Below the pieces are notes generated by a model. It saw only the letters and a list, made by a program, of their open reading frames with translations. It was not told the origin of the DNA and did no database searches. A DNA stretch of 61,965 nucleotides from Bacteroidota bacterium (lineage in GTDB: Bacteria > Bacteroidota > Bacteroidia > Flavobacteriales > Flavobacteriaceae). The stretch spans positions 1 to 61,965 of the forward strand of contig CANFVB010000001.1 of NCBI GenBank assembly GCA_947450355.1. Reading direction: 5' to 3'. A program made the translations under genes and the position numbers. Within the stretch, counting starts at the first letter, position 1; every line of letters starts with the position of its first letter. Shown here one piece after another: positions 1 through 61,965 of the stretch.

Positions 1-408
1 GAAGAAAAAGGTTATCCAACACCAATTTGCGAATCGAAAGAAGTGACAGATGAAAATTACGACGCTGCCATACATTATATGATTGAAAACATTGATAGAA
101 TGTCCATTTTTGCTGGAACTCACAATGAATTATCATCTTATAAATTGATGGAATTTATGCAAGAACGCAACATTGACAAAAAAGATCAAAGAATTTGGTT
201 TGGACAATTGTACGGAATGAGCGATAATATCAGTTATAATTTGGCTGCAAATGGCTACAATAATGCCAAATATTTACCTTTTGGACCAGTTCGTGATGTG
301 ATGCCGTATTTAATTCGTCGAGCGGAAGAAAATACTTCAGTTGCGGGACAAACCAGTAGAGAATTAAAGTTGATTAAAGCGGAACGAGACAGAAGAAAAG
401 GGAAGTAA
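1..408 (+). CDS. Proline dehydrogenase family protein, C-terminal part (gene starts before the window)
   Basis: Frame open from base 1; PRODH motifs GTHN, FGQLYGM, KYLPFG, YLIRRAEEN. Confidence 0.9.
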   Translation, partial: EEKGYPTPICESKEVTDENYDAAIHYMIENIDRMSIFAGTHNELSSYKLMEFMQERNIDKKDQRIWFGQLYGMSDNISYNLAANGYNNAKYLPFGPVRDVMPYLIRRAEENTSVAGQTSRELKLIKAERDRRKGK

Positions 409-409
409 A

Positions 410-922
410 TTAATTCAAACTTCCCAATGTTTTATGGATTTTTCTTTTGTGGTGCGTTTGTCGTAGATTTTTATCCCCAGAAATAATACTGATATTTCCA
501 TCAATTTCTAACATGGCCAATTTTACATCCTTGAAATTTTCAACGCCATGTTCCCGCATTGCTTCTCGCAATTCATCCGAAGTTATATTTAAAGAACTCA
601 ATGTTTTAAATTCTAAAAATCCGTTATGAATTAAAATTTCTGGCTTTTCCTGAATAAAGTCGCTGAATTTCTTGGATTTAAACATTAGCTTTTTCAAAAT
701 ATAGTTGATAGCAAACAAAACCGTTGCAGCCGCCAAACCACCGTAAAGACTGGTGTCGTTTCCAACCATTGCGTTCTGAACAGCATTACTAATCAGTAAA
801 ATCAGAATTACATCGGCGGTATTGAGTTGTGAAAGTTCTTTTTTACCAAAAATCCGTAAGGCAATCATCATAAAAAAATAGACTGCCGCACTTCTTAAAA
901 TAACGTCTAAAAATGAATTCAT
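410..922 (-). CDS. DUF421/YetF-family membrane protein
   Basis: Three N-terminal TM segments (LRIFGKKELSQL), then C-terminal LxEAMRxxG...AMLEIDGNISI motif. Confidence 0.85.
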   Translation of the reverse strand: MNSFLDVILRSAAVYFFMMIALRIFGKKELSQLNTADVILILLISNAVQNAMVGNDTSLYGGLAAATVLFAINYILKKLMFKSKKFSDFIQEKPEILIHNGFLEFKTLSSLNITSDELREAMREHGVENFKDVKLAMLEIDGNISIISGDKNLRQTHHKRKIHKTLGSLN

Positions 923-930
923 TTATAATG

Positions 931-1055
931 ATTTTATTGGTCTTTAACATACTTTAATTCGATACCTTTTTAGTGCATCTCGCTTAACTTTCTAATTTTT
1001 TTCGCCACAGATTCACAGATTATAAATAAAAAATTTGCGAATTTGCGGTAAAATT
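931..1055. repeat. Dispersed REP/MITE-like element, copy 1 (homologous to 46252..46383)
   Basis: Shares ATTTTATTGGTCT..AGTGCAT..GCCACAGATTCAC blocks, in the same order, with the copy near 46.3 kb; ends in a degenerate hairpin. Confidence 0.65.
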
Positions 1056-1065
1056 AAAAATCCTA

Positions 1066-2439
1066 CTATAATTTGTGTTTGAAATTCTTCTCAATTGCCA
1101 AAATCATTTCGCCAGCAATATCTTTATTTGTAGCGCCTTCAATGCCTTCAAGACCTGGCGACGAATTCACTTCTAACAATAAAGGACCTTTTGCCGAACG
1201 AATAATGTCAACACCTGCCACTTTCAAATCCATAGCTTTTGTCGCTTTAATGGCGATTCGCTTTTCTTCGGCAGTAACTTTTATGATTGATGCCGTTCCG
1301 CCCAAATGAATGTTGGCTCTAAATTCTCCCGGCATCGCTTCGCGTTGAATTGCCGCAACAACTTTTCCATCAATTACAAAACAGCGAATGTCTTTTCCGT
1401 TGGCTTCCTTAATAAATTCCTGAACTAATATATTGGCATTTAAACTTTTGAAAGCATTAATTACACTTTCTGCTGCCTTTTTTGTTTCTGCCAAAACAAC
1501 CCCTTTTCCTTGCGTTCCTTCCAATAATTTTACAATTAATGGTGGACCACCAACCATTTTTATCAAATCATTCGTATCCAAAGGCGAATTTGCAAAACCC
1601 GTCGTTGGAATATCAACACCGTGATTCAATAGCAATTGCAACGAATACAATTTATCACGAGATTGCGTAATCGCCGCAGCCGAATTCAAACAATATACTT
1701 TCAAAGCCTCAAATTGACGCGTCAACGCACAGCCATAAAAAGTAATACTCGGACGAATTCTCGGAATAATAGCATCAAAATCATTCAAAATTCTACCGCC
1801 ACGATAATGAATTTCTGGAGTCGTCGCATCAAGTTTCATATAACATTCCTTGATATTCAAAAAGTGCATTTCGTGCCCACGCATTTCCCCAGCTTCCATA
1901 ATTCGCTTGTTGGAATACAATTCTTTGTTGCTCGCCAACAAACCAATTCGAAGTCCAGTAACCGCTTTTTCAGATGTTTTATACAGATTTTTCAGAATAT
2001 CAGAAGTAGGTTCACCCAATAAATATTTTTGCTCAGGATCCACAAGAACCCGACCGCTCATCGCCTCACGCCCCAAAAGCATTCGGAAACCCATAGAATC
2101 TCGATTGGTCAAAGTAATTTCAATCGCCCATTTTTTACCGCCAATTTCAAGTTCCGACCCAATCACGTAGCGTTGTTCCCTAAAACCACTCGAACTTTTC
2201 ACAATTCTTTTATCCACCAATTTCGATTCGCAATGAATAACAGTTTTCACATTATTCTGAATCGGATTGATGTCAAATTTCACCCAATTTTCCCCTTCTT
2301 TAATAAAAGGAGCAATATTTATGGCGTGCAATGCCGATGTTTTTGCACCAGAATCAACACGCGCTTTAATCGTGGGAATCCCTAATATTGGGAACGAACA
2401 CCATTCTTCACTACCAACGATAACTTTTTCTTGTAACAT
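1066..2439 (-). CDS. rimK: RimK ATP-grasp ligase fused to an N-terminal RimK-associated retropepsin-like domain
   Basis: N-terminal ARVDSGA and [12 protein letters not shown]; C-terminal [36 protein letters not shown]. Start moved to ATG 2439 (MLQEK). Confidence 0.9.
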
Positions 2440-2604
2440 ATATACTGTATAAATTGAGAAATCTAATATTTTCCAAATGTATATATTTGTTTTAATATAA
2501 ACACTCAAATTACTCAGATATTATATTATTTCACGGCAAATAACCACTACTTCAAATAGGAATTATTTGGAGCGAATTGTTCTCTTGTATTTAGAATTGT
2601 AATT

Positions 2605-2662
2605 CCCGCTTTCCATTACAATCTGCGCTAAAAAGCGCAGGATTTCCATTGCAATCGGGGCT
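2605..2662. repeat. REP-like palindromic element
   Basis: CCCG...CGGG outer arms, inner CTGCGCT-AAAA-AGCGCAG hairpin; core CAATCT..GGATTTCC related to the reverse complement of 4731..4836. Confidence 0.55.
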
Positions 2663-2956
2663 AATTGATTATTCATATTCTTGTTTTTATATTTTGGCTT
2701 TTTAAAAAATTATTCTGAATAATTTATATTAAATACATGTAATTGAAGTTTTATAAAATATATGAATTATCGGTAAAAAGGAAGAATACTTGTGATTTTA
2801 TTTTTTGTTTAACGTATCTTGAGTTAAGTCGGTTTGTATTAATTTCATAAAAACCTTACAAATAAAAGTAATCACATTAAAAAAAAAAGGTTGAATCATT
2901 TTTTTTTAAAAAAATATGATTACTTTTACTTAATATTAACTTAATTTTCAATTTCT

Positions 2957-3943
2957 ATGAAAAAACTTTTACTTTCAATCTCTTTATTAGTTGTTGCTTA
3001 TACTCAAGCACAGAACATTTACAATTATGGTTTTGTTTCCCCAACAGCTACAATGACATCTACTGATGGTTGGGCTAGAACAAATCAAAGTACATCACCA
3101 TCAACTACGGCTCTTTGGTCGGTATCAAGTTATGCAGTTGTTGCTTCTGTAAGTACTACTACTCCGGCAAATGCATTTCAAGATCAGGTTTATGCAAATG
3201 GTCAATCTTGCCCAATCCCAAATGGTCAAGATGGTGCTCCAAATTCTTTTGCTTTGGTTAATTACGCAAGTACATCAAGTACTCTAACAACTGGAGCTAC
3301 AATTAGTAACTGGTTAATTTCTCCAAATATTACTGTTCAAAACGGTGATGTAGTAACATTCTATACTCGTAAAGGTACAAGCGGAACAACTGATTATGCA
3401 GATCGTTTGGAATTAAGAATGAGTACAGCTCCTGCTACAAATCCATCAGGTGGAGCCACTAATACAGGAAGTTTTTCAACTTTATGTACATCTGTAAATC
3501 CCGATTTGTTAACTGGATTTGTTTATTCTAAAGTATGGACACAATATTCATATACTGTAACTGGTTTAACAGCTGCTACTGATGTGAAATTTGCTTTCAG
3601 ATATTTTGTTACTGATGCGGGAACAAATGGAGCTAATTCAGATATTATTGGTATAGATACTTTTTCTGTAGATAGAGCATTAGCATCAACAGAAAGTTTC
3701 TTTAAAAATAATTTGTCAATTTATCCAAATCCAACAAAAGGTATCCTTAATATTAATAGCGATACGAATGTAACTATTAACAATGCGGTTCTTACAGATT
3801 TAAATGGTAGAATCATCAAAAGTGTAAATTTAACCGGTGTAAATAATCCAACGATTGATATTACAGATGTAAATACAGGTATTTATTTCATAAAAGTAAC
3901 AACTGATCAAGGAGTTGGAACTTCTAAAGTGATTAAAAATTAA
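2957..3943 (+). CDS. T9SS type A cargo, choice-of-anchor-J/cleaved-adhesin-like domain
   Basis: Signal peptide ending AQ; TISNWLISP, YADRLELRMS, FAFRYFVT, IIGIDT; C-terminal domain YPNP...GIYFIKV...KVIKN. Confidence 0.85.
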   Translation: MKKLLLSISLLVVAYTQAQNIYNYGFVSPTATMTSTDGWARTNQSTSPSTTALWSVSSYAVVASVSTTTPANAFQDQVYANGQSCPIPNGQDGAPNSFALVNYASTSSTLTTGATISNWLISPNITVQNGDVVTFYTRKGTSGTTDYADRLELRMSTAPATNPSGGATNTGSFSTLCTSVNPDLLTGFVYSKVWTQYSYTVTGLTAATDVKFAFRYFVTDAGTNGANSDIIGIDTFSVDRALASTESFFKNNLSIYPNPTKGILNINSDTNVTINNAVLTDLNGRIIKSVNLTGVNNPTIDITDVNTGIYFIKVTTDQGVGTSKVIKN

Positions 3944-3998
3944 GTATTGATATCGCTTATTTTAAGTACGCACTGATTATTTTTTAAATAAATACACT

Positions 3999-4029
3999 AA
4001 AAGAGCAACCTATCAGTTGCTCTTTTTTT
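3999..4029 (+). terminator. Intrinsic terminator
   Basis: AAAAGAGCAAC-CTATCA-GTTGCTCTTTTTTT downstream of the T9SS gene. Confidence 0.8.
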
Positions 4030-4053
4030 GTTTGTATAAATTATATTGTAATA

Positions 4054-4273
4054 GAAACATTGTCGCCCGAAAAAATAATGTACAGTCCCCACGGAACAAA
4101 AATCAACTTCATAACTATCTATTTACTAACATATAATCTCTTCGAGATATACTCCGATAGGAGTTAAATATTGGTAGAATAATAAGAAGTGTTCCCTGTA
4201 AAAATGTCCCGTAGGGACTATACTTGTTGGGGTCGACTTATATTATATGCTTTTTGTCGGACAACAATGTTTC
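4054..4273. mobile_element. MITE-like element with imperfect terminal inverted repeats and internal REP-like hairpins
   Basis: Left end GAAACATTGTCGCCCGAAAAAA; reverse complement of right end GAAACATTGTTGTCCGACAAAAA; internal hairpins ACTCC-GATA-GGAGT and GTCCC-GTA-GGGAC. Confidence 0.5.
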
Positions 4274-4326
4274 AGAAATTGAAAAAGCCTTTTTCAAATT
4301 TATTTGTTTGAGTTCAGAAAAGGGTC

Positions 4327-4673
4327 ATCCGACCTGCCGACGATTGATTTCTCTTCGGATACTGAGTATCCAACCCGCCGACGATTGATTTCTCCTCGGA
4401 TACTGAGTATCCGACCTGCCGACGATTGATTTCTCCTCGGATGACCCTCATCCGACCTGCCGACAATCGTTTTCTGCTCAGATACTCAGTATCCGACCTG
4501 CCGACAATCGTTTTCTTGTCAGATACTCAGTATCCGACCTGCCGACGATCGTTTTCTGCTCAGATACTCAGTATCCGACCTGCCGACAATCGTTTTCTGC
4601 TCAGATACTGAGTATCCGACCTGCCGACGATCGTTTTCTTGTCAGATACTGAGTATCCAACCTGTCGACGATT
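4327..4673. repeat. 41-bp tandem repeat, about 8.5 units
   Basis: ATCC(G/A)ACC unit starts at 4327, 4368, 4409, 4450, 4491, 4532, 4573, 4614, 4655; most junctions carry the palindrome GATACT-(G/C)-AGTATC. Confidence 0.95.
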
Positions 4674-4730
4674 GTTGTGAGGAAATGGATTTTTGGTTAT
4701 TTGGTAAATCGGTAAATCTTAAATCTTAAA

Positions 4731-4836
4731 TCGGGGTTTGCGCGAAGGATAGCAGCGGAAATCCTTTGTGGAACGAAGTGGAACAAAGATTGGAGCGAAT
4801 AGCCTGACCCGAATTTTTCGAGGGTCGCGCCCAAAT
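4731..4836. repeat. GC-rich multi-hairpin REP-like intergenic element
   Basis: GC-rich island with hairpin GACCC-GAATTTTTCGA-GGGTC; its end GGGTCGCGCCCAAAT recurs reversed as TTTGGGCGCGCCCTCG at 9861. Confidence 0.55.
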
Positions 4837-4870
4837 AAAAAAAAAACGCCTTCATTTCTGAAAGCGTTTT
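4836..4870 (-). terminator. Intrinsic terminator of the TonB-receptor gene
   Basis: A-tract + CGCCTTCA-TTTC-TGAAAGCG; near-identical hairpin at about 46215..46242. Confidence 0.7.
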
Positions 4871-4900
4871 GAGTGTGTTTGAATTAATAATTGCATTGTA

Positions 4901-7345
4901 TTATCCTTGGAAATCATCTCCATTTTCACCACCTTTTTGTGGTTTGCTGCGCTCTTCTTTTTTCTTATTGAATCGATAAGTGAAGGATAGCGTGATTAAT
5001 CGGGTGCTTCGTTGCATTTCTGTGTAGGAATTGAGCACATTTGTAATGTTGGTGTCAAACATTCTTTTTCGAGAATTGAAAACGTCTTGAACATTTAATG
5101 CAATGGTTCCTTTGTCTTTAAATACGTCTTTGCTGAAGCCTAAATTGGCGCCTACAACTCCCAATGTTTTTCCTTGAGCATTGTTTTCAGGACCATTATA
5201 GGTTACGTTGGTTTGCCAATCAATTTTGTAAGGCAAGGTGACTTTTGACGTTAATCGGGTGAACCATGATGATGCTGCGTTATCGAAATTTTGAGTAATA
5301 ACTACGTTTTGGGTATTGGTATAGGAGAAATCTCCTTGTGTTTGGTATTTGTAGAAGTTGAAATTACTGTTTAATTTCCACCACTTATATGGGGAATAAT
5401 TTAAGGTAAATTCAAATCCGTAACGGTATTCTGTAGCCAAATTTATTGGTGTCATTAAAATAACGGGAGTTCCGTTTACAAAATCGCCACTTTCACGACG
5501 GATAAATTGAAAGGAATCGGTTGTTTTATTCGCATACATTGAGGTATTGAAAGTCAGTTTGTCCCAACGTCTTAAGTACCCAAAATCAATTGCATCTGTA
5601 AATGCTGGTTTCAAATTTGGATTTCCTTTAAAGATATTTATGTTACTTGAATAGCTTGAAAATGGGTTTATTTGACGTCCTCTTGGTCTTGAAATTCTTT
5701 TGCTATAACTCAAAGAAATGCTACTTTGATCGGAAAGTTCGTAGGTTACAAAGGCACTCGGGAAGAAATTACTGTATTTTTGAGTATTAAATTCATTGGT
5801 TACCAACTGGTTGATTTGAATTTTTGAATTCTCCCAACGCAATCCAAATAAGAAAGAAAATTTGTTGACTTTAGTACCAAATTGGGAATACAAAGCATTT
5901 ATATTTTCTCTGTAATCAAGGATATTGGTGTATTGTGCGTTTGGTGTATAATTTCCTCCAGCATCAAAAGCACCAACTTTATAATCGGTAATTAATTTAT
6001 TAAAGTCGCCTTTGTAGCCAAATTCAAACTGATTTGCTTTTCCAAAAGGAAGTACATAATCGGATTGAATTGTGTTTCGATTTTGCTTTTGTTCGTTGCT
6101 TGTTTTCTCAGTAATTGAACTAGTGATAATAGAATAATCATTATCGCTGTCTTTAGAAAACGCACCGTCAATTGTGAATTTATGTCCGTCTCTCTTGAAT
6201 TTTTTCGTAAAATTAGTTGTGTATTCAGCATCCAAACTATTACTCAATTGATCGTTAAAACGGTAATTGGTATTGGTGTAAATATGGTTTACATCGAAAT
6301 TTGTGTAGGAAATAGTTTCGGGATTTCCACCGTCATTTCTCCTAAGATTCATCGCGTTTGACCAAGTTGTGGTTTTGTCGATGTATAAATCAATACCAAA
6401 ATTAGAATTATAACCTTTACTTAAACGCTCGTTATTTCTTAATTCGTTAATGTAATTTCGAGTGGAACCATTTGGATTTAAATATTCGGTATTGAATAAA
6501 AAATGTCCTGGATTGGTTCTATAATTGTATCCCGTTGTGGTGAAAACATTAAAATTTTCCGATTTGAAATTTACATTCCCTGAAAGTCCGTAATTTTCTG
6601 GGTTTCCACCTGAGGCAATCACCGTTCCGTTAAGTCCTTTATTTTTTCCTTTTTTCAGTATAATATTCAAAAGTCCACCGCCACCTTCAGAATCGTAACG
6701 AGCAGAAGGATTGGTTACAACTTCAACTTTATCGATGGCATCGGCAGGAATTTGACGTAAAGCTTCAGCAATATTGATGGCATTGGATGGTTTTCCGTCT
6801 ATTAATATCCTAACATTTGCATTTCCTCTAAGGCTTACAATTCCGTCTGAATCTACAGAAACAGAAGGAATATTATCCAAAACATCGCTTACGGTTCCTC
6901 CTTTTACCATTAAATCGGAACCTACATTATATACTTTTTTGTCGAGTTTAATTTCAACCGTAGTTTTTTCAGAACGAATCACGACTTCATTCAATTGATT
7001 GGCATCTTCATCAAGTGCAATTTGCCCTAAATTCGTACTTTCCTTAAGACTTTGTTGTTTAAGTTCAGTTGCTTTGAACGAGATAAATTCGATTTTCACA
7101 TCATAACTTCCTGCGTTAATTTCAATATCAAATTCTCCTTTGGCATTTGTAATACCTCCAAAAATAGCTTTAGGATTTCTATTGTTTATAAAGGTTACCG
7201 TAGCATATTCTAATGCTTGCTTGCTCACTTTTTCGATTACAGTTCCCGAAATTTTAACTTTTTTGACTTCGGGTCTCGTTTGTCCGAAAGTCAAAATTGA
7301 AACCGAAAAAAGTAATAAAGAAAATGCTGTTTTTAAATTTTTCAT
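4901..7345 (-). CDS. TonB-dependent receptor / outer-membrane beta-barrel protein
   Basis: Signal peptide, CarboxypepD_reg-like N-domain, plug (DVLDNIPSV, IDKVEVVTNPSARYD), barrel ending LSFTYRF plus a short tail. Confidence 0.9.
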   Translation of the reverse strand: MKNLKTAFSLLLFSVSILTFGQTRPEVKKVKISGTVIEKVSKQALEYATVTFINNRNPKAIFGGITNAKGEFDIEINAGSYDVKIEFISFKATELKQQSLKESTNLGQIALDEDANQLNEVVIRSEKTTVEIKLDKKVYNVGSDLMVKGGTVSDVLDNIPSVSVDSDGIVSLRGNANVRILIDGKPSNAINIAEALRQIPADAIDKVEVVTNPSARYDSEGGGGLLNIILKKGKNKGLNGTVIASGGNPENYGLSGNVNFKSENFNVFTTTGYNYRTNPGHFLFNTEYLNPNGSTRNYINELRNNERLSKGYNSNFGIDLYIDKTTTWSNAMNLRRNDGGNPETISYTNFDVNHIYTNTNYRFNDQLSNSLDAEYTTNFTKKFKRDGHKFTIDGAFSKDSDNDYSIITSSITEKTSNEQKQNRNTIQSDYVLPFGKANQFEFGYKGDFNKLITDYKVGAFDAGGNYTPNAQYTNILDYRENINALYSQFGTKVNKFSFLFGLRWENSKIQINQLVTNEFNTQKYSNFFPSAFVTYELSDQSSISLSYSKRISRPRGRQINPFSSYSSNINIFKGNPNLKPAFTDAIDFGYLRRWDKLTFNTSMYANKTTDSFQFIRRESGDFVNGTPVILMTPINLATEYRYGFEFTLNYSPYKWWKLNSNFNFYKYQTQGDFSYTNTQNVVITQNFDNAASSWFTRLTSKVTLPYKIDWQTNVTYNGPENNAQGKTLGVVGANLGFSKDVFKDKGTIALNVQDVFNSRKRMFDTNITNVLNSYTEMQRSTRLITLSFTYRFNKKKEERSKPQKGGENGDDFQG

Positions 7346-7429
7346 ACAATTATATTGTGTTTTATATAAGACTGCAAAAGTAAAACTTGGTTTAGGCTTG
7401 GCTTCACAAAGGTTTGTTAAATTAAATTA

Positions 7430-7771
7430 TTAAAGAATTTCTGATGTTTTTTCAATAGGTCTTGCTATAATTGCTTTATTTCCATTGACTACAATTGGTC
7501 TTTCAATCAGAATTGGGTTTAAAACCATTATTTGAATCAGTTCTTTAGCTGTAAACTCCTTGTTTTTGAAATTTTCAAGCCATAGTTTTTCTTTTTTACG
7601 AATCAATTCTAGTGGATTTATTCCTAATTTGCTAATAAGTGCTTCTAATTCTTCAAAAGTAGGTGGTGTTTCCAAATATTTTATTATTTCAAATTCCACA
7701 TCTGAATGTTCTAATAAACGTAAACATTCTCTTGATTTTGAACACCTTGAATTATGGTAAATTTGTATCAT
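7430..7771 (-). CDS. arsC: ArsC/Spx-family arsenate reductase-like protein
   Basis: IYHNSRCSKSR, LIERPIV, ARP motifs; start set to ATG 7771. Confidence 0.8.
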   Translation of the reverse strand: MIQIYHNSRCSKSRECLRLLEHSDVEFEIIKYLETPPTFEELEALISKLGINPLELIRKKEKLWLENFKNKEFTAKELIQIMVLNPILIERPIVVNGNKAIIARPIEKTSEIL

Positions 7772-7858
7772 TATTGTTTTAGAATTAATTTTTCGCAAAG
7801 TAATTGATTTATACTTAAAATAATAGTTAAATTGGCTAACAAATTAAATTTCAATTTT

Positions 7859-8782
7859 ATGTTTATTGAACAAGCGTACAAAGGCAATAATACGTGGTGG
7901 CGAGTAGTGATTACAGCGCTTTTGACGACAGGAATTTTCATTGGAAATTTCATAATGTACTTTATGATGTCCGACAAACAAATGAAAGCAGCGTATGATT
8001 TGATGAAAGATATTCCAAATAATTTGAGTTTAGTAATCAATTTATTGCCCTTTGTTTTCCTATTGGGAATGCTTTTTTTGTTGGTTTATTTTTTAAATGA
8101 ACGAAACGTGATAACGCTCACAACATCAAGGGAAAAGGTGGATTTCAAAAGAATACTATTTTCATTTGCATTGATTGTTTTTATTTCAGTTTTAGGATTC
8201 GCAGCTTCTTATTATACAGATAATTCAAATATAATCTGGAATTTTCATCCTGTTAAATTCTTTCTTTTATTGACAATTAGCTTGCTTTTATTCCCTTTTC
8301 AAATTGGTTTAGAAGAATATTTGTTTCGAGGCTATTTGATGCAGCAAATCGGGATTGTTGTTAAAAACAGATGGTTTCCGTTGTTGTTTACGTCGGTTGT
8401 TTTTGGATTATTTCACAGTGCCAATCCTGAAGTTGCTGAAATGGGTTTTGGCGTGATGATTTTTTACATCGGAACAGGACTTTTACTTGGAATTATGACT
8501 TTAATGGATGATAGTTTAGAATTGGCTTTAGGTTTCCATTTAGGTAACAATTTGATGGCTTCACTCTTGCTAACTTCTGATTTTTCAGCCTTACAAACCG
8601 ATGCTTTATTCCGCTATTCTGGAGTTGAAAATACCGCAAATACACTCAATGAAATGATAATTTCCATTGCAATTACCTATCCAATAATCTTATTTATATT
8701 GGCAAAAAAATACAAATGGAGTAATTGGAAAGAAAAATTGACGGGCAAAGTAAGTCCAATTGAATCGGTAATAAACCATTAA
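7859..8782 (+). CDS. CPBP (CAAX/Abi) intramembrane metalloprotease
   Basis: EEYLFRGY, FGLFH, HLGNN motifs; multiple TM segments; start set to ATG 7859. Confidence 0.9.
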   Translation: MFIEQAYKGNNTWWRVVITALLTTGIFIGNFIMYFMMSDKQMKAAYDLMKDIPNNLSLVINLLPFVFLLGMLFLLVYFLNERNVITLTTSREKVDFKRILFSFALIVFISVLGFAASYYTDNSNIIWNFHPVKFFLLLTISLLLFPFQIGLEEYLFRGYLMQQIGIVVKNRWFPLLFTSVVFGLFHSANPEVAEMGFGVMIFYIGTGLLLGIMTLMDDSLELALGFHLGNNLMASLLLTSDFSALQTDALFRYSGVENTANTLNEMIISIAITYPIILFILAKKYKWSNWKEKLTGKVSPIESVINH

Positions 8783-8783
8783 A

Positions 8784-9824
8784 ATGAATAACCAAAATTA
8801 CAATACTGTTCACCCAAATTTCAAATGGAATGGAATTTCTCTTGATAGAGAAAAGCTGCTTCTTGCTGCGCACGATTTAATAAAAGAAGGCGACGATTTT
8901 GAAAGAATTACGGGCGAATTTCTATTGGAATGGTTCAACAAAAAATCTTTTATTACAGTTACATCTTCAGGAACTACTGGTTCTCCCAAGAAAATCAATC
9001 TTGAAAAACAAGCAATGGTTAATTCTGCATTGGCAACAGCTGAATTCTTCGATTTAAAAGCTGGAAATCGGGTTTTGAATTGTTTGTCAACAAATTATAT
9101 TGCGGGTAAATTGATGCTCATTAGAAGTATGATTTTAGGTTTTGAAATGGATTATGTTACGCCAACTTCCAATCCATTGAAAGACAACAGGCATCTTTAC
9201 GATTTTGTTGCTATGGTTCCAATGCAAGTTCAAAACTCGATTTCGGAATTATATAAAGTCAAAAAACTGATTGTTGGCGGTGCAAAAATCAGCGAAACAC
9301 TTCGAGATCAACTTTTAGGATTGCCAACGCAGATTTATGAAACCTACGGAATGACCGAAACAATTACCCATATTGCTGTCAAAGAAATAGGGGAGAAGTC
9401 CTTCTCGGTTTTGCCAAACGTAACAATCTCAACCGATGAAAGAGGCTGTTTGGTAATCGTTGCCCCACGGATTTCCGACACAAATATTGTTACCAATGAT
9501 GTAGTTGAACTGCTTTCTGAAACCCAATTTATCTTGTTGGGAAGAATAGACAATGTCATAAATAGCGGCGGTGTCAAACTATTTCCTGAGCAAATTGAGG
9601 CAAAACTTTCCGATAAAATAAAGGAGCGTTTTTTTGTAATTGGAATTCCTGATGAAAAATTGGGCGAACAAGTACTTCTTGTTATTGAAGGAAAATCAAC
9701 CGTTTTTAATGATTCAGTTTTTGATGATTTAGACGCTTATGAAAAACCAAAAACAATTCGCTTTGTGACGAAATTCATTGAAACCGAAAGCGGAAAAGTT
9801 AGGAGAAAGGAAACGATGCTTTAG
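8784..9824 (+). CDS. menE: AMP-binding enzyme, o-succinylbenzoate-CoA ligase-like
   Basis: TSSGTTGSPK, YGMTET, GRIDNVINSGGVK, ETESGKV; short Flavobacteriaceae-type form. Confidence 0.7.
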   Translation: MNNQNYNTVHPNFKWNGISLDREKLLLAAHDLIKEGDDFERITGEFLLEWFNKKSFITVTSSGTTGSPKKINLEKQAMVNSALATAEFFDLKAGNRVLNCLSTNYIAGKLMLIRSMILGFEMDYVTPTSNPLKDNRHLYDFVAMVPMQVQNSISELYKVKKLIVGGAKISETLRDQLLGLPTQIYETYGMTETITHIAVKEIGEKSFSVLPNVTISTDERGCLVIVAPRISDTNIVTNDVVELLSETQFILLGRIDNVINSGGVKLFPEQIEAKLSDKIKERFFVIGIPDEKLGEQVLLVIEGKSTVFNDSVFDDLDAYEKPKTIRFVTKFIETESGKVRRKETML

Positions 9825-10034
9825 ATTTATTGAATACAATACACAACGAATTTTTTTTTATTTGGGCGCGCCCTCGTTTAAGTTATTGCGATACAGTAGG
9901 CAATCGGTAGTTTGATAAATAATTAGGTATAAAATATTTTTGATAACACCAGCAGATACAGCGAATAGTGGGAAATAGCTCCAAAAAAAAATGACACTCT
10001 TTTGAAATGTCATTTAAATTATTTTGAGAATTTT

Positions 10035-12164
10035 TTAGTTTCCTATAAGCCCAGCATTTTTCAAATAAGGCTCAATTTGCATTTCATGCCCAACAAAATC
10101 TTTGAAAGCTTTATTTAAATCGACACTATTTCCCACAGATAAAATATACTTTCTGAAGCGTTCCCCATTCGCTCTTGTCATACCGCCATTGGTCTGCATC
10201 CAATCGAATGCATTATAATCTAAAGTTTTTGACCACGTATAAGCGTAATATCCAGCCGAATAACCGCCACTCCAAATGTGGGCAAAATAAGGCGAATGGT
10301 ATCTTGAAGGAACTTCATTTACTAACAAACCATATTTTTGTAAAGCTTCATTTTCAAATACTAAAGTAGGTTTTAAATCCGATTCTTTTTCAACACTATG
10401 CCAAGCCATATCTAATGTTGACGCTGCTAATAATTCTGTAACATCATATCCTTTATTGAAGGTTTCCGCTTTTTTAATTTTATCAATTAATGCTTGCGGA
10501 ATAACCTCTTTTGTCTGATAATGAATGGCATAATTTTTTAAAATAGTTGGGTCTAATGCTGCGTGTTCATTGATTTGGGAAGGAAATTCAACGTAATCTC
10601 TTGGAACTGCTGTTCCTGAAAGTGTTACATATTGTTGGTTTGCAAATAACCCGTGAAGCGTGTGTCCAAACTCGTGAAACATCGTTGTCACATCATCAAA
10701 ACTGATTAATGAAGGCTTACCATTTGCGGGTTTTGCAAAATTATATACGTTTACAATTACGGGTTTTTGTTTTAAATAATGGGATTGATTTACAAAATTA
10801 CTCATCCAAGCGCCACCACTTTTATTGTCTCTTGTGTAGAAATCTAAATAATAAATTGCAATCGATTTTCCGTCATTATCGAAGACTTCATAGGCAACAA
10901 CATCAGGATTATAGACAGGCAAATCTTTACGCTCTTTGAAAGTAATTCCATACATTTGTTTGGCAGCAAAAAACACTCCTTTTTCTAAAACGGTCGTTAT
11001 TTCAAAGTAGGGTTTTATTTGACTTTCATCTAAATCATATTTTGCTTTACGAACTTGTTCCGAATAAAAATTCCAATCCCAAGGTTCTAATTTGAATCCC
11101 CCATTTTGTGAATCTATTAAGTCTTGAATTTCTTTGGCTTCTACTTTAGCTTTTTCAACAGCTGGTTTTGCGATTTTGGCTAATAAATCCATTGCATTTG
11201 CAGGTAATTTTGCCATTTGATCTTGCAATCTCCATTCAGCAAAACTTTTCTTGCCCATTAAATTGGCTTTTTGCAAACGCAATTTCGCCATTTTTTCTAC
11301 TATTTCACGGGTATCGCCATCATCATTTTTTTCTGCTCGAGTCCAAGACGATTTAAATATTTTTTCTCTTGTAGCCCTATTCTTAAGGCTCGGTAATAAG
11401 GGTTGTTGCGTGGTATTTAACAATCCTATTAAATATTTTCCTTCGTGACCTGCTTCTTTCGCTTTGTCTTTTGCGGAAGCTATTTCGTCTGAACTTAAAC
11501 CCTCTAAATCAGTTGCTGAATCAAATAAAACCGCTCCATTTTTTCGGGCTGCCAATAATTTATTACCAAATGAAGTTCCTAAACTTGCCAACTCACCATT
11601 AATTTTTTTCATTTTTTCTTTATCCGAATCAGATAAATTTGCGCCAGCCAACTCAAATTGCTGCAAATAATATTCTGTCAGTTTTTTATCTTCACCTTTC
11701 AAAGCATTTAAATCTAATGCTTTAATGCGTTGGTATAATTTACTATTCAAATATATTTTATCGTTATGAGCAGAAAAAATCGGTGAATATTCTTCATCAA
11801 TTGCTTGTAATGTTGGATTGGTATTGGAACCCGTAAGATTTGAAAAAATCCCAGCAGCTCTGTTTAAATCAACACCACTAATTTCTAAAGCTAAAACTGT
11901 ATTTTCAAAAGTAGGTTTTGCAGTATTATTAGCAATTTTTTCAATTTCTATATCGTGAAATTTCAAACCATACTCAAAAGCTGGCTTGAAATGTTCCTCT
12001 TTAATAAGATTAAACGGAGGTGCTTGATACTGCAAAGCACTTCTTTGCAAAAGCGGATTTGTCATCATACTATTTGATTTTTTTGCATTTAATGATTGAG
12101 ATTGTGAAGCTGCTGCAAATAAAAATAAGGCACTTGCAACAATTATTTTTTTACTTATTTCCAT
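10035..12164 (-). CDS. dcp: M3-family metallopeptidase (peptidyl-dipeptidase Dcp-like), exported
   Basis: [28 protein letters not shown]; signal peptide from ATG 12164. Confidence 0.85.
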
Positions 12165-12330
12165 AATAATATTGGTTTTTTTAGGTGGTATAAAAGTAAT
12201 AGAAATTATGGATTTAAAAATGGAATCTGGTAAATTAATTTCTATTTCAAATAAATTGAACATTAAAATAATTTGGCACAATTCTAAAACCTATAAAACT
12301 TTGTACCTTTGCCACTTTGTACCTTATTAT

Positions 12331-13014
12331 ATGAGAATAGATATTATTACCGTTTTACCAGAATTATTGCGAAGTCCGTTTGAGGCATCGATAATGAAAC
12401 GTGCTATTGACAAAGGAATAGTAGCAGTTCATTTTCATAATTTACGTGATTATACAACCAACAAACAGAAATCTGTAGATGATTATCCCTTTGGTGGCGG
12501 AGCAGGAATGGTTATGACAGTGCAGCCAATAGACGCTTGTATCACACATTTAAAAAGTGAAAGAAGCTACGATGAAATCATTTATATGTCGCCAGACGGA
12601 GAAACATTGAACCAGAAAATGGCGAATACCATGTCGATGTATGAAAATATTATTATCCTTTGTGGACATTATAAAGGTGTAGATCAAAGAGTTCGTGACC
12701 ATTTTATTACCAAAGAAATTTCAATTGGCGATTACGTTTTGTCGGGCGGTGAACTTGGCGCATTGGTTTTATCCGACGCTTTAATCCGATTAATTCCTGG
12801 GGTTTTAAGCGACGAAACATCCGCATTAACAGATAGTTTTCAAGACGGATTATTATCAGGTCCAATATATACGCGCCCCGCAGATTATAAAGGTTGGAAA
12901 GTTCCTGAAGTTTTAACTAGTGGAAACTTTGCTAAAATTGACAAATGGCGCGATGAAATGGCATATGAACATACCAAAAATAGAAGACCGGATTTGCTTG
13001 AAGACGCCCCCTAA
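12331..13014 (+). CDS. trmD: tRNA (guanine-N1)-methyltransferase
   Basis: [42 protein letters not shown]; TACCTTTG promoter box at 12304..12311. Confidence 0.97.
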
Positions 13015-13116
13015 CCCCCAAAGGGGGAACTCCGCAGACTAGTTAAAAATCATCCTATTTTATATAAAAATAAACCATGCCAAATAAATAGATTAATAAA
13101 ATCAAATAATATACTA

Positions 13117-13285
13117 AAAGACTATAATTATAAGCTCCGAGGTATTAATTATAATCTAATAATATCAATTTAAACTCTCAAAGACTATAATTATTAGCTC
13201 CTAGGTTATAATTATAGACTAATAGTATCAAATTATAATCTCAAAGACTATAATTATAAGCTCCGAGGCATTAATTAGAATCTAA
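13117..13285. repeat. 63-bp tandem repeat (3 x 21-bp sub-units), about 2.7 copies
   Basis: AAAGACTATAATTAT starts at 13117, 13180, 13243; sub-units centred on TATAATTATA-like palindromes. Confidence 0.9.
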
Positions 13286-13352
13286 GAACCTAAAATCAAG
13301 ACAATGTGACAAATAATTTATAATTTATAACTCATAATTAATAATTATTTTT

Positions 13353-13435
13353 TACTTTTGCACCCACATTTGACCAACCTCTGGCGAAATCCGCGAATGT
13401 TGCTTAGATTTAAAACCATAATTAAAAAAATTATC
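13353..13435 (+). promoter_or_regulatory. rplS promoter (-7 box TACTTTTG) and GC-richer 5' leader, candidate L19 autoregulatory leader
   Basis: TACTTTTG at 13353..13360; leader CCAACCTCTGGCGAAATCCGCGAATGTTG stands out from AT-rich flanks; an L19 leader motif is described for Flavobacteria (not verified here). Confidence 0.55.
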
Positions 13436-13786
13436 ATGGCAGATTTAATGAAATTCGTTAAAGACGAATTTGTAACAAAAAAAGAATTCCCTGTATTTGG
13501 AGCTGGAGACACAATCACAGTTTTCTACGAAATTAAAGAGGGTGAAAAAACAAGAACTCAGTTTTTTAAAGGAGTTGTTATTCAAAGAAGAGGTTCTGGA
13601 AACACAGAAACTTTTACTATTCGTAAAATGTCAGGTGCAATTGGAGTTGAGCGTATCTTCCCAGTAAACTTGCCCGCTTTACAGAAAATTGAAATCAACA
13701 AAAAAGGTGCTGTTCGTAGAGCTCGTATCTATTACTTCAGAGAGCTTACTGGTAAAAAAGCAAAAATTAAAGATAAAAGAAGATAG
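13436..13786 (+). CDS. rplS: 50S ribosomal protein L19
   Basis: GDTITVFYEIKEGEKTRTQFFKGVV, GVERIFP, VRRARIYY; start set to ATG 13436. Confidence 0.97.
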   Translation: MADLMKFVKDEFVTKKEFPVFGAGDTITVFYEIKEGEKTRTQFFKGVVIQRRGSGNTETFTIRKMSGAIGVERIFPVNLPALQKIEINKKGAVRRARIYYFRELTGKKAKIKDKRR

Positions 13787-13805
13787 TCAAATGTCTTTTT
13801 GTCAT

Positions 13806-13840
13806 AAATCCCGTTTCGATTCATTTCGAAACGGGATTTT
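13806..13840 (+). terminator. Intrinsic terminator
   Basis: AAATCCCGTTTCGA-TTCATT-TCGAAACGGGATTTT. Confidence 0.85.
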
Positions 13841-13984
13841 CATTTTTATCAGTAAATCCGTTTTAAAATGAGGAATTCATCATAACAAAAATTAAAAATC
13901 AATAAATTCATATTATTTCTATTTATATCCAACATAAATAGACTGTATTAACAATAACGAAAACGATTTTTCCTATATTTGTAA

Positions 13985-16231
<2,247 letters not shown>

Positions 16232-16249
16232 AACATAAATGTATTTTTA

Positions 16250-16282
16250 AAGAAAAGCTGTCAATCATTGGCAGCTTTTCTT
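16250..16282 (+). terminator. Hairpin/terminator after icd
   Basis: AAGAAAAGCTGTCAA-TCA-TTGGCAGCTTTTCTT. Confidence 0.65.
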
Positions 16283-16294
16283 ATAAAATTTAAA

Positions 16295-18181
16295 ATGAAA
16301 AAAATTCCCTTATTACTACTAGTACTATTATCAGCTTTCCACAGTTTTGGACAGTTAGGCTTTTGCAATGGTAGTAAAGGAATTCCCATTTTTACAGAAG
16401 ATTTTGGAAGCGGAACTGATTATGGCCCCGCATTGCCAGCAGGTGTAACTTCCTATACTTTTATCGCTGGAACGCCAGGCGACGGACTTTATACGTTATA
16501 TTACAGAACCAATCAATACACTTCTTGGCACAATTCACCCGATCATACTCCCGATAATCAACCGAATGGAACAAACGGAAAATCGTTAATTGTCAATGCA
16601 AGTTTCACGCCAAGTGAGTTTTACAAAAGAGTAGTTTCTGGATTGTGCGTCAATACCACTTTTGAATTTACTGCTTGGTTGTTAAATGTATATAATGCCT
16701 CATCGACAGGTGCGTGTCCTGGAACAGGAATCCCAATAAATGTAACTTTTGAAATTTGGGATAGTACGGAAACAACGCTATTACGATCTGGAAATACTGG
16801 AGATATTAACGGAACATCATCAGCAAATTGGACACAATATGGCTTATTGTTTACCACTGGAATCGGTCAAACTTCTGTAGTTTTAAAAATGAGAAATAAC
16901 GGCGTTGGCGGTTGCGGAAACGATCTTGCCATTGACGATATTATGTTCCGCTCTTGTGGCGATTTCACAACAATTGGCACAACAGCAACAACAGGAAACA
17001 CCTATTCCGTTTGCGAAGATGTTACACCCATAAACATTAATTTACAAGTAAATAGTTCAGGAATAACAACGAATGTTTTTCAATGGCAAGAGAGTTTGGA
17101 CAATATAATTTGGAATGATATTACTGGAGAAAACAGCAGTAATTATGCAACTCCAAACATAACTACATCCCATTATTATCGGGTAAAAGTAGCTCAAGAT
17201 ATTGCCAATTTAAACAATGCATTCTGTTCTACAATATCTGAAATTTTTAGTGTCTTAATTAAACAAAAACCGCTCGCACCATTAAGTAATGGTAATATTA
17301 TTATTTGTGAAAACGATCCAATTCCAGCATTAACAGTAGCTACATTCGGTTCTGAAAGTGTAAATTGGTATTCTGCCGCAACAGGCGGAACGTTATTACA
17401 AAGTAATTCCGTGGCTTTTACGCCCTCAAATGCTGGAATTTTCTATGCAGAATCCTACACTTTGAATACCTGTGTAAGTGCCAATCGAACCGCCGTCCAA
17501 CTCACTATGAATCCAATTCCTATAATAGTTCAAAACGAAACCACCATTTTATGCGAAACAAAATCAGTCCTTTTAGATGCAGAAATTAATAACGTAACCT
17601 ACAATTGGTCAACAACCGAAACCACCAAAAGCATAACAGTTACAACTCCAGGAATCTTCACCGTTACCGTTACAAGCCCAAATGGATGCACGAATTTAAA
17701 AACAATAGTTGTAACCGAAAACCTCATTCCGATTATCACAAACGTAGTAATTGACGAACGGCAAGTAACAATAATAACTGTTATTTCGGGCGATTACGAA
17801 TATTCTTTAGACGGCATAAATTACCAAAATTCCAATGTTTTTGAAAATACCATTGGGGGCATTAAAAAAGCGTATGTTCGAGAAAAAAACAATTGCGGCA
17901 TAGCCACTTTCGATTTTACATTAATAATAATTCCAAAGTTTTTCACTCCAAACGGCGACACCTACAATGATTATTTTAGCATGGAAGGTTTTCAATTTAT
18001 CAACAATACCACCATTGCAATTTTTGACAGATATGGAAAATTAATTACCTATCTGAACAAGAAAAACGGAACTTGGGATGGTACTTTACTTGGAAAACCA
18101 TTACCAGCAAGCGATTATTGGTACAAAGCAATCCTTCAAGACGGAACAGAATTGAAAGGACATTTTGCCTTAATTCGATAA
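16295..18181 (+). CDS. T9SS type B cargo (gliding-motility-associated C-terminal domain) with Ig-like repeats
   Basis: Signal peptide; GNDLAIDDI; C-terminal IPKFFTPNGD..IFDRYGK..LPASDYWY..KGHFALIR; start set to ATG 16295. Confidence 0.9.
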   Translation: MKKIPLLLLVLLSAFHSFGQLGFCNGSKGIPIFTEDFGSGTDYGPALPAGVTSYTFIAGTPGDGLYTLYYRTNQYTSWHNSPDHTPDNQPNGTNGKSLIVNASFTPSEFYKRVVSGLCVNTTFEFTAWLLNVYNASSTGACPGTGIPINVTFEIWDSTETTLLRSGNTGDINGTSSANWTQYGLLFTTGIGQTSVVLKMRNNGVGGCGNDLAIDDIMFRSCGDFTTIGTTATTGNTYSVCEDVTPININLQVNSSGITTNVFQWQESLDNIIWNDITGENSSNYATPNITTSHYYRVKVAQDIANLNNAFCSTISEIFSVLIKQKPLAPLSNGNIIICENDPIPALTVATFGSESVNWYSAATGGTLLQSNSVAFTPSNAGIFYAESYTLNTCVSANRTAVQLTMNPIPIIVQNETTILCETKSVLLDAEINNVTYNWSTTETTKSITVTTPGIFTVTVTSPNGCTNLKTIVVTENLIPIITNVVIDERQVTIITVISGDYEYSLDGINYQNSNVFENTIGGIKKAYVREKNNCGIATFDFTLIIIPKFFTPNGDTYNDYFSMEGFQFINNTTIAIFDRYGKLITYLNKKNGTWDGTLLGKPLPASDYWYKAILQDGTELKGHFALIR

Positions 18182-18350
18182 AATCCATGCATTTAATTCG
18201 TGCAGTATTTTGAAATATTTCAATATATTTGTAGCGAACTCTCCATTTAAATTAATAATTTTATTCAATACATTTAAACCGTTATTATTTTGAATAAAGG
18301 TTCTAATTTCTACAAATTACCTCTTCTGAAAAACAAAAAACATCAATATT

Positions 18351-18422
18351 TTACCACTTATACCTAAATACGCCCACTTATTACTTGGCGTATTTAATTC
18401 AGACTATTCCCGATTACCTTTG
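18351..18422 (+). promoter_or_regulatory. Promoter of the surface-protein locus with direct-repeat operator
   Basis: ACCACTTAT-N11-CCCACTTAT; 19-mer GCCCACTTATTACTTGGCG (18372..18390); -7 box TACCTTTG (18415..18422) after a 24-nt gap; same architecture at 42392..42463. Confidence 0.75.
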
Positions 18423-18766
18423 TACGAAATATATAATTAGATTGTATTAATTTGAATATCAATAATAATTTAATTGGTTTTTTAACTTAATATATTACTG
18501 TAGTTATTCTAAGGTAAGATTTTTTTTAAGCACTTACTTTATATTTTTACTGGTATTTTTTTGAGGGATTGAATTTCAGTACATGTTATTAAAAGCCAAT
18601 TAAAAAATCTCATTTACATATATCCTATTATTGATGTATGTAAATTGAGATTGTTGTTTTATGAATGAATATCTGAATGATTCAATATTATCTTTTAATA
18701 TAATATTAAAGTAATTATGAATTTTTACATTCCAAATATTAATATAATTAGATAAATACGAATATA

Positions 18767-18994
18767 ATGAAGAAGATTTTTAAGGAAAAAAGTAAAACTA
18801 TAATTTTTACTGTTTGTTTTATGTTTAATTCAACATTGTTTCTTGCTCAAGTAGATACTGTTGATGGACCTGAAGGGCCGCCTACTGGTTCAATAGATAT
18901 TATGTTATTACCAATGATAATTGTTGCAGTATTAGTGGCATTTAATTTTTACAAGAATACTAAAAGTGATAAATTCCTAAATAACAAAATATAA
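18767..18994 (+). CDS. Small exported/membrane peptide, PID-CTERM-like
   Basis: Signal peptide ending AQ, Pro-rich linker GPEGPP, (G)SID motif + TM helix + basic tail; lies directly before a T9SS cargo gene. Confidence 0.6.
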   Translation: MKKIFKEKSKTIIFTVCFMFNSTLFLAQVDTVDGPEGPPTGSIDIMLLPMIIVAVLVAFNFYKNTKSDKFLNNKI

Positions 18995-19019
18995 AAACCG
19001 AAGTTTAAAATTCTTAAAT

Positions 19020-21425
19020 ATGAAAAAAATATACAATTCAAAATTTCACTTTTCAAAAGGTTTAGTATTAACTTTATTCATTTTGATCTTTTTTACCGTT
19101 ACTGGACAAGTTTCAAATAAAGGAAATTTAGCTATTTTTAACAATGGAACTTTTTATGTAAAAGGCGCGTTTGTATTTGGTTCTACAGGACTAGTGAAAA
19201 CTTCAAGAACAGCGGGTACTTATGGAAAAATATCTTTTTCTCCAATAGCTACTATAACGGGTGTTTCTGGAACACAATTTACAGATGGTTATGTTAGAAA
19301 ACAGGGAGATTCAGAATATCTATTTCCAATCGGACAATCGTCTAGATATGCTCCATTAAAAATTATTCCTACTATTGATTCTGCAATAGATGCTGCTTAT
19401 TTTGCGGTGGATCCAAACACCTTGGGAATTGGTTTGGACGCTTCATCAGTTTCTTACATTTCAACATCTGAATATTGGGATATTAGTAGTCCAGTATTAG
19501 GAACAACCTCTAAAATTTCTTTGACTTGGAGAGCAACATCTAGCGGTGTTCAAACTATTGCAAATGGTGTTTTTGATGATTTGGTAATAGTTGGACTAAG
19601 AAGAACTTCAAACAATTGGGAGCAGATACCTTCTATAATTGATGTAACTTCAGTTTTATCTGAAACAAGTTCTATTACAGGTGGTGGTTCAATAACTTCA
19701 TTTAATGATGTTGTATTGGATGATTATTCCGCATTTACACTAGGAAGAAAAGGAATTTGTTCATTACTTATTTCAGCATCTGGAGCAACAAAAACATGGA
19801 ATGGTAGTTGGGATAATGGCGCACCTAATTTGAGTGATCGTGCAGTAATTAATTCCGCTTTTTCAGGTCCAATTTCTTGTAATTCACTGCAATTAAATGC
19901 TGATTTAACTTTGGCGAATGGTCAACTTGCTGAAATTGTAAATGGAGTAACTGGAGTAGGTAAAATCATTATGGCAAATCAGGCTAGTGTTGTTCAAAGA
20001 AGTACTTCCACAGATAGACCAAATATAGAGTTAACAAAACAATCGCGTCCAATGCGTGGTTTTGATTATATTTATTGGGGTACACCAACAGTTGAAAATG
20101 TCTTTTCTCAATTGGCGGAAGCCAAAGCACAAACAGGTACATTATTGGGAGCTTTAGATTTAAAATATTACTATCAATCAGGAACTGGTGGAGGTTGGCG
20201 TACATTAACGGCTACGGAACCAGGAAAAGGATTTATTACAAGAGTTAAAAACCAAGCTCCATTTGATACATTTACTTCATTGCAATATGACAATATAAAT
20301 TTAAAATTTTCAGGAACAGCAAATAATGGTGATGTTTCAGTAGGTGTTACTAGAAATCCTACAAACATTAACGGAGGAACAAGTCATAATTTACTTTCAA
20401 ATCCCTACCCTTGTGCTATTGATGGTGATAAATTTTTAATAGGGAATCCTAATTTAGACGGTGTTATTTATGTATGGCAAGCAGTCACTCAAAATCCAGG
20501 TACTGTTACTGCTTACGGGCAGGCGGATTATGTTCCTTACACAAGAGCTGGTTTTGCAGCAGCAACTTGGGCTTCACGAGAAAGATTTTTAGGAAAATTA
20601 TCATCTGGTCAAGGGTTTTTAGTTAAATATTTAGATGTAGTTTCAGGCGTTCCTACTCCAACAACGGGTACAATAACGTTTACAAACTGTATGAAGATGG
20701 TAGCTAATAATTCTAATTTTATTAGAGCAACAGAAGAAGTTGTTATTAAAGACCGATATAAATTAAATATGAGTGGAAGTAACAGTGTATATAGTCAAAT
20801 ATTAACTGCTTATTTACCGGAATGTACTTATGGATATGATAGAATGTATGATGCCCCAAGAAATTCGGTAAGTACTGCAAAACTTTATAGTATTCTAGAA
20901 ACTGTCGGAACGAAATTAGCAATTAATGCTCGTCCAAGTTTTGTAATTACGGATGTAGTTCCGCTTGGAGTTAGTAAATCTACTGCTGCCGCTGAAGATT
21001 TTACAATAGGAATTTCAGATAAAGAGGGTGTTTTTGATACTGGAGGAATATCTGTATTCTTACATGACATTTTGTTAGGTACGTATCATGATTTTGCAAC
21101 TGGAGATTATACTTTTACCGCTGATGCGTTAGCTATTGATAACAGATTTGAAGTTGTATATCAAAGTCCTACCGTTTTAAATACTCCCAATTTTAATGTT
21201 GGACAAATAATAGCAAATATTAGTTCAAATATAATTACAGTTTCTTCAACTAACGAAATGAAAGGTATTGAAATTTTTGATATTTCAGGAAGAAAAATAC
21301 AATCCTTTGAATTGAATGGAGCAACTTCAATGGTAAAACCATTCGTATTTGCGGAAGGAATTTATATTGCCAAAATTAAGTTAGAAAATGGAGCATTAGT
21401 CAGTCAAAAATTAATTAATAAATAA
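19020..21425 (+). CDS. T9SS-secreted surface protein, candidate hub of the fibre locus
   Basis: Signal peptide; DGYVRKQG..FPIG, SEYWDI, LSNPYPCAID; C-terminal domain IEIFDISGRKI..GIYIAKI..KLINK. Confidence 0.85.
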   Translation: MKKIYNSKFHFSKGLVLTLFILIFFTVTGQVSNKGNLAIFNNGTFYVKGAFVFGSTGLVKTSRTAGTYGKISFSPIATITGVSGTQFTDGYVRKQGDSEYLFPIGQSSRYAPLKIIPTIDSAIDAAYFAVDPNTLGIGLDASSVSYISTSEYWDISSPVLGTTSKISLTWRATSSGVQTIANGVFDDLVIVGLRRTSNNWEQIPSIIDVTSVLSETSSITGGGSITSFNDVVLDDYSAFTLGRKGICSLLISASGATKTWNGSWDNGAPNLSDRAVINSAFSGPISCNSLQLNADLTLANGQLAEIVNGVTGVGKIIMANQASVVQRSTSTDRPNIELTKQSRPMRGFDYIYWGTPTVENVFSQLAEAKAQTGTLLGALDLKYYYQSGTGGGWRTLTATEPGKGFITRVKNQAPFDTFTSLQYDNINLKFSGTANNGDVSVGVTRNPTNINGGTSHNLLSNPYPCAIDGDKFLIGNPNLDGVIYVWQAVTQNPGTVTAYGQADYVPYTRAGFAAATWASRERFLGKLSSGQGFLVKYLDVVSGVPTPTTGTITFTNCMKMVANNSNFIRATEEVVIKDRYKLNMSGSNSVYSQILTAYLPECTYGYDRMYDAPRNSVSTAKLYSILETVGTKLAINARPSFVITDVVPLGVSKSTAAAEDFTIGISDKEGVFDTGGISVFLHDILLGTYHDFATGDYTFTADALAIDNRFEVVYQSPTVLNTPNFNVGQIIANISSNIITVSSTNEMKGIEIFDISGRKIQSFELNGATSMVKPFVFAEGIYIAKIKLENGALVSQKLINK

Positions 21426-21463
21426 TAAGCAAAATATCAACCCCCCCCCAAAAATTTTTAAAA

Positions 21464-22753
21464 ATGAAAAAAACAGTAATAACATCCGTATTAGTATTAA
21501 CATTTTGTAGTCTATTTTCCCAAGAAAAAGATACAATAAGAGGTAGTGAATATAACAAATGGTCAGTTGAATTTAATGTTGGAACAAACAAAGGAATAAA
21601 ACCTTTTAGTACAGGTTATTTTTCATCCAATGAGAATAAGTTTTTTAACATGTCCAAAGTAAATCATTTTGATATTGGAGTAAGAAGAATGCTAAGTATA
21701 AAATTTGGACTTAAATTTGATTTTGCCTCTGACAATTTTTCAAATCAAAATGGTAGTGGGTCACTGCCTTTTGAAACACAACAATATAGAATCGGTTTGC
21801 AGGGTGTAATGAATCTAGCACGTGTTCTTTCATTTGAAGAATTTACACAACGTTTTGGTTTATTGGCTCATGCAGGTATTCAAGTAGCGAAATTTACTTC
21901 AAAATATGGTGTTTCAAATGGAGCTTCTGAAAATAATGGTGGATTGATTTATGGTTTAACCCCTCAAATTAGAATCACAGATAAATTAATTTTCACGGCT
22001 GATTTTACAATGGTATCAAATGTACGTCAGCATTTAAATTGGGACGGTAGCACATCTGCAAAAGATAATAATCTTACTGGAGAAATGTACAATACCTCTA
22101 TAGGACTTACTTATTATTTTGGGAACAAACAAAAACATGCAGATTGGTATATACCAGCTGCAGTAGTAGTTCCAGATCCAGAAGTAATTAAGCATTTGAA
22201 AGACATCGATATTTTGATGAAAGATACAGATAGAGATGGAATTGTAGATCATTTAGACCGTCAAAACAATACTCCTTCAGGTGTTACAGTTGATAGTAAA
22301 GGACAATTTATTGATGCTAATTTAAATGGAGTGCCAGACGAAATGGATCCAAAACCTAAAGATGGTATTGATGGTGTTTCAAAAGTGGTAATTGCACAGT
22401 CAGATGCTATTCAATCATTAATTGAGAAAGGATTTGTGAATTTATTTTATGATTTAAACAAAGATGAACCAAATGTAGGATCAACAAATAATGTTTATTA
22501 CATAATTAAATTTTTAAAATCGTATCCTACGGCAAAAGCTTCTTTAATGGGTTATACAGATGTTAAAGGTTCTGCGGCTTATAATCTTAAGTTATCTGAA
22601 AGAAGGGTGAAAAACATTTATAATATTATTGTTTCAAATGGAATAGATCCAAAAAGAGTTACCGTTTTAGGTAATGGAGTAGATAAAGATTATTCAACTG
22701 ATACTAAAACTGGTTTAAGTTTGGCAAGACGCGTATCTATAATTTTAGAATAA
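21464..22753 (+). CDS. OmpA-family protein (N-terminal beta-barrel, TSP3-like Ca-binding repeat, OmpA peptidoglycan-binding domain)
   Basis: Barrel ending IGLTYYFG; DTDRDGIVDHLD; GYTDVKG..YNLKLSERR..RRVSI. Confidence 0.9.
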   Translation: MKKTVITSVLVLTFCSLFSQEKDTIRGSEYNKWSVEFNVGTNKGIKPFSTGYFSSNENKFFNMSKVNHFDIGVRRMLSIKFGLKFDFASDNFSNQNGSGSLPFETQQYRIGLQGVMNLARVLSFEEFTQRFGLLAHAGIQVAKFTSKYGVSNGASENNGGLIYGLTPQIRITDKLIFTADFTMVSNVRQHLNWDGSTSAKDNNLTGEMYNTSIGLTYYFGNKQKHADWYIPAAVVVPDPEVIKHLKDIDILMKDTDRDGIVDHLDRQNNTPSGVTVDSKGQFIDANLNGVPDEMDPKPKDGIDGVSKVVIAQSDAIQSLIEKGFVNLFYDLNKDEPNVGSTNNVYYIIKFLKSYPTAKASLMGYTDVKGSAAYNLKLSERRVKNIYNIIVSNGIDPKRVTVLGNGVDKDYSTDTKTGLSLARRVSIILE

Positions 22754-22830
22754 ATGAAATAATACAATCCTCCTATTTTTTTAAAATAAATATGGGGAAT
22801 TGTATAAATTGAAACAATCGTATTTAACGA

Positions 22831-22950
22831 TTAAAAAAGTAATCTCTGAAATTTTTTTTAAGGTTTTTTTATCAATCATCATAATATTGACGGATTTGAT
22901 TTTAAAGTTTAAACCTCAAAAAGGATGTTTTAGAGATTATTTTTTTTTAA
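22831..22950 (+). promoter_or_regulatory. Long imperfect AU-rich hairpin ending 3 nt before the first fibre-gene ATG
   Basis: 5' arm TTAAAAAAGTAATCTCTGAAA..AGGTTT pairs with 3' arm AAACCT..TTTTAGAGATTATTTTTTTTTAA; inner ATCAA/TTGAT pair. Confidence 0.55.
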
Positions 22951-22953
22951 CAA

Positions 22954-24318
22954 ATGAATTTTACTAAAATGAAAAAAAACAACTTTATAATAATATCCTC
23001 GCTTTTACTATTTTCAATGATAGTAAAAGCTCAAGTGGGTATTGGAACTTCAAGTCCTGATGTTTCCTCTGTGATTGATGTTTCTTCGGTTACCAAGGGA
23101 ATGCTATTGCCGAGAATGACCTCAATTCAAAGGAATGGGATTGTTCCAGCTGCATTGGGACTTATTATTTACAACACAGACGTAAGTCAAATTCAAGTTA
23201 ATATTAGTACAATTCCATTAGTTCCACAATGGACTGGAGCAGTTTCTTCTTTGGTTCATTCGGGTACAGGAGCGGGTTCGGTCATTGGAGGAGGTTCTTC
23301 AAATACAGCAAGTGGTGATGGTTCAACAGTGGCGGGAGGAAGTTCTAATGTTGCTTCTGGAGCATATTCAGCAATTGGAGGTGGTTATTCAAATACAGCA
23401 TCTGGTGCAAATTCTGCAATTGCAGGAGGAACAACTAATGTTACTTATGGTGAAGCGGCTTCAATTACGGGAGGTACTTCAAATTATGCGGAAGGAGCTA
23501 AGTCACATATTGGTGGCGGGGTATCTAATTATACTTTGGGAGCAGCGTCTGTTATTTCTGGAGGAACTTCAAATCAAACAATAGGAGCTGCTGATGCAAT
23601 CCTCGGAGGAACTGGTAATTTTGCTAATGGTCCTGCTGCGGCTGTAGTAGGTGGAACTACAAATTTAGCCACTGGTAGTGTTGCTTTTGTTGGCGGTGGT
23701 TTAACCAATAAAGCAACGGGTGTACAATCTGCAATTTTAGGAGGTACTGCAAATGTTGCTTCTGGATTATCTTCTTCTATTTCTGGTGGAACTGCAAATA
23801 ATGCTATTGGTGCTAATTCTACTGTTTCAGGTGGAAATGTAAATATTGCAACTGGAGCGCAATCTTCTATTTCAGGAGGAAATGCTAATAACGCTATAGG
23901 AACGAATTCATCTGTTTCTGGAGGAATAGGGAATACTGCCAATTCTTTTGGGGAATGGGTGGGAGGATTGTACGGAACGATTCCAAGTTTGCAAAGTGCC
24001 TCTGGTTTTGAACCATCGGATCGATTGTTTAATATTGGAAATGGTAGTTTAGGAACGCCCTCAAATGCTTTAACAATTCTTAAAAATGGTTTGGCTACTT
24101 TACCAAGTATAACCAATGGTTTAATTACTGGTGACGCAAGTGGAAAAGCCATTGTAACCAAAGAATTCACAGATGCCAATTATGCTAAATTTAGTACAAT
24201 TGCACCTTTGGGTATGAATTCAATAGGGGTTTTAGGTGAAATCCGAATGACTTCTAGTTTCATTTACGCTTGTGTAGCTTCCAATAATTGGATTAGAATA
24301 GCAGTGACACCTTGGTAA
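22954..24318 (+). CDS. Array paralogue 1, class A: Gly-rich 15-aa solenoid fibre protein (15 repeats); alternative start 22969
   Basis: Signal peptide + QVGIGT module; S-x-[IV]-[GS]-G-G-x-x-N-x-A-x-G-x-x repeats; DRLFNIGNG; C-terminal GEIR...YAC...W. Confidence 0.85.
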   Translation: MNFTKMKKNNFIIISSLLLFSMIVKAQVGIGTSSPDVSSVIDVSSVTKGMLLPRMTSIQRNGIVPAALGLIIYNTDVSQIQVNISTIPLVPQWTGAVSSLVHSGTGAGSVIGGGSSNTASGDGSTVAGGSSNVASGAYSAIGGGYSNTASGANSAIAGGTTNVTYGEAASITGGTSNYAEGAKSHIGGGVSNYTLGAASVISGGTSNQTIGAADAILGGTGNFANGPAAAVVGGTTNLATGSVAFVGGGLTNKATGVQSAILGGTANVASGLSSSISGGTANNAIGANSTVSGGNVNIATGAQSSISGGNANNAIGTNSSVSGGIGNTANSFGEWVGGLYGTIPSLQSASGFEPSDRLFNIGNGSLGTPSNALTILKNGLATLPSITNGLITGDASGKAIVTKEFTDANYAKFSTIAPLGMNSIGVLGEIRMTSSFIYACVASNNWIRIAVTPW

Positions 24319-24417
24319 TAAATTACATAAGTAATGTCAATTGAAGTTTAATAAACTTAAATTATTTCAATAGTCCATAAAAGTTTAGAAAAATAATAAC
24401 CAAATAATTTATTTAAA

Positions 24418-25617
24418 ATGAAAAATAACAAATTAATAATAAGTGTAGTTATACTACTTATTTCAGTGTTATCAATACAAGCCCAAATAGGTATAGGAAC
24501 ATCAAGTCCTGATGTCTCATCATTGTTAGATTTATCATCTACAACTAAAGGTTTTTTATTACCTCGTATGACAACGGTTCAACAGCAAGCTATGCTTAAT
24601 CCTGCTATTGGATTAATTGTTTTTAATACAACAACTGGAGCTGTTGAAACGAATAAAGGAAATTCTTTCGGAACCTATTGGGTTGGGGCAACAGGAGCCA
24701 TGGGAACAACAGGACCAACAGGACCAATGGGATTAACTGGACCAGCAGGTTCGCTTTCAACTGTTGGTGCTGGAGTGGCAAATTCATCAACTGCTGAAGG
24801 AGCTACTATTGGTGGTGGTTCAACCAATATGGCGTGTGGTATAAATTCAACCGTTGTGGGAGGGACAACCAATGTTGCTTGTGGTGAAAATTCTATAGTT
24901 GGTGGTGGTTCAACCAATCAAGCAACAGCTTTGAACTCAAGTGTAGTGGGTGGAACAACCAATCATGCTTTTGGAGTAAATTCATTTGTTGGAGGTGGTA
25001 CCACAAATTTGGCTAATGCACTTAATACAAGTGTTTCTGGAGGAACAACAAATCAAGCATTGGGAATTGCATCTTGTGTTTTGGGAGGTACTTCTAATAC
25101 TGCTAATGGTGAAAACTCAAATATTGGCGGCGGTTCTGCTAATATTACAAATGGATTAAATTCAGCAATCGCAGGTGGACAATCAAATATTGCTTCTGGA
25201 GATTATTCTTCAATTTCTGGAGGTAGGTATAACTTTGCAAAATCTTATGGAGAATGGGTTGGTGGGCTTTATGGTACAGATTATACCGCTGCGTCAATAT
25301 CTACCTTTCAGCCTACAGATCGAATTTTTAATATCGGTAACGGATTGGGAGGATCTACACGTTCTGATGCTTTGACTATTTTAAAAAATGGTTTGGCCTC
25401 ACTGCCTTCTGTTACCAATGCTTTAATTACTACGGCAAGTGGGAAGGCAATTATTACAAAAGAATTTGCAGATGCTGCGTATGTGAAAATTAGTACTGTT
25501 GCTCCACTTTCGTCTGGAAGTACTGGAATAGCTGGAGAAGTAAGAATTACAGCAACCTATATTTACACTTGTATTGCTACAAATGTTTGGGTTAGAACTG
25601 CTGTTGAGACTTTTTAA
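24418..25617 (+). CDS. Array paralogue 2, class A with collagen-like linker (10-11 repeats)
   Basis: QIGIGT module; GATGAMGTTGPTGPMGLTGPAGS; 15-aa repeats; same C-terminal module. Confidence 0.85.
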   Translation: MKNNKLIISVVILLISVLSIQAQIGIGTSSPDVSSLLDLSSTTKGFLLPRMTTVQQQAMLNPAIGLIVFNTTTGAVETNKGNSFGTYWVGATGAMGTTGPTGPMGLTGPAGSLSTVGAGVANSSTAEGATIGGGSTNMACGINSTVVGGTTNVACGENSIVGGGSTNQATALNSSVVGGTTNHAFGVNSFVGGGTTNLANALNTSVSGGTTNQALGIASCVLGGTSNTANGENSNIGGGSANITNGLNSAIAGGQSNIASGDYSSISGGRYNFAKSYGEWVGGLYGTDYTAASISTFQPTDRIFNIGNGLGGSTRSDALTILKNGLASLPSVTNALITTASGKAIITKEFADAAYVKISTVAPLSSGSTGIAGEVRITATYIYTCIATNVWVRTAVETF

Positions 25618-25673
25618 TACTAGCTGTCAATCTCAATTATTTAGAATTTTATTTTTAGAAAATTAAAGCATTT

Positions 25674-26891
25674 ATGAAAACAAATAAATATTTTTCGATA
25701 CTTATATTTCTTTTATTATCAGGAAATATTTTCGCTCAAGCAGGTATAGGTACATTTGTTCCCCATAGTTCAGCACTTTTGGAAGTTTCGGCTTCTTCAA
25801 ATAAAGGATTTTTATTACCAAGGATGACCACTTTACAACGTGATTTATTATTAAATCCAGCCAATGGATTAGTAGTTTACAATACCAATATGGGCGAAAT
25901 TCAATCTAATGCAGGAACAACACTTCATCCCAAATGGTCAGGTTCCATTGGTGCTATTGGCGATACAGGTCCAATTGGTCTTACTGGAGCTCGAGGCGCA
26001 AGTTCTATTATTACTAGAGTTATAACTGGAACAGGAAATTCAGCTATTGGAGTTAATGCTACTGTTGGTGGCGGTACAGGTAATTCAGCTATTGGGGTTA
26101 CAAGTACTGTTGGTGGCGGTACAACCAATCAAGCTGTAGGTGCCAATTCATCAGTTGGTGGCGGTTCCCATAATGTTGCTGTTGCGGTATGTACTAGTGT
26201 TTTTGGAGGGATAGATAATAATACTAATGGAACTAATTCTTCAGTTGGGGGTGGTACAAATAATTTTCCAATAGGTAATAATACTGTTATTGTAGGAGGG
26301 AGTTATAATTCTGTTTCCTCGGTTAGCATCGATGGTTGTATTGCTGGTGGATTTTCAAATAATGTATTATTAGTTTGTATTGACTGTAATATTGCTGGAG
26401 GTACATTAAATGTAACTAACGAACTTAATTGCACTGTTTCTGGTGGTACTCAAAATGTAGCTAATGGAATATCTGCAATAGTTTCAGGAGGTGTTTCCAA
26501 TACTTCAAAATCTTATGGAGAATGGGTTGGTGGATTATTTGCTACTGAATATGCACCAACTTCTGCCATAGGAGTAGTTGTGACTGATAGGGCTTTTACA
26601 ATTGGAAATGGAACGGCAATTGGTACTCGCTCCGATGCAATGACAGTTTTAAAAAGTGGTGTAGGTATTTTACCAAGTGTTACTAATGCTTTAATAGCTG
26701 CAGGTAATGAAAAAGCAATAATTACTAAAGAATATGGAAATGCTACTTATTATAAATTCAAAACAGATGCACCTGCTTCTGCAAGTTCAATTGGAACATT
26801 AGGAGAAATTCGTATAACACCAACTCATATTTACACTTGTATAGCGACAAATACATGGGTAAAAACAACTGCAATTTCAGGTAGTTGGTAG
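25674..26891 (+). CDS. Array paralogue 3, class A with collagen-like linker (about 10 repeats)
   Basis: QAGIGT module; GSIGAIGDTGPIGLTGARGAS; two repeats extended to 17 aa, with Cys. Confidence 0.85.
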   Translation: MKTNKYFSILIFLLLSGNIFAQAGIGTFVPHSSALLEVSASSNKGFLLPRMTTLQRDLLLNPANGLVVYNTNMGEIQSNAGTTLHPKWSGSIGAIGDTGPIGLTGARGASSIITRVITGTGNSAIGVNATVGGGTGNSAIGVTSTVGGGTTNQAVGANSSVGGGSHNVAVAVCTSVFGGIDNNTNGTNSSVGGGTNNFPIGNNTVIVGGSYNSVSSVSIDGCIAGGFSNNVLLVCIDCNIAGGTLNVTNELNCTVSGGTQNVANGISAIVSGGVSNTSKSYGEWVGGLFATEYAPTSAIGVVVTDRAFTIGNGTAIGTRSDAMTVLKSGVGILPSVTNALIAAGNEKAIITKEYGNATYYKFKTDAPASASSIGTLGEIRITPTHIYTCIATNTWVKTTAISGSW

Positions 26892-26909
26892 GTTTTTAAA
26901 TTAAAAAAA

Positions 26910-28208
26910 ATGAAAAATAGCAATCAAATTTTATTCGTTTTTTTCTTATTGTTTTCAGGAATGATAACAGCTCAAATAGGAATTGGAACTTCAAGTCCAG
27001 ATAAATCATCTGTTTTAGACTTAACTTCAAATAATAAGGGATTATTGGTTCCTAGAATGTCATCCGCAAAAAGAGATTCAATACTTCTACCTCCAAAGGG
27101 ATTAATTATTTTTAATACCACTTCAAATGCAATTGAAATAAACAGTGGAACGTCAACAATAAAATCATGGGGTGGGTTGTCTGGTAGTTCTGCGTCCAAT
27201 TCAAGTTTTTTGTCTGCGAATGAAGCAAGTGAAGTGACTACGTTGTCCCCTTTAGATGAAATTATTCCAGGGATGACTTTATCTCCGCAAGCGGGTACTT
27301 ATTCCGTTTCGTTTAATAGTCAATACAATAGTGCTCCCTATAATTACGATGTAAATATTACGCAACAAGGAGTTTCGGATTTACAGGCTGTATATAATAA
27401 ATTAATTATTATTCCAACAACAAATTCAACCCACGCTCCAGTTTTTGGAAATGGAGAAGTGCTAAACTCTGGAGTATTTTCAACAGGAGCAGCTACGTCA
27501 GTTTCTGGAACACTTGTTTTGGATGCACAAGGAAATCCTAATGCTATTTTTATATTTAAAGTTGGAGGTGCTTTTACTTCAAGTGCTGGATCTGAAGTTG
27601 TTTTGGTAAATGCTGCTTCTGCTTGTAATGTTTTTTGGATTGCAGAGGGAGCAATAGCTTTGGCAGCTGCTACAAGAATGAAAGGAACATTATTAGGACA
27701 CAATGGCGCAGTTGGAATGGCTGCTGGTTGTCAACTGATTGGGAGGTTATTTTCAACCATGGGAGCTGTAACAACTGATGGTTCGTCTGTTCTAATTCCT
27801 TCAAATTGTTCTTATATTAATTTAGGGGTTTTATCAACTTTTGCTCTTTATACATCAGTTGGTGCGGTAACAAATGCTGGAATATCTTCAATTACAGGAG
27901 ATATTGGTTCAAACGTGGGACTTATTAGTGGTTTTACAACTTCTACTTTAGTTGGTACAACCTATACTAATTCAAGCCCTTTGGTCAATATAGATGCCAA
28001 TGTTCTAGCAACTTTCAGTGTATATCAAAATGGGATTTTAGTTCCAAATTCTAGTAGAATAAGAAGAAGTAAGTCAGACACTACAGATATTTCTTTACAA
28101 GCTATTGCAACCGTTTTAGCAGGACAAACAATTGATATTAGATGGAAAACAGATGTGAGTGCTCTAAAAGTAGGAAGTCGAATTTTGACAATCATTAAAG
28201 TTCAATAA
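26910..28208 (+). CDS. Array paralogue 4, class B: permuted DUF3494 ice-binding domain inserted in a C1q/BclA-CTD-like head
   Basis: DLQAVYNKL, LDAQGNPNAIFIFK, CNVFW, GRLFST, followed by INLGVLSTFALYTSVGAVTN..ITGDIG. Confidence 0.85.
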   Translation: MKNSNQILFVFFLLFSGMITAQIGIGTSSPDKSSVLDLTSNNKGLLVPRMSSAKRDSILLPPKGLIIFNTTSNAIEINSGTSTIKSWGGLSGSSASNSSFLSANEASEVTTLSPLDEIIPGMTLSPQAGTYSVSFNSQYNSAPYNYDVNITQQGVSDLQAVYNKLIIIPTTNSTHAPVFGNGEVLNSGVFSTGAATSVSGTLVLDAQGNPNAIFIFKVGGAFTSSAGSEVVLVNAASACNVFWIAEGAIALAAATRMKGTLLGHNGAVGMAAGCQLIGRLFSTMGAVTTDGSSVLIPSNCSYINLGVLSTFALYTSVGAVTNAGISSITGDIGSNVGLISGFTTSTLVGTTYTNSSPLVNIDANVLATFSVYQNGILVPNSSRIRRSKSDTTDISLQAIATVLAGQTIDIRWKTDVSALKVGSRILTIIKVQ

Positions 28209-28223
28209 TTAAAACTAACTGAA

Positions 28224-29624
28224 ATGAAAAACTTTAAATTATATTTTTTAATAGTATTCATTACTATTTCAGGAACTAGTTTTGCTCAAATAGGAATTGG
28301 CACAAATACTCCAGATCCTTCTGCGTTATTGGATTTAAATTCAACTTCCAAAGGTCTATTAATGCCTAGAATGACCACTTTGCAACAAACGAATTTAGTA
28401 CGACCAGCCATTGGATTGACAATTTATAATACAACAACAAGTCAAATAGAAACCAATAAAGGCGATGGACTTGGGGGAGCTTTATGGACTAGTGCCTCAA
28501 CAACAGGAACAACAGCATTGCCTGGAACCAATACAAATCAATTGGCTACAACAGCATTTGTATTAGCAAATAATTTTGGAAGTTACGCTTCTGTAAATGA
28601 AATAGTACCAATATCAACAACTTCATTAACAGATGTTTTAGTAAATGGAATGATTGTTTCACCACCTTCAGGAACTTATTCGGTGTCATTTAATAGTCAA
28701 TATAATAATGATTTTATTACTACTACTGTCACAGGCACTGGTATTTCAACTTCACAAGCTGCCGTAGATTTACAAGCTGCATACAATCAATTGATAGCCA
28801 TTCCTGTGACTAATACTACTCATATTCCTGCCTTTGGAAGTGGAGAAACAATTACGCCTGGTGTTTATTTTATTCCAGGTGCTGCTTCTGTAGCTGGTAC
28901 TTTAATTTTGGATGCACAAGGAAATTCAAATGCACTTTTTGTATTTAAAACAGGTGGTGCCATGGCTGCTGGTGCTGCAACTATTATAGTTTTAGCAAAT
29001 GGTGCTGAAGCTAGAAATGTTTTTTGGGTTTCTGAAGGTTCCCCAAGTGTTGGAGCTGCATCTACTATGAAAGGCACAATGATAGGTCATAATGGAGCAG
29101 CATCAATGGCTGCAACGGGAGTATTAGAAGGAAGACTTTTGACTATTTTAGGAGCGGTTACCTTTGGACCAGGGACAGCAATAATTCCTTCAGGAGTTTC
29201 CCCAATTGATTTAGGAGTATTGTCAAGTTTTGTACTTTATACAAATAATGGGGCAGTAAGTAATACAGCAATATCTAACATTACGGGTGATATAGGAACT
29301 AATGTTGGCGCAATTACAGGTTTTGAAATCTCTACAATAGAGGGAAATTTTTATACCAATAGTTCTCCTGTCACAAACCCATCAACAGTAACTACAACAG
29401 TAATTAATGACACTAAAACTCCTGCTACTTTCAGTATTTATCAAAATGGAATATTAATTCCAAGTTCAACTAAAACATTAATAAGTGATGCCAACGCTGC
29501 AAATATTTCTTTACAAGCAATCGCAACAATAATTACAGGACAACCAATTGAAGTGAGATGGAAAACTGCGGCAGCTAAATTAAGTATGGGGAATAGAACA
29601 TTGACAGCAATAAAAATTCAATAA
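28224..29624 (+). CDS. Array paralogue 5, class B ice-binding family protein
   Basis: DLQAAYNQL, TITPGVY, LDAQGNSNALFVFK, NVFW, EGRLLT; tail-fibre-like GTNTNQLATTAFV. Confidence 0.85.
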   Translation: MKNFKLYFLIVFITISGTSFAQIGIGTNTPDPSALLDLNSTSKGLLMPRMTTLQQTNLVRPAIGLTIYNTTTSQIETNKGDGLGGALWTSASTTGTTALPGTNTNQLATTAFVLANNFGSYASVNEIVPISTTSLTDVLVNGMIVSPPSGTYSVSFNSQYNNDFITTTVTGTGISTSQAAVDLQAAYNQLIAIPVTNTTHIPAFGSGETITPGVYFIPGAASVAGTLILDAQGNSNALFVFKTGGAMAAGAATIIVLANGAEARNVFWVSEGSPSVGAASTMKGTMIGHNGAASMAATGVLEGRLLTILGAVTFGPGTAIIPSGVSPIDLGVLSSFVLYTNNGAVSNTAISNITGDIGTNVGAITGFEISTIEGNFYTNSSPVTNPSTVTTTVINDTKTPATFSIYQNGILIPSSTKTLISDANAANISLQAIATIITGQPIEVRWKTAAAKLSMGNRTLTAIKIQ

Positions 29625-29635
29625 AAATTAATTTT

Positions 29636-31042
29636 ATGAAAATAGTCAAAAATTATAATTTTATACTATTAATTATCATTTCAGCATCTAGTTTTGCTCA
29701 AATAGGAATTGGTACAAATATTCCAGATCCTTCTGCAATATTAGATTTAAATTCATCTTCGAAAGGTTTATTGATACCAAGAATGACCACTTTGCAACAA
29801 ACGAATTTATTAAATCCTGCTATAGGATTACTGATTTACAATACCACGACAAGTCAAATAGAAACCAATAAAGGAAATGGGTTCGGTGGGGCTTTATGGA
29901 CAGGCGCATCAACATCTGGAACAACTGCCATTATAGGTACAAATACGTCTCAACTAGCTACAACTGAATTTGTATTAGAAAACTCTGATGGATATTCCTC
30001 TGTAAACGCTTCAATAGAAACTGCTACTACCTCTTCTACGAACGAATTAATAGCAGGAATGGCATTAACACCTCCCGCAGGATTATATTCTGTTTCATTT
30101 AATAGTCAAATTAATAATGCAGCTGTTACAACCGTTACAACTCAAAACACATCAATAGGAACAGCTCAAGGTGTGATAGATTTACAAGCTGCATACAATC
30201 AATTGGTAGCTGTTCCAACAACTAATTTCTCTCATATACCTGCGATGGGAAGTGGTGAAACATTACTTCCAGGTGTTTATTTATTTCCAGCCGCAGCTTC
30301 AATAGCGGCAGTATTAAATTTAGATGCTCAAGGTAATTCAGACGCAGTATTTATTTTCAAAATAGGTGGTGCATTTGCCATTGGTGCAGTCTCTTCAATT
30401 GTGTTGCAAAACGGAGCCTTAGCACGAAATGTTTTCTTTGTTTCCGAAGGAGCAATTAGTGTTGGTGCCACTTGTATAATGAAAGGAACATATATTTCTC
30501 ACGCAGCAGCACTTGCTTTTAATGCGGGAAGCAATCTTGATGGGCGATTTTTTACAATGACTGGAGCAATAACTTTTGGACCCGCAACGGCAATTGTACC
30601 ATTGGGAGCATCTCCAATTAATTTAGGCGTGTTAACAAACTTTGCTATTTTTACAGGTGCTGGGGCTATTTCAAATGCTGGAATCTCAACGATTATCGGT
30701 AATGTTGGAACGAATTCGGGAGCAATAACAGGTTTGGAAATTTCAAATGTTACTGGGACAGTATATACCCCAGATTCAATAGTTGTTTATACTCCCCCAA
30801 TAACTACCACCACAACCACTACTTCTACATCACCTATATTAGCAACCTTTAGTATTTTTCAAAACGGAGTTTTAGTACCAAATTCAAGTCGTACTATTGT
30901 AAGTAATTTAAATGTAACAAGTGTAAATTTACAAGCAATGGCAACTGTCTCAACTGGTCAAACAATTGATGTTCGTTGGAAAATAGATTCAGGCAAAGTA
31001 GCGATAGGGAATAGAATTTTAACTTTAATTAAAGTACGTTAA
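29636..31042 (+). CDS. Array paralogue 6, class B ice-binding family protein
   Basis: Same architecture; closest to paralogue 5. Confidence 0.85.
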   Translation: MKIVKNYNFILLIIISASSFAQIGIGTNIPDPSAILDLNSSSKGLLIPRMTTLQQTNLLNPAIGLLIYNTTTSQIETNKGNGFGGALWTGASTSGTTAIIGTNTSQLATTEFVLENSDGYSSVNASIETATTSSTNELIAGMALTPPAGLYSVSFNSQINNAAVTTVTTQNTSIGTAQGVIDLQAAYNQLVAVPTTNFSHIPAMGSGETLLPGVYLFPAAASIAAVLNLDAQGNSDAVFIFKIGGAFAIGAVSSIVLQNGALARNVFFVSEGAISVGATCIMKGTYISHAAALAFNAGSNLDGRFFTMTGAITFGPATAIVPLGASPINLGVLTNFAIFTGAGAISNAGISTIIGNVGTNSGAITGLEISNVTGTVYTPDSIVVYTPPITTTTTTTSTSPILATFSIFQNGVLVPNSSRTIVSNLNVTSVNLQAMATVSTGQTIDVRWKIDSGKVAIGNRILTLIKVR

Positions 31043-31060
31043 TTATTTATCTATCGACAA

Positions 31061-32515
31061 ATGAGGAATCAAAATCGAATTGTTTTAATGTTGATTTTTT
31101 TAATTTCTGTAATTTCAAATGCCCAAACCGGCATAGGTACTTCTAGTCCTGATGCTTCCTCTATTATGACTATTAACTCCTTTGAGAAAGGAATGTTATT
31201 GCCTCGATTGAATTTAGGAGAACGAAGATTAATAAATTTTCCAGCAAATGGATTGCTTATTTTTAATACTACTTTTAAAAATATTGAAGTAAATAGCGGT
31301 ACTGCATCACAACCTTTTTGGACAAGTGTTACTGGTTCGCAAGGGTTTTCTGGAATTAGCACTGGAACCGGAGTTTCAGGAGCTGACATTGACCCAATTA
31401 CACTTCAACCTATCGATGTGTTAAATTACGCTACGGGACCTTCTTCTTATATTGGCGGTGGTGTTAATAATTCTGCTTCAGGTGCATTTTCTGTTATTGG
31501 CGGTGGTACTACTAATTTCACGATGGGTGCTTATAGTGTTGTTTCAGGAGGTTCTACTAATGAAGCAGATGGAATTCATTCAACAATAGCGGGTGGTACT
31601 ACGAATAATGTAAGCGGTGACACTGCAAGTGTTTCTGGGGGTACTACAAATAATGCGAGTGGTATGAATTCTTCAATTGGCGGTTGCACATCTAATAATA
31701 CCTCAGGAATAAACGCACACATTGGCGGTGGTTCTTCAAATAATAGTTCTGGTATCAATTCTAGTATTGGCGGTGGAGTTAGTAATTTAGCTTCTGGAGC
31801 TAATTCATCAATTTCTGGTGGGACTTCTAATATTGCAAGTGGTGCTCATTCAACAGTTTCGGGGGGTACCTCAAATCAGGCTTTGGGTTTAAGTTCCAGT
31901 ATTGGTGGTGGGACTTCAAATATTGCTAATGGAGAAAGTAGCACTGTTGGTGGAGGTACTTCAAATATTGCAGACGGATTCAATGCAACTGTTGGTGGAG
32001 GAACCGATAATAAGGCTTATGATTTGGCATCAATAATTAGTGGGGGGACTTCAAATAGAGCCAATGAGTCTTATTCTTCTATATCGGGCGGTACTTCAAA
32101 TATTTCAAATGGGGATTATTCATCGGTTTCAGGAGGGTTTACCAATCTTTCAAATTCGTATGGAGAATGGACTGGTGGATTAAATTCTCCAGGTTATGTT
32201 GCTATTTCAACAACTGAATTTTCTATACAAGATAGACTTTTTAATATTGGATGTGGTGCAAGTTTTGAGGTGTTTTCTTTATATAAAAATGGATTAGCAA
32301 CATTGCCAAATGCAACTATTGTTGGAATTGAAAGTGAAATTAAAGCAATCACAACAAAAGCATATACAAATGCTACCTATTCTAGAATTTCAATGATAGC
32401 TCCATTATCAGCAACAGCTCCAGGATTTTTGGGAGAAATTAGAATTACCCCTCAATATATGTACACTTGTGTTGCTATAAATAGTTGGGTGCGTACTGAA
32501 ATGAATACTTGGTAA
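31061..32515 (+). CDS. Array paralogue 7, class A (16 repeats)
   Basis: QTGIGT module; SSIGGGTSNIANGES-type repeats; C-terminal GEIRITPQYMYTC..W. Confidence 0.85.
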   Translation: MRNQNRIVLMLIFLISVISNAQTGIGTSSPDASSIMTINSFEKGMLLPRLNLGERRLINFPANGLLIFNTTFKNIEVNSGTASQPFWTSVTGSQGFSGISTGTGVSGADIDPITLQPIDVLNYATGPSSYIGGGVNNSASGAFSVIGGGTTNFTMGAYSVVSGGSTNEADGIHSTIAGGTTNNVSGDTASVSGGTTNNASGMNSSIGGCTSNNTSGINAHIGGGSSNNSSGINSSIGGGVSNLASGANSSISGGTSNIASGAHSTVSGGTSNQALGLSSSIGGGTSNIANGESSTVGGGTSNIADGFNATVGGGTDNKAYDLASIISGGTSNRANESYSSISGGTSNISNGDYSSVSGGFTNLSNSYGEWTGGLNSPGYVAISTTEFSIQDRLFNIGCGASFEVFSLYKNGLATLPNATIVGIESEIKAITTKAYTNATYSRISMIAPLSATAPGFLGEIRITPQYMYTCVAINSWVRTEMNTW

Positions 32516-32543
32516 ATGTGAATATTAAAATAATAAAATAAAA

Positions 32544-33977
32544 ATGATTACTAAATATAACGTTATTCAGGTTTTAACATTCTTCTTATTTTCTGCATTT
32601 ATGTATGCTCAAATAGGATTGGGAACAGTTGCACCAGATAGTTCCGCTATTTTAGATTTAAGTTCAACCAATAAAGGTTTTCTATTGCCAAGGATGACAG
32701 GGATTCAGGAAAATTTGATTGTTTTACCAGCTCACGGACTATTGGTTTTTAATACCACTACCAATTATATTGAAGTGAATAGTGGTTCTACAAATTTTCC
32801 GGTTTGGGTTAATATTATTGGAATAAAAGGCGAAACAGGTTCTGGAGGAACACTTGTCAGTGGGGTTACCAACGAAGCAACAGGACCTTCTTCAACAGTT
32901 GGTGGGGGCGAATTTAATTCAGCTACAGGCCTTAATTCAGTAGTTTCTGGAGGAAATAACAATACCGCATGTGGAGCCAATTCAGTTATTTCAGGAGGTT
33001 TGTATAATATTTCATGTGGTTCACTTTCAACCGTATCGGGAGGATTTGATAATACAGCCACGGGTTTTGCATCTACTATTTCAGGAGGTACTTCTAATAC
33101 TGCAACTGGGGCAGGAGCTGCTATCGGTGGAGGTTCTTCAAATGTTGCGTTTGGAGCCAATGCAAATATTGGTGGCGGAACATTAAATTCTGCTTGGGGT
33201 GCTAATTCAACAATTTCTGGAGGAATTAGTAATTATACTTTTGGTGGTGCGTCTTCAATAGCTGGGGGAACTTTTAATAAATCAATTGCGCCAAGTTCAA
33301 GTGTCGCTGGAGGTACTTATAATCTTGCTTCTGGTGCAAGTTCAAGTGTGGGCGGGGGAGATTATAATACTGCAAATGCACCAAGTTCAAGTGTTGGAGG
33401 AGGAACCTATAATACTGCAAGTGGGGCAAGCGCAACAGTTTCAGGCGGAAATCATAACGAAGCATTTGGGGCTTCTGCTACAGTTTCTGGAGGGGCTCAA
33501 AATAGTGCTAGTGGCGATGCTTCTTTGGTTTCTGGTGGAACAGATAATAAAGCAAGAGGAATAAATTCGACAGTTTCAGGTGGTATTGGAAATTTTGCAA
33601 ATTCCTATGGAGAATGGGTTGGGGGAGTTTATGGGACAGATTATACGGCTACTTCTTTGACTGGTTTTTTTGGTTTTGATAGGGTTTTTAATGTTGGAAA
33701 TGGAACAAGTTCAACTTCAAGATCAAATGCCCTAACTATTTTAAAAAACGGGTTGGCAACTTTACCGTCGGTTACTATCACATTGATAAATGAAGCTAAC
33801 GGACAGGCGGTTACTACAAAAGAATATACAGATGCAACCTATGTTAAATTTGGAATTGTAGCTCCAGTATCTGCTAACTCTCCAGGAATTGTTGGGGAAG
33901 TAAGAATGACAGCAACTTATATATATACTTGTATTGCAACAAATACTTGGGTAAGAGCAGCGGTATTAACTTGGTAA
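32544..33977 (+). CDS. Array paralogue 8, class A (about 17 repeats)
   Basis: QIGLGT module; 15-aa repeats; SYGEWVGG, DRVFNVGNG, GEVRMT..YTC..W. Confidence 0.85.
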   Translation: MITKYNVIQVLTFFLFSAFMYAQIGLGTVAPDSSAILDLSSTNKGFLLPRMTGIQENLIVLPAHGLLVFNTTTNYIEVNSGSTNFPVWVNIIGIKGETGSGGTLVSGVTNEATGPSSTVGGGEFNSATGLNSVVSGGNNNTACGANSVISGGLYNISCGSLSTVSGGFDNTATGFASTISGGTSNTATGAGAAIGGGSSNVAFGANANIGGGTLNSAWGANSTISGGISNYTFGGASSIAGGTFNKSIAPSSSVAGGTYNLASGASSSVGGGDYNTANAPSSSVGGGTYNTASGASATVSGGNHNEAFGASATVSGGAQNSASGDASLVSGGTDNKARGINSTVSGGIGNFANSYGEWVGGVYGTDYTATSLTGFFGFDRVFNVGNGTSSTSRSNALTILKNGLATLPSVTITLINEANGQAVTTKEYTDATYVKFGIVAPVSANSPGIVGEVRMTATYIYTCIATNTWVRAAVLTW

Positions 33978-34003
33978 TAAAAAAAATATTAAAATTAACA
34001 AAA

Positions 34004-35386
34004 ATGAAAAATACATATCTATTATTTACAACAGTTTTATTACTAACGTATGCGTTTGCAAATGCGCAAATTGGCATTGGAACCAATACTCCGGATGCAT
34101 CAGCTTTATTGGATTTATCGTCAACTACCAAAGGATTATTATTACCAAGAATGACAACTTTACAACAAACGGCTTTGGTAAGTCCAGCCATTGGGTTAAC
34201 TATTTTTAATACCACATCAGGACAATTAGAAATCAATAAAGGAGATGGATTAGGCGGTGCATTATGGACAGGAATTACCGCTACTACTGGAGTGACGGCT
34301 CCTTTAGGAACAAATACTACTCAATTAGCTACCACAGAATTTGTTTTAGCTAATTCTGGTAATTATATTTTTAAGGAAGGATTTGGAGATATTACGACTG
34401 ATTTAACAACAGACGTATTGGTTTCAGAAATGACCTTATCACCGATAGCAGGAACGTATTCTGTTTCTTTTAATGGACAATATAGTAATAGCCCAACAAT
34501 TTCAACTTCAACAATTTCTACAGGTCAATGTTTGGTAGATTTAGTTGATGTTTATAATCAATTACAAGCGATTCCAATAAATTTTACCAATCATAATTTT
34601 AATTTTGGAAATGGAGAAGCAATTTTACCAGGAAAATATTCTGTAGGAAGTGCCATTGCTGTTGCAGGGACATTGACTTTGGATGGGGGTGGAAACCCAG
34701 ATGCTATTTTTATTTTTAAAGCTTTAGGAGCTATAAATACGTATTCAGGAACGTCAATTGTATTGACGAATGGAACGAAAGCCTGCAACGTTTTTTGGGT
34801 TGCTGAGGGAGCCGTTGGAATTGGCGCCAATACAATTATGAAAGGAGTTCTTATTGCTCATGGAGCTGCAGTAGCGGTTGGAGCAGAAAGTATGCTTGAA
34901 GGAAGAATGTTTTCTACTTATGGAGCAGTAGCTTTTGGACCAGGTGTAGCTACAATTCCCATAGGAGTTTGTCCCGCTGTTAGTTTAGGTGTATTGTCTT
35001 CTTTTGTTCTTTTTACAGGAGGAGGAGCAATTAATAACACGGGTGCTTCAACATATAATGGTGATATTGCTACGAATGCTGGTGCAACTGGGAGCCTTGC
35101 TGCCGCTGTTGTAAACGGAACTATTTTTCCTGAAAATGCAAGTGCGAGTGTCACAACTACTGTCGTAAATACCACTGTTGCAAAAGCAACTTTTAGCATT
35201 TATCAAAATGATGTTATCATTCCCAATTCAGTTCGGTCAGCAACAAGTAATGGAAATCTTGCAATTGTTTCATTACAATCCATTGCAACAGTAACGACAG
35301 GACAATCAATTGCTATAAAATGGAAAACAAACGTAGGGGCTTTAACGCTTGGAAACAGAACACTAACATTAATAAGAGTACATTAA
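34004..35386 (+). CDS. Array paralogue 9, class B ice-binding family protein
   Basis: Start set to ATG 34004 (MKNTY + signal peptide); GTNTTQLATTEFV; permuted DUF3494. Confidence 0.85.
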   Translation: MKNTYLLFTTVLLLTYAFANAQIGIGTNTPDASALLDLSSTTKGLLLPRMTTLQQTALVSPAIGLTIFNTTSGQLEINKGDGLGGALWTGITATTGVTAPLGTNTTQLATTEFVLANSGNYIFKEGFGDITTDLTTDVLVSEMTLSPIAGTYSVSFNGQYSNSPTISTSTISTGQCLVDLVDVYNQLQAIPINFTNHNFNFGNGEAILPGKYSVGSAIAVAGTLTLDGGGNPDAIFIFKALGAINTYSGTSIVLTNGTKACNVFWVAEGAVGIGANTIMKGVLIAHGAAVAVGAESMLEGRMFSTYGAVAFGPGVATIPIGVCPAVSLGVLSSFVLFTGGGAINNTGASTYNGDIATNAGATGSLAAAVVNGTIFPENASASVTTTVVNTTVAKATFSIYQNDVIIPNSVRSATSNGNLAIVSLQSIATVTTGQSIAIKWKTNVGALTLGNRTLTLIRVH

Positions 35387-35395
35387 ATTAAAAAA

Positions 35396-36781
35396 ATGAT
35401 TAAAGCATATCTATTATATACAACAGTTTTATTATTTGCTTATGCAAATGCAAATGCGCAAATTGGAATTGGAACCAATACTCCAGATGCCTCTTCATTA
35501 TTAGATTTGTCGTCAACAACAAAAGGATTATTATTACCAAGAATGACAACTTTACAACAAACGGCTTTGGTAAGTCCAGCCATTGGGTTAACCGTTTATA
35601 ATATTTCAAACAACCAAATAGAGACCAATAGAGGTGACGGAATAGGAGGCGTCTTCTGGACAGGAGCTAATACAAATGGAATAACCGCTGCTATTGGAAC
35701 CAATACAACTCAATTAGCAACAACTGAATTTGTAATTTCCAATTCAAATAAATTCAACTCTATAAATGCAACAAGTCCGCTTTTGACAACAGCAACTGCT
35801 GATGCAGTTATATCAGGAATGACAATTTCGCCTCCAGCAGGAACGTATTTTGTGAATTTTAATAGCCAATTTAATTACTCACAAGCTCCAGTTATTAATG
35901 CTCCAATTGAAATTAGTACTGCTCAGGCAGTATTAGATTTACAAACGGCATACAATCAACTGAATGCGCTTGTTGTTACTGATGCAACTCATGCAGCTGT
36001 TTTTGGAAATGGAGAAACGCTAACTCCGGGTGTTTATTCTATAGCTGCTGCAGCTGCGATGCTTGGAACCTTAACATTAGATGGACAAAATAATTCAAAT
36101 GCTGTTTTTATTTTCAAAATTGGTGCTGCCTTCAATACGGGTGCGGGAACAACAGTACTATTAACTAACGGAGCAAGTGCTTGTAATGTTTTTTGGGTGG
36201 TAGAAGCCGCTATTGGATTGGGCGCAATTACAAAAATAAAAGGAACTATGATTTCTCACGGTGCGGCTGTTGGTGCAGGTGCAGGTTGTATAATTGATGG
36301 AAGAATGTTGACCACTGCAGGTGCAATTACTTCTGATAATTTAACTTTAAATATTCCTTTAAATTGTTCGTATATAAATCTTGGTGTTTTGTCAACTTTT
36401 GGAATGTTTACAACTGCTGGAGCCATTGCAAATACTGCAATTTCGGCTATTAATGGAAATGTAGGTACTAATTTTGGACTTATTACGGGTTTAACTCCAA
36501 CTATGGTTACAGGTACTATTTTTCCTCCAGGAGGAACAGCGGTTTTACCTGTTGCTATATCACCAATAACAAGTGGTTTTGGTACTTTTAGTATTTATCA
36601 AAATGGAGTATTAATTGCTAATTCTAATAGAACAAAAAAAAGCACATTAGTATTAGATGAGGTTACATTGCAAGCCATTGCTACAGTTGAAACTGGGCAA
36701 ACCATTGATATTAGATGGAAAACAGACCAAGGAGGATTGACAGTTGGAAATAGAATATTAACAATTATCAATGTAAGGTAA
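35396..36781 (+). CDS. Array paralogue 10, class B ice-binding family protein
   Basis: DLQTAYNQL, TLTPGVY, LDGQNNSNAVFIFK; 71 bp identical to paralogue 9 in the N-module. Confidence 0.85.
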   Translation: MIKAYLLYTTVLLFAYANANAQIGIGTNTPDASSLLDLSSTTKGLLLPRMTTLQQTALVSPAIGLTVYNISNNQIETNRGDGIGGVFWTGANTNGITAAIGTNTTQLATTEFVISNSNKFNSINATSPLLTTATADAVISGMTISPPAGTYFVNFNSQFNYSQAPVINAPIEISTAQAVLDLQTAYNQLNALVVTDATHAAVFGNGETLTPGVYSIAAAAAMLGTLTLDGQNNSNAVFIFKIGAAFNTGAGTTVLLTNGASACNVFWVVEAAIGLGAITKIKGTMISHGAAVGAGAGCIIDGRMLTTAGAITSDNLTLNIPLNCSYINLGVLSTFGMFTTAGAIANTAISAINGNVGTNFGLITGLTPTMVTGTIFPPGGTAVLPVAISPITSGFGTFSIYQNGVLIANSNRTKKSTLVLDEVTLQAIATVETGQTIDIRWKTDQGGLTVGNRILTIINVR

Positions 36782-36811
36782 TCAATAATAATTGCGAAAG
36801 CACCATCAAAA

Positions 36812-36890
36812 AATAAAAACAATAAAAACAATAAAAACAATAAAAACAATAAAAACAATAAAAACAATAAAAACAATAAAAACAATAAAA
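36812..36890. repeat. 9-bp minisatellite (AATAAAAAC) x8 plus a partial unit, abutting a start codon
   Basis: Perfect copies 36812..36883, then AATAAAA-ATG (ATG at 36891). Confidence 0.97.
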
Positions 36891-38195
36891 ATGAAAAAGA
36901 CTTACGTAATATTTACTACAATTTTTTTAAGTGTTTGTGGAACTGCAAATGCGCAATTTGGAATAGGAACTTCAACTCCTGATGCCTCTTCAATTCTGGA
37001 TTTATCATCCACCTCAAAAGGGTTATTGATGCCAAGAATGACAACCGTTCAACAAACGGCTTTAGTTAATCCAGCAATAGGACTTACCATTTTTAATACT
37101 ACAACTGGTCAATTAGAAACCAATAAAGGCGATGGTTTGGGTGGTGCATCTTGGTCTGGAGGTTCTGGGGGAACTTCAGGTTCAGGAGGTTCGATTTCAT
37201 TTGTAGAATCTGGAACACAGGATGCAACAGTTATTGATTCGGATTCAGTTATAAGCGGTATGACCTTGTCGCCAGGAGCTGGAACTTATGCTGTAACTTT
37301 TAATGGAGAATACAATATTGACCCAGGAAATGTAGCTAGTTTTATCACTACACCAAAAGGTGTGGTTGATTTAGCTGCTGCTTACAGTCAGTTGAACTTT
37401 ATGGTACCCACAAATACTACACACGCTCTTTCTTTTGGGCTCAATGAAATTCTAACACCAGGTATTTATGCTACTGCCGCTTCTACGATTGCAGGTATAT
37501 TAACATTAGATGGGCAAAATAATTCCAATTCCCTTTTTATTTTTAAAATTAATGGAGCACTTGGTGTTGGAGATTCTACCATAATCTATTTGATAAATGG
37601 CGCCAAAGCTAAAAATGTATTTTGGGTAGCCGAGGGAGGAATTAGTATTGGAGCAAGTTCAACCGTAAAAGGGACTTTTTTATCTCACGGCGGGGCAGTT
37701 GCAATGGGAGCTTCTTGTATATTAGAAGGACGATTACTTTCAACAATAGGAGCTGTAAATACAATTTCTTCTACAATAAATATTCCTTTAAATAATTCTA
37801 TTGTTAATTTAGGGATTCTATCCACTTTTGCACTTTTTACATCTTCGGGAGCTGTTGGAAACACCGGTACTTCATTTGTAAGAGGTCATGTTGGGTCTAA
37901 TGCTGGTGCAATAACAGGTTATACGGAAACTACAGATTGTAAGATATTTATACCCTCAACACCTCCTTATCCAATTGATAATAGTATATTTGCAACATTC
38001 AGTGTGTATCAAAACAACACTTTAATTCCAACTTCAACTAGAACTATAATTAGTAAGGTCTTTAAATCCGATGTAATAACAGTATCATCTAAAGCAACTA
38101 TTACCGCTGGTCAAAGCATTGACGTTAGGTGGAATACAACTTTAGGAACGCTTTCATTAGTGAATAGATCATTGACACTTATGAAAATTCAATAG
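36891..38195 (+). CDS. Array paralogue 11, class B ice-binding family protein
   Basis: Start set to ATG 36891 (MKKTY + signal peptide); Gly/Ser linker GGSGGTSGSGG; permuted DUF3494. Confidence 0.85.
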   Translation: MKKTYVIFTTIFLSVCGTANAQFGIGTSTPDASSILDLSSTSKGLLMPRMTTVQQTALVNPAIGLTIFNTTTGQLETNKGDGLGGASWSGGSGGTSGSGGSISFVESGTQDATVIDSDSVISGMTLSPGAGTYAVTFNGEYNIDPGNVASFITTPKGVVDLAAAYSQLNFMVPTNTTHALSFGLNEILTPGIYATAASTIAGILTLDGQNNSNSLFIFKINGALGVGDSTIIYLINGAKAKNVFWVAEGGISIGASSTVKGTFLSHGGAVAMGASCILEGRLLSTIGAVNTISSTINIPLNNSIVNLGILSTFALFTSSGAVGNTGTSFVRGHVGSNAGAITGYTETTDCKIFIPSTPPYPIDNSIFATFSVYQNNTLIPTSTRTIISKVFKSDVITVSSKATITAGQSIDVRWNTTLGTLSLVNRSLTLMKIQ

Positions 38196-38310
38196 CAATA
38201 AATGATTTTTTAGTTGCTTTATTAATTTAACCTATTTTAAAAAAGCTACATCTCGAATTACAATAACTACAAATGGAATACTTATCACGAGTATCTCTTG
38301 TAAAAAAAAA

Positions 38311-39573
38311 ATGACTATATCTAAACAATTCGTTTCGGCACTGTTTATCGTTTTGCCCTTGTTCGCTTTAGCACAAATAGGAATTGGAACCAATAATCCA
38401 GACCCCAGTTCCATTTTGCATTTGTCATCCACATCGAAGGGAATTCTTTCGCCTAGAATGACTACTCAAAATAGAGATGAAATAAACAATCCAGATCAAG
38501 GACTATTAATTTATAATACATCGACTTCTAATTATAATTTCTACGATGGCAGTTGGAATGATTTTTCTACACAGTACAAAACCGTCGGAGTATTAGGAGA
38601 TGTTACAACCAATTCAAATACAGCCGTTGTTGTTGAAGGAATGAATTTAGTTCCTTCAGCTGGGACTTATTCTGTAATGTTTAATAGTCAGTTTAAGAAA
38701 CAGGTATTCAATACTTTTTCAACCGAGCAAGCTTTGATTGATTTAAATACGGTTTATGAAACAGTATATAATTATTCATTACCTAACATTTTACATTCAA
38801 ATACTTTTGGAAATAACGAAATTCTATTTTCAGGAATTCAAACTTTCCCCTCTCAAGCTTTCGCAAATGAAACTCTGACTTTAGATGGTCAAAATATCCC
38901 AGATTCTAAATTTATTTTCAAAATAGGAGCAGGGCTTACTATTGAAGCGGGATTTACTATTGTTTTAATAAATGGTGCAAAGGCAAGCGATGTTTTTTGG
39001 ATAGCTGAAAGTACTATTGAAATTGGAGTAGGAGCTTCTTTGAAAGGAACTTTTATTTCTCATGGAAGCTCAATAAATGTTAGTGCAGGAACAACACTTC
39101 AAGGAAGATTGTTTTCTACATCTGGTACAATAAATCTAAATGCTTCATCGGTAACAGTTCCAACTACAGTTTCCACAATTGATTTAGGGGTGTTGTCTAA
39201 TTTAGCATTGTTTACTGGTAATGGTGCGATTATTAATACTGGTGTTTCTTCCATAAATGGAAATGTAGCTACTAATTCGGGTTCAATTTCTGGGTTGAAT
39301 TCTACCTCTAATAGTATTTTATATCTGCCGTCGAATATAATTCCAATTCTAATTTCTGATGCTGTTGCTTCTTTCGGCATTTATCAAAATGGAGTTTTAA
39401 TTGAAAATTCGGTACGAGTTAATAAAAGCAACGGAAATCAAATTCAACTTTCATTACAAACAATTGCAACTGTTTTAGATGGCGAAACTATTGATGTAAG
39501 ATGGAAATGTGATAATGATGGAAACGTAATTAAAATGGGAAAAAGAACGCTTACTTTAATCAAAGTGAAATAA
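38311..39573 (+). CDS. Array paralogue 12, class B (divergent DUF3494)
   Basis: LTLDGQNIPDSKFIFK, DVFW, QGRLFST, then IDLGVLSNLALFTG. Confidence 0.8.
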   Translation: MTISKQFVSALFIVLPLFALAQIGIGTNNPDPSSILHLSSTSKGILSPRMTTQNRDEINNPDQGLLIYNTSTSNYNFYDGSWNDFSTQYKTVGVLGDVTTNSNTAVVVEGMNLVPSAGTYSVMFNSQFKKQVFNTFSTEQALIDLNTVYETVYNYSLPNILHSNTFGNNEILFSGIQTFPSQAFANETLTLDGQNIPDSKFIFKIGAGLTIEAGFTIVLINGAKASDVFWIAESTIEIGVGASLKGTFISHGSSINVSAGTTLQGRLFSTSGTINLNASSVTVPTTVSTIDLGVLSNLALFTGNGAIINTGVSSINGNVATNSGSISGLNSTSNSILYLPSNIIPILISDAVASFGIYQNGVLIENSVRVNKSNGNQIQLSLQTIATVLDGETIDVRWKCDNDGNVIKMGKRTLTLIKVK

Positions 39574-39596
39574 TAATAATATAAAATGTAAAAAAC

Positions 39597-40922
39597 ATGA
39601 AAAATATATTTCTATTGATTTTATTGATTTCCTCCAGTTTTATTATTGGACAAATAGGTTTAGGAACCAATAACCCAAAGGCATCTTCAATTTTAGACAT
39701 TGCCTCTTCAACCAAAGGATTGTTAACCCCAAGAATGACTTCGCTTCAAAGAGATTCAATTGAAAACCCTGCTGAAGGGTTGCTTATATACAATACTTCT
39801 ACAGCCTCATTTAATTATTTTGATTTGGTTTGGAAAGACTTTTCAACTGCATACAAAGCGGTAAGTGCTTTGGGAGCTGTTACTACAAATTCAATTTTGC
39901 CTACAATTATAAATGAAATGGCAATTTCGCCACCAGCAGGAACCTATTTGGTTGAGTTTAATGGTCAATATAGTAATTTTATTACTTCTACTTATACTGA
40001 AATTACTCCGACAGTTTTAATAGATGATTTGCAATCAATTATTCAACAATTGGATGCCTTTCCTATCACAATTAGCAATCATTTGGGAGGTTTTGGAAAT
40101 GCAAATATTCCAAATGGAGAAATTATTTATCCAGGCGTTTATTTTATTGGAGAAGCAGTAGGAATAAATAACATTCTTACTTTAGATGGTCAAGGAGATG
40201 TCAATTCAAAATTTATTATTAAATCTGCGGGTGCTATTAATTCTGGAATAGGAGCAGTAATTCGTTTAATTAATGGTGCTTCGGCCAACAATGTTTTTTG
40301 GGTAGCAAATGGCGCTATGAGCATTGGTGCGAATAATACTATGAAAGGGAATTTAGTTTCAGTAGCTGGAGCAGTTGCGGTAGGAATTGATTCTAATCTT
40401 GAAGGCAGAATGTTATCTACTGGAGGATATATGAATTGCGGAAGCGGTTCGGTTTATTTGCCATCAGGCCCTTCTTTTATTAATTTTGGAACATTAACTA
40501 CTTTTGAAATTTTCACAGGTGCCGGAGGAATGGGAATTGTAGGTGCGCCAACTACTCATACTACTATTACAGGTAATGTTGCATCGGCAGATTGCGCTGC
40601 CTATGTAAATTTTGGAACTCCGCCACCTAGCGCTCCTCTTACATTAATTGGAAAAATGTTTTACCCTTGTAGCTTAAGCATACTAACAGTTAATTCAGGA
40701 TTTACCGATGACAGTCTTGCAACTTTTAGCATTTATAAAAATGGAATTGAAATATTGAATTCGAATAGTGTTTTAGTTAGTTCTGTTAAATCCGAAATAG
40801 TTACTTTACAAGCAATTACAACTGTTAATGGTTCTGAAACAATTGACATTAGATGGAAAACAGAAGCGGGAAACGCATTGTCAATTAAGAATAGAATAAT
40901 GACACTTACTAAAGTTCGATAA
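39597..40922 (+). CDS. Array paralogue 13, class B ice-binding family protein
   Basis: IYPGVY, LTLDGQGDVNSKFI, NNVFW, EGRMLS, then INFGTLTTFEIFTG. Confidence 0.8.
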   Translation: MKNIFLLILLISSSFIIGQIGLGTNNPKASSILDIASSTKGLLTPRMTSLQRDSIENPAEGLLIYNTSTASFNYFDLVWKDFSTAYKAVSALGAVTTNSILPTIINEMAISPPAGTYLVEFNGQYSNFITSTYTEITPTVLIDDLQSIIQQLDAFPITISNHLGGFGNANIPNGEIIYPGVYFIGEAVGINNILTLDGQGDVNSKFIIKSAGAINSGIGAVIRLINGASANNVFWVANGAMSIGANNTMKGNLVSVAGAVAVGIDSNLEGRMLSTGGYMNCGSGSVYLPSGPSFINFGTLTTFEIFTGAGGMGIVGAPTTHTTITGNVASADCAAYVNFGTPPPSAPLTLIGKMFYPCSLSILTVNSGFTDDSLATFSIYKNGIEILNSNSVLVSSVKSEIVTLQAITTVNGSETIDIRWKTEAGNALSIKNRIMTLTKVR

Positions 40923-40948
40923 ATAGCAACTCAATAACTTATTAGAAT

Positions 40949-42220
40949 ATGAAAAATATAAAAACATTTTTTCTTCTCCTTTTTCTTCTAAATACATATT
41001 TGATGGAATCACAAGTTGGTTTTGGAACAAATACGCCAAATTCAACTTCAATAATAGATTTAAAATCGATTACCAAAGGAATACTTGCTCCACGAATGAC
41101 TTCGCTTCAAAGGGATTCCATTGAAAATCCTGCAGAAGGTTTGCTAATCTATAATACGAGTAAAAAAGGATTCAATTATTATGACTCCAACTGGCAAGAT
41201 TTTTCTACAAATGTTTTTAGCAAAAATGGTACTGGCGATATAATAACTTCGTCAAACAGTAGTGAAGTTATTCCTGAAATGACTATTTCTCCACCAGAAG
41301 GCACCTATTTAGTTGATTTTAACACACAAATAATTAATAATAGTATTCCAAGTGATGTTGTCGATTCCAGTCAATTATTAATGGATTTGACTTCTGCAAA
41401 AAATCAATTGAATACTGTTGCAACCACCAATTCAAACCATAGCTTTAATTTTGGGAATGGAGAAACACTTCTTCCAGGAAAGTACGTTGTAGATAGTGCA
41501 ATTGCTGTAGCAGGTACATTAACATTTAATGCGGGCGGAAATCCAAATGCATTATTTATTATTAATGCAAAAGGAGCAATTAATACTTATGCTGGAACCA
41601 GAATCATTTTAGCAGGAGGAGCACTTCCTCAAAATATATTTTGGTTGGCTGAGGGTGTAATTGGAATTGGATTAGGAGGAATTATAAAAGGTATTTTAAT
41701 TTCTAATGGTTTTGCAATTGCGGTAGGGAATTCAACAATATTAGATGGAAGAATATTCACAACTAATGGTGCAATTGCTTTTGGAACAGGAACCGTTTCA
41801 ATAACTCCAAATTCTGCTTTTATTCAGTTTGGCTCCTTATCAACGTTTGTGCTTTTTACTGGGGCAGGACCAATTAACAATACAGGGGCATCTACTTACA
41901 ATGGAAATATATGCGCAATAGGAGGTAACACGGATAGTATTTTAGCAGGCGGATCAACAATAAATGGTACGCTTTTCATGTCTGAAGCTACTACTAGTTC
42001 CTTATCTGATTTTACTTTAGCTACTTTTGGAATATATCAAAATGGGGTATTAATCCCAAACTCTACCAGAACAATTACCTGTAGTTCAAATTACGCAAAC
42101 CTGTCTTTGAAAACAATTGCCAATATATCATTGGGACAAGAAGTTGATGTAAGATGGAGTATAAATTATGGCAATTTAGTTATTGGGAATAGAATGCTAA
42201 CTTTGAAAAAAGTGCAATAA
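40949..42220 (+). CDS. Array paralogue 14, class B ice-binding family protein
   Basis: TLLPGKY, GNPNALFII, NIFW, DGRIFT, then IQFGSLSTFVLFTG. Confidence 0.8.
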   Translation: MKNIKTFFLLLFLLNTYLMESQVGFGTNTPNSTSIIDLKSITKGILAPRMTSLQRDSIENPAEGLLIYNTSKKGFNYYDSNWQDFSTNVFSKNGTGDIITSSNSSEVIPEMTISPPEGTYLVDFNTQIINNSIPSDVVDSSQLLMDLTSAKNQLNTVATTNSNHSFNFGNGETLLPGKYVVDSAIAVAGTLTFNAGGNPNALFIINAKGAINTYAGTRIILAGGALPQNIFWLAEGVIGIGLGGIIKGILISNGFAIAVGNSTILDGRIFTTNGAIAFGTGTVSITPNSAFIQFGSLSTFVLFTGAGPINNTGASTYNGNICAIGGNTDSILAGGSTINGTLFMSEATTSSLSDFTLATFGIYQNGVLIPNSTRTITCSSNYANLSLKTIANISLGQEVDVRWSINYGNLVIGNRMLTLKKVQ

Positions 42221-42391
42221 CAAGTTTTTTATTAAGAAAGAGAAAGCGTTTTATTATTTTAAATCTAAATTAGATGTAAAAAGGTAAAATACAAATAGCT
42301 TTTTTACCTGTCTTTTCATTTGAATTTTAACATAAAATTTCGCTTTGTTTTTATTAAAAACAAGTTTCAAAAACACGCAAAACACAAAAAG

Positions 42392-42463
42392 TTACCGTTT
42401 ATGAGCGTATATGCCCACTTATTACTTGGCGCTACGGTTTGTGGTTTTTTAGATTTACTTTTG
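42392..42463 (+). promoter_or_regulatory. Internal promoter with the same direct-repeat operator as 18351..18422
   Basis: ACCGTTTAT-N11-CCCACTTAT; identical 19-mer at 42413..42431; TACTTTTG at 42456..42463 after a 24-nt gap. Confidence 0.75.
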
Positions 42464-42591
42464 TGGTAAATTAGAGTACCTATTTTATATTCATTTCTTT
42501 AAGAGTTCTCTAGTATTTAAGATGTAAATAAAATGTGTTTAATTTATTTTAAAACACATTGTTTTAATTAATACCTATAATACCCATAAAT

Positions 42592-43956
42592 ATGAAAAAC
42601 AATTCAAGTTTTTTTCTGTTGCTTTTAATCTTATGCTCTGGAATTTCTTTCGGACAAATAGGATTAGGCACAACTTCGCCTGCTACAACAGCTGTATTAG
42701 ATTTGTCTTCCTCTTCAAAAGGATTGCTTACTCCTAGAATGACAACTTTGCAAAGAAATGCGATTGCATCACCTGCAATAGGTTTGATAGTTTATAATAC
42801 AGACGATGCTACTTTAAATACGTTCAACGGAAGTCTAGGTTGGCAAGATTTTACCGCTAGATATAAAACAATTACTTCCAATTCAGATACTACTACAGCG
42901 TCACTTTTGGATACAGTAGCTTCGGAAATGACAATTAGCCCCCCAGAAGGGAATTATATGGTGAGTTTTAATGGTCAATATAAAAATAATCCATTAACTA
43001 CAGTTACAACCGTTATTACTCCCAATACAAATTCTATAAATACAGCAAATTGTTTCCCAGTTCTTACTAGAATTATTGCGGATTTAGATGCAATTGCAAT
43101 TAATGATGCTAATTTCACTGCCACAATAGGTACTTTGGCTGGTCAAACGATTTATCCAGGTAAATATTATGTTCCCGCAGCATTGGCTTTAACCGAAAAC
43201 ATTACTTTAGACGCTAATGGAAATCCAGATGCTTTATTTATTTTTCAAGCGAATGGCGCAATTAATTCAAGCGTGTGGACAACGATTACTTTAGCTGGAG
43301 GTGCTAAAGCATGTAATGTTTTTTGGGTGGCATTAGGAGCAGTAGGAATTGGTGCAGATTGTATTATTAAAGGGAATTTGATAGCTAGAACCGCTGCAAT
43401 TGCAGTAGGATTTCGTTCTACACTAGAGGGAAGAATGTTCTCTGGTGGAGGCGCAATTGCTTTTGGTCCAGGAACTGCTAGTGTTCCAGTAGGAACATCG
43501 GCTATAGATTTAGGAATTTTAAAAGAATTTGTAATTTATACGCATGCTGGTGGATTAGGAAATGTAATTTCTGGTGCAAATACAACAGGAATTTACAATG
43601 GTTATATTTTATCTGATGCAGGAGCAGCCACAGGTTTTGAAACAGCCACTTTACAATATCCTATAATTCCTGCTGGTGGTGTAGTTTCATTACCAGATGG
43701 AACCTCAACCACAACGTATGTTTATAACCAAGTTGAAAACACCGCTTTGGGTATCGCTAATTTCAGTATTTATAGTAATGGAACTTTACAATCAAGTTCA
43801 ACCAAAACGGTTCCTAGTAGTTCAGCAATTGCAGAGGTCTCAATAAGAGGAATAGTTTCTGTTTCAAATGGTCAATCGGTACAAATACGTTGGAATTCCA
43901 CTGCTGAGACTTTGCTTATGAAAAACAGAACATTAACTTTAGTTAGGGTTCAATAA
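42592..43956 (+). CDS. Array paralogue 15, class B ice-binding family protein
   Basis: TIYPGKY, LDANGNPDALFIFQ, ACNVFW, EGRMFS, then IDLGILKEFVIYT. Confidence 0.8.
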   Translation: MKNNSSFFLLLLILCSGISFGQIGLGTTSPATTAVLDLSSSSKGLLTPRMTTLQRNAIASPAIGLIVYNTDDATLNTFNGSLGWQDFTARYKTITSNSDTTTASLLDTVASEMTISPPEGNYMVSFNGQYKNNPLTTVTTVITPNTNSINTANCFPVLTRIIADLDAIAINDANFTATIGTLAGQTIYPGKYYVPAALALTENITLDANGNPDALFIFQANGAINSSVWTTITLAGGAKACNVFWVALGAVGIGADCIIKGNLIARTAAIAVGFRSTLEGRMFSGGGAIAFGPGTASVPVGTSAIDLGILKEFVIYTHAGGLGNVISGANTTGIYNGYILSDAGAATGFETATLQYPIIPAGGVVSLPDGTSTTTYVYNQVENTALGIANFSIYSNGTLQSSSTKTVPSSSAIAEVSIRGIVSVSNGQSVQIRWNSTAETLLMKNRTLTLVRVQ

Positions 43957-43988
43957 ATACATGATTATCAATATAATAAAAAAATAAA

Positions 43989-44648
43989 ATGAATAATTAC
44001 AAATTTATTTTCACCTCGCTTTTTTTTATTTTTACAGGAATAAGTAATGCTCAAGTTGGAATAGGAAACTCAACCCCTGCAGTTTCCTCGGTACTGGATA
44101 TTACTTCTACTAGTAAAGGGTTTCTTGCACCTAGAATGAATACAACTCAAAGAAATTCTATTTTAAATCCAGCCGATGGATTATTAATTTACAATACTGA
44201 CGAATTAAATCTTAATGCTTTTACTCAATCTTCAGGATGGAAAGTATTGGCTTCTGCCTTTAAATCGGTAACAATTGCTGCGCCAGATGCAACAACTTCA
44301 ATTGTTGATGTTACAGTTTCTGGAATGTCTATTATTCCTATGGATGTAAATAATAGTAATAATACGCCTCTGCCAGGTACGTATTTAGTTACATTTGAAA
44401 GTGATTGTAAATCATTAAACGCATCTTCTGCCCTTGTATTAGGAACCTTTAGTATTTATGCCAATGGTATTCAAATTCTAGATTCTGTAAGAAATTTTAC
44501 TTGTAAAGTGTCGCAAAATTTATTGTCATTACAAACTGTAGTAACAGTAAGTAAAGACCAGGCTATTGAAGTAAAATGGCATACAGATTTAGTGACTAAT
44601 CCAATTGTACTTGGAAATAGGACATTAACACTTATGAAAGTAAAATAA
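43989..44648 (+). CDS. Array paralogue 16: scaffold only (N-module + C1q/BclA-CTD-like head, no DUF3494 insert)
   Basis: GTYLVTF joined by a short loop to [35 protein letters not shown]. Confidence 0.85.
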
Positions 44649-44692
44649 GAATTAGACAATTAATTCTATTCAACCTAAAAATCACACTCATA

Positions 44693-46138
44693 ATGAAATT
44701 CAAAATAGCACTTTTTCTACTTATATCTTCCCCTTTTTGTCAAGCGCAACTTGGTATGGGAAATAACACAACTCCAAATAGTTCTGCAGTTTTAGATTTG
44801 TCATCTAATAATAAAGGACTTTTAGCACCGAGATTGACTAACGCGCAGCGTGATGCTATTCAATCACCAGCAGTTGGACTATTGATTTACAATACAGATG
44901 ATCAAGATTTTAATTCCTATAATGGAACACTATTGGGTTGGCAGGATTTCGCTACAGGCTATACTTCAGTATCAGCAAATTCAGAAATTTTGACTACTTC
45001 AACTGTTGATGTATCGGCAACTGGAATGACTGTTACACCAAAAAAAGGTACTTATTCCGTGATGTTTAACAGTCAATTTAATAATTCAGATACTTTTATT
45101 ACTACAACTGCAACAAGGGAATCGTTTTTATTGAATTTAGATGATCTTATTCACGATTTAGATGACTATTTCATTACAGGAACGACCAACTACAATTCAA
45201 TTACACATACTCATTATGCTAGTTATAATGGGAGTGTTGGAGTAGGTTCTCCTATATCAAATGAACTTCAGGCGAATTATGCAAATTTAGCACTAACACT
45301 TTATCCAGGAGCTTATTACGAAGGCGCTGCAATCAATTTTGTTGGAGGAGCGGTAGTTACTTTTGATGGTTTGGGTGATCCTAATGCTAAATTTATTTTT
45401 AAAGCGGGTGCTGCTATCAATACTGGAATTGGGGTTACATTTGTTTTGGTAAATGGTGCTAAGGCTAATAATATATTTTGGTTGGCTACTGGCGCTATGA
45501 GTATTGGTGCTACTAATGAAATGAAAGGAAATTGTGTTTCAAGAGCTGGCGCAATGGCGGTTGGAATAGCGACCAACCTTGATGGTAGAATTCTAACTAG
45601 TGCAGGAGCGTTAACAATGGGGAATGGTACTTTGTCAATTCCTAACGAAACTTCTTTTATTAATTTTAGAGCATTGGTTTCCTTTTTAGGATTTACCGGT
45701 GCTGGAGATATTAACATTACTGGAGCTCCCGCAACAACTTATACTAATATTAATGGGGATTTATTTACTTGCCAAGCGTTTAATAATTTTGGTTTCACAC
45801 CTCCTTTTAATGGAATAACAGATGGCACACAACCTGTTATTGGACCACCGGTTACTTTAGTTGGTAAATTATACCATTGTACTGGGCCTCAAGTTGCTAC
45901 TGGAGGAATTATAATTAATAATTCTGATTCATCAGGAACTTTTAGCTTGTATAAAAATAATATATTAATTCCATATACAGCTAAAACAGTTGTAAGTAAT
46001 AAAAATTCTGACATCATTACTTTACAAACAATCGCTACTGTAAACGGAACGGATGTTATCGATGTGCGATGGAAAACTGCTTCTGGAAATACTATAATAA
46101 TGGGAAATAGAAATTTAACGTTGCTTAAAGTACAGTAA
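44693..46138 (+). CDS. Array paralogue 17, class B with expanded loops
   Basis: LYPGAY, FDGLGDPNAKFIFK, NNIFW, DGRILT; about 30-aa insertion after the helix. Confidence 0.8.
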   Translation: MKFKIALFLLISSPFCQAQLGMGNNTTPNSSAVLDLSSNNKGLLAPRLTNAQRDAIQSPAVGLLIYNTDDQDFNSYNGTLLGWQDFATGYTSVSANSEILTTSTVDVSATGMTVTPKKGTYSVMFNSQFNNSDTFITTTATRESFLLNLDDLIHDLDDYFITGTTNYNSITHTHYASYNGSVGVGSPISNELQANYANLALTLYPGAYYEGAAINFVGGAVVTFDGLGDPNAKFIFKAGAAINTGIGVTFVLVNGAKANNIFWLATGAMSIGATNEMKGNCVSRAGAMAVGIATNLDGRILTSAGALTMGNGTLSIPNETSFINFRALVSFLGFTGAGDINITGAPATTYTNINGDLFTCQAFNNFGFTPPFNGITDGTQPVIGPPVTLVGKLYHCTGPQVATGGIIINNSDSSGTFSLYKNNILIPYTAKTVVSNKNSDIITLQTIATVNGTDVIDVRWKTASGNTIIMGNRNLTLLKVQ

Positions 46139-46251
46139 ATATTATATTTTTGTCTTTCAAAGTGTGCTATTTTATTGGTATTATTTTTGTAAAAAAAAGT
46201 TAAGATTAATCCTTAAAAAAAATGCCTTCATTTCTGAAAGCACATTACATT

Positions 46252-46383
46252 ATTTTATTGGTCTCAAATATAGTTAAAACTATGCACTAAAGTGCATTTA
46301 GCTTTAGCTTCTAAAAATATTTTTTGCCACAGATTCACTGATTTTTTTAATTATTTTTTAATCTGTGAATCTGTGGAAAATTT
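46252..46383. repeat. Dispersed REP/MITE-like element, copy 2
   Basis: Hairpins TGCACT-AA-AGTGCA and CCACAGATTCAC...GTGAATCTGTGG; homologous to 931..1055. Confidence 0.65.
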
Positions 46384-46410
46384 CACGGATTAATTGCGCA
46401 ATCTAGCTTC

Positions 46411-46458
46411 GCAGACTTTTAGTCTGCCAAACCAAATCTATGGACTTTCAGTCCATAG
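46411..46458. repeat. Pair of short REP-like palindromes
   Basis: GCAGACT-TTT-AGTCTGC and CTATGGACT-TTC-AGTCCATAG. Confidence 0.55.
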
Positions 46459-46477
46459 TGGTTTAGTTTCTAAATTA

Positions 46478-47476
46478 TTATTTTCCACTATCTTTAACCA
46501 ATCGTTTCAGAATTGCCCATTGTTTTAAGGCATCTCTAGCTTCAACTGCAGGATACCCTAGCATCATTTTTCCTGCTGGAATATCACCTGTGACTCCTGA
46601 ACCAGCACCAACAATTGCTCCGTCGCCAATAGTTGTATGGTCTTTTATAGATGCACTACCACCAATAATTACTCCATTTCCTAAAGTTACAGAACCTGCT
46701 AATCCTGAATTACCTGCCATAATACAGAATTTACCCAAGATGCTATTGTGTCCTATTTGGACTAAATTATCAATTTTGCAACCATCTCCAATTACAGTAG
46801 AACTAAATTTTCCTCTATCTACGCATGTGTTGGCTCCAATTTCAACCCAATTACCAATAATTACATTACCGATTTGTGGAATTTTTACTAAACCTCTATC
46901 TGGACAAGGTCTAAATCCAAAACCATCTGCACCAATGGTAGCATTTGGATGGATAATGCAGTCAGTTCCTATATGGCATCTTTCACGTAGTACTGTTCCT
47001 GACCAAATGACAGTTTCATTTCCTATTGTGCACTCGTCTAAAATTGTTACGTTTGGATATATTGTTACATTTTCTCCAAGAATTACTTTGGGGCCAATGT
47101 AACTTCCTGCCCCAATTCGACTTCCAATTCCAATCTGAGCAGTCACATCAATGTTTGCTGAAGGATGTATTGTAGTTGCGAATATTGGAGTAGGGGGAGC
47201 AAATAATTCGAGTACTTGCGACATTGCTAAATCTGCATTTTTTACTTTTATGAAAGCTCTATTTTCTCCAGGCTCAATAGAAACATCTTCATTTACAACT
47301 GCAACACATGCATTTGAAGTTGCCCAAAGTTTTTCGTATTTTTTATGTCCAATGAAAGAAATTTCAGAAGCACTCGCTCTTTCTAATTGTTCTGGGGCTG
47401 TTATTATCTGGATTGTAGAACCTATAATTTCACCGTTAAGTACTTTATTTATTTGCTCGATTGAGTAGGTTTTCAT
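46478..47476 (-). CDS. lpxD: UDP-3-O-acylglucosamine N-acyltransferase family (hexapeptide-repeat protein)
   Basis: [38 protein letters not shown]. Confidence 0.85.
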
Positions 47477-47660
47477 TTTTGAAGTTATTTATTTTATTTG
47501 TAGGACTATAAAAATATGAAAAATTAGGTCATACATCCAAAATAATTTGACTTTACTTTTAGAAACCGCAATTTATTTAATTTGCGGTTTTTTATTTTTT
47601 ACCTATTTACGTTAAAATTCAATCGTAATTAAAACTTATATTTGTTTTAATTATTGAATT

Positions 47661-49433
47661 ATGGAAAGTTATATAAGTCGAAAAATACAATTCTCAGCAG
47701 AATTTGGAAATTTAAAAAAGAAATACAATCTCATTAGTTTTTTAAGGCTTATGTGTATTTTATTTGCCTTGGTTTCCTTGTTTTATTATATCAAAACGCA
47801 GCAGTCTTTATTTGAAATTACAGCTATTATTTTGGTTATAATTTTTATTATTTTAATTAGATTTCATTCCAAATTAAGCAATAGAATTAATCATTTAGAA
47901 GCACTTATTTCTATAAATGAAAATGAGATTTTGTTTCTTAAAAAAGAAAAAATCCCTTTTGAAAACGGAATTGAATTTACAGATTTTTCGCATCCGTATT
48001 CTTATGATTTAGATATTTTTGGCGAAAACTCTTTGTTCCAAAATCTAAATAGAACCTATACTTTTATCGGCAAAAAAATACTTTCCCAACGCTTATTAGG
48101 CATTTTGCCCAACGATGAAATTCTTCAAAATCAAGTAGCGATTAAAGAATTATCTAAAGATTTAGATTGGCGTCAAAAATTTGCGGCTTTCGCCAAATCT
48201 GCTGAAGACAACGAATCGTTTTACACGACTTTATTGCGTTGGTGTTCTTTCAATAGTGCGTCATTATCAAGAATTAGTGTTGTTTTATCATTTGTATTAC
48301 CGATTATATTATGGTGTACTTTGGGTTTGTATTTCATAACTTCAAATACTATTTTCCTATCAGTTTTCACTTTTATTTTCACAATCAATTTAGGATTTTC
48401 CGATGTTTTTCTAAATCGTATTCAGGCTGAAAATGCGCAATCTACCAACATTGATAAAGTCATCAAACAATATGGCTTGTTGCTAGAAATCATTGAAATA
48501 AAGGATTTTGAATCCGAAAAATTAAAAGGATTACAACAAAAATTAATTACTACTGATGGAACTTCAAGTTCCAAAATAAAACAGCTTTCGGAATTATTTT
48601 CCAGAATGGACAGTATTGGAAATATTTTTTCAGCAGTACTTTTCAACGGACTTTTCTTGTATCATTTTCATAATTTACGAGCTATAATTCATTGGAAAAA
48701 GTCAAATGCATTGGCTCTTGAAAATTGGCTTGAAGTAATTGGGGAGTTTGAAATGCTTAATAGTTTGGCTAATTTTTCATTTAATAATCCACAGTTTGCA
48801 TTTCCAACATTGAACTCAAATTATGAAATTTCGTTTTCTAATGTAAGCCATCCTTTATTGAATGAAAATTCACGAGTTGGGAATGACATCTCTTTTAATC
48901 CACAAGCTTTTACTATACTTACAGGTTCCAATATGTCTGGGAAAAGTACTTTTCTGCGCAGTTTGGGTGTCAATATGATTTTGGCAGGAATTGGCGCACC
49001 CGTTTGTGCAAATCAAGCGAATGTTCATCCCCTTTCAGTTTTGGTTTCTATGCGTTTATCAGATTCGTTATCCGACAGTGAATCCTATTTTTATGCAGAA
49101 ATTAAGCGTTTAAAACTTATTATTGATGCTTTGAATGACCAACGTTCTTTCGTACTTTTAGACGAAATTCTGAGAGGCACAAATTCTGATGACAAACGAA
49201 ATGGAACTATTGAATTTATCAAAAATAGTATTAATAAAAATGCAATTGGGGTTATCGCAACCCACGATATTGAAGTTTGCCTTACCACAGATGAATTTCC
49301 AAATCAACTAACAAACCGCTGTTTTGAAGTTGAAATCAGTAATGATGATTTGCATTTTGATTATAAGTTATACAACGGAATTTGTAAAAATAAAAGTGCC
49401 ACTTTCTTGATGAAAAAGATGGGTGTCATTTAA
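47661..49433 (+). CDS. Membrane-anchored MutS-related ATPase (MutS domain V only)
   Basis: N-terminal TM pairs; TGSNMSGKSTFLR, LLDEILRGTN, ATHD; no mismatch-binding domain. Confidence 0.88.
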   Translation: MESYISRKIQFSAEFGNLKKKYNLISFLRLMCILFALVSLFYYIKTQQSLFEITAIILVIIFIILIRFHSKLSNRINHLEALISINENEILFLKKEKIPFENGIEFTDFSHPYSYDLDIFGENSLFQNLNRTYTFIGKKILSQRLLGILPNDEILQNQVAIKELSKDLDWRQKFAAFAKSAEDNESFYTTLLRWCSFNSASLSRISVVLSFVLPIILWCTLGLYFITSNTIFLSVFTFIFTINLGFSDVFLNRIQAENAQSTNIDKVIKQYGLLLEIIEIKDFESEKLKGLQQKLITTDGTSSSKIKQLSELFSRMDSIGNIFSAVLFNGLFLYHFHNLRAIIHWKKSNALALENWLEVIGEFEMLNSLANFSFNNPQFAFPTLNSNYEISFSNVSHPLLNENSRVGNDISFNPQAFTILTGSNMSGKSTFLRSLGVNMILAGIGAPVCANQANVHPLSVLVSMRLSDSLSDSESYFYAEIKRLKLIIDALNDQRSFVLLDEILRGTNSDDKRNGTIEFIKNSINKNAIGVIATHDIEVCLTTDEFPNQLTNRCFEVEISNDDLHFDYKLYNGICKNKSATFLMKKMGVI

Positions 49434-49508
49434 GTCTTAAAGTCGAAAGTCATAATTGCTCACATAAAAAAGGTGGTTAGAAGTTATAAATTTGCATAAA
49501 AAAATCAA

Positions 49509-49678
49509 ATGGATTTTTCGATATTTTTTTGTTTCTACTAGAAGTAGAGTTTTCTCACTTTGACATTGTTGATTTCAAGGAATTGTTAGATTTAAAAACC
49601 AAGAAAGACTGTCTTTATATTTATTTGGACGAGAAAAACACTCTTCCTGAAAATTATGAATCTGGATTAACTAATTAG
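49509..49678 (+). pseudogene. Remnant of an ISAon1-like (ISL3-related) transposase N-terminal ORF
   Basis: MDFSIF.. hits a stop; second frame reads FSHFDIVDFKELLDLKTKKDCLYIYLDEKNTLP; family assigned from recall of the motif. Confidence 0.45.
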
Positions 49679-50226
49679 TTCTTATTCAACCGAGAATAAA
49701 TTACGCTATCAATAAATTTACCATCATAAAATTCATTTTCTTTTAAATGTCCTTCTTTAACAAATCTATTTTTTTGTAATACTTTTTCAGAAGCACCATT
49801 TTCAGGGTCAATAATAGCTTCGATTGAATGCAACTTCATTTCATTAAATCCAAATTCCACAACAATTCCAACTGCTTCCGAAGCAATTCCCTTTCCGTGA
49901 ATTTCTGGAAGTAACATATACCCAATTTCTGAACGATAATGTTCGTGTTTAGTTCTATAAAAACCAATAATACCAAGTAATTTAGAACTTCCTTTGACTG
50001 TAATTCCCCAATTAATCGCTTCATTTTTTTCTATTCCAGAATCAATCATAGCCAAGTGTTCCAAAGCTTCTTCGTGGTTTTTTACCAAAGGTCTTGGAAT
50101 ATACTTCATATTTTCTGCATCAGAACGCATCTCGAAAATTTCTTGCACATCATTTTCATCTATGCGTCGAAGCAATAAACGGTCACTTTCTAAATTCGGA
50201 AATGGATTAAAATTAAGGACTAACAT
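49675..50226 (-). CDS. GNAT N-acetyltransferase, RimJ/RimL type
   Basis: LESDRLLLR, EIGYML..HGKGIASEA, NGASEKVLQK..F..EG. Confidence 0.9.
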   Translation of the reverse strand: MLVLNFNPFPNLESDRLLLRRIDENDVQEIFEMRSDAENMKYIPRPLVKNHEEALEHLAMIDSGIEKNEAINWGITVKGSSKLLGIIGFYRTKHEHYRSEIGYMLLPEIHGKGIASEAVGIVVEFGFNEMKLHSIEAIIDPENGASEKVLQKNRFVKEGHLKENEFYDGKFIDSVIYSRLNKN

Positions 50227-50237
50227 AGTTTTTATTT

Positions 50238-51089
50238 TTATAAAATTTCAATTGAATATTTGGATTGAAATTGTTCCTTAATTCCAATAATTTGAATCCC
50301 TTCTTTTTCTGATAATTCCCCTGAATTTGTCATTGTATCGGCATATCCAAACCACGGTTCTATACAAATATAAGGTGCTTTTGGTTTTGTCCAAATCCCC
50401 AATGATGGAAAATCTTCAAATTTAACTTTCAGAAATGGAACATTATTTTCAGAAATTGTAATTGCTTTAGATTCTAATTTTTTAAAAATTAATGCATCAT
50501 TTTCAAATAAGGAATAGGAGAGTGGCAATCGATTTTCTTTCATTGGTAATGAAATAGTTTCGTTGCAAATTAAATCGTTTTCAAGTTGCGAACAGATTAA
50601 AATTTCTGATTTCTCAAATTCCAGTGAATAACTATCGAATTCATTTGGCAATGCAAATCCAGGATGTCCGCCAATTGAAAATGGCATTTCAAAATCATTG
50701 ATATTGATGACTTTATAACCAATTTTTAAACTTGAATTTACAAGTGTATAACTGATTTGCAACTCAAATTCAAACGGATAATTTTCTAATGTTTCTGTAT
50801 TGTTTTTTACTAAAAAAATAACATTTTCTGCTGATTTTTCAATAATATTAAATTCCATTTTATGAGCAAATCCATGTCTTAATAAAGAATATGAGTTGCC
50901 TTTATAGGAATATGTATCGTCTTTTAAACAACCCACAATTGGAAATAAAATTGGCGAATGTTTGCCCCAAAATTCAGGATTTCCTTCCCAAATATATTCT
51001 TTGTTATTAGAGTTTTTTAGCGAAATTAATTCTGCACCTAACGGATTTATTATTGCAGTCAAATTTGAATTTGAAATAGTTGTGTTCAA
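50238..51089 (-). CDS. Aldose 1-epimerase family protein (LacX-like), TTG start
   Basis: GAELISL, EYIWEG..W..HSPILFPIVG, HGFA, HPGF, CIEPW. Confidence 0.9.
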   Translation of the reverse strand: MNTTISNSNLTAIINPLGAELISLKNSNNKEYIWEGNPEFWGKHSPILFPIVGCLKDDTYSYKGNSYSLLRHGFAHKMEFNIIEKSAENVIFLVKNNTETLENYPFEFELQISYTLVNSSLKIGYKVININDFEMPFSIGGHPGFALPNEFDSYSLEFEKSEILICSQLENDLICNETISLPMKENRLPLSYSLFENDALIFKKLESKAITISENNVPFLKVKFEDFPSLGIWTKPKAPYICIEPWFGYADTMTNSGELSEKEGIQIIGIKEQFQSKYSIEIL

Positions 51090-51289
51090 TACTTTTAATT
51101 TTTTTGTAAAAGTATTTAATTTAAGCTATTGTAGTCAAATTTTCAGTAAATTTTGTTAAAAATATTCCTATTTCAATAAAAAGTAGCAACTTTGAAACTC
51201 GAATTGTTTACTTATTTAGATGTTTATTATCGTTGGTTGTAACATTTAATTGAAACATTCGTTTTATATAAAAACTTAAATAATAATAA

Positions 51290-53554
51290 ATGAAAAACCA
51301 TTTTACCAAAGCCCTTTTATTTTCGGCTTTATTTTTCGGAACAGTAGTTGTAAATGCACAACAAGCCCCAGTAACAGAAGCTAAATCAGTTTCAAATTAC
51401 AATTACCACGATGCTTTTGCACCCAATTTTTATACAAAAAATGGAACTGCAACGCGCTCAGCAAGTGGTCAACCAGGAGAAAAATATTGGCAAAACAGAG
51501 CGGATTATCAATTAACTGCAAATTTAAATGATAAAACAAGTGAAATAATCGGTTCTGAAACTTTAACTTATACCAATAACAGTCCAGATAAATTGTCTTT
51601 TTTATGGATGAATGTAGATCAAAATTTATTCAAAACTGATTCTCGTGGAAATGCTGTAATTCCTGTAAATGGTAGTCGTAACGGCGCAAGAGGTGAAAAA
51701 TTTGATGGTGGTCACAAAATTAAATCCGTTAAAATAGTTTCTGTAATTGGAGGAAAATCAGTTGAGAAAGAAGCGAAATTTGAAATCAATGATACAAGAA
51801 TGAAAATCGTTCTTCCTCAAGATTTGAATGCTAACGGTGCTTCATTAAAAGTAAAAATCGAGTTTTCCTATATTTCACCAAAATACGGTTCGGATAGAAC
51901 GGGTGTTTTAGATACTAAAAATGGGAAAATTTTTACAATTGCGCAATGGTATCCAAGAATGTGTGTTTATGATGATGTAAGAGGATGGAACACATTGCCT
52001 TATCAAGGTGCTGGTGAATTTTATTTAGAATATGGTGATTTTGATGTAACAATTACGGCACCTTCAAATCACGTTGTAGTTTGTTCTGGGGAGTTAGTAA
52101 ATTCAAAAGAAGTGTATTCTGTTGCACAACAAAAACTTTGGGCAGAAGCAGCAAATAGTGATAAAACGATCGTAATTCGTTCTGCGGAAGATGTTGCCAA
52201 TGCAGTTTCAAAACCATTGGTTAAACCAACATTAAACTGGCACTTCAAAATCAAAAATTCTCGTGATGTTTCCTTTGCTTCGTCACCTGCTTTCATAATT
52301 GATGCGGCTAAAATTAACTTGCCAAGTGGCAAAAAATCTCTTGCAATATCTGCTTATCCAGTTGAAAGCGATGGAAGTTCTGCTTGGGGACGTTCTACTG
52401 AATACACAAAAACATCTATTGAAAATTACTCGAAAAGATGGTTTGAATATCCTTATCCTGCCGCTACAAATGTTGCTGGAAATGAAGGCGGAATGGAATA
52501 TCCAGGAATCGTTTTCTGTGGATGGGAATCAAAAGGAGAAGAATTATGGGGAGTTACGGATCACGAATTTGGACACATCTGGTTTCCAATGATTGTAGGT
52601 TCTAACGAGCGTTTATTTGCTTGGATGGACGAAGGTTTTAATACTTTTATAAATTCTTTAAGTTCTGTTGATTTTAATAATGGGGAATACAAATCGCCTA
52701 TTACGGATATGCACCAAATGTCTGAAGCTTTTACTAAACCTTCAATGGAACCAATAATGACGGCGCCTGATGGTTTTAAAGAAGCGAATATGGGAATGTT
52801 AGGATATTACAAACCCTCTTCAGGATTGATAATGTTACGCGAACAAATTCTTGGAAAAGAACGTTTTGATACTGCTTTCAAAACCTACGTAGCACGTTGG
52901 GCATTCAAACATCCAACGCCAGACGACTTTTTCAGAACTATTGAAAACGTTGCTGGTGAAGATTTAAATTGGTTTTGGAGAGGTTGGTTCGTTAACAACT
53001 GGCGTTTTGATCAAGCAATTACTAAGGTTAAATATGTGAAAAACAATCCACAATTAGGTGCTGTTATTTCTATTGAAAACCTTGAAAAAATGGCACTTCC
53101 TGTTGTTTTAGATATTAAATTTAAAAGCGGAACTGTTACTCGCATAAAATTACCTGTCGAAATCTGGCAGAAAAATACAGATTGGTCTTTCAAAAGTAAT
53201 TCTACTGAAGAAATTGAAACCATCACTTTAGATCCAGATCACGTTTTTCCTGATGTAAATAGTGCTAACAATATTTGGAGTGCCGACAAAGGAGAATTAG
53301 AAAAAGATGTAATTTTAGATTCTTACTTAGGAAAATTTTCAAGTGCTTTGATTCCTATTAAAATTGTTTTCACTGAAGAAGAAGATACACTTGTAGCCAA
53401 CGCAACAGGACAACCAAAATTACCTTTAACAGCTGCTGGTAAAGATAAATTCACGTTTGACCAAGCAGGTTTAACAATTCAATTTAACGAAAGTAAAAGC
53501 GAATTTAATTTGTTAATCAACGGGCAAACAATTCTGTTTACTAAAGACAAATAA
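51290..53554 (+). CDS. M1-family aminopeptidase, exported
   Basis: Signal peptide; GGMEYP, HEFGH..WMDEG, YYKP. Confidence 0.9.
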
Positions 53555-53577
53555 GATTTTAATTATTGATTCAAATA

Positions 53578-53610
53578 GAAACACCAACTGAAAAGTTGGT
53601 GTTTTTTTTT
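53578..53610. terminator. Terminator between convergent genes
   Basis: AAACACCAACT-GAAA-AGTTGGTGTTTTTTTT. Confidence 0.85.
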
Positions 53611-53627
53611 GAAAAATAGGTCTTGAA

Positions 53628-54197
53628 TTAGAATTTCAAATTTACTGTTAAATCGAAATCATCGTAGATTACTTTGTCACCTAAATTGTCGAAAAAGCTA
53701 CCTGAACCATATTTAATATCGTATTTCGTTCTGTTAATTTTTACGTTGGCAGTTGCAGAATTTGCAGTTGTTGCAAGGTCAAAAGTTACAGGATTTGTAA
53801 TTCCTTTGATAGTTAAATCAGCTGTTACAGAATAAATACCTTTTCCTTTAGCAGCAACAGTTTTGAAAACCAATGTAGAAGTTGGGAATTTTTCAGTACC
53901 AAAAAAATCTTCTGACTTCAAGTGACCGTCTAATTTTTCTTTTCCTTGACCTGCTTTTAAGTCAGTTGTTGTCATAGAAGTCATGTCAACAGTAAAATTT
54001 CCACCTACAACATTTTTTCCTTTGAAAGTTAAAGCACCTTCCTTAAGGTTTACAGTTCCTTCGTGTTGACCAGTTGCTTTTTTTGCCAACCAATTGATTG
54101 AACTTTTTGTTGCGTCAACTTTTTTTGTTTGTGCAGTTATTGTTGCTGTTCCGAAAGCTACTAATAATGCGATTGCAATTGTTTTTAAATTTTTCAT
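53628..54197 (-). CDS. YceI-family protein
   Basis: Signal peptide; LDGHLKSEDFF, DLTIKGIT, INRTKYDI. Confidence 0.92.
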   Translation of the reverse strand: MKNLKTIAIALLVAFGTATITAQTKKVDATKSSINWLAKKATGQHEGTVNLKEGALTFKGKNVVGGNFTVDMTSMTTTDLKAGQGKEKLDGHLKSEDFFGTEKFPTSTLVFKTVAAKGKGIYSVTADLTIKGITNPVTFDLATTANSATANVKINRTKYDIKYGSGSFFDNLGDKVIYDDFDLTVNLKF

Positions 54198-54222
54198 TGT
54201 TTAATTTGATTTTGGTTAATAA

Positions 54223-54855
54223 TTATAGTGTTAAAAATAAATCCTCGTTTGATTTTCGAACTTTTTTGTTGTGTTGAGTCGCATCATCTTCGTGACGGTA
54301 TCCAATTGTTGCAATAACCGCAGCATTAAGATTTAGGGTATCTAATCCTAATATTTCGTTGAATTTTTTTGCATCAAAACCTTCCATTGGCGTAGCGTCA
54401 ATTTTTAGTTCAGCGGCTGCATTAAGCAAATTACCAAGTGCTAAATAGGTTTGTTTTGCTGTCCAAATTGCTTTCATATCAGCAGGAATTGGGTTTACAG
54501 CACCTTTCATATAATCGCCAAAACCTGATAAAGCTTCAACTGGAACACCTCTTGTTTCGCTGACGTTTTTGATATAGGCATCGATATCAGAATCGTTTAC
54601 TACAGTTTGATTTGCAAAAACGATTACGTGTGATGCATCGGTAATTTGTGTTTGTACGTAAGCTGCGGGTAATAATTTAGCCTTTAATTCTGGGTTTTCA
54701 ATGATAATTACTTTGTAAAGTTGCAATCCAAAAGAAGAAGTGCTTAATCGAATTGCTTCTTTTAGCAGGTTTAAATCTTCAGAGGAGATTTTTTTAGTTG
54801 CATCGAATTTTTTTGTGGCATAACGCCAATTTTGATTTTCTAAGAATGTGCTCAT
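54223..54855 (-). CDS. Nitroreductase (NfsB-like NAD(P)H oxidoreductase)
   Basis: WRYATKKFD, SSFGLQ, IDATPMEGF, IGYR. Confidence 0.92.
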   Translation of the reverse strand: MSTFLENQNWRYATKKFDATKKISSEDLNLLKEAIRLSTSSFGLQLYKVIIIENPELKAKLLPAAYVQTQITDASHVIVFANQTVVNDSDIDAYIKNVSETRGVPVEALSGFGDYMKGAVNPIPADMKAIWTAKQTYLALGNLLNAAAELKIDATPMEGFDAKKFNEILGLDTLNLNAAVIATIGYRHEDDATQHNKKVRKSNEDLFLTL

Positions 54856-54870
54856 TTGTTATTTATTGAT

Positions 54871-55326
54871 TTATTGATTTCTAATTTTTTCTAAAAGGGA
54901 GTTCAATTGTCCCAATTCAGTATTGGATAAATTTTGAACTATTTTTTTTTCATAATCGATTACTTTTGGATCTAATTCTGTTAATACAGATAATCCTTTT
55001 TCAGTAATTAAAACGTCTATTTTTCTTCTATTTGATTTACAAACGGTTCGTGTTACCAATTCTTTTAAAAGTAATTTGTCAACTAAACGTGTGGTATTAC
55101 TGGTTTTAGCAAGCATTCGTTCTTGAATAACGCACATGTTCGCAGGATTTCCTTTTTGACCTCGTAATATTCGTAAAACATTATATTGTTCGCTTGACAA
55201 ATCAAAAGGCTTCAGTATTTCCGCAAAACGCTCGTGAATATCATTTTGAGTATAAATGATATTGAGCACCACTTTTTGAGAAGGTTCCATTGTTGCATTT
55301 GATTTTAAAGCTTCTTCAATTTTCAT
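54871..55326 (-). CDS. MarR-family transcriptional regulator
   Basis: QYNVLRILRG, SNTTRLVDKL, NRR...ITEKG. Confidence 0.92.
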   Translation of the reverse strand: MKIEEALKSNATMEPSQKVVLNIIYTQNDIHERFAEILKPFDLSSEQYNVLRILRGQKGNPANMCVIQERMLAKTSNTTRLVDKLLLKELVTRTVCKSNRRKIDVLITEKGLSVLTELDPKVIDYEKKIVQNLSNTELGQLNSLLEKIRNQ

Positions 55327-55327
55327 A

Positions 55328-55360
55328 ATTGTAGTTACAATATTTGTATGTACAAATTTA
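55328..55360 (-). promoter_or_regulatory. MarR operon promoter with two tandem palindromic operators
   Basis: ATTGTA-GT-TACAAT (55328..55341) and ATTTGTA-TG-TACAAAT (55342..55357) overlap a minus-strand TAAATTTG box (55353..55360). Confidence 0.65.
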
Positions 55361-55497
55361 CATCTAATATTCGATTTTGAAATATATAGATTTGTTATTT
55401 TTATGTTAATTAAATTCTACAATTCCCAATTTTTATAATTTGAACCTAAATCTTATGATTTATTAATATATTCGCATAAATTTTATATAAATACAAT

Positions 55498-58389
55498 ATG
55501 AAAAAAGTTAATTTATTCTTTTTTGCATTTACATTATTCAATACTTCAATTATTATAGGACAAGTAAATCCTAAGTTAAATGACAACGTTCCCTATCAAA
55601 AATATTTAAAATTTGAAGATGGTGGGATTAGTAAAGAAGAAGCAATTTTAGCTTTTTCAAAAGAATATAATTTAGAAAAAGGTTATACTTTTTTGGCTAA
55701 AAAAGCTACAAAAGATAAAATGCAAATGGTACATCAGCGGTACCAACAATTTTATAAAACTATAAAAATTGAATTTGGAATGCTAATTACTCACAGCTTA
55801 AACGACCACGCTATGTCAATAAACGGAGAATTGTATAATGCATCAGGGCTAAATTTAACACCAACTATAAATAATTCAGAAGCTTTTCAAATAGCTTTAT
55901 CTAATGTAAATGCTCAAAAATACTTATGGGAAGATGAATCTCAAGCAAAATTGATGGAATATCAAAAGCCATTAGGCGAGTTAGTGATTTTTCCATTAGT
56001 AAAAACTGGGGAAGTTCGTTTGGCGTATAAATTTGATATTTACTCTATAGATCCAATTTCAAGATCTGATATTTATGTTGATGCACACACAGGAGTTATT
56101 TTATTTAAAAATCTAATAATTAAGCATGCAAACGGCTATTTTTCTGATAAGCAGAATGCTGAAAAATTAAATAAATTTGAAGCTTTAGTTTCTGGAAATG
56201 CAGCTACAAGATATAGTGGTACTAAATCTATAGAAACAACATTTGATGCAACAGTAAACAAATATGTTTTGAAAGACTTTACGCGTGGAAATGGAATAGC
56301 TACTTATAATTGTGCTAGAACAATTAATTATCAAGATGTGAACTTTACTGATTTAGATAACAATTGGACTGCAGCTGAATTTCATAATACTAATAAAGAT
56401 GATGGCGCTTTAGATGCACATTGGGCAGCTGAAAAAACGTATGATTTTTGGAATACAAACTTTGGAAGGAATAGTTTTGATGATAATGGTTCAATGTTAA
56501 AAAGTTATGTCCATTATCGAAAAACGGCAAACGCAAATTTAGTAAATGCTTTTTGGAACGGAACAGTAATGAGTTATGGTGATGGAAATACAAGCACAAC
56601 AATTCTAACTTCTATTGATGTTTGTGGTCATGAGATAGGGCATGCAGTTTGTCAATATACTGCTGGATTAGCCTATCAAAATCAATCAGGCGCTATGAAC
56701 GAGGGTTTGTCAGACATTTGGGGAGCTTGTGTTGAGCATTATGGTCGTACGGGTTCGCTTTCGGGAACCCCTGTAAATGCAGTTTGGCAAATAGGAGAAG
56801 ATTTAAGTAGCACAGCTAATGCAATGCGTTCAATGAATAATCCAACATCAAAAGGTAATCCTGATACCTATTTAGGCACTAATTGGACAGCAACTGGAGA
56901 TGAAGGTTCGTGTGTGTCTGCTGCTGGAAATGATTATTGTGGGGTTCATAATAATAGTGGAGTGTTAAATCATTGGTTTTATATTTTAACCGCAGGAAAA
57001 TCGGGAACTAATAATGCCCCAAGCCCTGATATATACTCTGTTAATGGAATAGGGATGGTAAAATCTTCAGAAATTATTTATTTAGCAGAAAGAGATTATC
57101 TTACAGCAAATGCTACTTATTTAGATGCAAGAAATGCTACACTTTCTGTAGCTTCAAATTTATATTGTTCAACTAGTGCTGAGTTTATTGCAACTGCAAA
57201 TGCTTGGTATGCTGTGAATGTTGGTGATAAATATATTACTTATGCAAATGATGTTACATTAAAAAGTTTAAATAAAAACATCTCTTTTGCATGTAATACA
57301 AATTTTACTCCAGTAATTGTATTTGAAAATTCGGGAACAAACCCAATTTCATTAGTTAGTATCTCTTATTCGATTGATGGTGGTCCTTTAACAAATACTT
57401 CATGGTCAGGAAATTTAACGAATTGTTCAAACCAGAGTTTTACATTACCAACAATCTCAAATTTATCTGCGGGAACTCATGTTTTAAGCGTTACAACTTC
57501 AATAGTGAATGATGGTAATGTTACAAATAACACAAAAACATCTTATGTTCTCGCAAATGGATCTGGTGTTGTTAATGAAATTAATACGTTTGAAAATCCA
57601 ACAGATAACTTAATTGCAATTGATTCAAACGGTATGAGTAATATTATGTGGGAACGTGGACTTATTGGGGCTAAAACTAATTTTACTAATTTAATTGATG
57701 CAACAAATGTCTATGTAACCAAATTATCTGGTAATTATCCAGATAAGACAAAATCGTATTTGGTTTCAAAATGTTATGATTTGACTAATGTTTCAAGTCC
57801 TAAAGTTGAGTTTGATATGGGATTTGATTTAGAGCCAAATTTTGATATTTTATATTTACAAACTTCTTTAGATGGAGGTGTAACGTGGTCAAATTTAGGG
57901 ACTGGAATAAGTGCTGGATGGTATAATAACGATGGAATTCCAAATGCTACTGATTGTCAAAATTGTATGGGTGGTCAATGGACGGGTACTTTAGAAACTA
58001 AAAATCATTATGGTTATAATTTACCTTTATCATCAAATATAATGTTGCGTTTTGTAATGCAATCAGATGATGCAGTTAATAATGATGGCGTTTTTATAGA
58101 TAATTTTGCAATCACTGGAACTTTAGCTACAAATGAAAATAATTTAAATACTTTTACTGTTTATCCAAATCCATCAAAAGGAATTGTGACTATTAATTTA
58201 GACAAAGCTATTGATGTAAAAGTCAGTTTGTATGATTTAAGCGGTAGAAATATATATACTTCTACTTATAATAATTCAGTAAATAATTTTATAAAAGAAA
58301 TTAATTTCAATCCAATTTCGGAAGGTGTTTATATGTTAAATATTGAAGCGGATGGAAAGAAATTATCTAAAAAAATAGTAATAAAATAA
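55498..58389 (+). CDS. M4 (thermolysin-family) metalloprotease with T9SS type A C-terminal domain
   Basis: Propeptide; NAFW, HEIGH, GAMNEGLSD, GVHNNSG; C-terminal YPNP..GVYML..KIVIK. Confidence 0.93.
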   Translation: MKKVNLFFFAFTLFNTSIIIGQVNPKLNDNVPYQKYLKFEDGGISKEEAILAFSKEYNLEKGYTFLAKKATKDKMQMVHQRYQQFYKTIKIEFGMLITHSLNDHAMSINGELYNASGLNLTPTINNSEAFQIALSNVNAQKYLWEDESQAKLMEYQKPLGELVIFPLVKTGEVRLAYKFDIYSIDPISRSDIYVDAHTGVILFKNLIIKHANGYFSDKQNAEKLNKFEALVSGNAATRYSGTKSIETTFDATVNKYVLKDFTRGNGIATYNCARTINYQDVNFTDLDNNWTAAEFHNTNKDDGALDAHWAAEKTYDFWNTNFGRNSFDDNGSMLKSYVHYRKTANANLVNAFWNGTVMSYGDGNTSTTILTSIDVCGHEIGHAVCQYTAGLAYQNQSGAMNEGLSDIWGACVEHYGRTGSLSGTPVNAVWQIGEDLSSTANAMRSMNNPTSKGNPDTYLGTNWTATGDEGSCVSAAGNDYCGVHNNSGVLNHWFYILTAGKSGTNNAPSPDIYSVNGIGMVKSSEIIYLAERDYLTANATYLDARNATLSVASNLYCSTSAEFIATANAWYAVNVGDKYITYANDVTLKSLNKNISFACNTNFTPVIVFENSGTNPISLVSISYSIDGGPLTNTSWSGNLTNCSNQSFTLPTISNLSAGTHVLSVTTSIVNDGNVTNNTKTSYVLANGSGVVNEINTFENPTDNLIAIDSNGMSNIMWERGLIGAKTNFTNLIDATNVYVTKLSGNYPDKTKSYLVSKCYDLTNVSSPKVEFDMGFDLEPNFDILYLQTSLDGGVTWSNLGTGISAGWYNNDGIPNATDCQNCMGGQWTGTLETKNHYGYNLPLSSNIMLRFVMQSDDAVNNDGVFIDNFAITGTLATNENNLNTFTVYPNPSKGIVTINLDKAIDVKVSLYDLSGRNIYTSTYNNSVNNFIKEINFNPISEGVYMLNIEADGKKLSKKIVIK

Positions 58390-58393
58390 AACT

Positions 58394-58699
58394 ATGAATT
58401 TAGTGCAAGAAGTTTGGGTAGACCAATTAGAAAAGGACGAAAACGCAGTTGTTTTAGATGTTAGAACGGAAGACGAATGTAACGAAGGAATGATTCCTGA
58501 AGCAATAAATATTGATATATATAAAGGACAAGGATTTATTTATTTAATAGAAGAATTAGACAAATCAAAAAACTACTATATTTATTGTAAGTCTGGGGGA
58601 AGAAGTGGACAGGCTTGCTCAATTATGAAACAATTAGGTTTTGAAAACACTTATAATTTACTTGGTGGAATGATGGAGTGGAATGGAGAAGTGGTTTAA
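58394..58699 (+). CDS. Rhodanese-domain protein
   Basis: LDVRT..E, YCKSGGRS, YNLLGGMMEW. Confidence 0.9.
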   Translation: MNLVQEVWVDQLEKDENAVVLDVRTEDECNEGMIPEAINIDIYKGQGFIYLIEELDKSKNYYIYCKSGGRSGQACSIMKQLGFENTYNLLGGMMEWNGEVV

Positions 58700-58720
58700 A
58701 TATATTTTAGTTAGTCAATC

Positions 58721-58835
58721 TTGATATGCAAATAAAAAGTGGAGATTTAGTTCAGCGTCATTTTTGTAATTAAATTGATTATTAAATTCGTCAATAGTTG
58801 CATAGTTTATAGCTGAATTTATTTCTATTTTTTTA
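58721..58835 (-). mobile_element. Degenerate 3' end of an IS3-family element
   Basis: Minus frame reads SAINYATIDEFNNQFNYKN, like the IS3 OrfB C-terminal HSALNY..IEEF, followed by a TTTGCATATCAA terminus; assigned from recall of the motif. Confidence 0.5.
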
Positions 58836-58841
58836 TAAATC

Positions 58842-58968
58842 GAAAAAGCCTTTTTCAAATTTATTTGTTTGAGTCCAGAAAAGGGTTCTCCCACCTGCCG
58901 ACGACCGTTTTCTGGTCGGATAACCCTCATCCGACTCGCCGACGATTGATTTCTAGTTGGATACTGAA
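58842..58968. repeat. Second, short copy of the 41-bp repeat element with its leader (about 2 units)
   Basis: GAAAAAGCCTTTTTCAAATTTATTTGTTTGAGT(C/T)CAGAAAAGGGT matches 4281..4325 with one mismatch; followed by ACCTGCCGACGA..CGGAT..ATCCGAC..GCCGACGATTGATTTCT..GGATACTGA. Confidence 0.85.
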
Positions 58969-58989
58969 GTATTTCGCATATTTTTTTTC

Positions 58990-59087
58990 TTGCGCAACAA
59001 CCTCCTCATCCTTGTACAACAATAGTAACATTGTTGTACAACAAATACCTTGCCCTTGAGCAACATTTTTTTTTTGTTGCACAACAA
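58990..59087. repeat. Degenerate 21-22-bp-period repeat, core TTG(C/T/A)(A/G)CAACA x5
   Basis: Cores start at 58990, 59012, 59034, 59056, 59077. Confidence 0.7.
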
Positions 59088-59403
59088 TTACCATTGCGAA
59101 TAAAAAACAACGAGATTTGCCTTTAAAATGATGAAAACCGATAAATTATTGGGTGATTATTTGCCGAAAAGGCATAAAAAAAGCTCAGAAAAACGAAGTG
59201 TACCACGCGCCTGAGCTTGAGTTTTTTTACCGAAAACCTCGAGTAGTTCTAGCTATTCGAATTCGAATTATACTGTAAAAATATTGAAAATGATCGAAGA
59301 ACCAAACAATTTTAAGATTTTTTTATACTATTTTTCAAAATGTATTCATAACTAAACTAGGATGTAGAAAAATAGAATATATCCAAAATTGGGACATAAG
59401 CCT

Positions 59404-59499
59404 AAAAAAAAAGTCCCACCGAAGCAGGACTAAAGATTTTCATCTACGGCATATAGCCTTATTGTGATAAGATTAAAGATTAGAATAAAATTTCACAAT
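59404..59499 (-). ncRNA. tracrRNA, divergent from cas9
   Basis: Minus strand: anti-repeat ATTGTGAAATTTTATTCTAATCTTTAATCTTATCACAA, nexus TAAGGCTATATGCCG, terminal AGTCCTGC-TTCG-GTGGGACT + U-tract; TACATTTG -7 box at 59501..59508. Confidence 0.8.
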
Positions 59500-59621
59500 C
59501 CAAATGTAGGGTATTAATAATTAGAAACAAGCTAATAAAATATTTAATAATCAATTATTTTAATTCTACCTTTCAAGAAGTTTATGTAACCCCTCATAAA
59601 GACATTAAACGCCAATAAATT

Positions 59622-61965
59622 ATGACAAAAATATTAGGATTAGATTTGGGCACCAACTCCATTGGTTGGGCGATTGTGGAGAATGATAGTAACGATTTTT
59701 CACTTATTGATAAAGGAGTTCGTATTTTTTCTGAAGGTGTAAAAACTGAAAAAGGAATAGAAAGTTCAAAAGCTGCAGAACGAACTGGGTACAGAAGTGC
59801 CAGAAAAATTAAGTTTCGTAGGAAATTAAGAAAGTATGAAACATTAAAAGTGCTTTCGGAAAACAATATGTGTCCATTATCTGTAGAAGAAGTTATAGAA
59901 TGGCGAAAATCAGGTTTTAAAAAATATCCACTTAATCCTGAATTCATTAGTTGGTTACGAACCGATGATGATAAAAACATCAATCCTTATTATTTTAGAG
60001 ATAAAGCAAGTAAGAAAAAAGCAACTTTGTTAGAACTTGGAAGAGCATTATATCATATTGCGCAACGAAGAGGTTTTTTAAGCAATCGATTAGACCCATC
60101 AGCGGAAGGTATTATTGAACAACACAAACCTGCTTTAGAGGATATCATTGACAATGCTTTCTCATTTACTGAACTTCAAATTGAATTAACGGATTATTTT
60201 CAAAACCGTGATTTAATTGAGCGAAAAGCGGCTGATTTAGATGAGGGCGAAAAGAAATTGAAAACCATATATAATTCATTCCTTAAAACGATTAAAGATA
60301 ACGATAAAGATTTAGATAAAACCAAAACAGTTCTTTTAGAACGATTAAACAAAAAAGAGGATTTAGGTGTTGTGAAACAAAGAATCGGAGAGATTTCGCA
60401 AGCAATGAAAACGGGTAATTTTGCAACTTTAGGACAATATTTTTTTAGTCTATATAATAAAGGTAAAATTAGAAACCAATATACAGCGCGAGAAGAACAT
60501 TATCTTTCTGAATTTGAAGTTATTTGTTTGGCTCAAGGTATTGATGGGATTATAGCTACCGAAAAACTTCCCGAAAAAAGATATTTTGGATTAGCTAAAG
60601 AATTGTACAAAGCAATCTTTTTTCAAAGACCGTTAAAATCTCAAAAAGGCTTGATTGGTAAATGTACTTTTGAAAAAAGTAAGTCCCGATGTGCCGTTTC
60701 GCATCCCGATTTTGAGGAATACAGAATGTGGTGTTTTATCAATACTATTAAGATAAAAACGCCTGAAGATGAAAGTCTGCGATTTCTAACTAATGAAGAG
60801 CGTTTAAAAATTATTCCCAAGTTTTTGCGTAAAAAGGATAATTTTAATTTTGAAGATTTAGCAAAAGAATTAGTGCCAAGCGGAAGTAAATGTGCTTTTT
60901 ACAAATCATCAACTGCCACAACTTCTAATTACTTATTCAATTATAATTTAAATTCTTCCGTAAGTGGATGTGTGGTTTCAACTTCGTTTAAAAATGCGTT
61001 GGGTGATGATTGGAAAACTAAAAGCTACAGTTACGAAACACTCAATAAAAACGGTGAAAGAGTAACTCGAAATGTAGATTATAATGATTTATGGCATTTA
61101 ATTTCTGTTTCCACATCTGATTTATATTTAGAGGAATTTGCGAAAAACAATTTGAAATTAGACGATAAAAAAGCGGGTTTATTCAGTAAAATAAAGCTAA
61201 AGAAAGATTTTGCCAGTTTGAGTTTAACAGCAATCAATAAAATAAATCCATTTTTAAGAGAAGGTTTGTTGTATTCGCACGCTGTTTTTATGGCAAATAT
61301 CGAAAACATTGTTGATGTTGATATTTGGAAGAATTTGGACGATAGAAAACACATTCAAACTAAAATTGCAGCATTAATTGCAACAAATACATTTGATAAT
61401 AATTTATTAGAAATTGTAAATGGACTTATAAAAGAGTGTAAAAATGAAGCCTGTTATTATTCAAAAGAAGCAGAAGCCACTTTTAAATCAGATTTAGATA
61501 AAAAGGTGAGTTCTTTTGTGAAATTAAATAAAATTGAAGATCAAAAACAATCAATTATGGGACTTTTGTATCCCATCTTCATTGAACAACTCAAGAAATA
61601 TGAATTCATTTCTATAAAGCGATTAGATGAAAAAGTATTTGATTTTTTAGATGGGCAAAATGATGATGGTCAAGTTTTTTGTAACTCGAAGAACAAACTA
61701 AAAAAGTTGTATCATCCTTCGGACATTGATGTTTTTAGAAAACAAATAGTAAAAGATGGCAATGGAAATGAAAAATTGGTTTTAGGAAGTCCGTTAATTT
61801 CCTCTATCAAAAACCCAATGGCAATGCGTGCCTTACACCAATTGCGAAAAGTATTGAACGCTTTAATTATTGAAGGTCAAGTTGACGAAAAAACAAGAAT
61901 TCATATTGAAATGGCTCGAGAATTAAACGATGCCAATAAAAGAAAAGGAATTCAAGATTATCAAA
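59622..61965 (+). CDS. cas9: Type II CRISPR nuclease Cas9, large Bacteroidota II-C-like; first 781 codons, runs off the window
   Basis: MTKILGLDLGTNSIGW (RuvC-I D8), Arg-rich bridge helix ERTGYRSARKIKFRRKLRK, HIAQRRGF, FFQRPLKSQ, KNPMAMRAL..IHIEMARE (RuvC-II E763) all in one frame; no stop before the window end. Confidence 0.96.
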   Translation, partial: MTKILGLDLGTNSIGWAIVENDSNDFSLIDKGVRIFSEGVKTEKGIESSKAAERTGYRSARKIKFRRKLRKYETLKVLSENNMCPLSVEEVIEWRKSGFKKYPLNPEFISWLRTDDDKNINPYYFRDKASKKKATLLELGRALYHIAQRRGFLSNRLDPSAEGIIEQHKPALEDIIDNAFSFTELQIELTDYFQNRDLIERKAADLDEGEKKLKTIYNSFLKTIKDNDKDLDKTKTVLLERLNKKEDLGVVKQRIGEISQAMKTGNFATLGQYFFSLYNKGKIRNQYTAREEHYLSEFEVICLAQGIDGIIATEKLPEKRYFGLAKELYKAIFFQRPLKSQKGLIGKCTFEKSKSRCAVSHPDFEEYRMWCFINTIKIKTPEDESLRFLTNEERLKIIPKFLRKKDNFNFEDLAKELVPSGSKCAFYKSSTATTSNYLFNYNLNSSVSGCVVSTSFKNALGDDWKTKSYSYETLNKNGERVTRNVDYNDLWHLISVSTSDLYLEEFAKNNLKLDDKKAGLFSKIKLKKDFASLSLTAINKINPFLREGLLYSHAVFMANIENIVDVDIWKNLDDRKHIQTKIAALIATNTFDNNLLEIVNGLIKECKNEACYYSKEAEATFKSDLDKKVSSFVKLNKIEDQKQSIMGLLYPIFIEQLKKYEFISIKRLDEKVFDFLDGQNDDGQVFCNSKNKLKKLYHPSDIDVFRKQIVKDGNGNEKLVLGSPLISSIKNPMAMRALHQLRKVLNALIIEGQVDEKTRIHIEMARELNDANKRKGIQDYQ

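What the first reader, a model, noticed from the sequence alone, without database searches (positions are those of the whole stretch)
27360..27972. DUF3494 ice-binding domain appears circularly permuted in all 11 class B genes
Canonical DUF3494 reads (I/V)xLG..F.L...A(V/I)(T/S)N.G.S.ITG(D/N)(I/V)G....GF, then the helix DL..AYN, PGVY, LDA.G..NA.FIF, NVFW, and ends at GR(L/A)L...GAVT. Here the domain starts at the helix (27360 in paralogue 4) and runs through GRLFST (27741). Only then, after a short Pro linker, comes the canonical N-terminal segment INLGVLSTFALYTSVGAVTN..ITGDIG..SGF (27816). The order is the same in all 11 genes. In solved IBP-1 structures the solenoid is discontinuous, with coil 1 packed next to the last coil. 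This permutation would join those two coils into a sequential solenoid and move the termini. A tandem DUF3494 ancestor is a plausible origin.
Basis: partly seen in the sequence, partly recalled or inferred. Interest (0 to 1): 0.9.

Follow-up and report, generated by a model that had tools for sequence, protein, structure and literature searches.

The report
Permuted ice-binding domain in trimer heads
Eleven neighbouring genes of a lake bacterium carry a well-known ice-binding domain with its parts in swapped order, set inside a second domain predicted to form three-part fibre tips, which would likely let these bacteria, and some phages with the same module, stick to ice or similar surfaces.

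Summary
Confirmed and extended. All 11 PF11999 genes (26910-46138) run helix, coils 2-6, short linker, coil 1. A family profile matches the single-domain structures 6EIO and 7BWX in two swapped pieces and runs collinearly across the A-B junction of the tandem IBPv (5UYT). The excised domain is modelled as one rigid body (pLDDT 96.7, pTM 0.93) whose last 50 residues continue the solenoid. A trimer is supported (0.78, best control 0.00) through the head alone; the N-terminal domain is PF26696, a phage-tail-like trimerisation region; six relatives have collagen stalks. The module occurs in 53 of 66 genome loci (52 Bacteroidota) and 12 of 65 viral loci; no free-standing permuted copy turned up. 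The small-residue row proven to bind ice in IBPv is kept. Ice binding, secretion and the tandem origin remain inferred; trees were unresolved. Nine literature searches found no such form; the reviewed variants all keep coils before the helix. New variant of a known kind, interest 0.7.

The parts
26910..26972 (+). Signal-peptide-like N-terminus of paralogue 26910 (cleavage before Gln22 inferred by eye)
   Evidence: sequence
26973..27179 (+). PF26696 PTL_trimer, phage-tail-like trimerisation region
   Evidence: precomputed Pfam of homologues; name (score 0.93, 10 of 10 named hits)
27204..27332 (+). N-terminal half of TNF/C1q-like jelly-roll head (residues 99-141)
   Evidence: VIA; shared with insert-less gene; trimer interface
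27357..27410 (+). Long helix, now the start of the DUF3494 domain
27441..27794 (+). Canonical coils 2-6 of the solenoid
   Evidence: rmsd 1.4-2.5 A over about 150 residues to 6BG8, 7BWX, 3WP9
27795..27815 (+). Short linker joining the native C- and N-termini; holds Cys300, partner of Cys239 (IBPv C165-C226)
27816..27968 (+). Canonical N-terminal coil 1, moved to the end of the domain
   Evidence: packing
27984..28208 (+). C-terminal half of the TNF/C1q-like head; no T9SS sorting domain
28224..29624 (+). Paralogue; permuted domain 28743-29357
29636..31042 (+). Paralogue; permuted domain 30155-30769
34004..35386 (+). Paralogue (likely ATG start); permuted domain 34514-35131
35396..36781 (+). Paralogue; permuted domain 35912-36526
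36891..38195 (+). Paralogue (likely ATG start); permuted domain 37344-37952
38311..39573 (+). Paralogue; permuted domain 38716-39327; putative ice face carries several bulky or charged residues
39597..40922 (+). Paralogue; permuted domain 40002-40664
40949..42220 (+). Paralogue; permuted domain 41360-41980
42592..43956 (+). Paralogue; permuted domain 43036-43671
43989..44648 (+). Same protein without the insert: signal, PTL_trimer, intact head; orthologue at L021:9263-9934
44693..46138 (+). Paralogue; permuted domain 45110-45877
22954..26891 (+). Three sister genes with the same N-terminal domain but Gly-rich repeat stalks and no DUF3494
31061..33977 (+). Two more sister genes of that repeat type
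19020..21425 (+). T9SS sorting-domain protein at the head of the array; full-length homologues sit just upstream of the arrays in L007, L021, L029
21464..22753 (+). OmpA-domain protein in the same run of genes; linkage not conserved in the loci fetched

Best explanation
These genes encode a DUF3494 domain with coil 1 moved from the start to the end and inserted into a loop of a TNF/C1q-like head, predicted to fold as a continuous solenoid and to form trimers that likely act as exported, three-armed ice- or surface-binding tips. Shown by sequence: the swapped order, the insertion between the two halves of the head, the insert-less sister gene. Predicted by models: coil 1 packs in cis on the last coil; the head trimerises through its inner sheet with no contact from the insert. 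Inferred: cutting between coil 1 and the helix puts both new ends at one pole of the solenoid, which lets the domain be plugged into a loop (by recalled TNF topology the C-D loop at the apex); the piece likely came from inside a tandem gene (helix A to coil 1 of B), after which the linker shortened; three binding faces per tip likely give avidity; export likely goes through Sec with help from a neighbouring T9SS cargo protein.
For: Order. Packing: excised residues 146-357 give pLDDT 96.7, pTM 0.93; canonical single domains align only to model 1-157, while unrelated continuous beta-helices align in sequence order over 21-212 (4WA0 Z 12.4, 161 residues, 3.2 A); the collinear fit to tandem 5UYT has rmsd 17 A, so the segment is not where domain B's coil 1 lies. 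The GR-to-coil-1 distance is 33 residues in 123 of 125 rows against a median of 48.5 in 126 tandems. Head: 9IB6 Z 15.7, 114 residues, 1.8 A, spanning model 78-411 around the insert; BclA and C1q Z 11-13. Trimer: 0.78, best of 3 controls 0.00, contacts agree 81% or more, pLDDT 88 or more; mark reached by 20 of 30 solved homodimers and 1 of 23 single chains, counts rough here; PF26696; collagen runs of 17-119 triplets in 6 of 90 ORFs. Ice face: the row equal to IBPv A364/A391/A410/G429, whose mutation cut thermal hysteresis (PMC5673226), is Ala/Gly/Ser/Thr in 86-90 of 90 copies. Cys pair equal to IBPv C165-C226: both in 84, neither in 37, one in 4 of 125 rows (rows are kin). Always in the head.
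Against: No activity, expression or structure was measured. The trimer score may reflect likeness to solved TNF/C1q trimers. Hosts include lake plankton, Saprospiraceae and Chitinophagaceae, not only ice dwellers, and DUF3494 is common where there is no ice (PMC11645318). Paralogue 38311 has a degenerate face, and 39597, 40949 and 44693 have single odd residues in the row. Origin: best hits of the core went to tandem copy B 52 and A 38 times, of coil 1 to A 49 and B 41 times of 90, not the A-then-B pattern; trees are unresolved. There is no T9SS sorting domain, so the export route is a guess.
Confidence: 0.62

Rival explanations
1. Same architecture, but the solenoid face binds something other than ice (minerals, polysaccharide, algal or host cell surface); the 11 diverged paralogues are an adhesin repertoire.
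For: Paralogue domains are only 28-61% identical; TNF-like heads and collagen stalks are adhesin and receptor-binding parts; phage copies lie in virion modules; many hosts are not from ice.
Against: The small-residue row is kept as strictly as in tandem IBPv-type domains; named hosts include a sea-ice MAG (L025 title) and species recalled as glacier or Antarctic isolates.
Confidence: 0.27
2. Coil 1 completes the solenoid of a neighbouring subunit (domain swap in the trimer) instead of its own.
For: The protein is likely trimeric and the segment follows the path of a tandem junction in sequence.
Against: The linker is 8-16 residues shorter than in most tandems and fixed in length; the single-chain model is rigid; the confident trimer contacts include no insert residue.
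Confidence: 0.05
3. No permutation: a five-coil domain that lost coil 1, followed by a vestigial piece of a second domain, or a canonical domain whose coil 1 is the upstream strands.
For: Pfam gives one long stretch in 10 of 11 paralogues; 7 of 11 downstream segments do not hit Pfam alone.
Against: Downstream segment conserved in 120 of 120 homologues with invariant glycines; upstream strands belong to the head; model packs the segment on the solenoid.
Confidence: 0.03

Closest known systems
IBPv of Flavobacteriaceae 3519-10 (PDB 5UYT; PMC5673226)
   Same: Closest solved relative (42% identity); collinear from helix A to coil 1 of B; same ice-face row and domain-A disulfide positions
   Different: IBPv has two complete canonical domains; here one domain made of the junction piece, shorter linker, set in a TNF-like head
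Canonical DUF3494/IBP-1 domains (6EIO, 6BG8, 4NU2, 3WP9, 7BWX)
   Same: All elements present; helix and coils 2-6 superpose at 1.4-2.5 A
   Different: Coil 1 follows the last coil in sequence, so the solenoid is predicted to be continuous; termini sit at the former cap
Non-canonical DUF3494 (PMC11645318) and rotifer-type DUF3494 (PMC11912409)
   Same: Natural changes in how coils are divided around the helix; the rotifer form has two of six coils before it
   Different: All keep at least one coil before the helix and the discontinuous stack; here there is none
TNF/C1q-like trimeric heads (PLTL 9IB6, BC2L-C N-domain, BclA, phage fibre tips)
   Same: Jelly-roll fold Z 11-16, predicted trimer through the inner sheet, collagen stalks in relatives
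   Different: No C1q/TNF Pfam hit; carries a 204-residue solenoid in one loop

Membership tests
DUF3494 / PF11999 (IBP-1 fold) | Profile match above the curated cut-off | tested here: met
   11 of 11, 72-123 bits against 28.7
DUF3494 / PF11999 (IBP-1 fold) | Beta-solenoid braced by a long helix | tested here: met
   model, rmsd 1.4-2.5 A over about 150 residues, Z 17.7-19.4
DUF3494 / PF11999 (IBP-1 fold) | Discontinuous order: coil 1, helix, coils 2-6 in reverse stack | tested here: not met
   coil 1 follows coil 6; so a permuted homologue, not a canonical member
DUF3494 / PF11999 (IBP-1 fold) | Flat face of small residues at the ice-binding rows | tested here: met
   row 1 small in 86-90 of 90, row 2 in 62-84 of 90; mapped to IBPv
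DUF3494 / PF11999 (IBP-1 fold) | Ice binding (thermal hysteresis, recrystallisation inhibition) | not testable with these tools
   needs an assay
Tandem IBPv-type proteins | Two complete domains in series | tested here: not met
   one core and one coil 1 in 120 of 120 listed homologues
Non-canonical DUF3494 (PMC11645318) | Extra coils before the helix | tested here: not met
   no coil before the helix; apparent double coil-1 hits in 4 ORFs were weak hits inside the core
TNF/C1q-like head | Jelly-roll fold | tested here: met
   9IB6 Z 15.7, 114 aligned, 1.8 A
TNF/C1q-like head | Homotrimer through the inner sheet | tested here: inconclusive
   model supports it, 0.78 against control 0.00, possibly from likeness to solved trimers
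C1q PF00386 / BclA_C PF18573 | Profile match | tested here: not met
   no Pfam hit for gene 43989 at E 0.01; atlas look-alikes only at 0.87-0.88; works like, not filed as
T9SS cargo | C-terminal sorting domain | tested here: not met
   none in Pfam for 11 of 11 or NCBIfam for the 2 scanned

The most novel reading that the evidence does not exclude
A mobile ice-binding fibre tip: permutation turned DUF3494 into a plug-in module that rides on trimeric TNF-like heads, letting Bacteroidota cells tether to ice with a diversified set of three-armed adhesins and letting phages carry the same tip on their virions to attach to ice.
Probability: 0.25. Interest if true: 0.85.

Novelty: new variant of a known kind. 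Interest (0 to 1): 0.7.

Why it matters
The discontinuous solenoid is described as a constant of every solved and modelled DUF3494 in the papers read (PMC11645318, PMC11912409, PMC9957290). A natural continuous version makes it testable whether the discontinuity matters for folding, stability or ice binding, and gives a scaffold whose coils could be extended and whose ends lie together. It is also a clean natural case of permutation tied to domain insertion, with the empty host gene in the same array. Trimeric display would be a different way to gain avidity than tandem domains, and annotation hides it because Pfam reports one ordinary hit.

Tried and rejected
A-versus-B ancestry: scores on 13 tandems split 7:6 (core) and 8:5 (coil 1); best hits 38:52 and 49:41; tandem A and B copies are not clades, so the test cannot work. 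Single origin: 3-4 changes on quick trees, AU test does not reject one clade (p 0.465, 20 of 39 dereplicated permuted rows and 16 tandems), which does not show it; no single-domain canonical rows or viral rows were in the trees. The linker cysteine is not a tandem relic: it is part of the ordinary C-terminus of both copies. Ten 'core-coil1-core' proteins looked like intermediates; the 8 inspected were cut starts or had a diverged coil 1. P0230, with two permuted units in one head, is not an ancestor: its units are sisters (support 97). Extra-coil variants were spurious. Free-standing permuted domains: none among 69 new proteins of a domain-only search limited to 110-447 residues and about 8000 candidates (one permuted protein, P0316, ends before the head's second half). 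The regular-expression linker count gave 27 for 13 of 110 rows, which the alignment-based count did not reproduce. No RNA holder listed. The tRNA call inside gene 25674 was not taken as real. Earlier scan notes: none. PL002-1792 (PMC13413566) is a different lipoprotein.

Full report
Observation. The window holds a run of 19 same-strand genes from 19020 to 46138, mostly 9-115 bases apart. Seventeen share an N-terminal domain; 11 carry PF11999, the only 11 matches in an assembly rated 83.6% complete. In all 11 the domain begins at the long helix, runs through coils 2-6 and ends with the segment that begins canonical domains. A profile of 51 family domains matches 6EIO and 7BWX in two swapped blocks that together cover almost the whole canonical chain, with the cut between 6EIO residues 76 and 83; it matches the tandem 5UYT collinearly from residue 57 to 264 (single sequence). 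Whole-protein Pfam scans show one passing stretch in 10 of 11, which looks like a refutation, but isolated downstream segments hit profile positions 3-50 in 4 of 11 cases and isolated upstream segments in 0 of 11.

Fold. The mature protein models at pLDDT 88.5, pTM 0.64; the excised domain, residues 146-357, at 96.7 and 0.93. Canonical single domains align to its first 154-157 residues only, at 1.4-2.5 A; unrelated continuous beta-helices align in order across residues 21-212 at about 3 A; the collinear fit to 5UYT has rmsd 17 A. So in the model the moved coil continues its own stack. The distance from the last coil's GR motif to coil 1 is 33 residues in 123 of 125 rows, against a median of 48.5 in 126 tandems. 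Cys239 and Cys300, equal to the IBPv disulfide C165-C226, are present or absent together in 121 of 125 rows. No coordinates were available, so a permutation-aware superposition was not run.

Host domain. Residues 99-141 and 359-432 form one jelly-roll around the insert: TNF-like lectin 9IB6 Z 15.7, 114 residues, 1.8 A, then PGP3, BclA, ExsFA and C1q domains. Gene 43989-44648 is the same protein with the two halves joined directly, with an orthologue in L021. Three copies of residues 99-431 score 0.78 against a best control of 0.00, with confident contacts only in head strands (about 99-106, 130-138, 379-399, 423-431); the mark was reached by 20 of 30 solved homodimers and 1 of 23 single chains, and likeness to solved TNF trimers may drive the pass. 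The N-terminal domain is PF26696 PTL_trimer. Six of 90 related ORFs have collagen runs. That the loop is the apical C-D loop rests on recalled TNF topology.

Spread. 120 of the 120 listed homologues (of 404 hits, chosen by whole-length likeness) have the permuted order and the head's second half. Of 66 genome loci, 53 hold 90 such ORFs: 52 Bacteroidota (23 Flavobacteriaceae, 11 Saprospiraceae, 5 Chitinophagaceae, others) and one titled Patescibacteria; 13 ORFs were ordinary tandems. A domain-only search gave 69 new proteins: 28 permuted with head, 1 permuted and cut short, 24 canonical singles, 14 core only, 2 tandem pieces. In viral contigs 13 ORFs in 12 of 65 loci are permuted, 12 with a head hit; of 9 loci scanned (50 of 62 ORFs), 4 lie beside portal, protease or capsid genes, one protein has a collagen tail-fibre part, and L067 had no phage hit. 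Among the top 150 of 13,836 representatives, ranked by summed score and so dominated by tandems, one protein (P0230) has two permuted units in one head. The window's DNA occurs in lake and freshwater metagenomes.

Function. The row whose mutation lowered IBPv thermal hysteresis (A364, A391, A410, G429; PMC5673226 section 15) maps to Ala221, 248, 267, 286 and is small in 86-90 of 90 copies; the position of the hindering Leu174 is Ala in 76 of 90. Paralogue 38311 is degenerate. The proteins have a signal-peptide-like start and no T9SS sorting domain. Of 28 adjacent same-strand ORFs found in 23 of the 53 loci, 26 were scanned (two that looked like housekeeping Fe-S subunits left out) and 17, in 16 loci, carry a T9SS sorting-domain hit; many of these loci are related Flavobacterium. 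Co-export is an inference.

Mechanism and odds. Permutation real about 0.97; cis continuous solenoid 0.9; trimer 0.85; ice as ligand 0.6; origin from the inside of a tandem gene 0.65. In canonical domains the chain leaves coil 1 and enters the helix at one pole; cutting there leaves both ends side by side, which a loop insertion needs, while the old ends, already adjacent, need only a few residues to join. Capture of a helix-A-to-coil-1B piece would make the permutation and the insertion in one step. Trees neither show nor reject one origin.

Literature. Searches; none listed a permuted or TNF-head DUF3494. PMC11645318: parts 1-3 of 4 of the text read; all variants keep the discontinuous stack. 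PMC11912409: passages and sections 7 and 10; two coils before the helix, the nearest precedent. PMC9957290 and PMC12337378: passages; no 'permut' or 'C1q'; the first mentions collagen repeats among IBP architectures, which may include members of this family. PMC5673226: passages and section 15. PMC13413566: abstract and section 24. The 2019 FEBS J review was not held, most subscription journals are not searched, and no supplements were read; the circular maps of PMC11912409 and the architecture tables of PMC9957290 may bear on novelty. Glacier or Antarctic origin of named Flavobacterium, Aequorivita and Bizionia hosts is recalled.

Verdict. Real, widespread, apparently undescribed: a new variant of a known kind. 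Interest 0.7.

Noticed in passing
window 22954-26891 and 31061-33977: Five sister genes with PTL_trimer, long Gly-rich roughly 14-15-residue repeats with regular Thr/Asn/Ser, and a shared short C-terminal domain; only weak grass antifreeze beta-roll hits below cut-off. Possibly a second surface-binding fibre type; homologues in L020 and L021.
   Followed up: partly
L074:3140-4738, L077:4209-5822, L076:4674-5810, L070:435-2306: Phage copies of the permuted module inside head and packaging gene runs, in L074 and L077 between the portal-position gene and the protease-position gene; possible capsid spikes.
   Followed up: partly
P0230: Two permuted units in series inside one head, which recreates a canonical coil1-helix junction in the middle.
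   Followed up: partly
L027:4079-9613, L041:6171-9038, L035:8489-10990: Very long collagen stalks (115-334 triplets) ahead of the head.
   Followed up: no
L038:11898-13324: A copy split over two overlapping frames in a named Flavobacterium strain.
   Followed up: no
L045:9062-10915: Copy in a record titled Patescibacteria, with a different repeat stalk; transfer or mis-binning not tested.
   Followed up: no
window 36808-36891: 9-base repeat, 9.3 copies, ending at the likely start codon of a paralogue; could vary in length.
   Followed up: no
window 4327-4676: 41-base tandem repeat, 8.5 copies, between ORFs.
   Followed up: no
window 13088-13340: AT-rich 63/126-base repeats between ORFs.
   Followed up: no
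window 26084-26160: ARAGORN tRNA-Thr call inside a repetitive coding region, likely false.
   Followed up: no
window 16268-18181 and 55498-58389: Further T9SS cargo: a type B sorting-domain protein and an M4 metallopeptidase.
   Followed up: no
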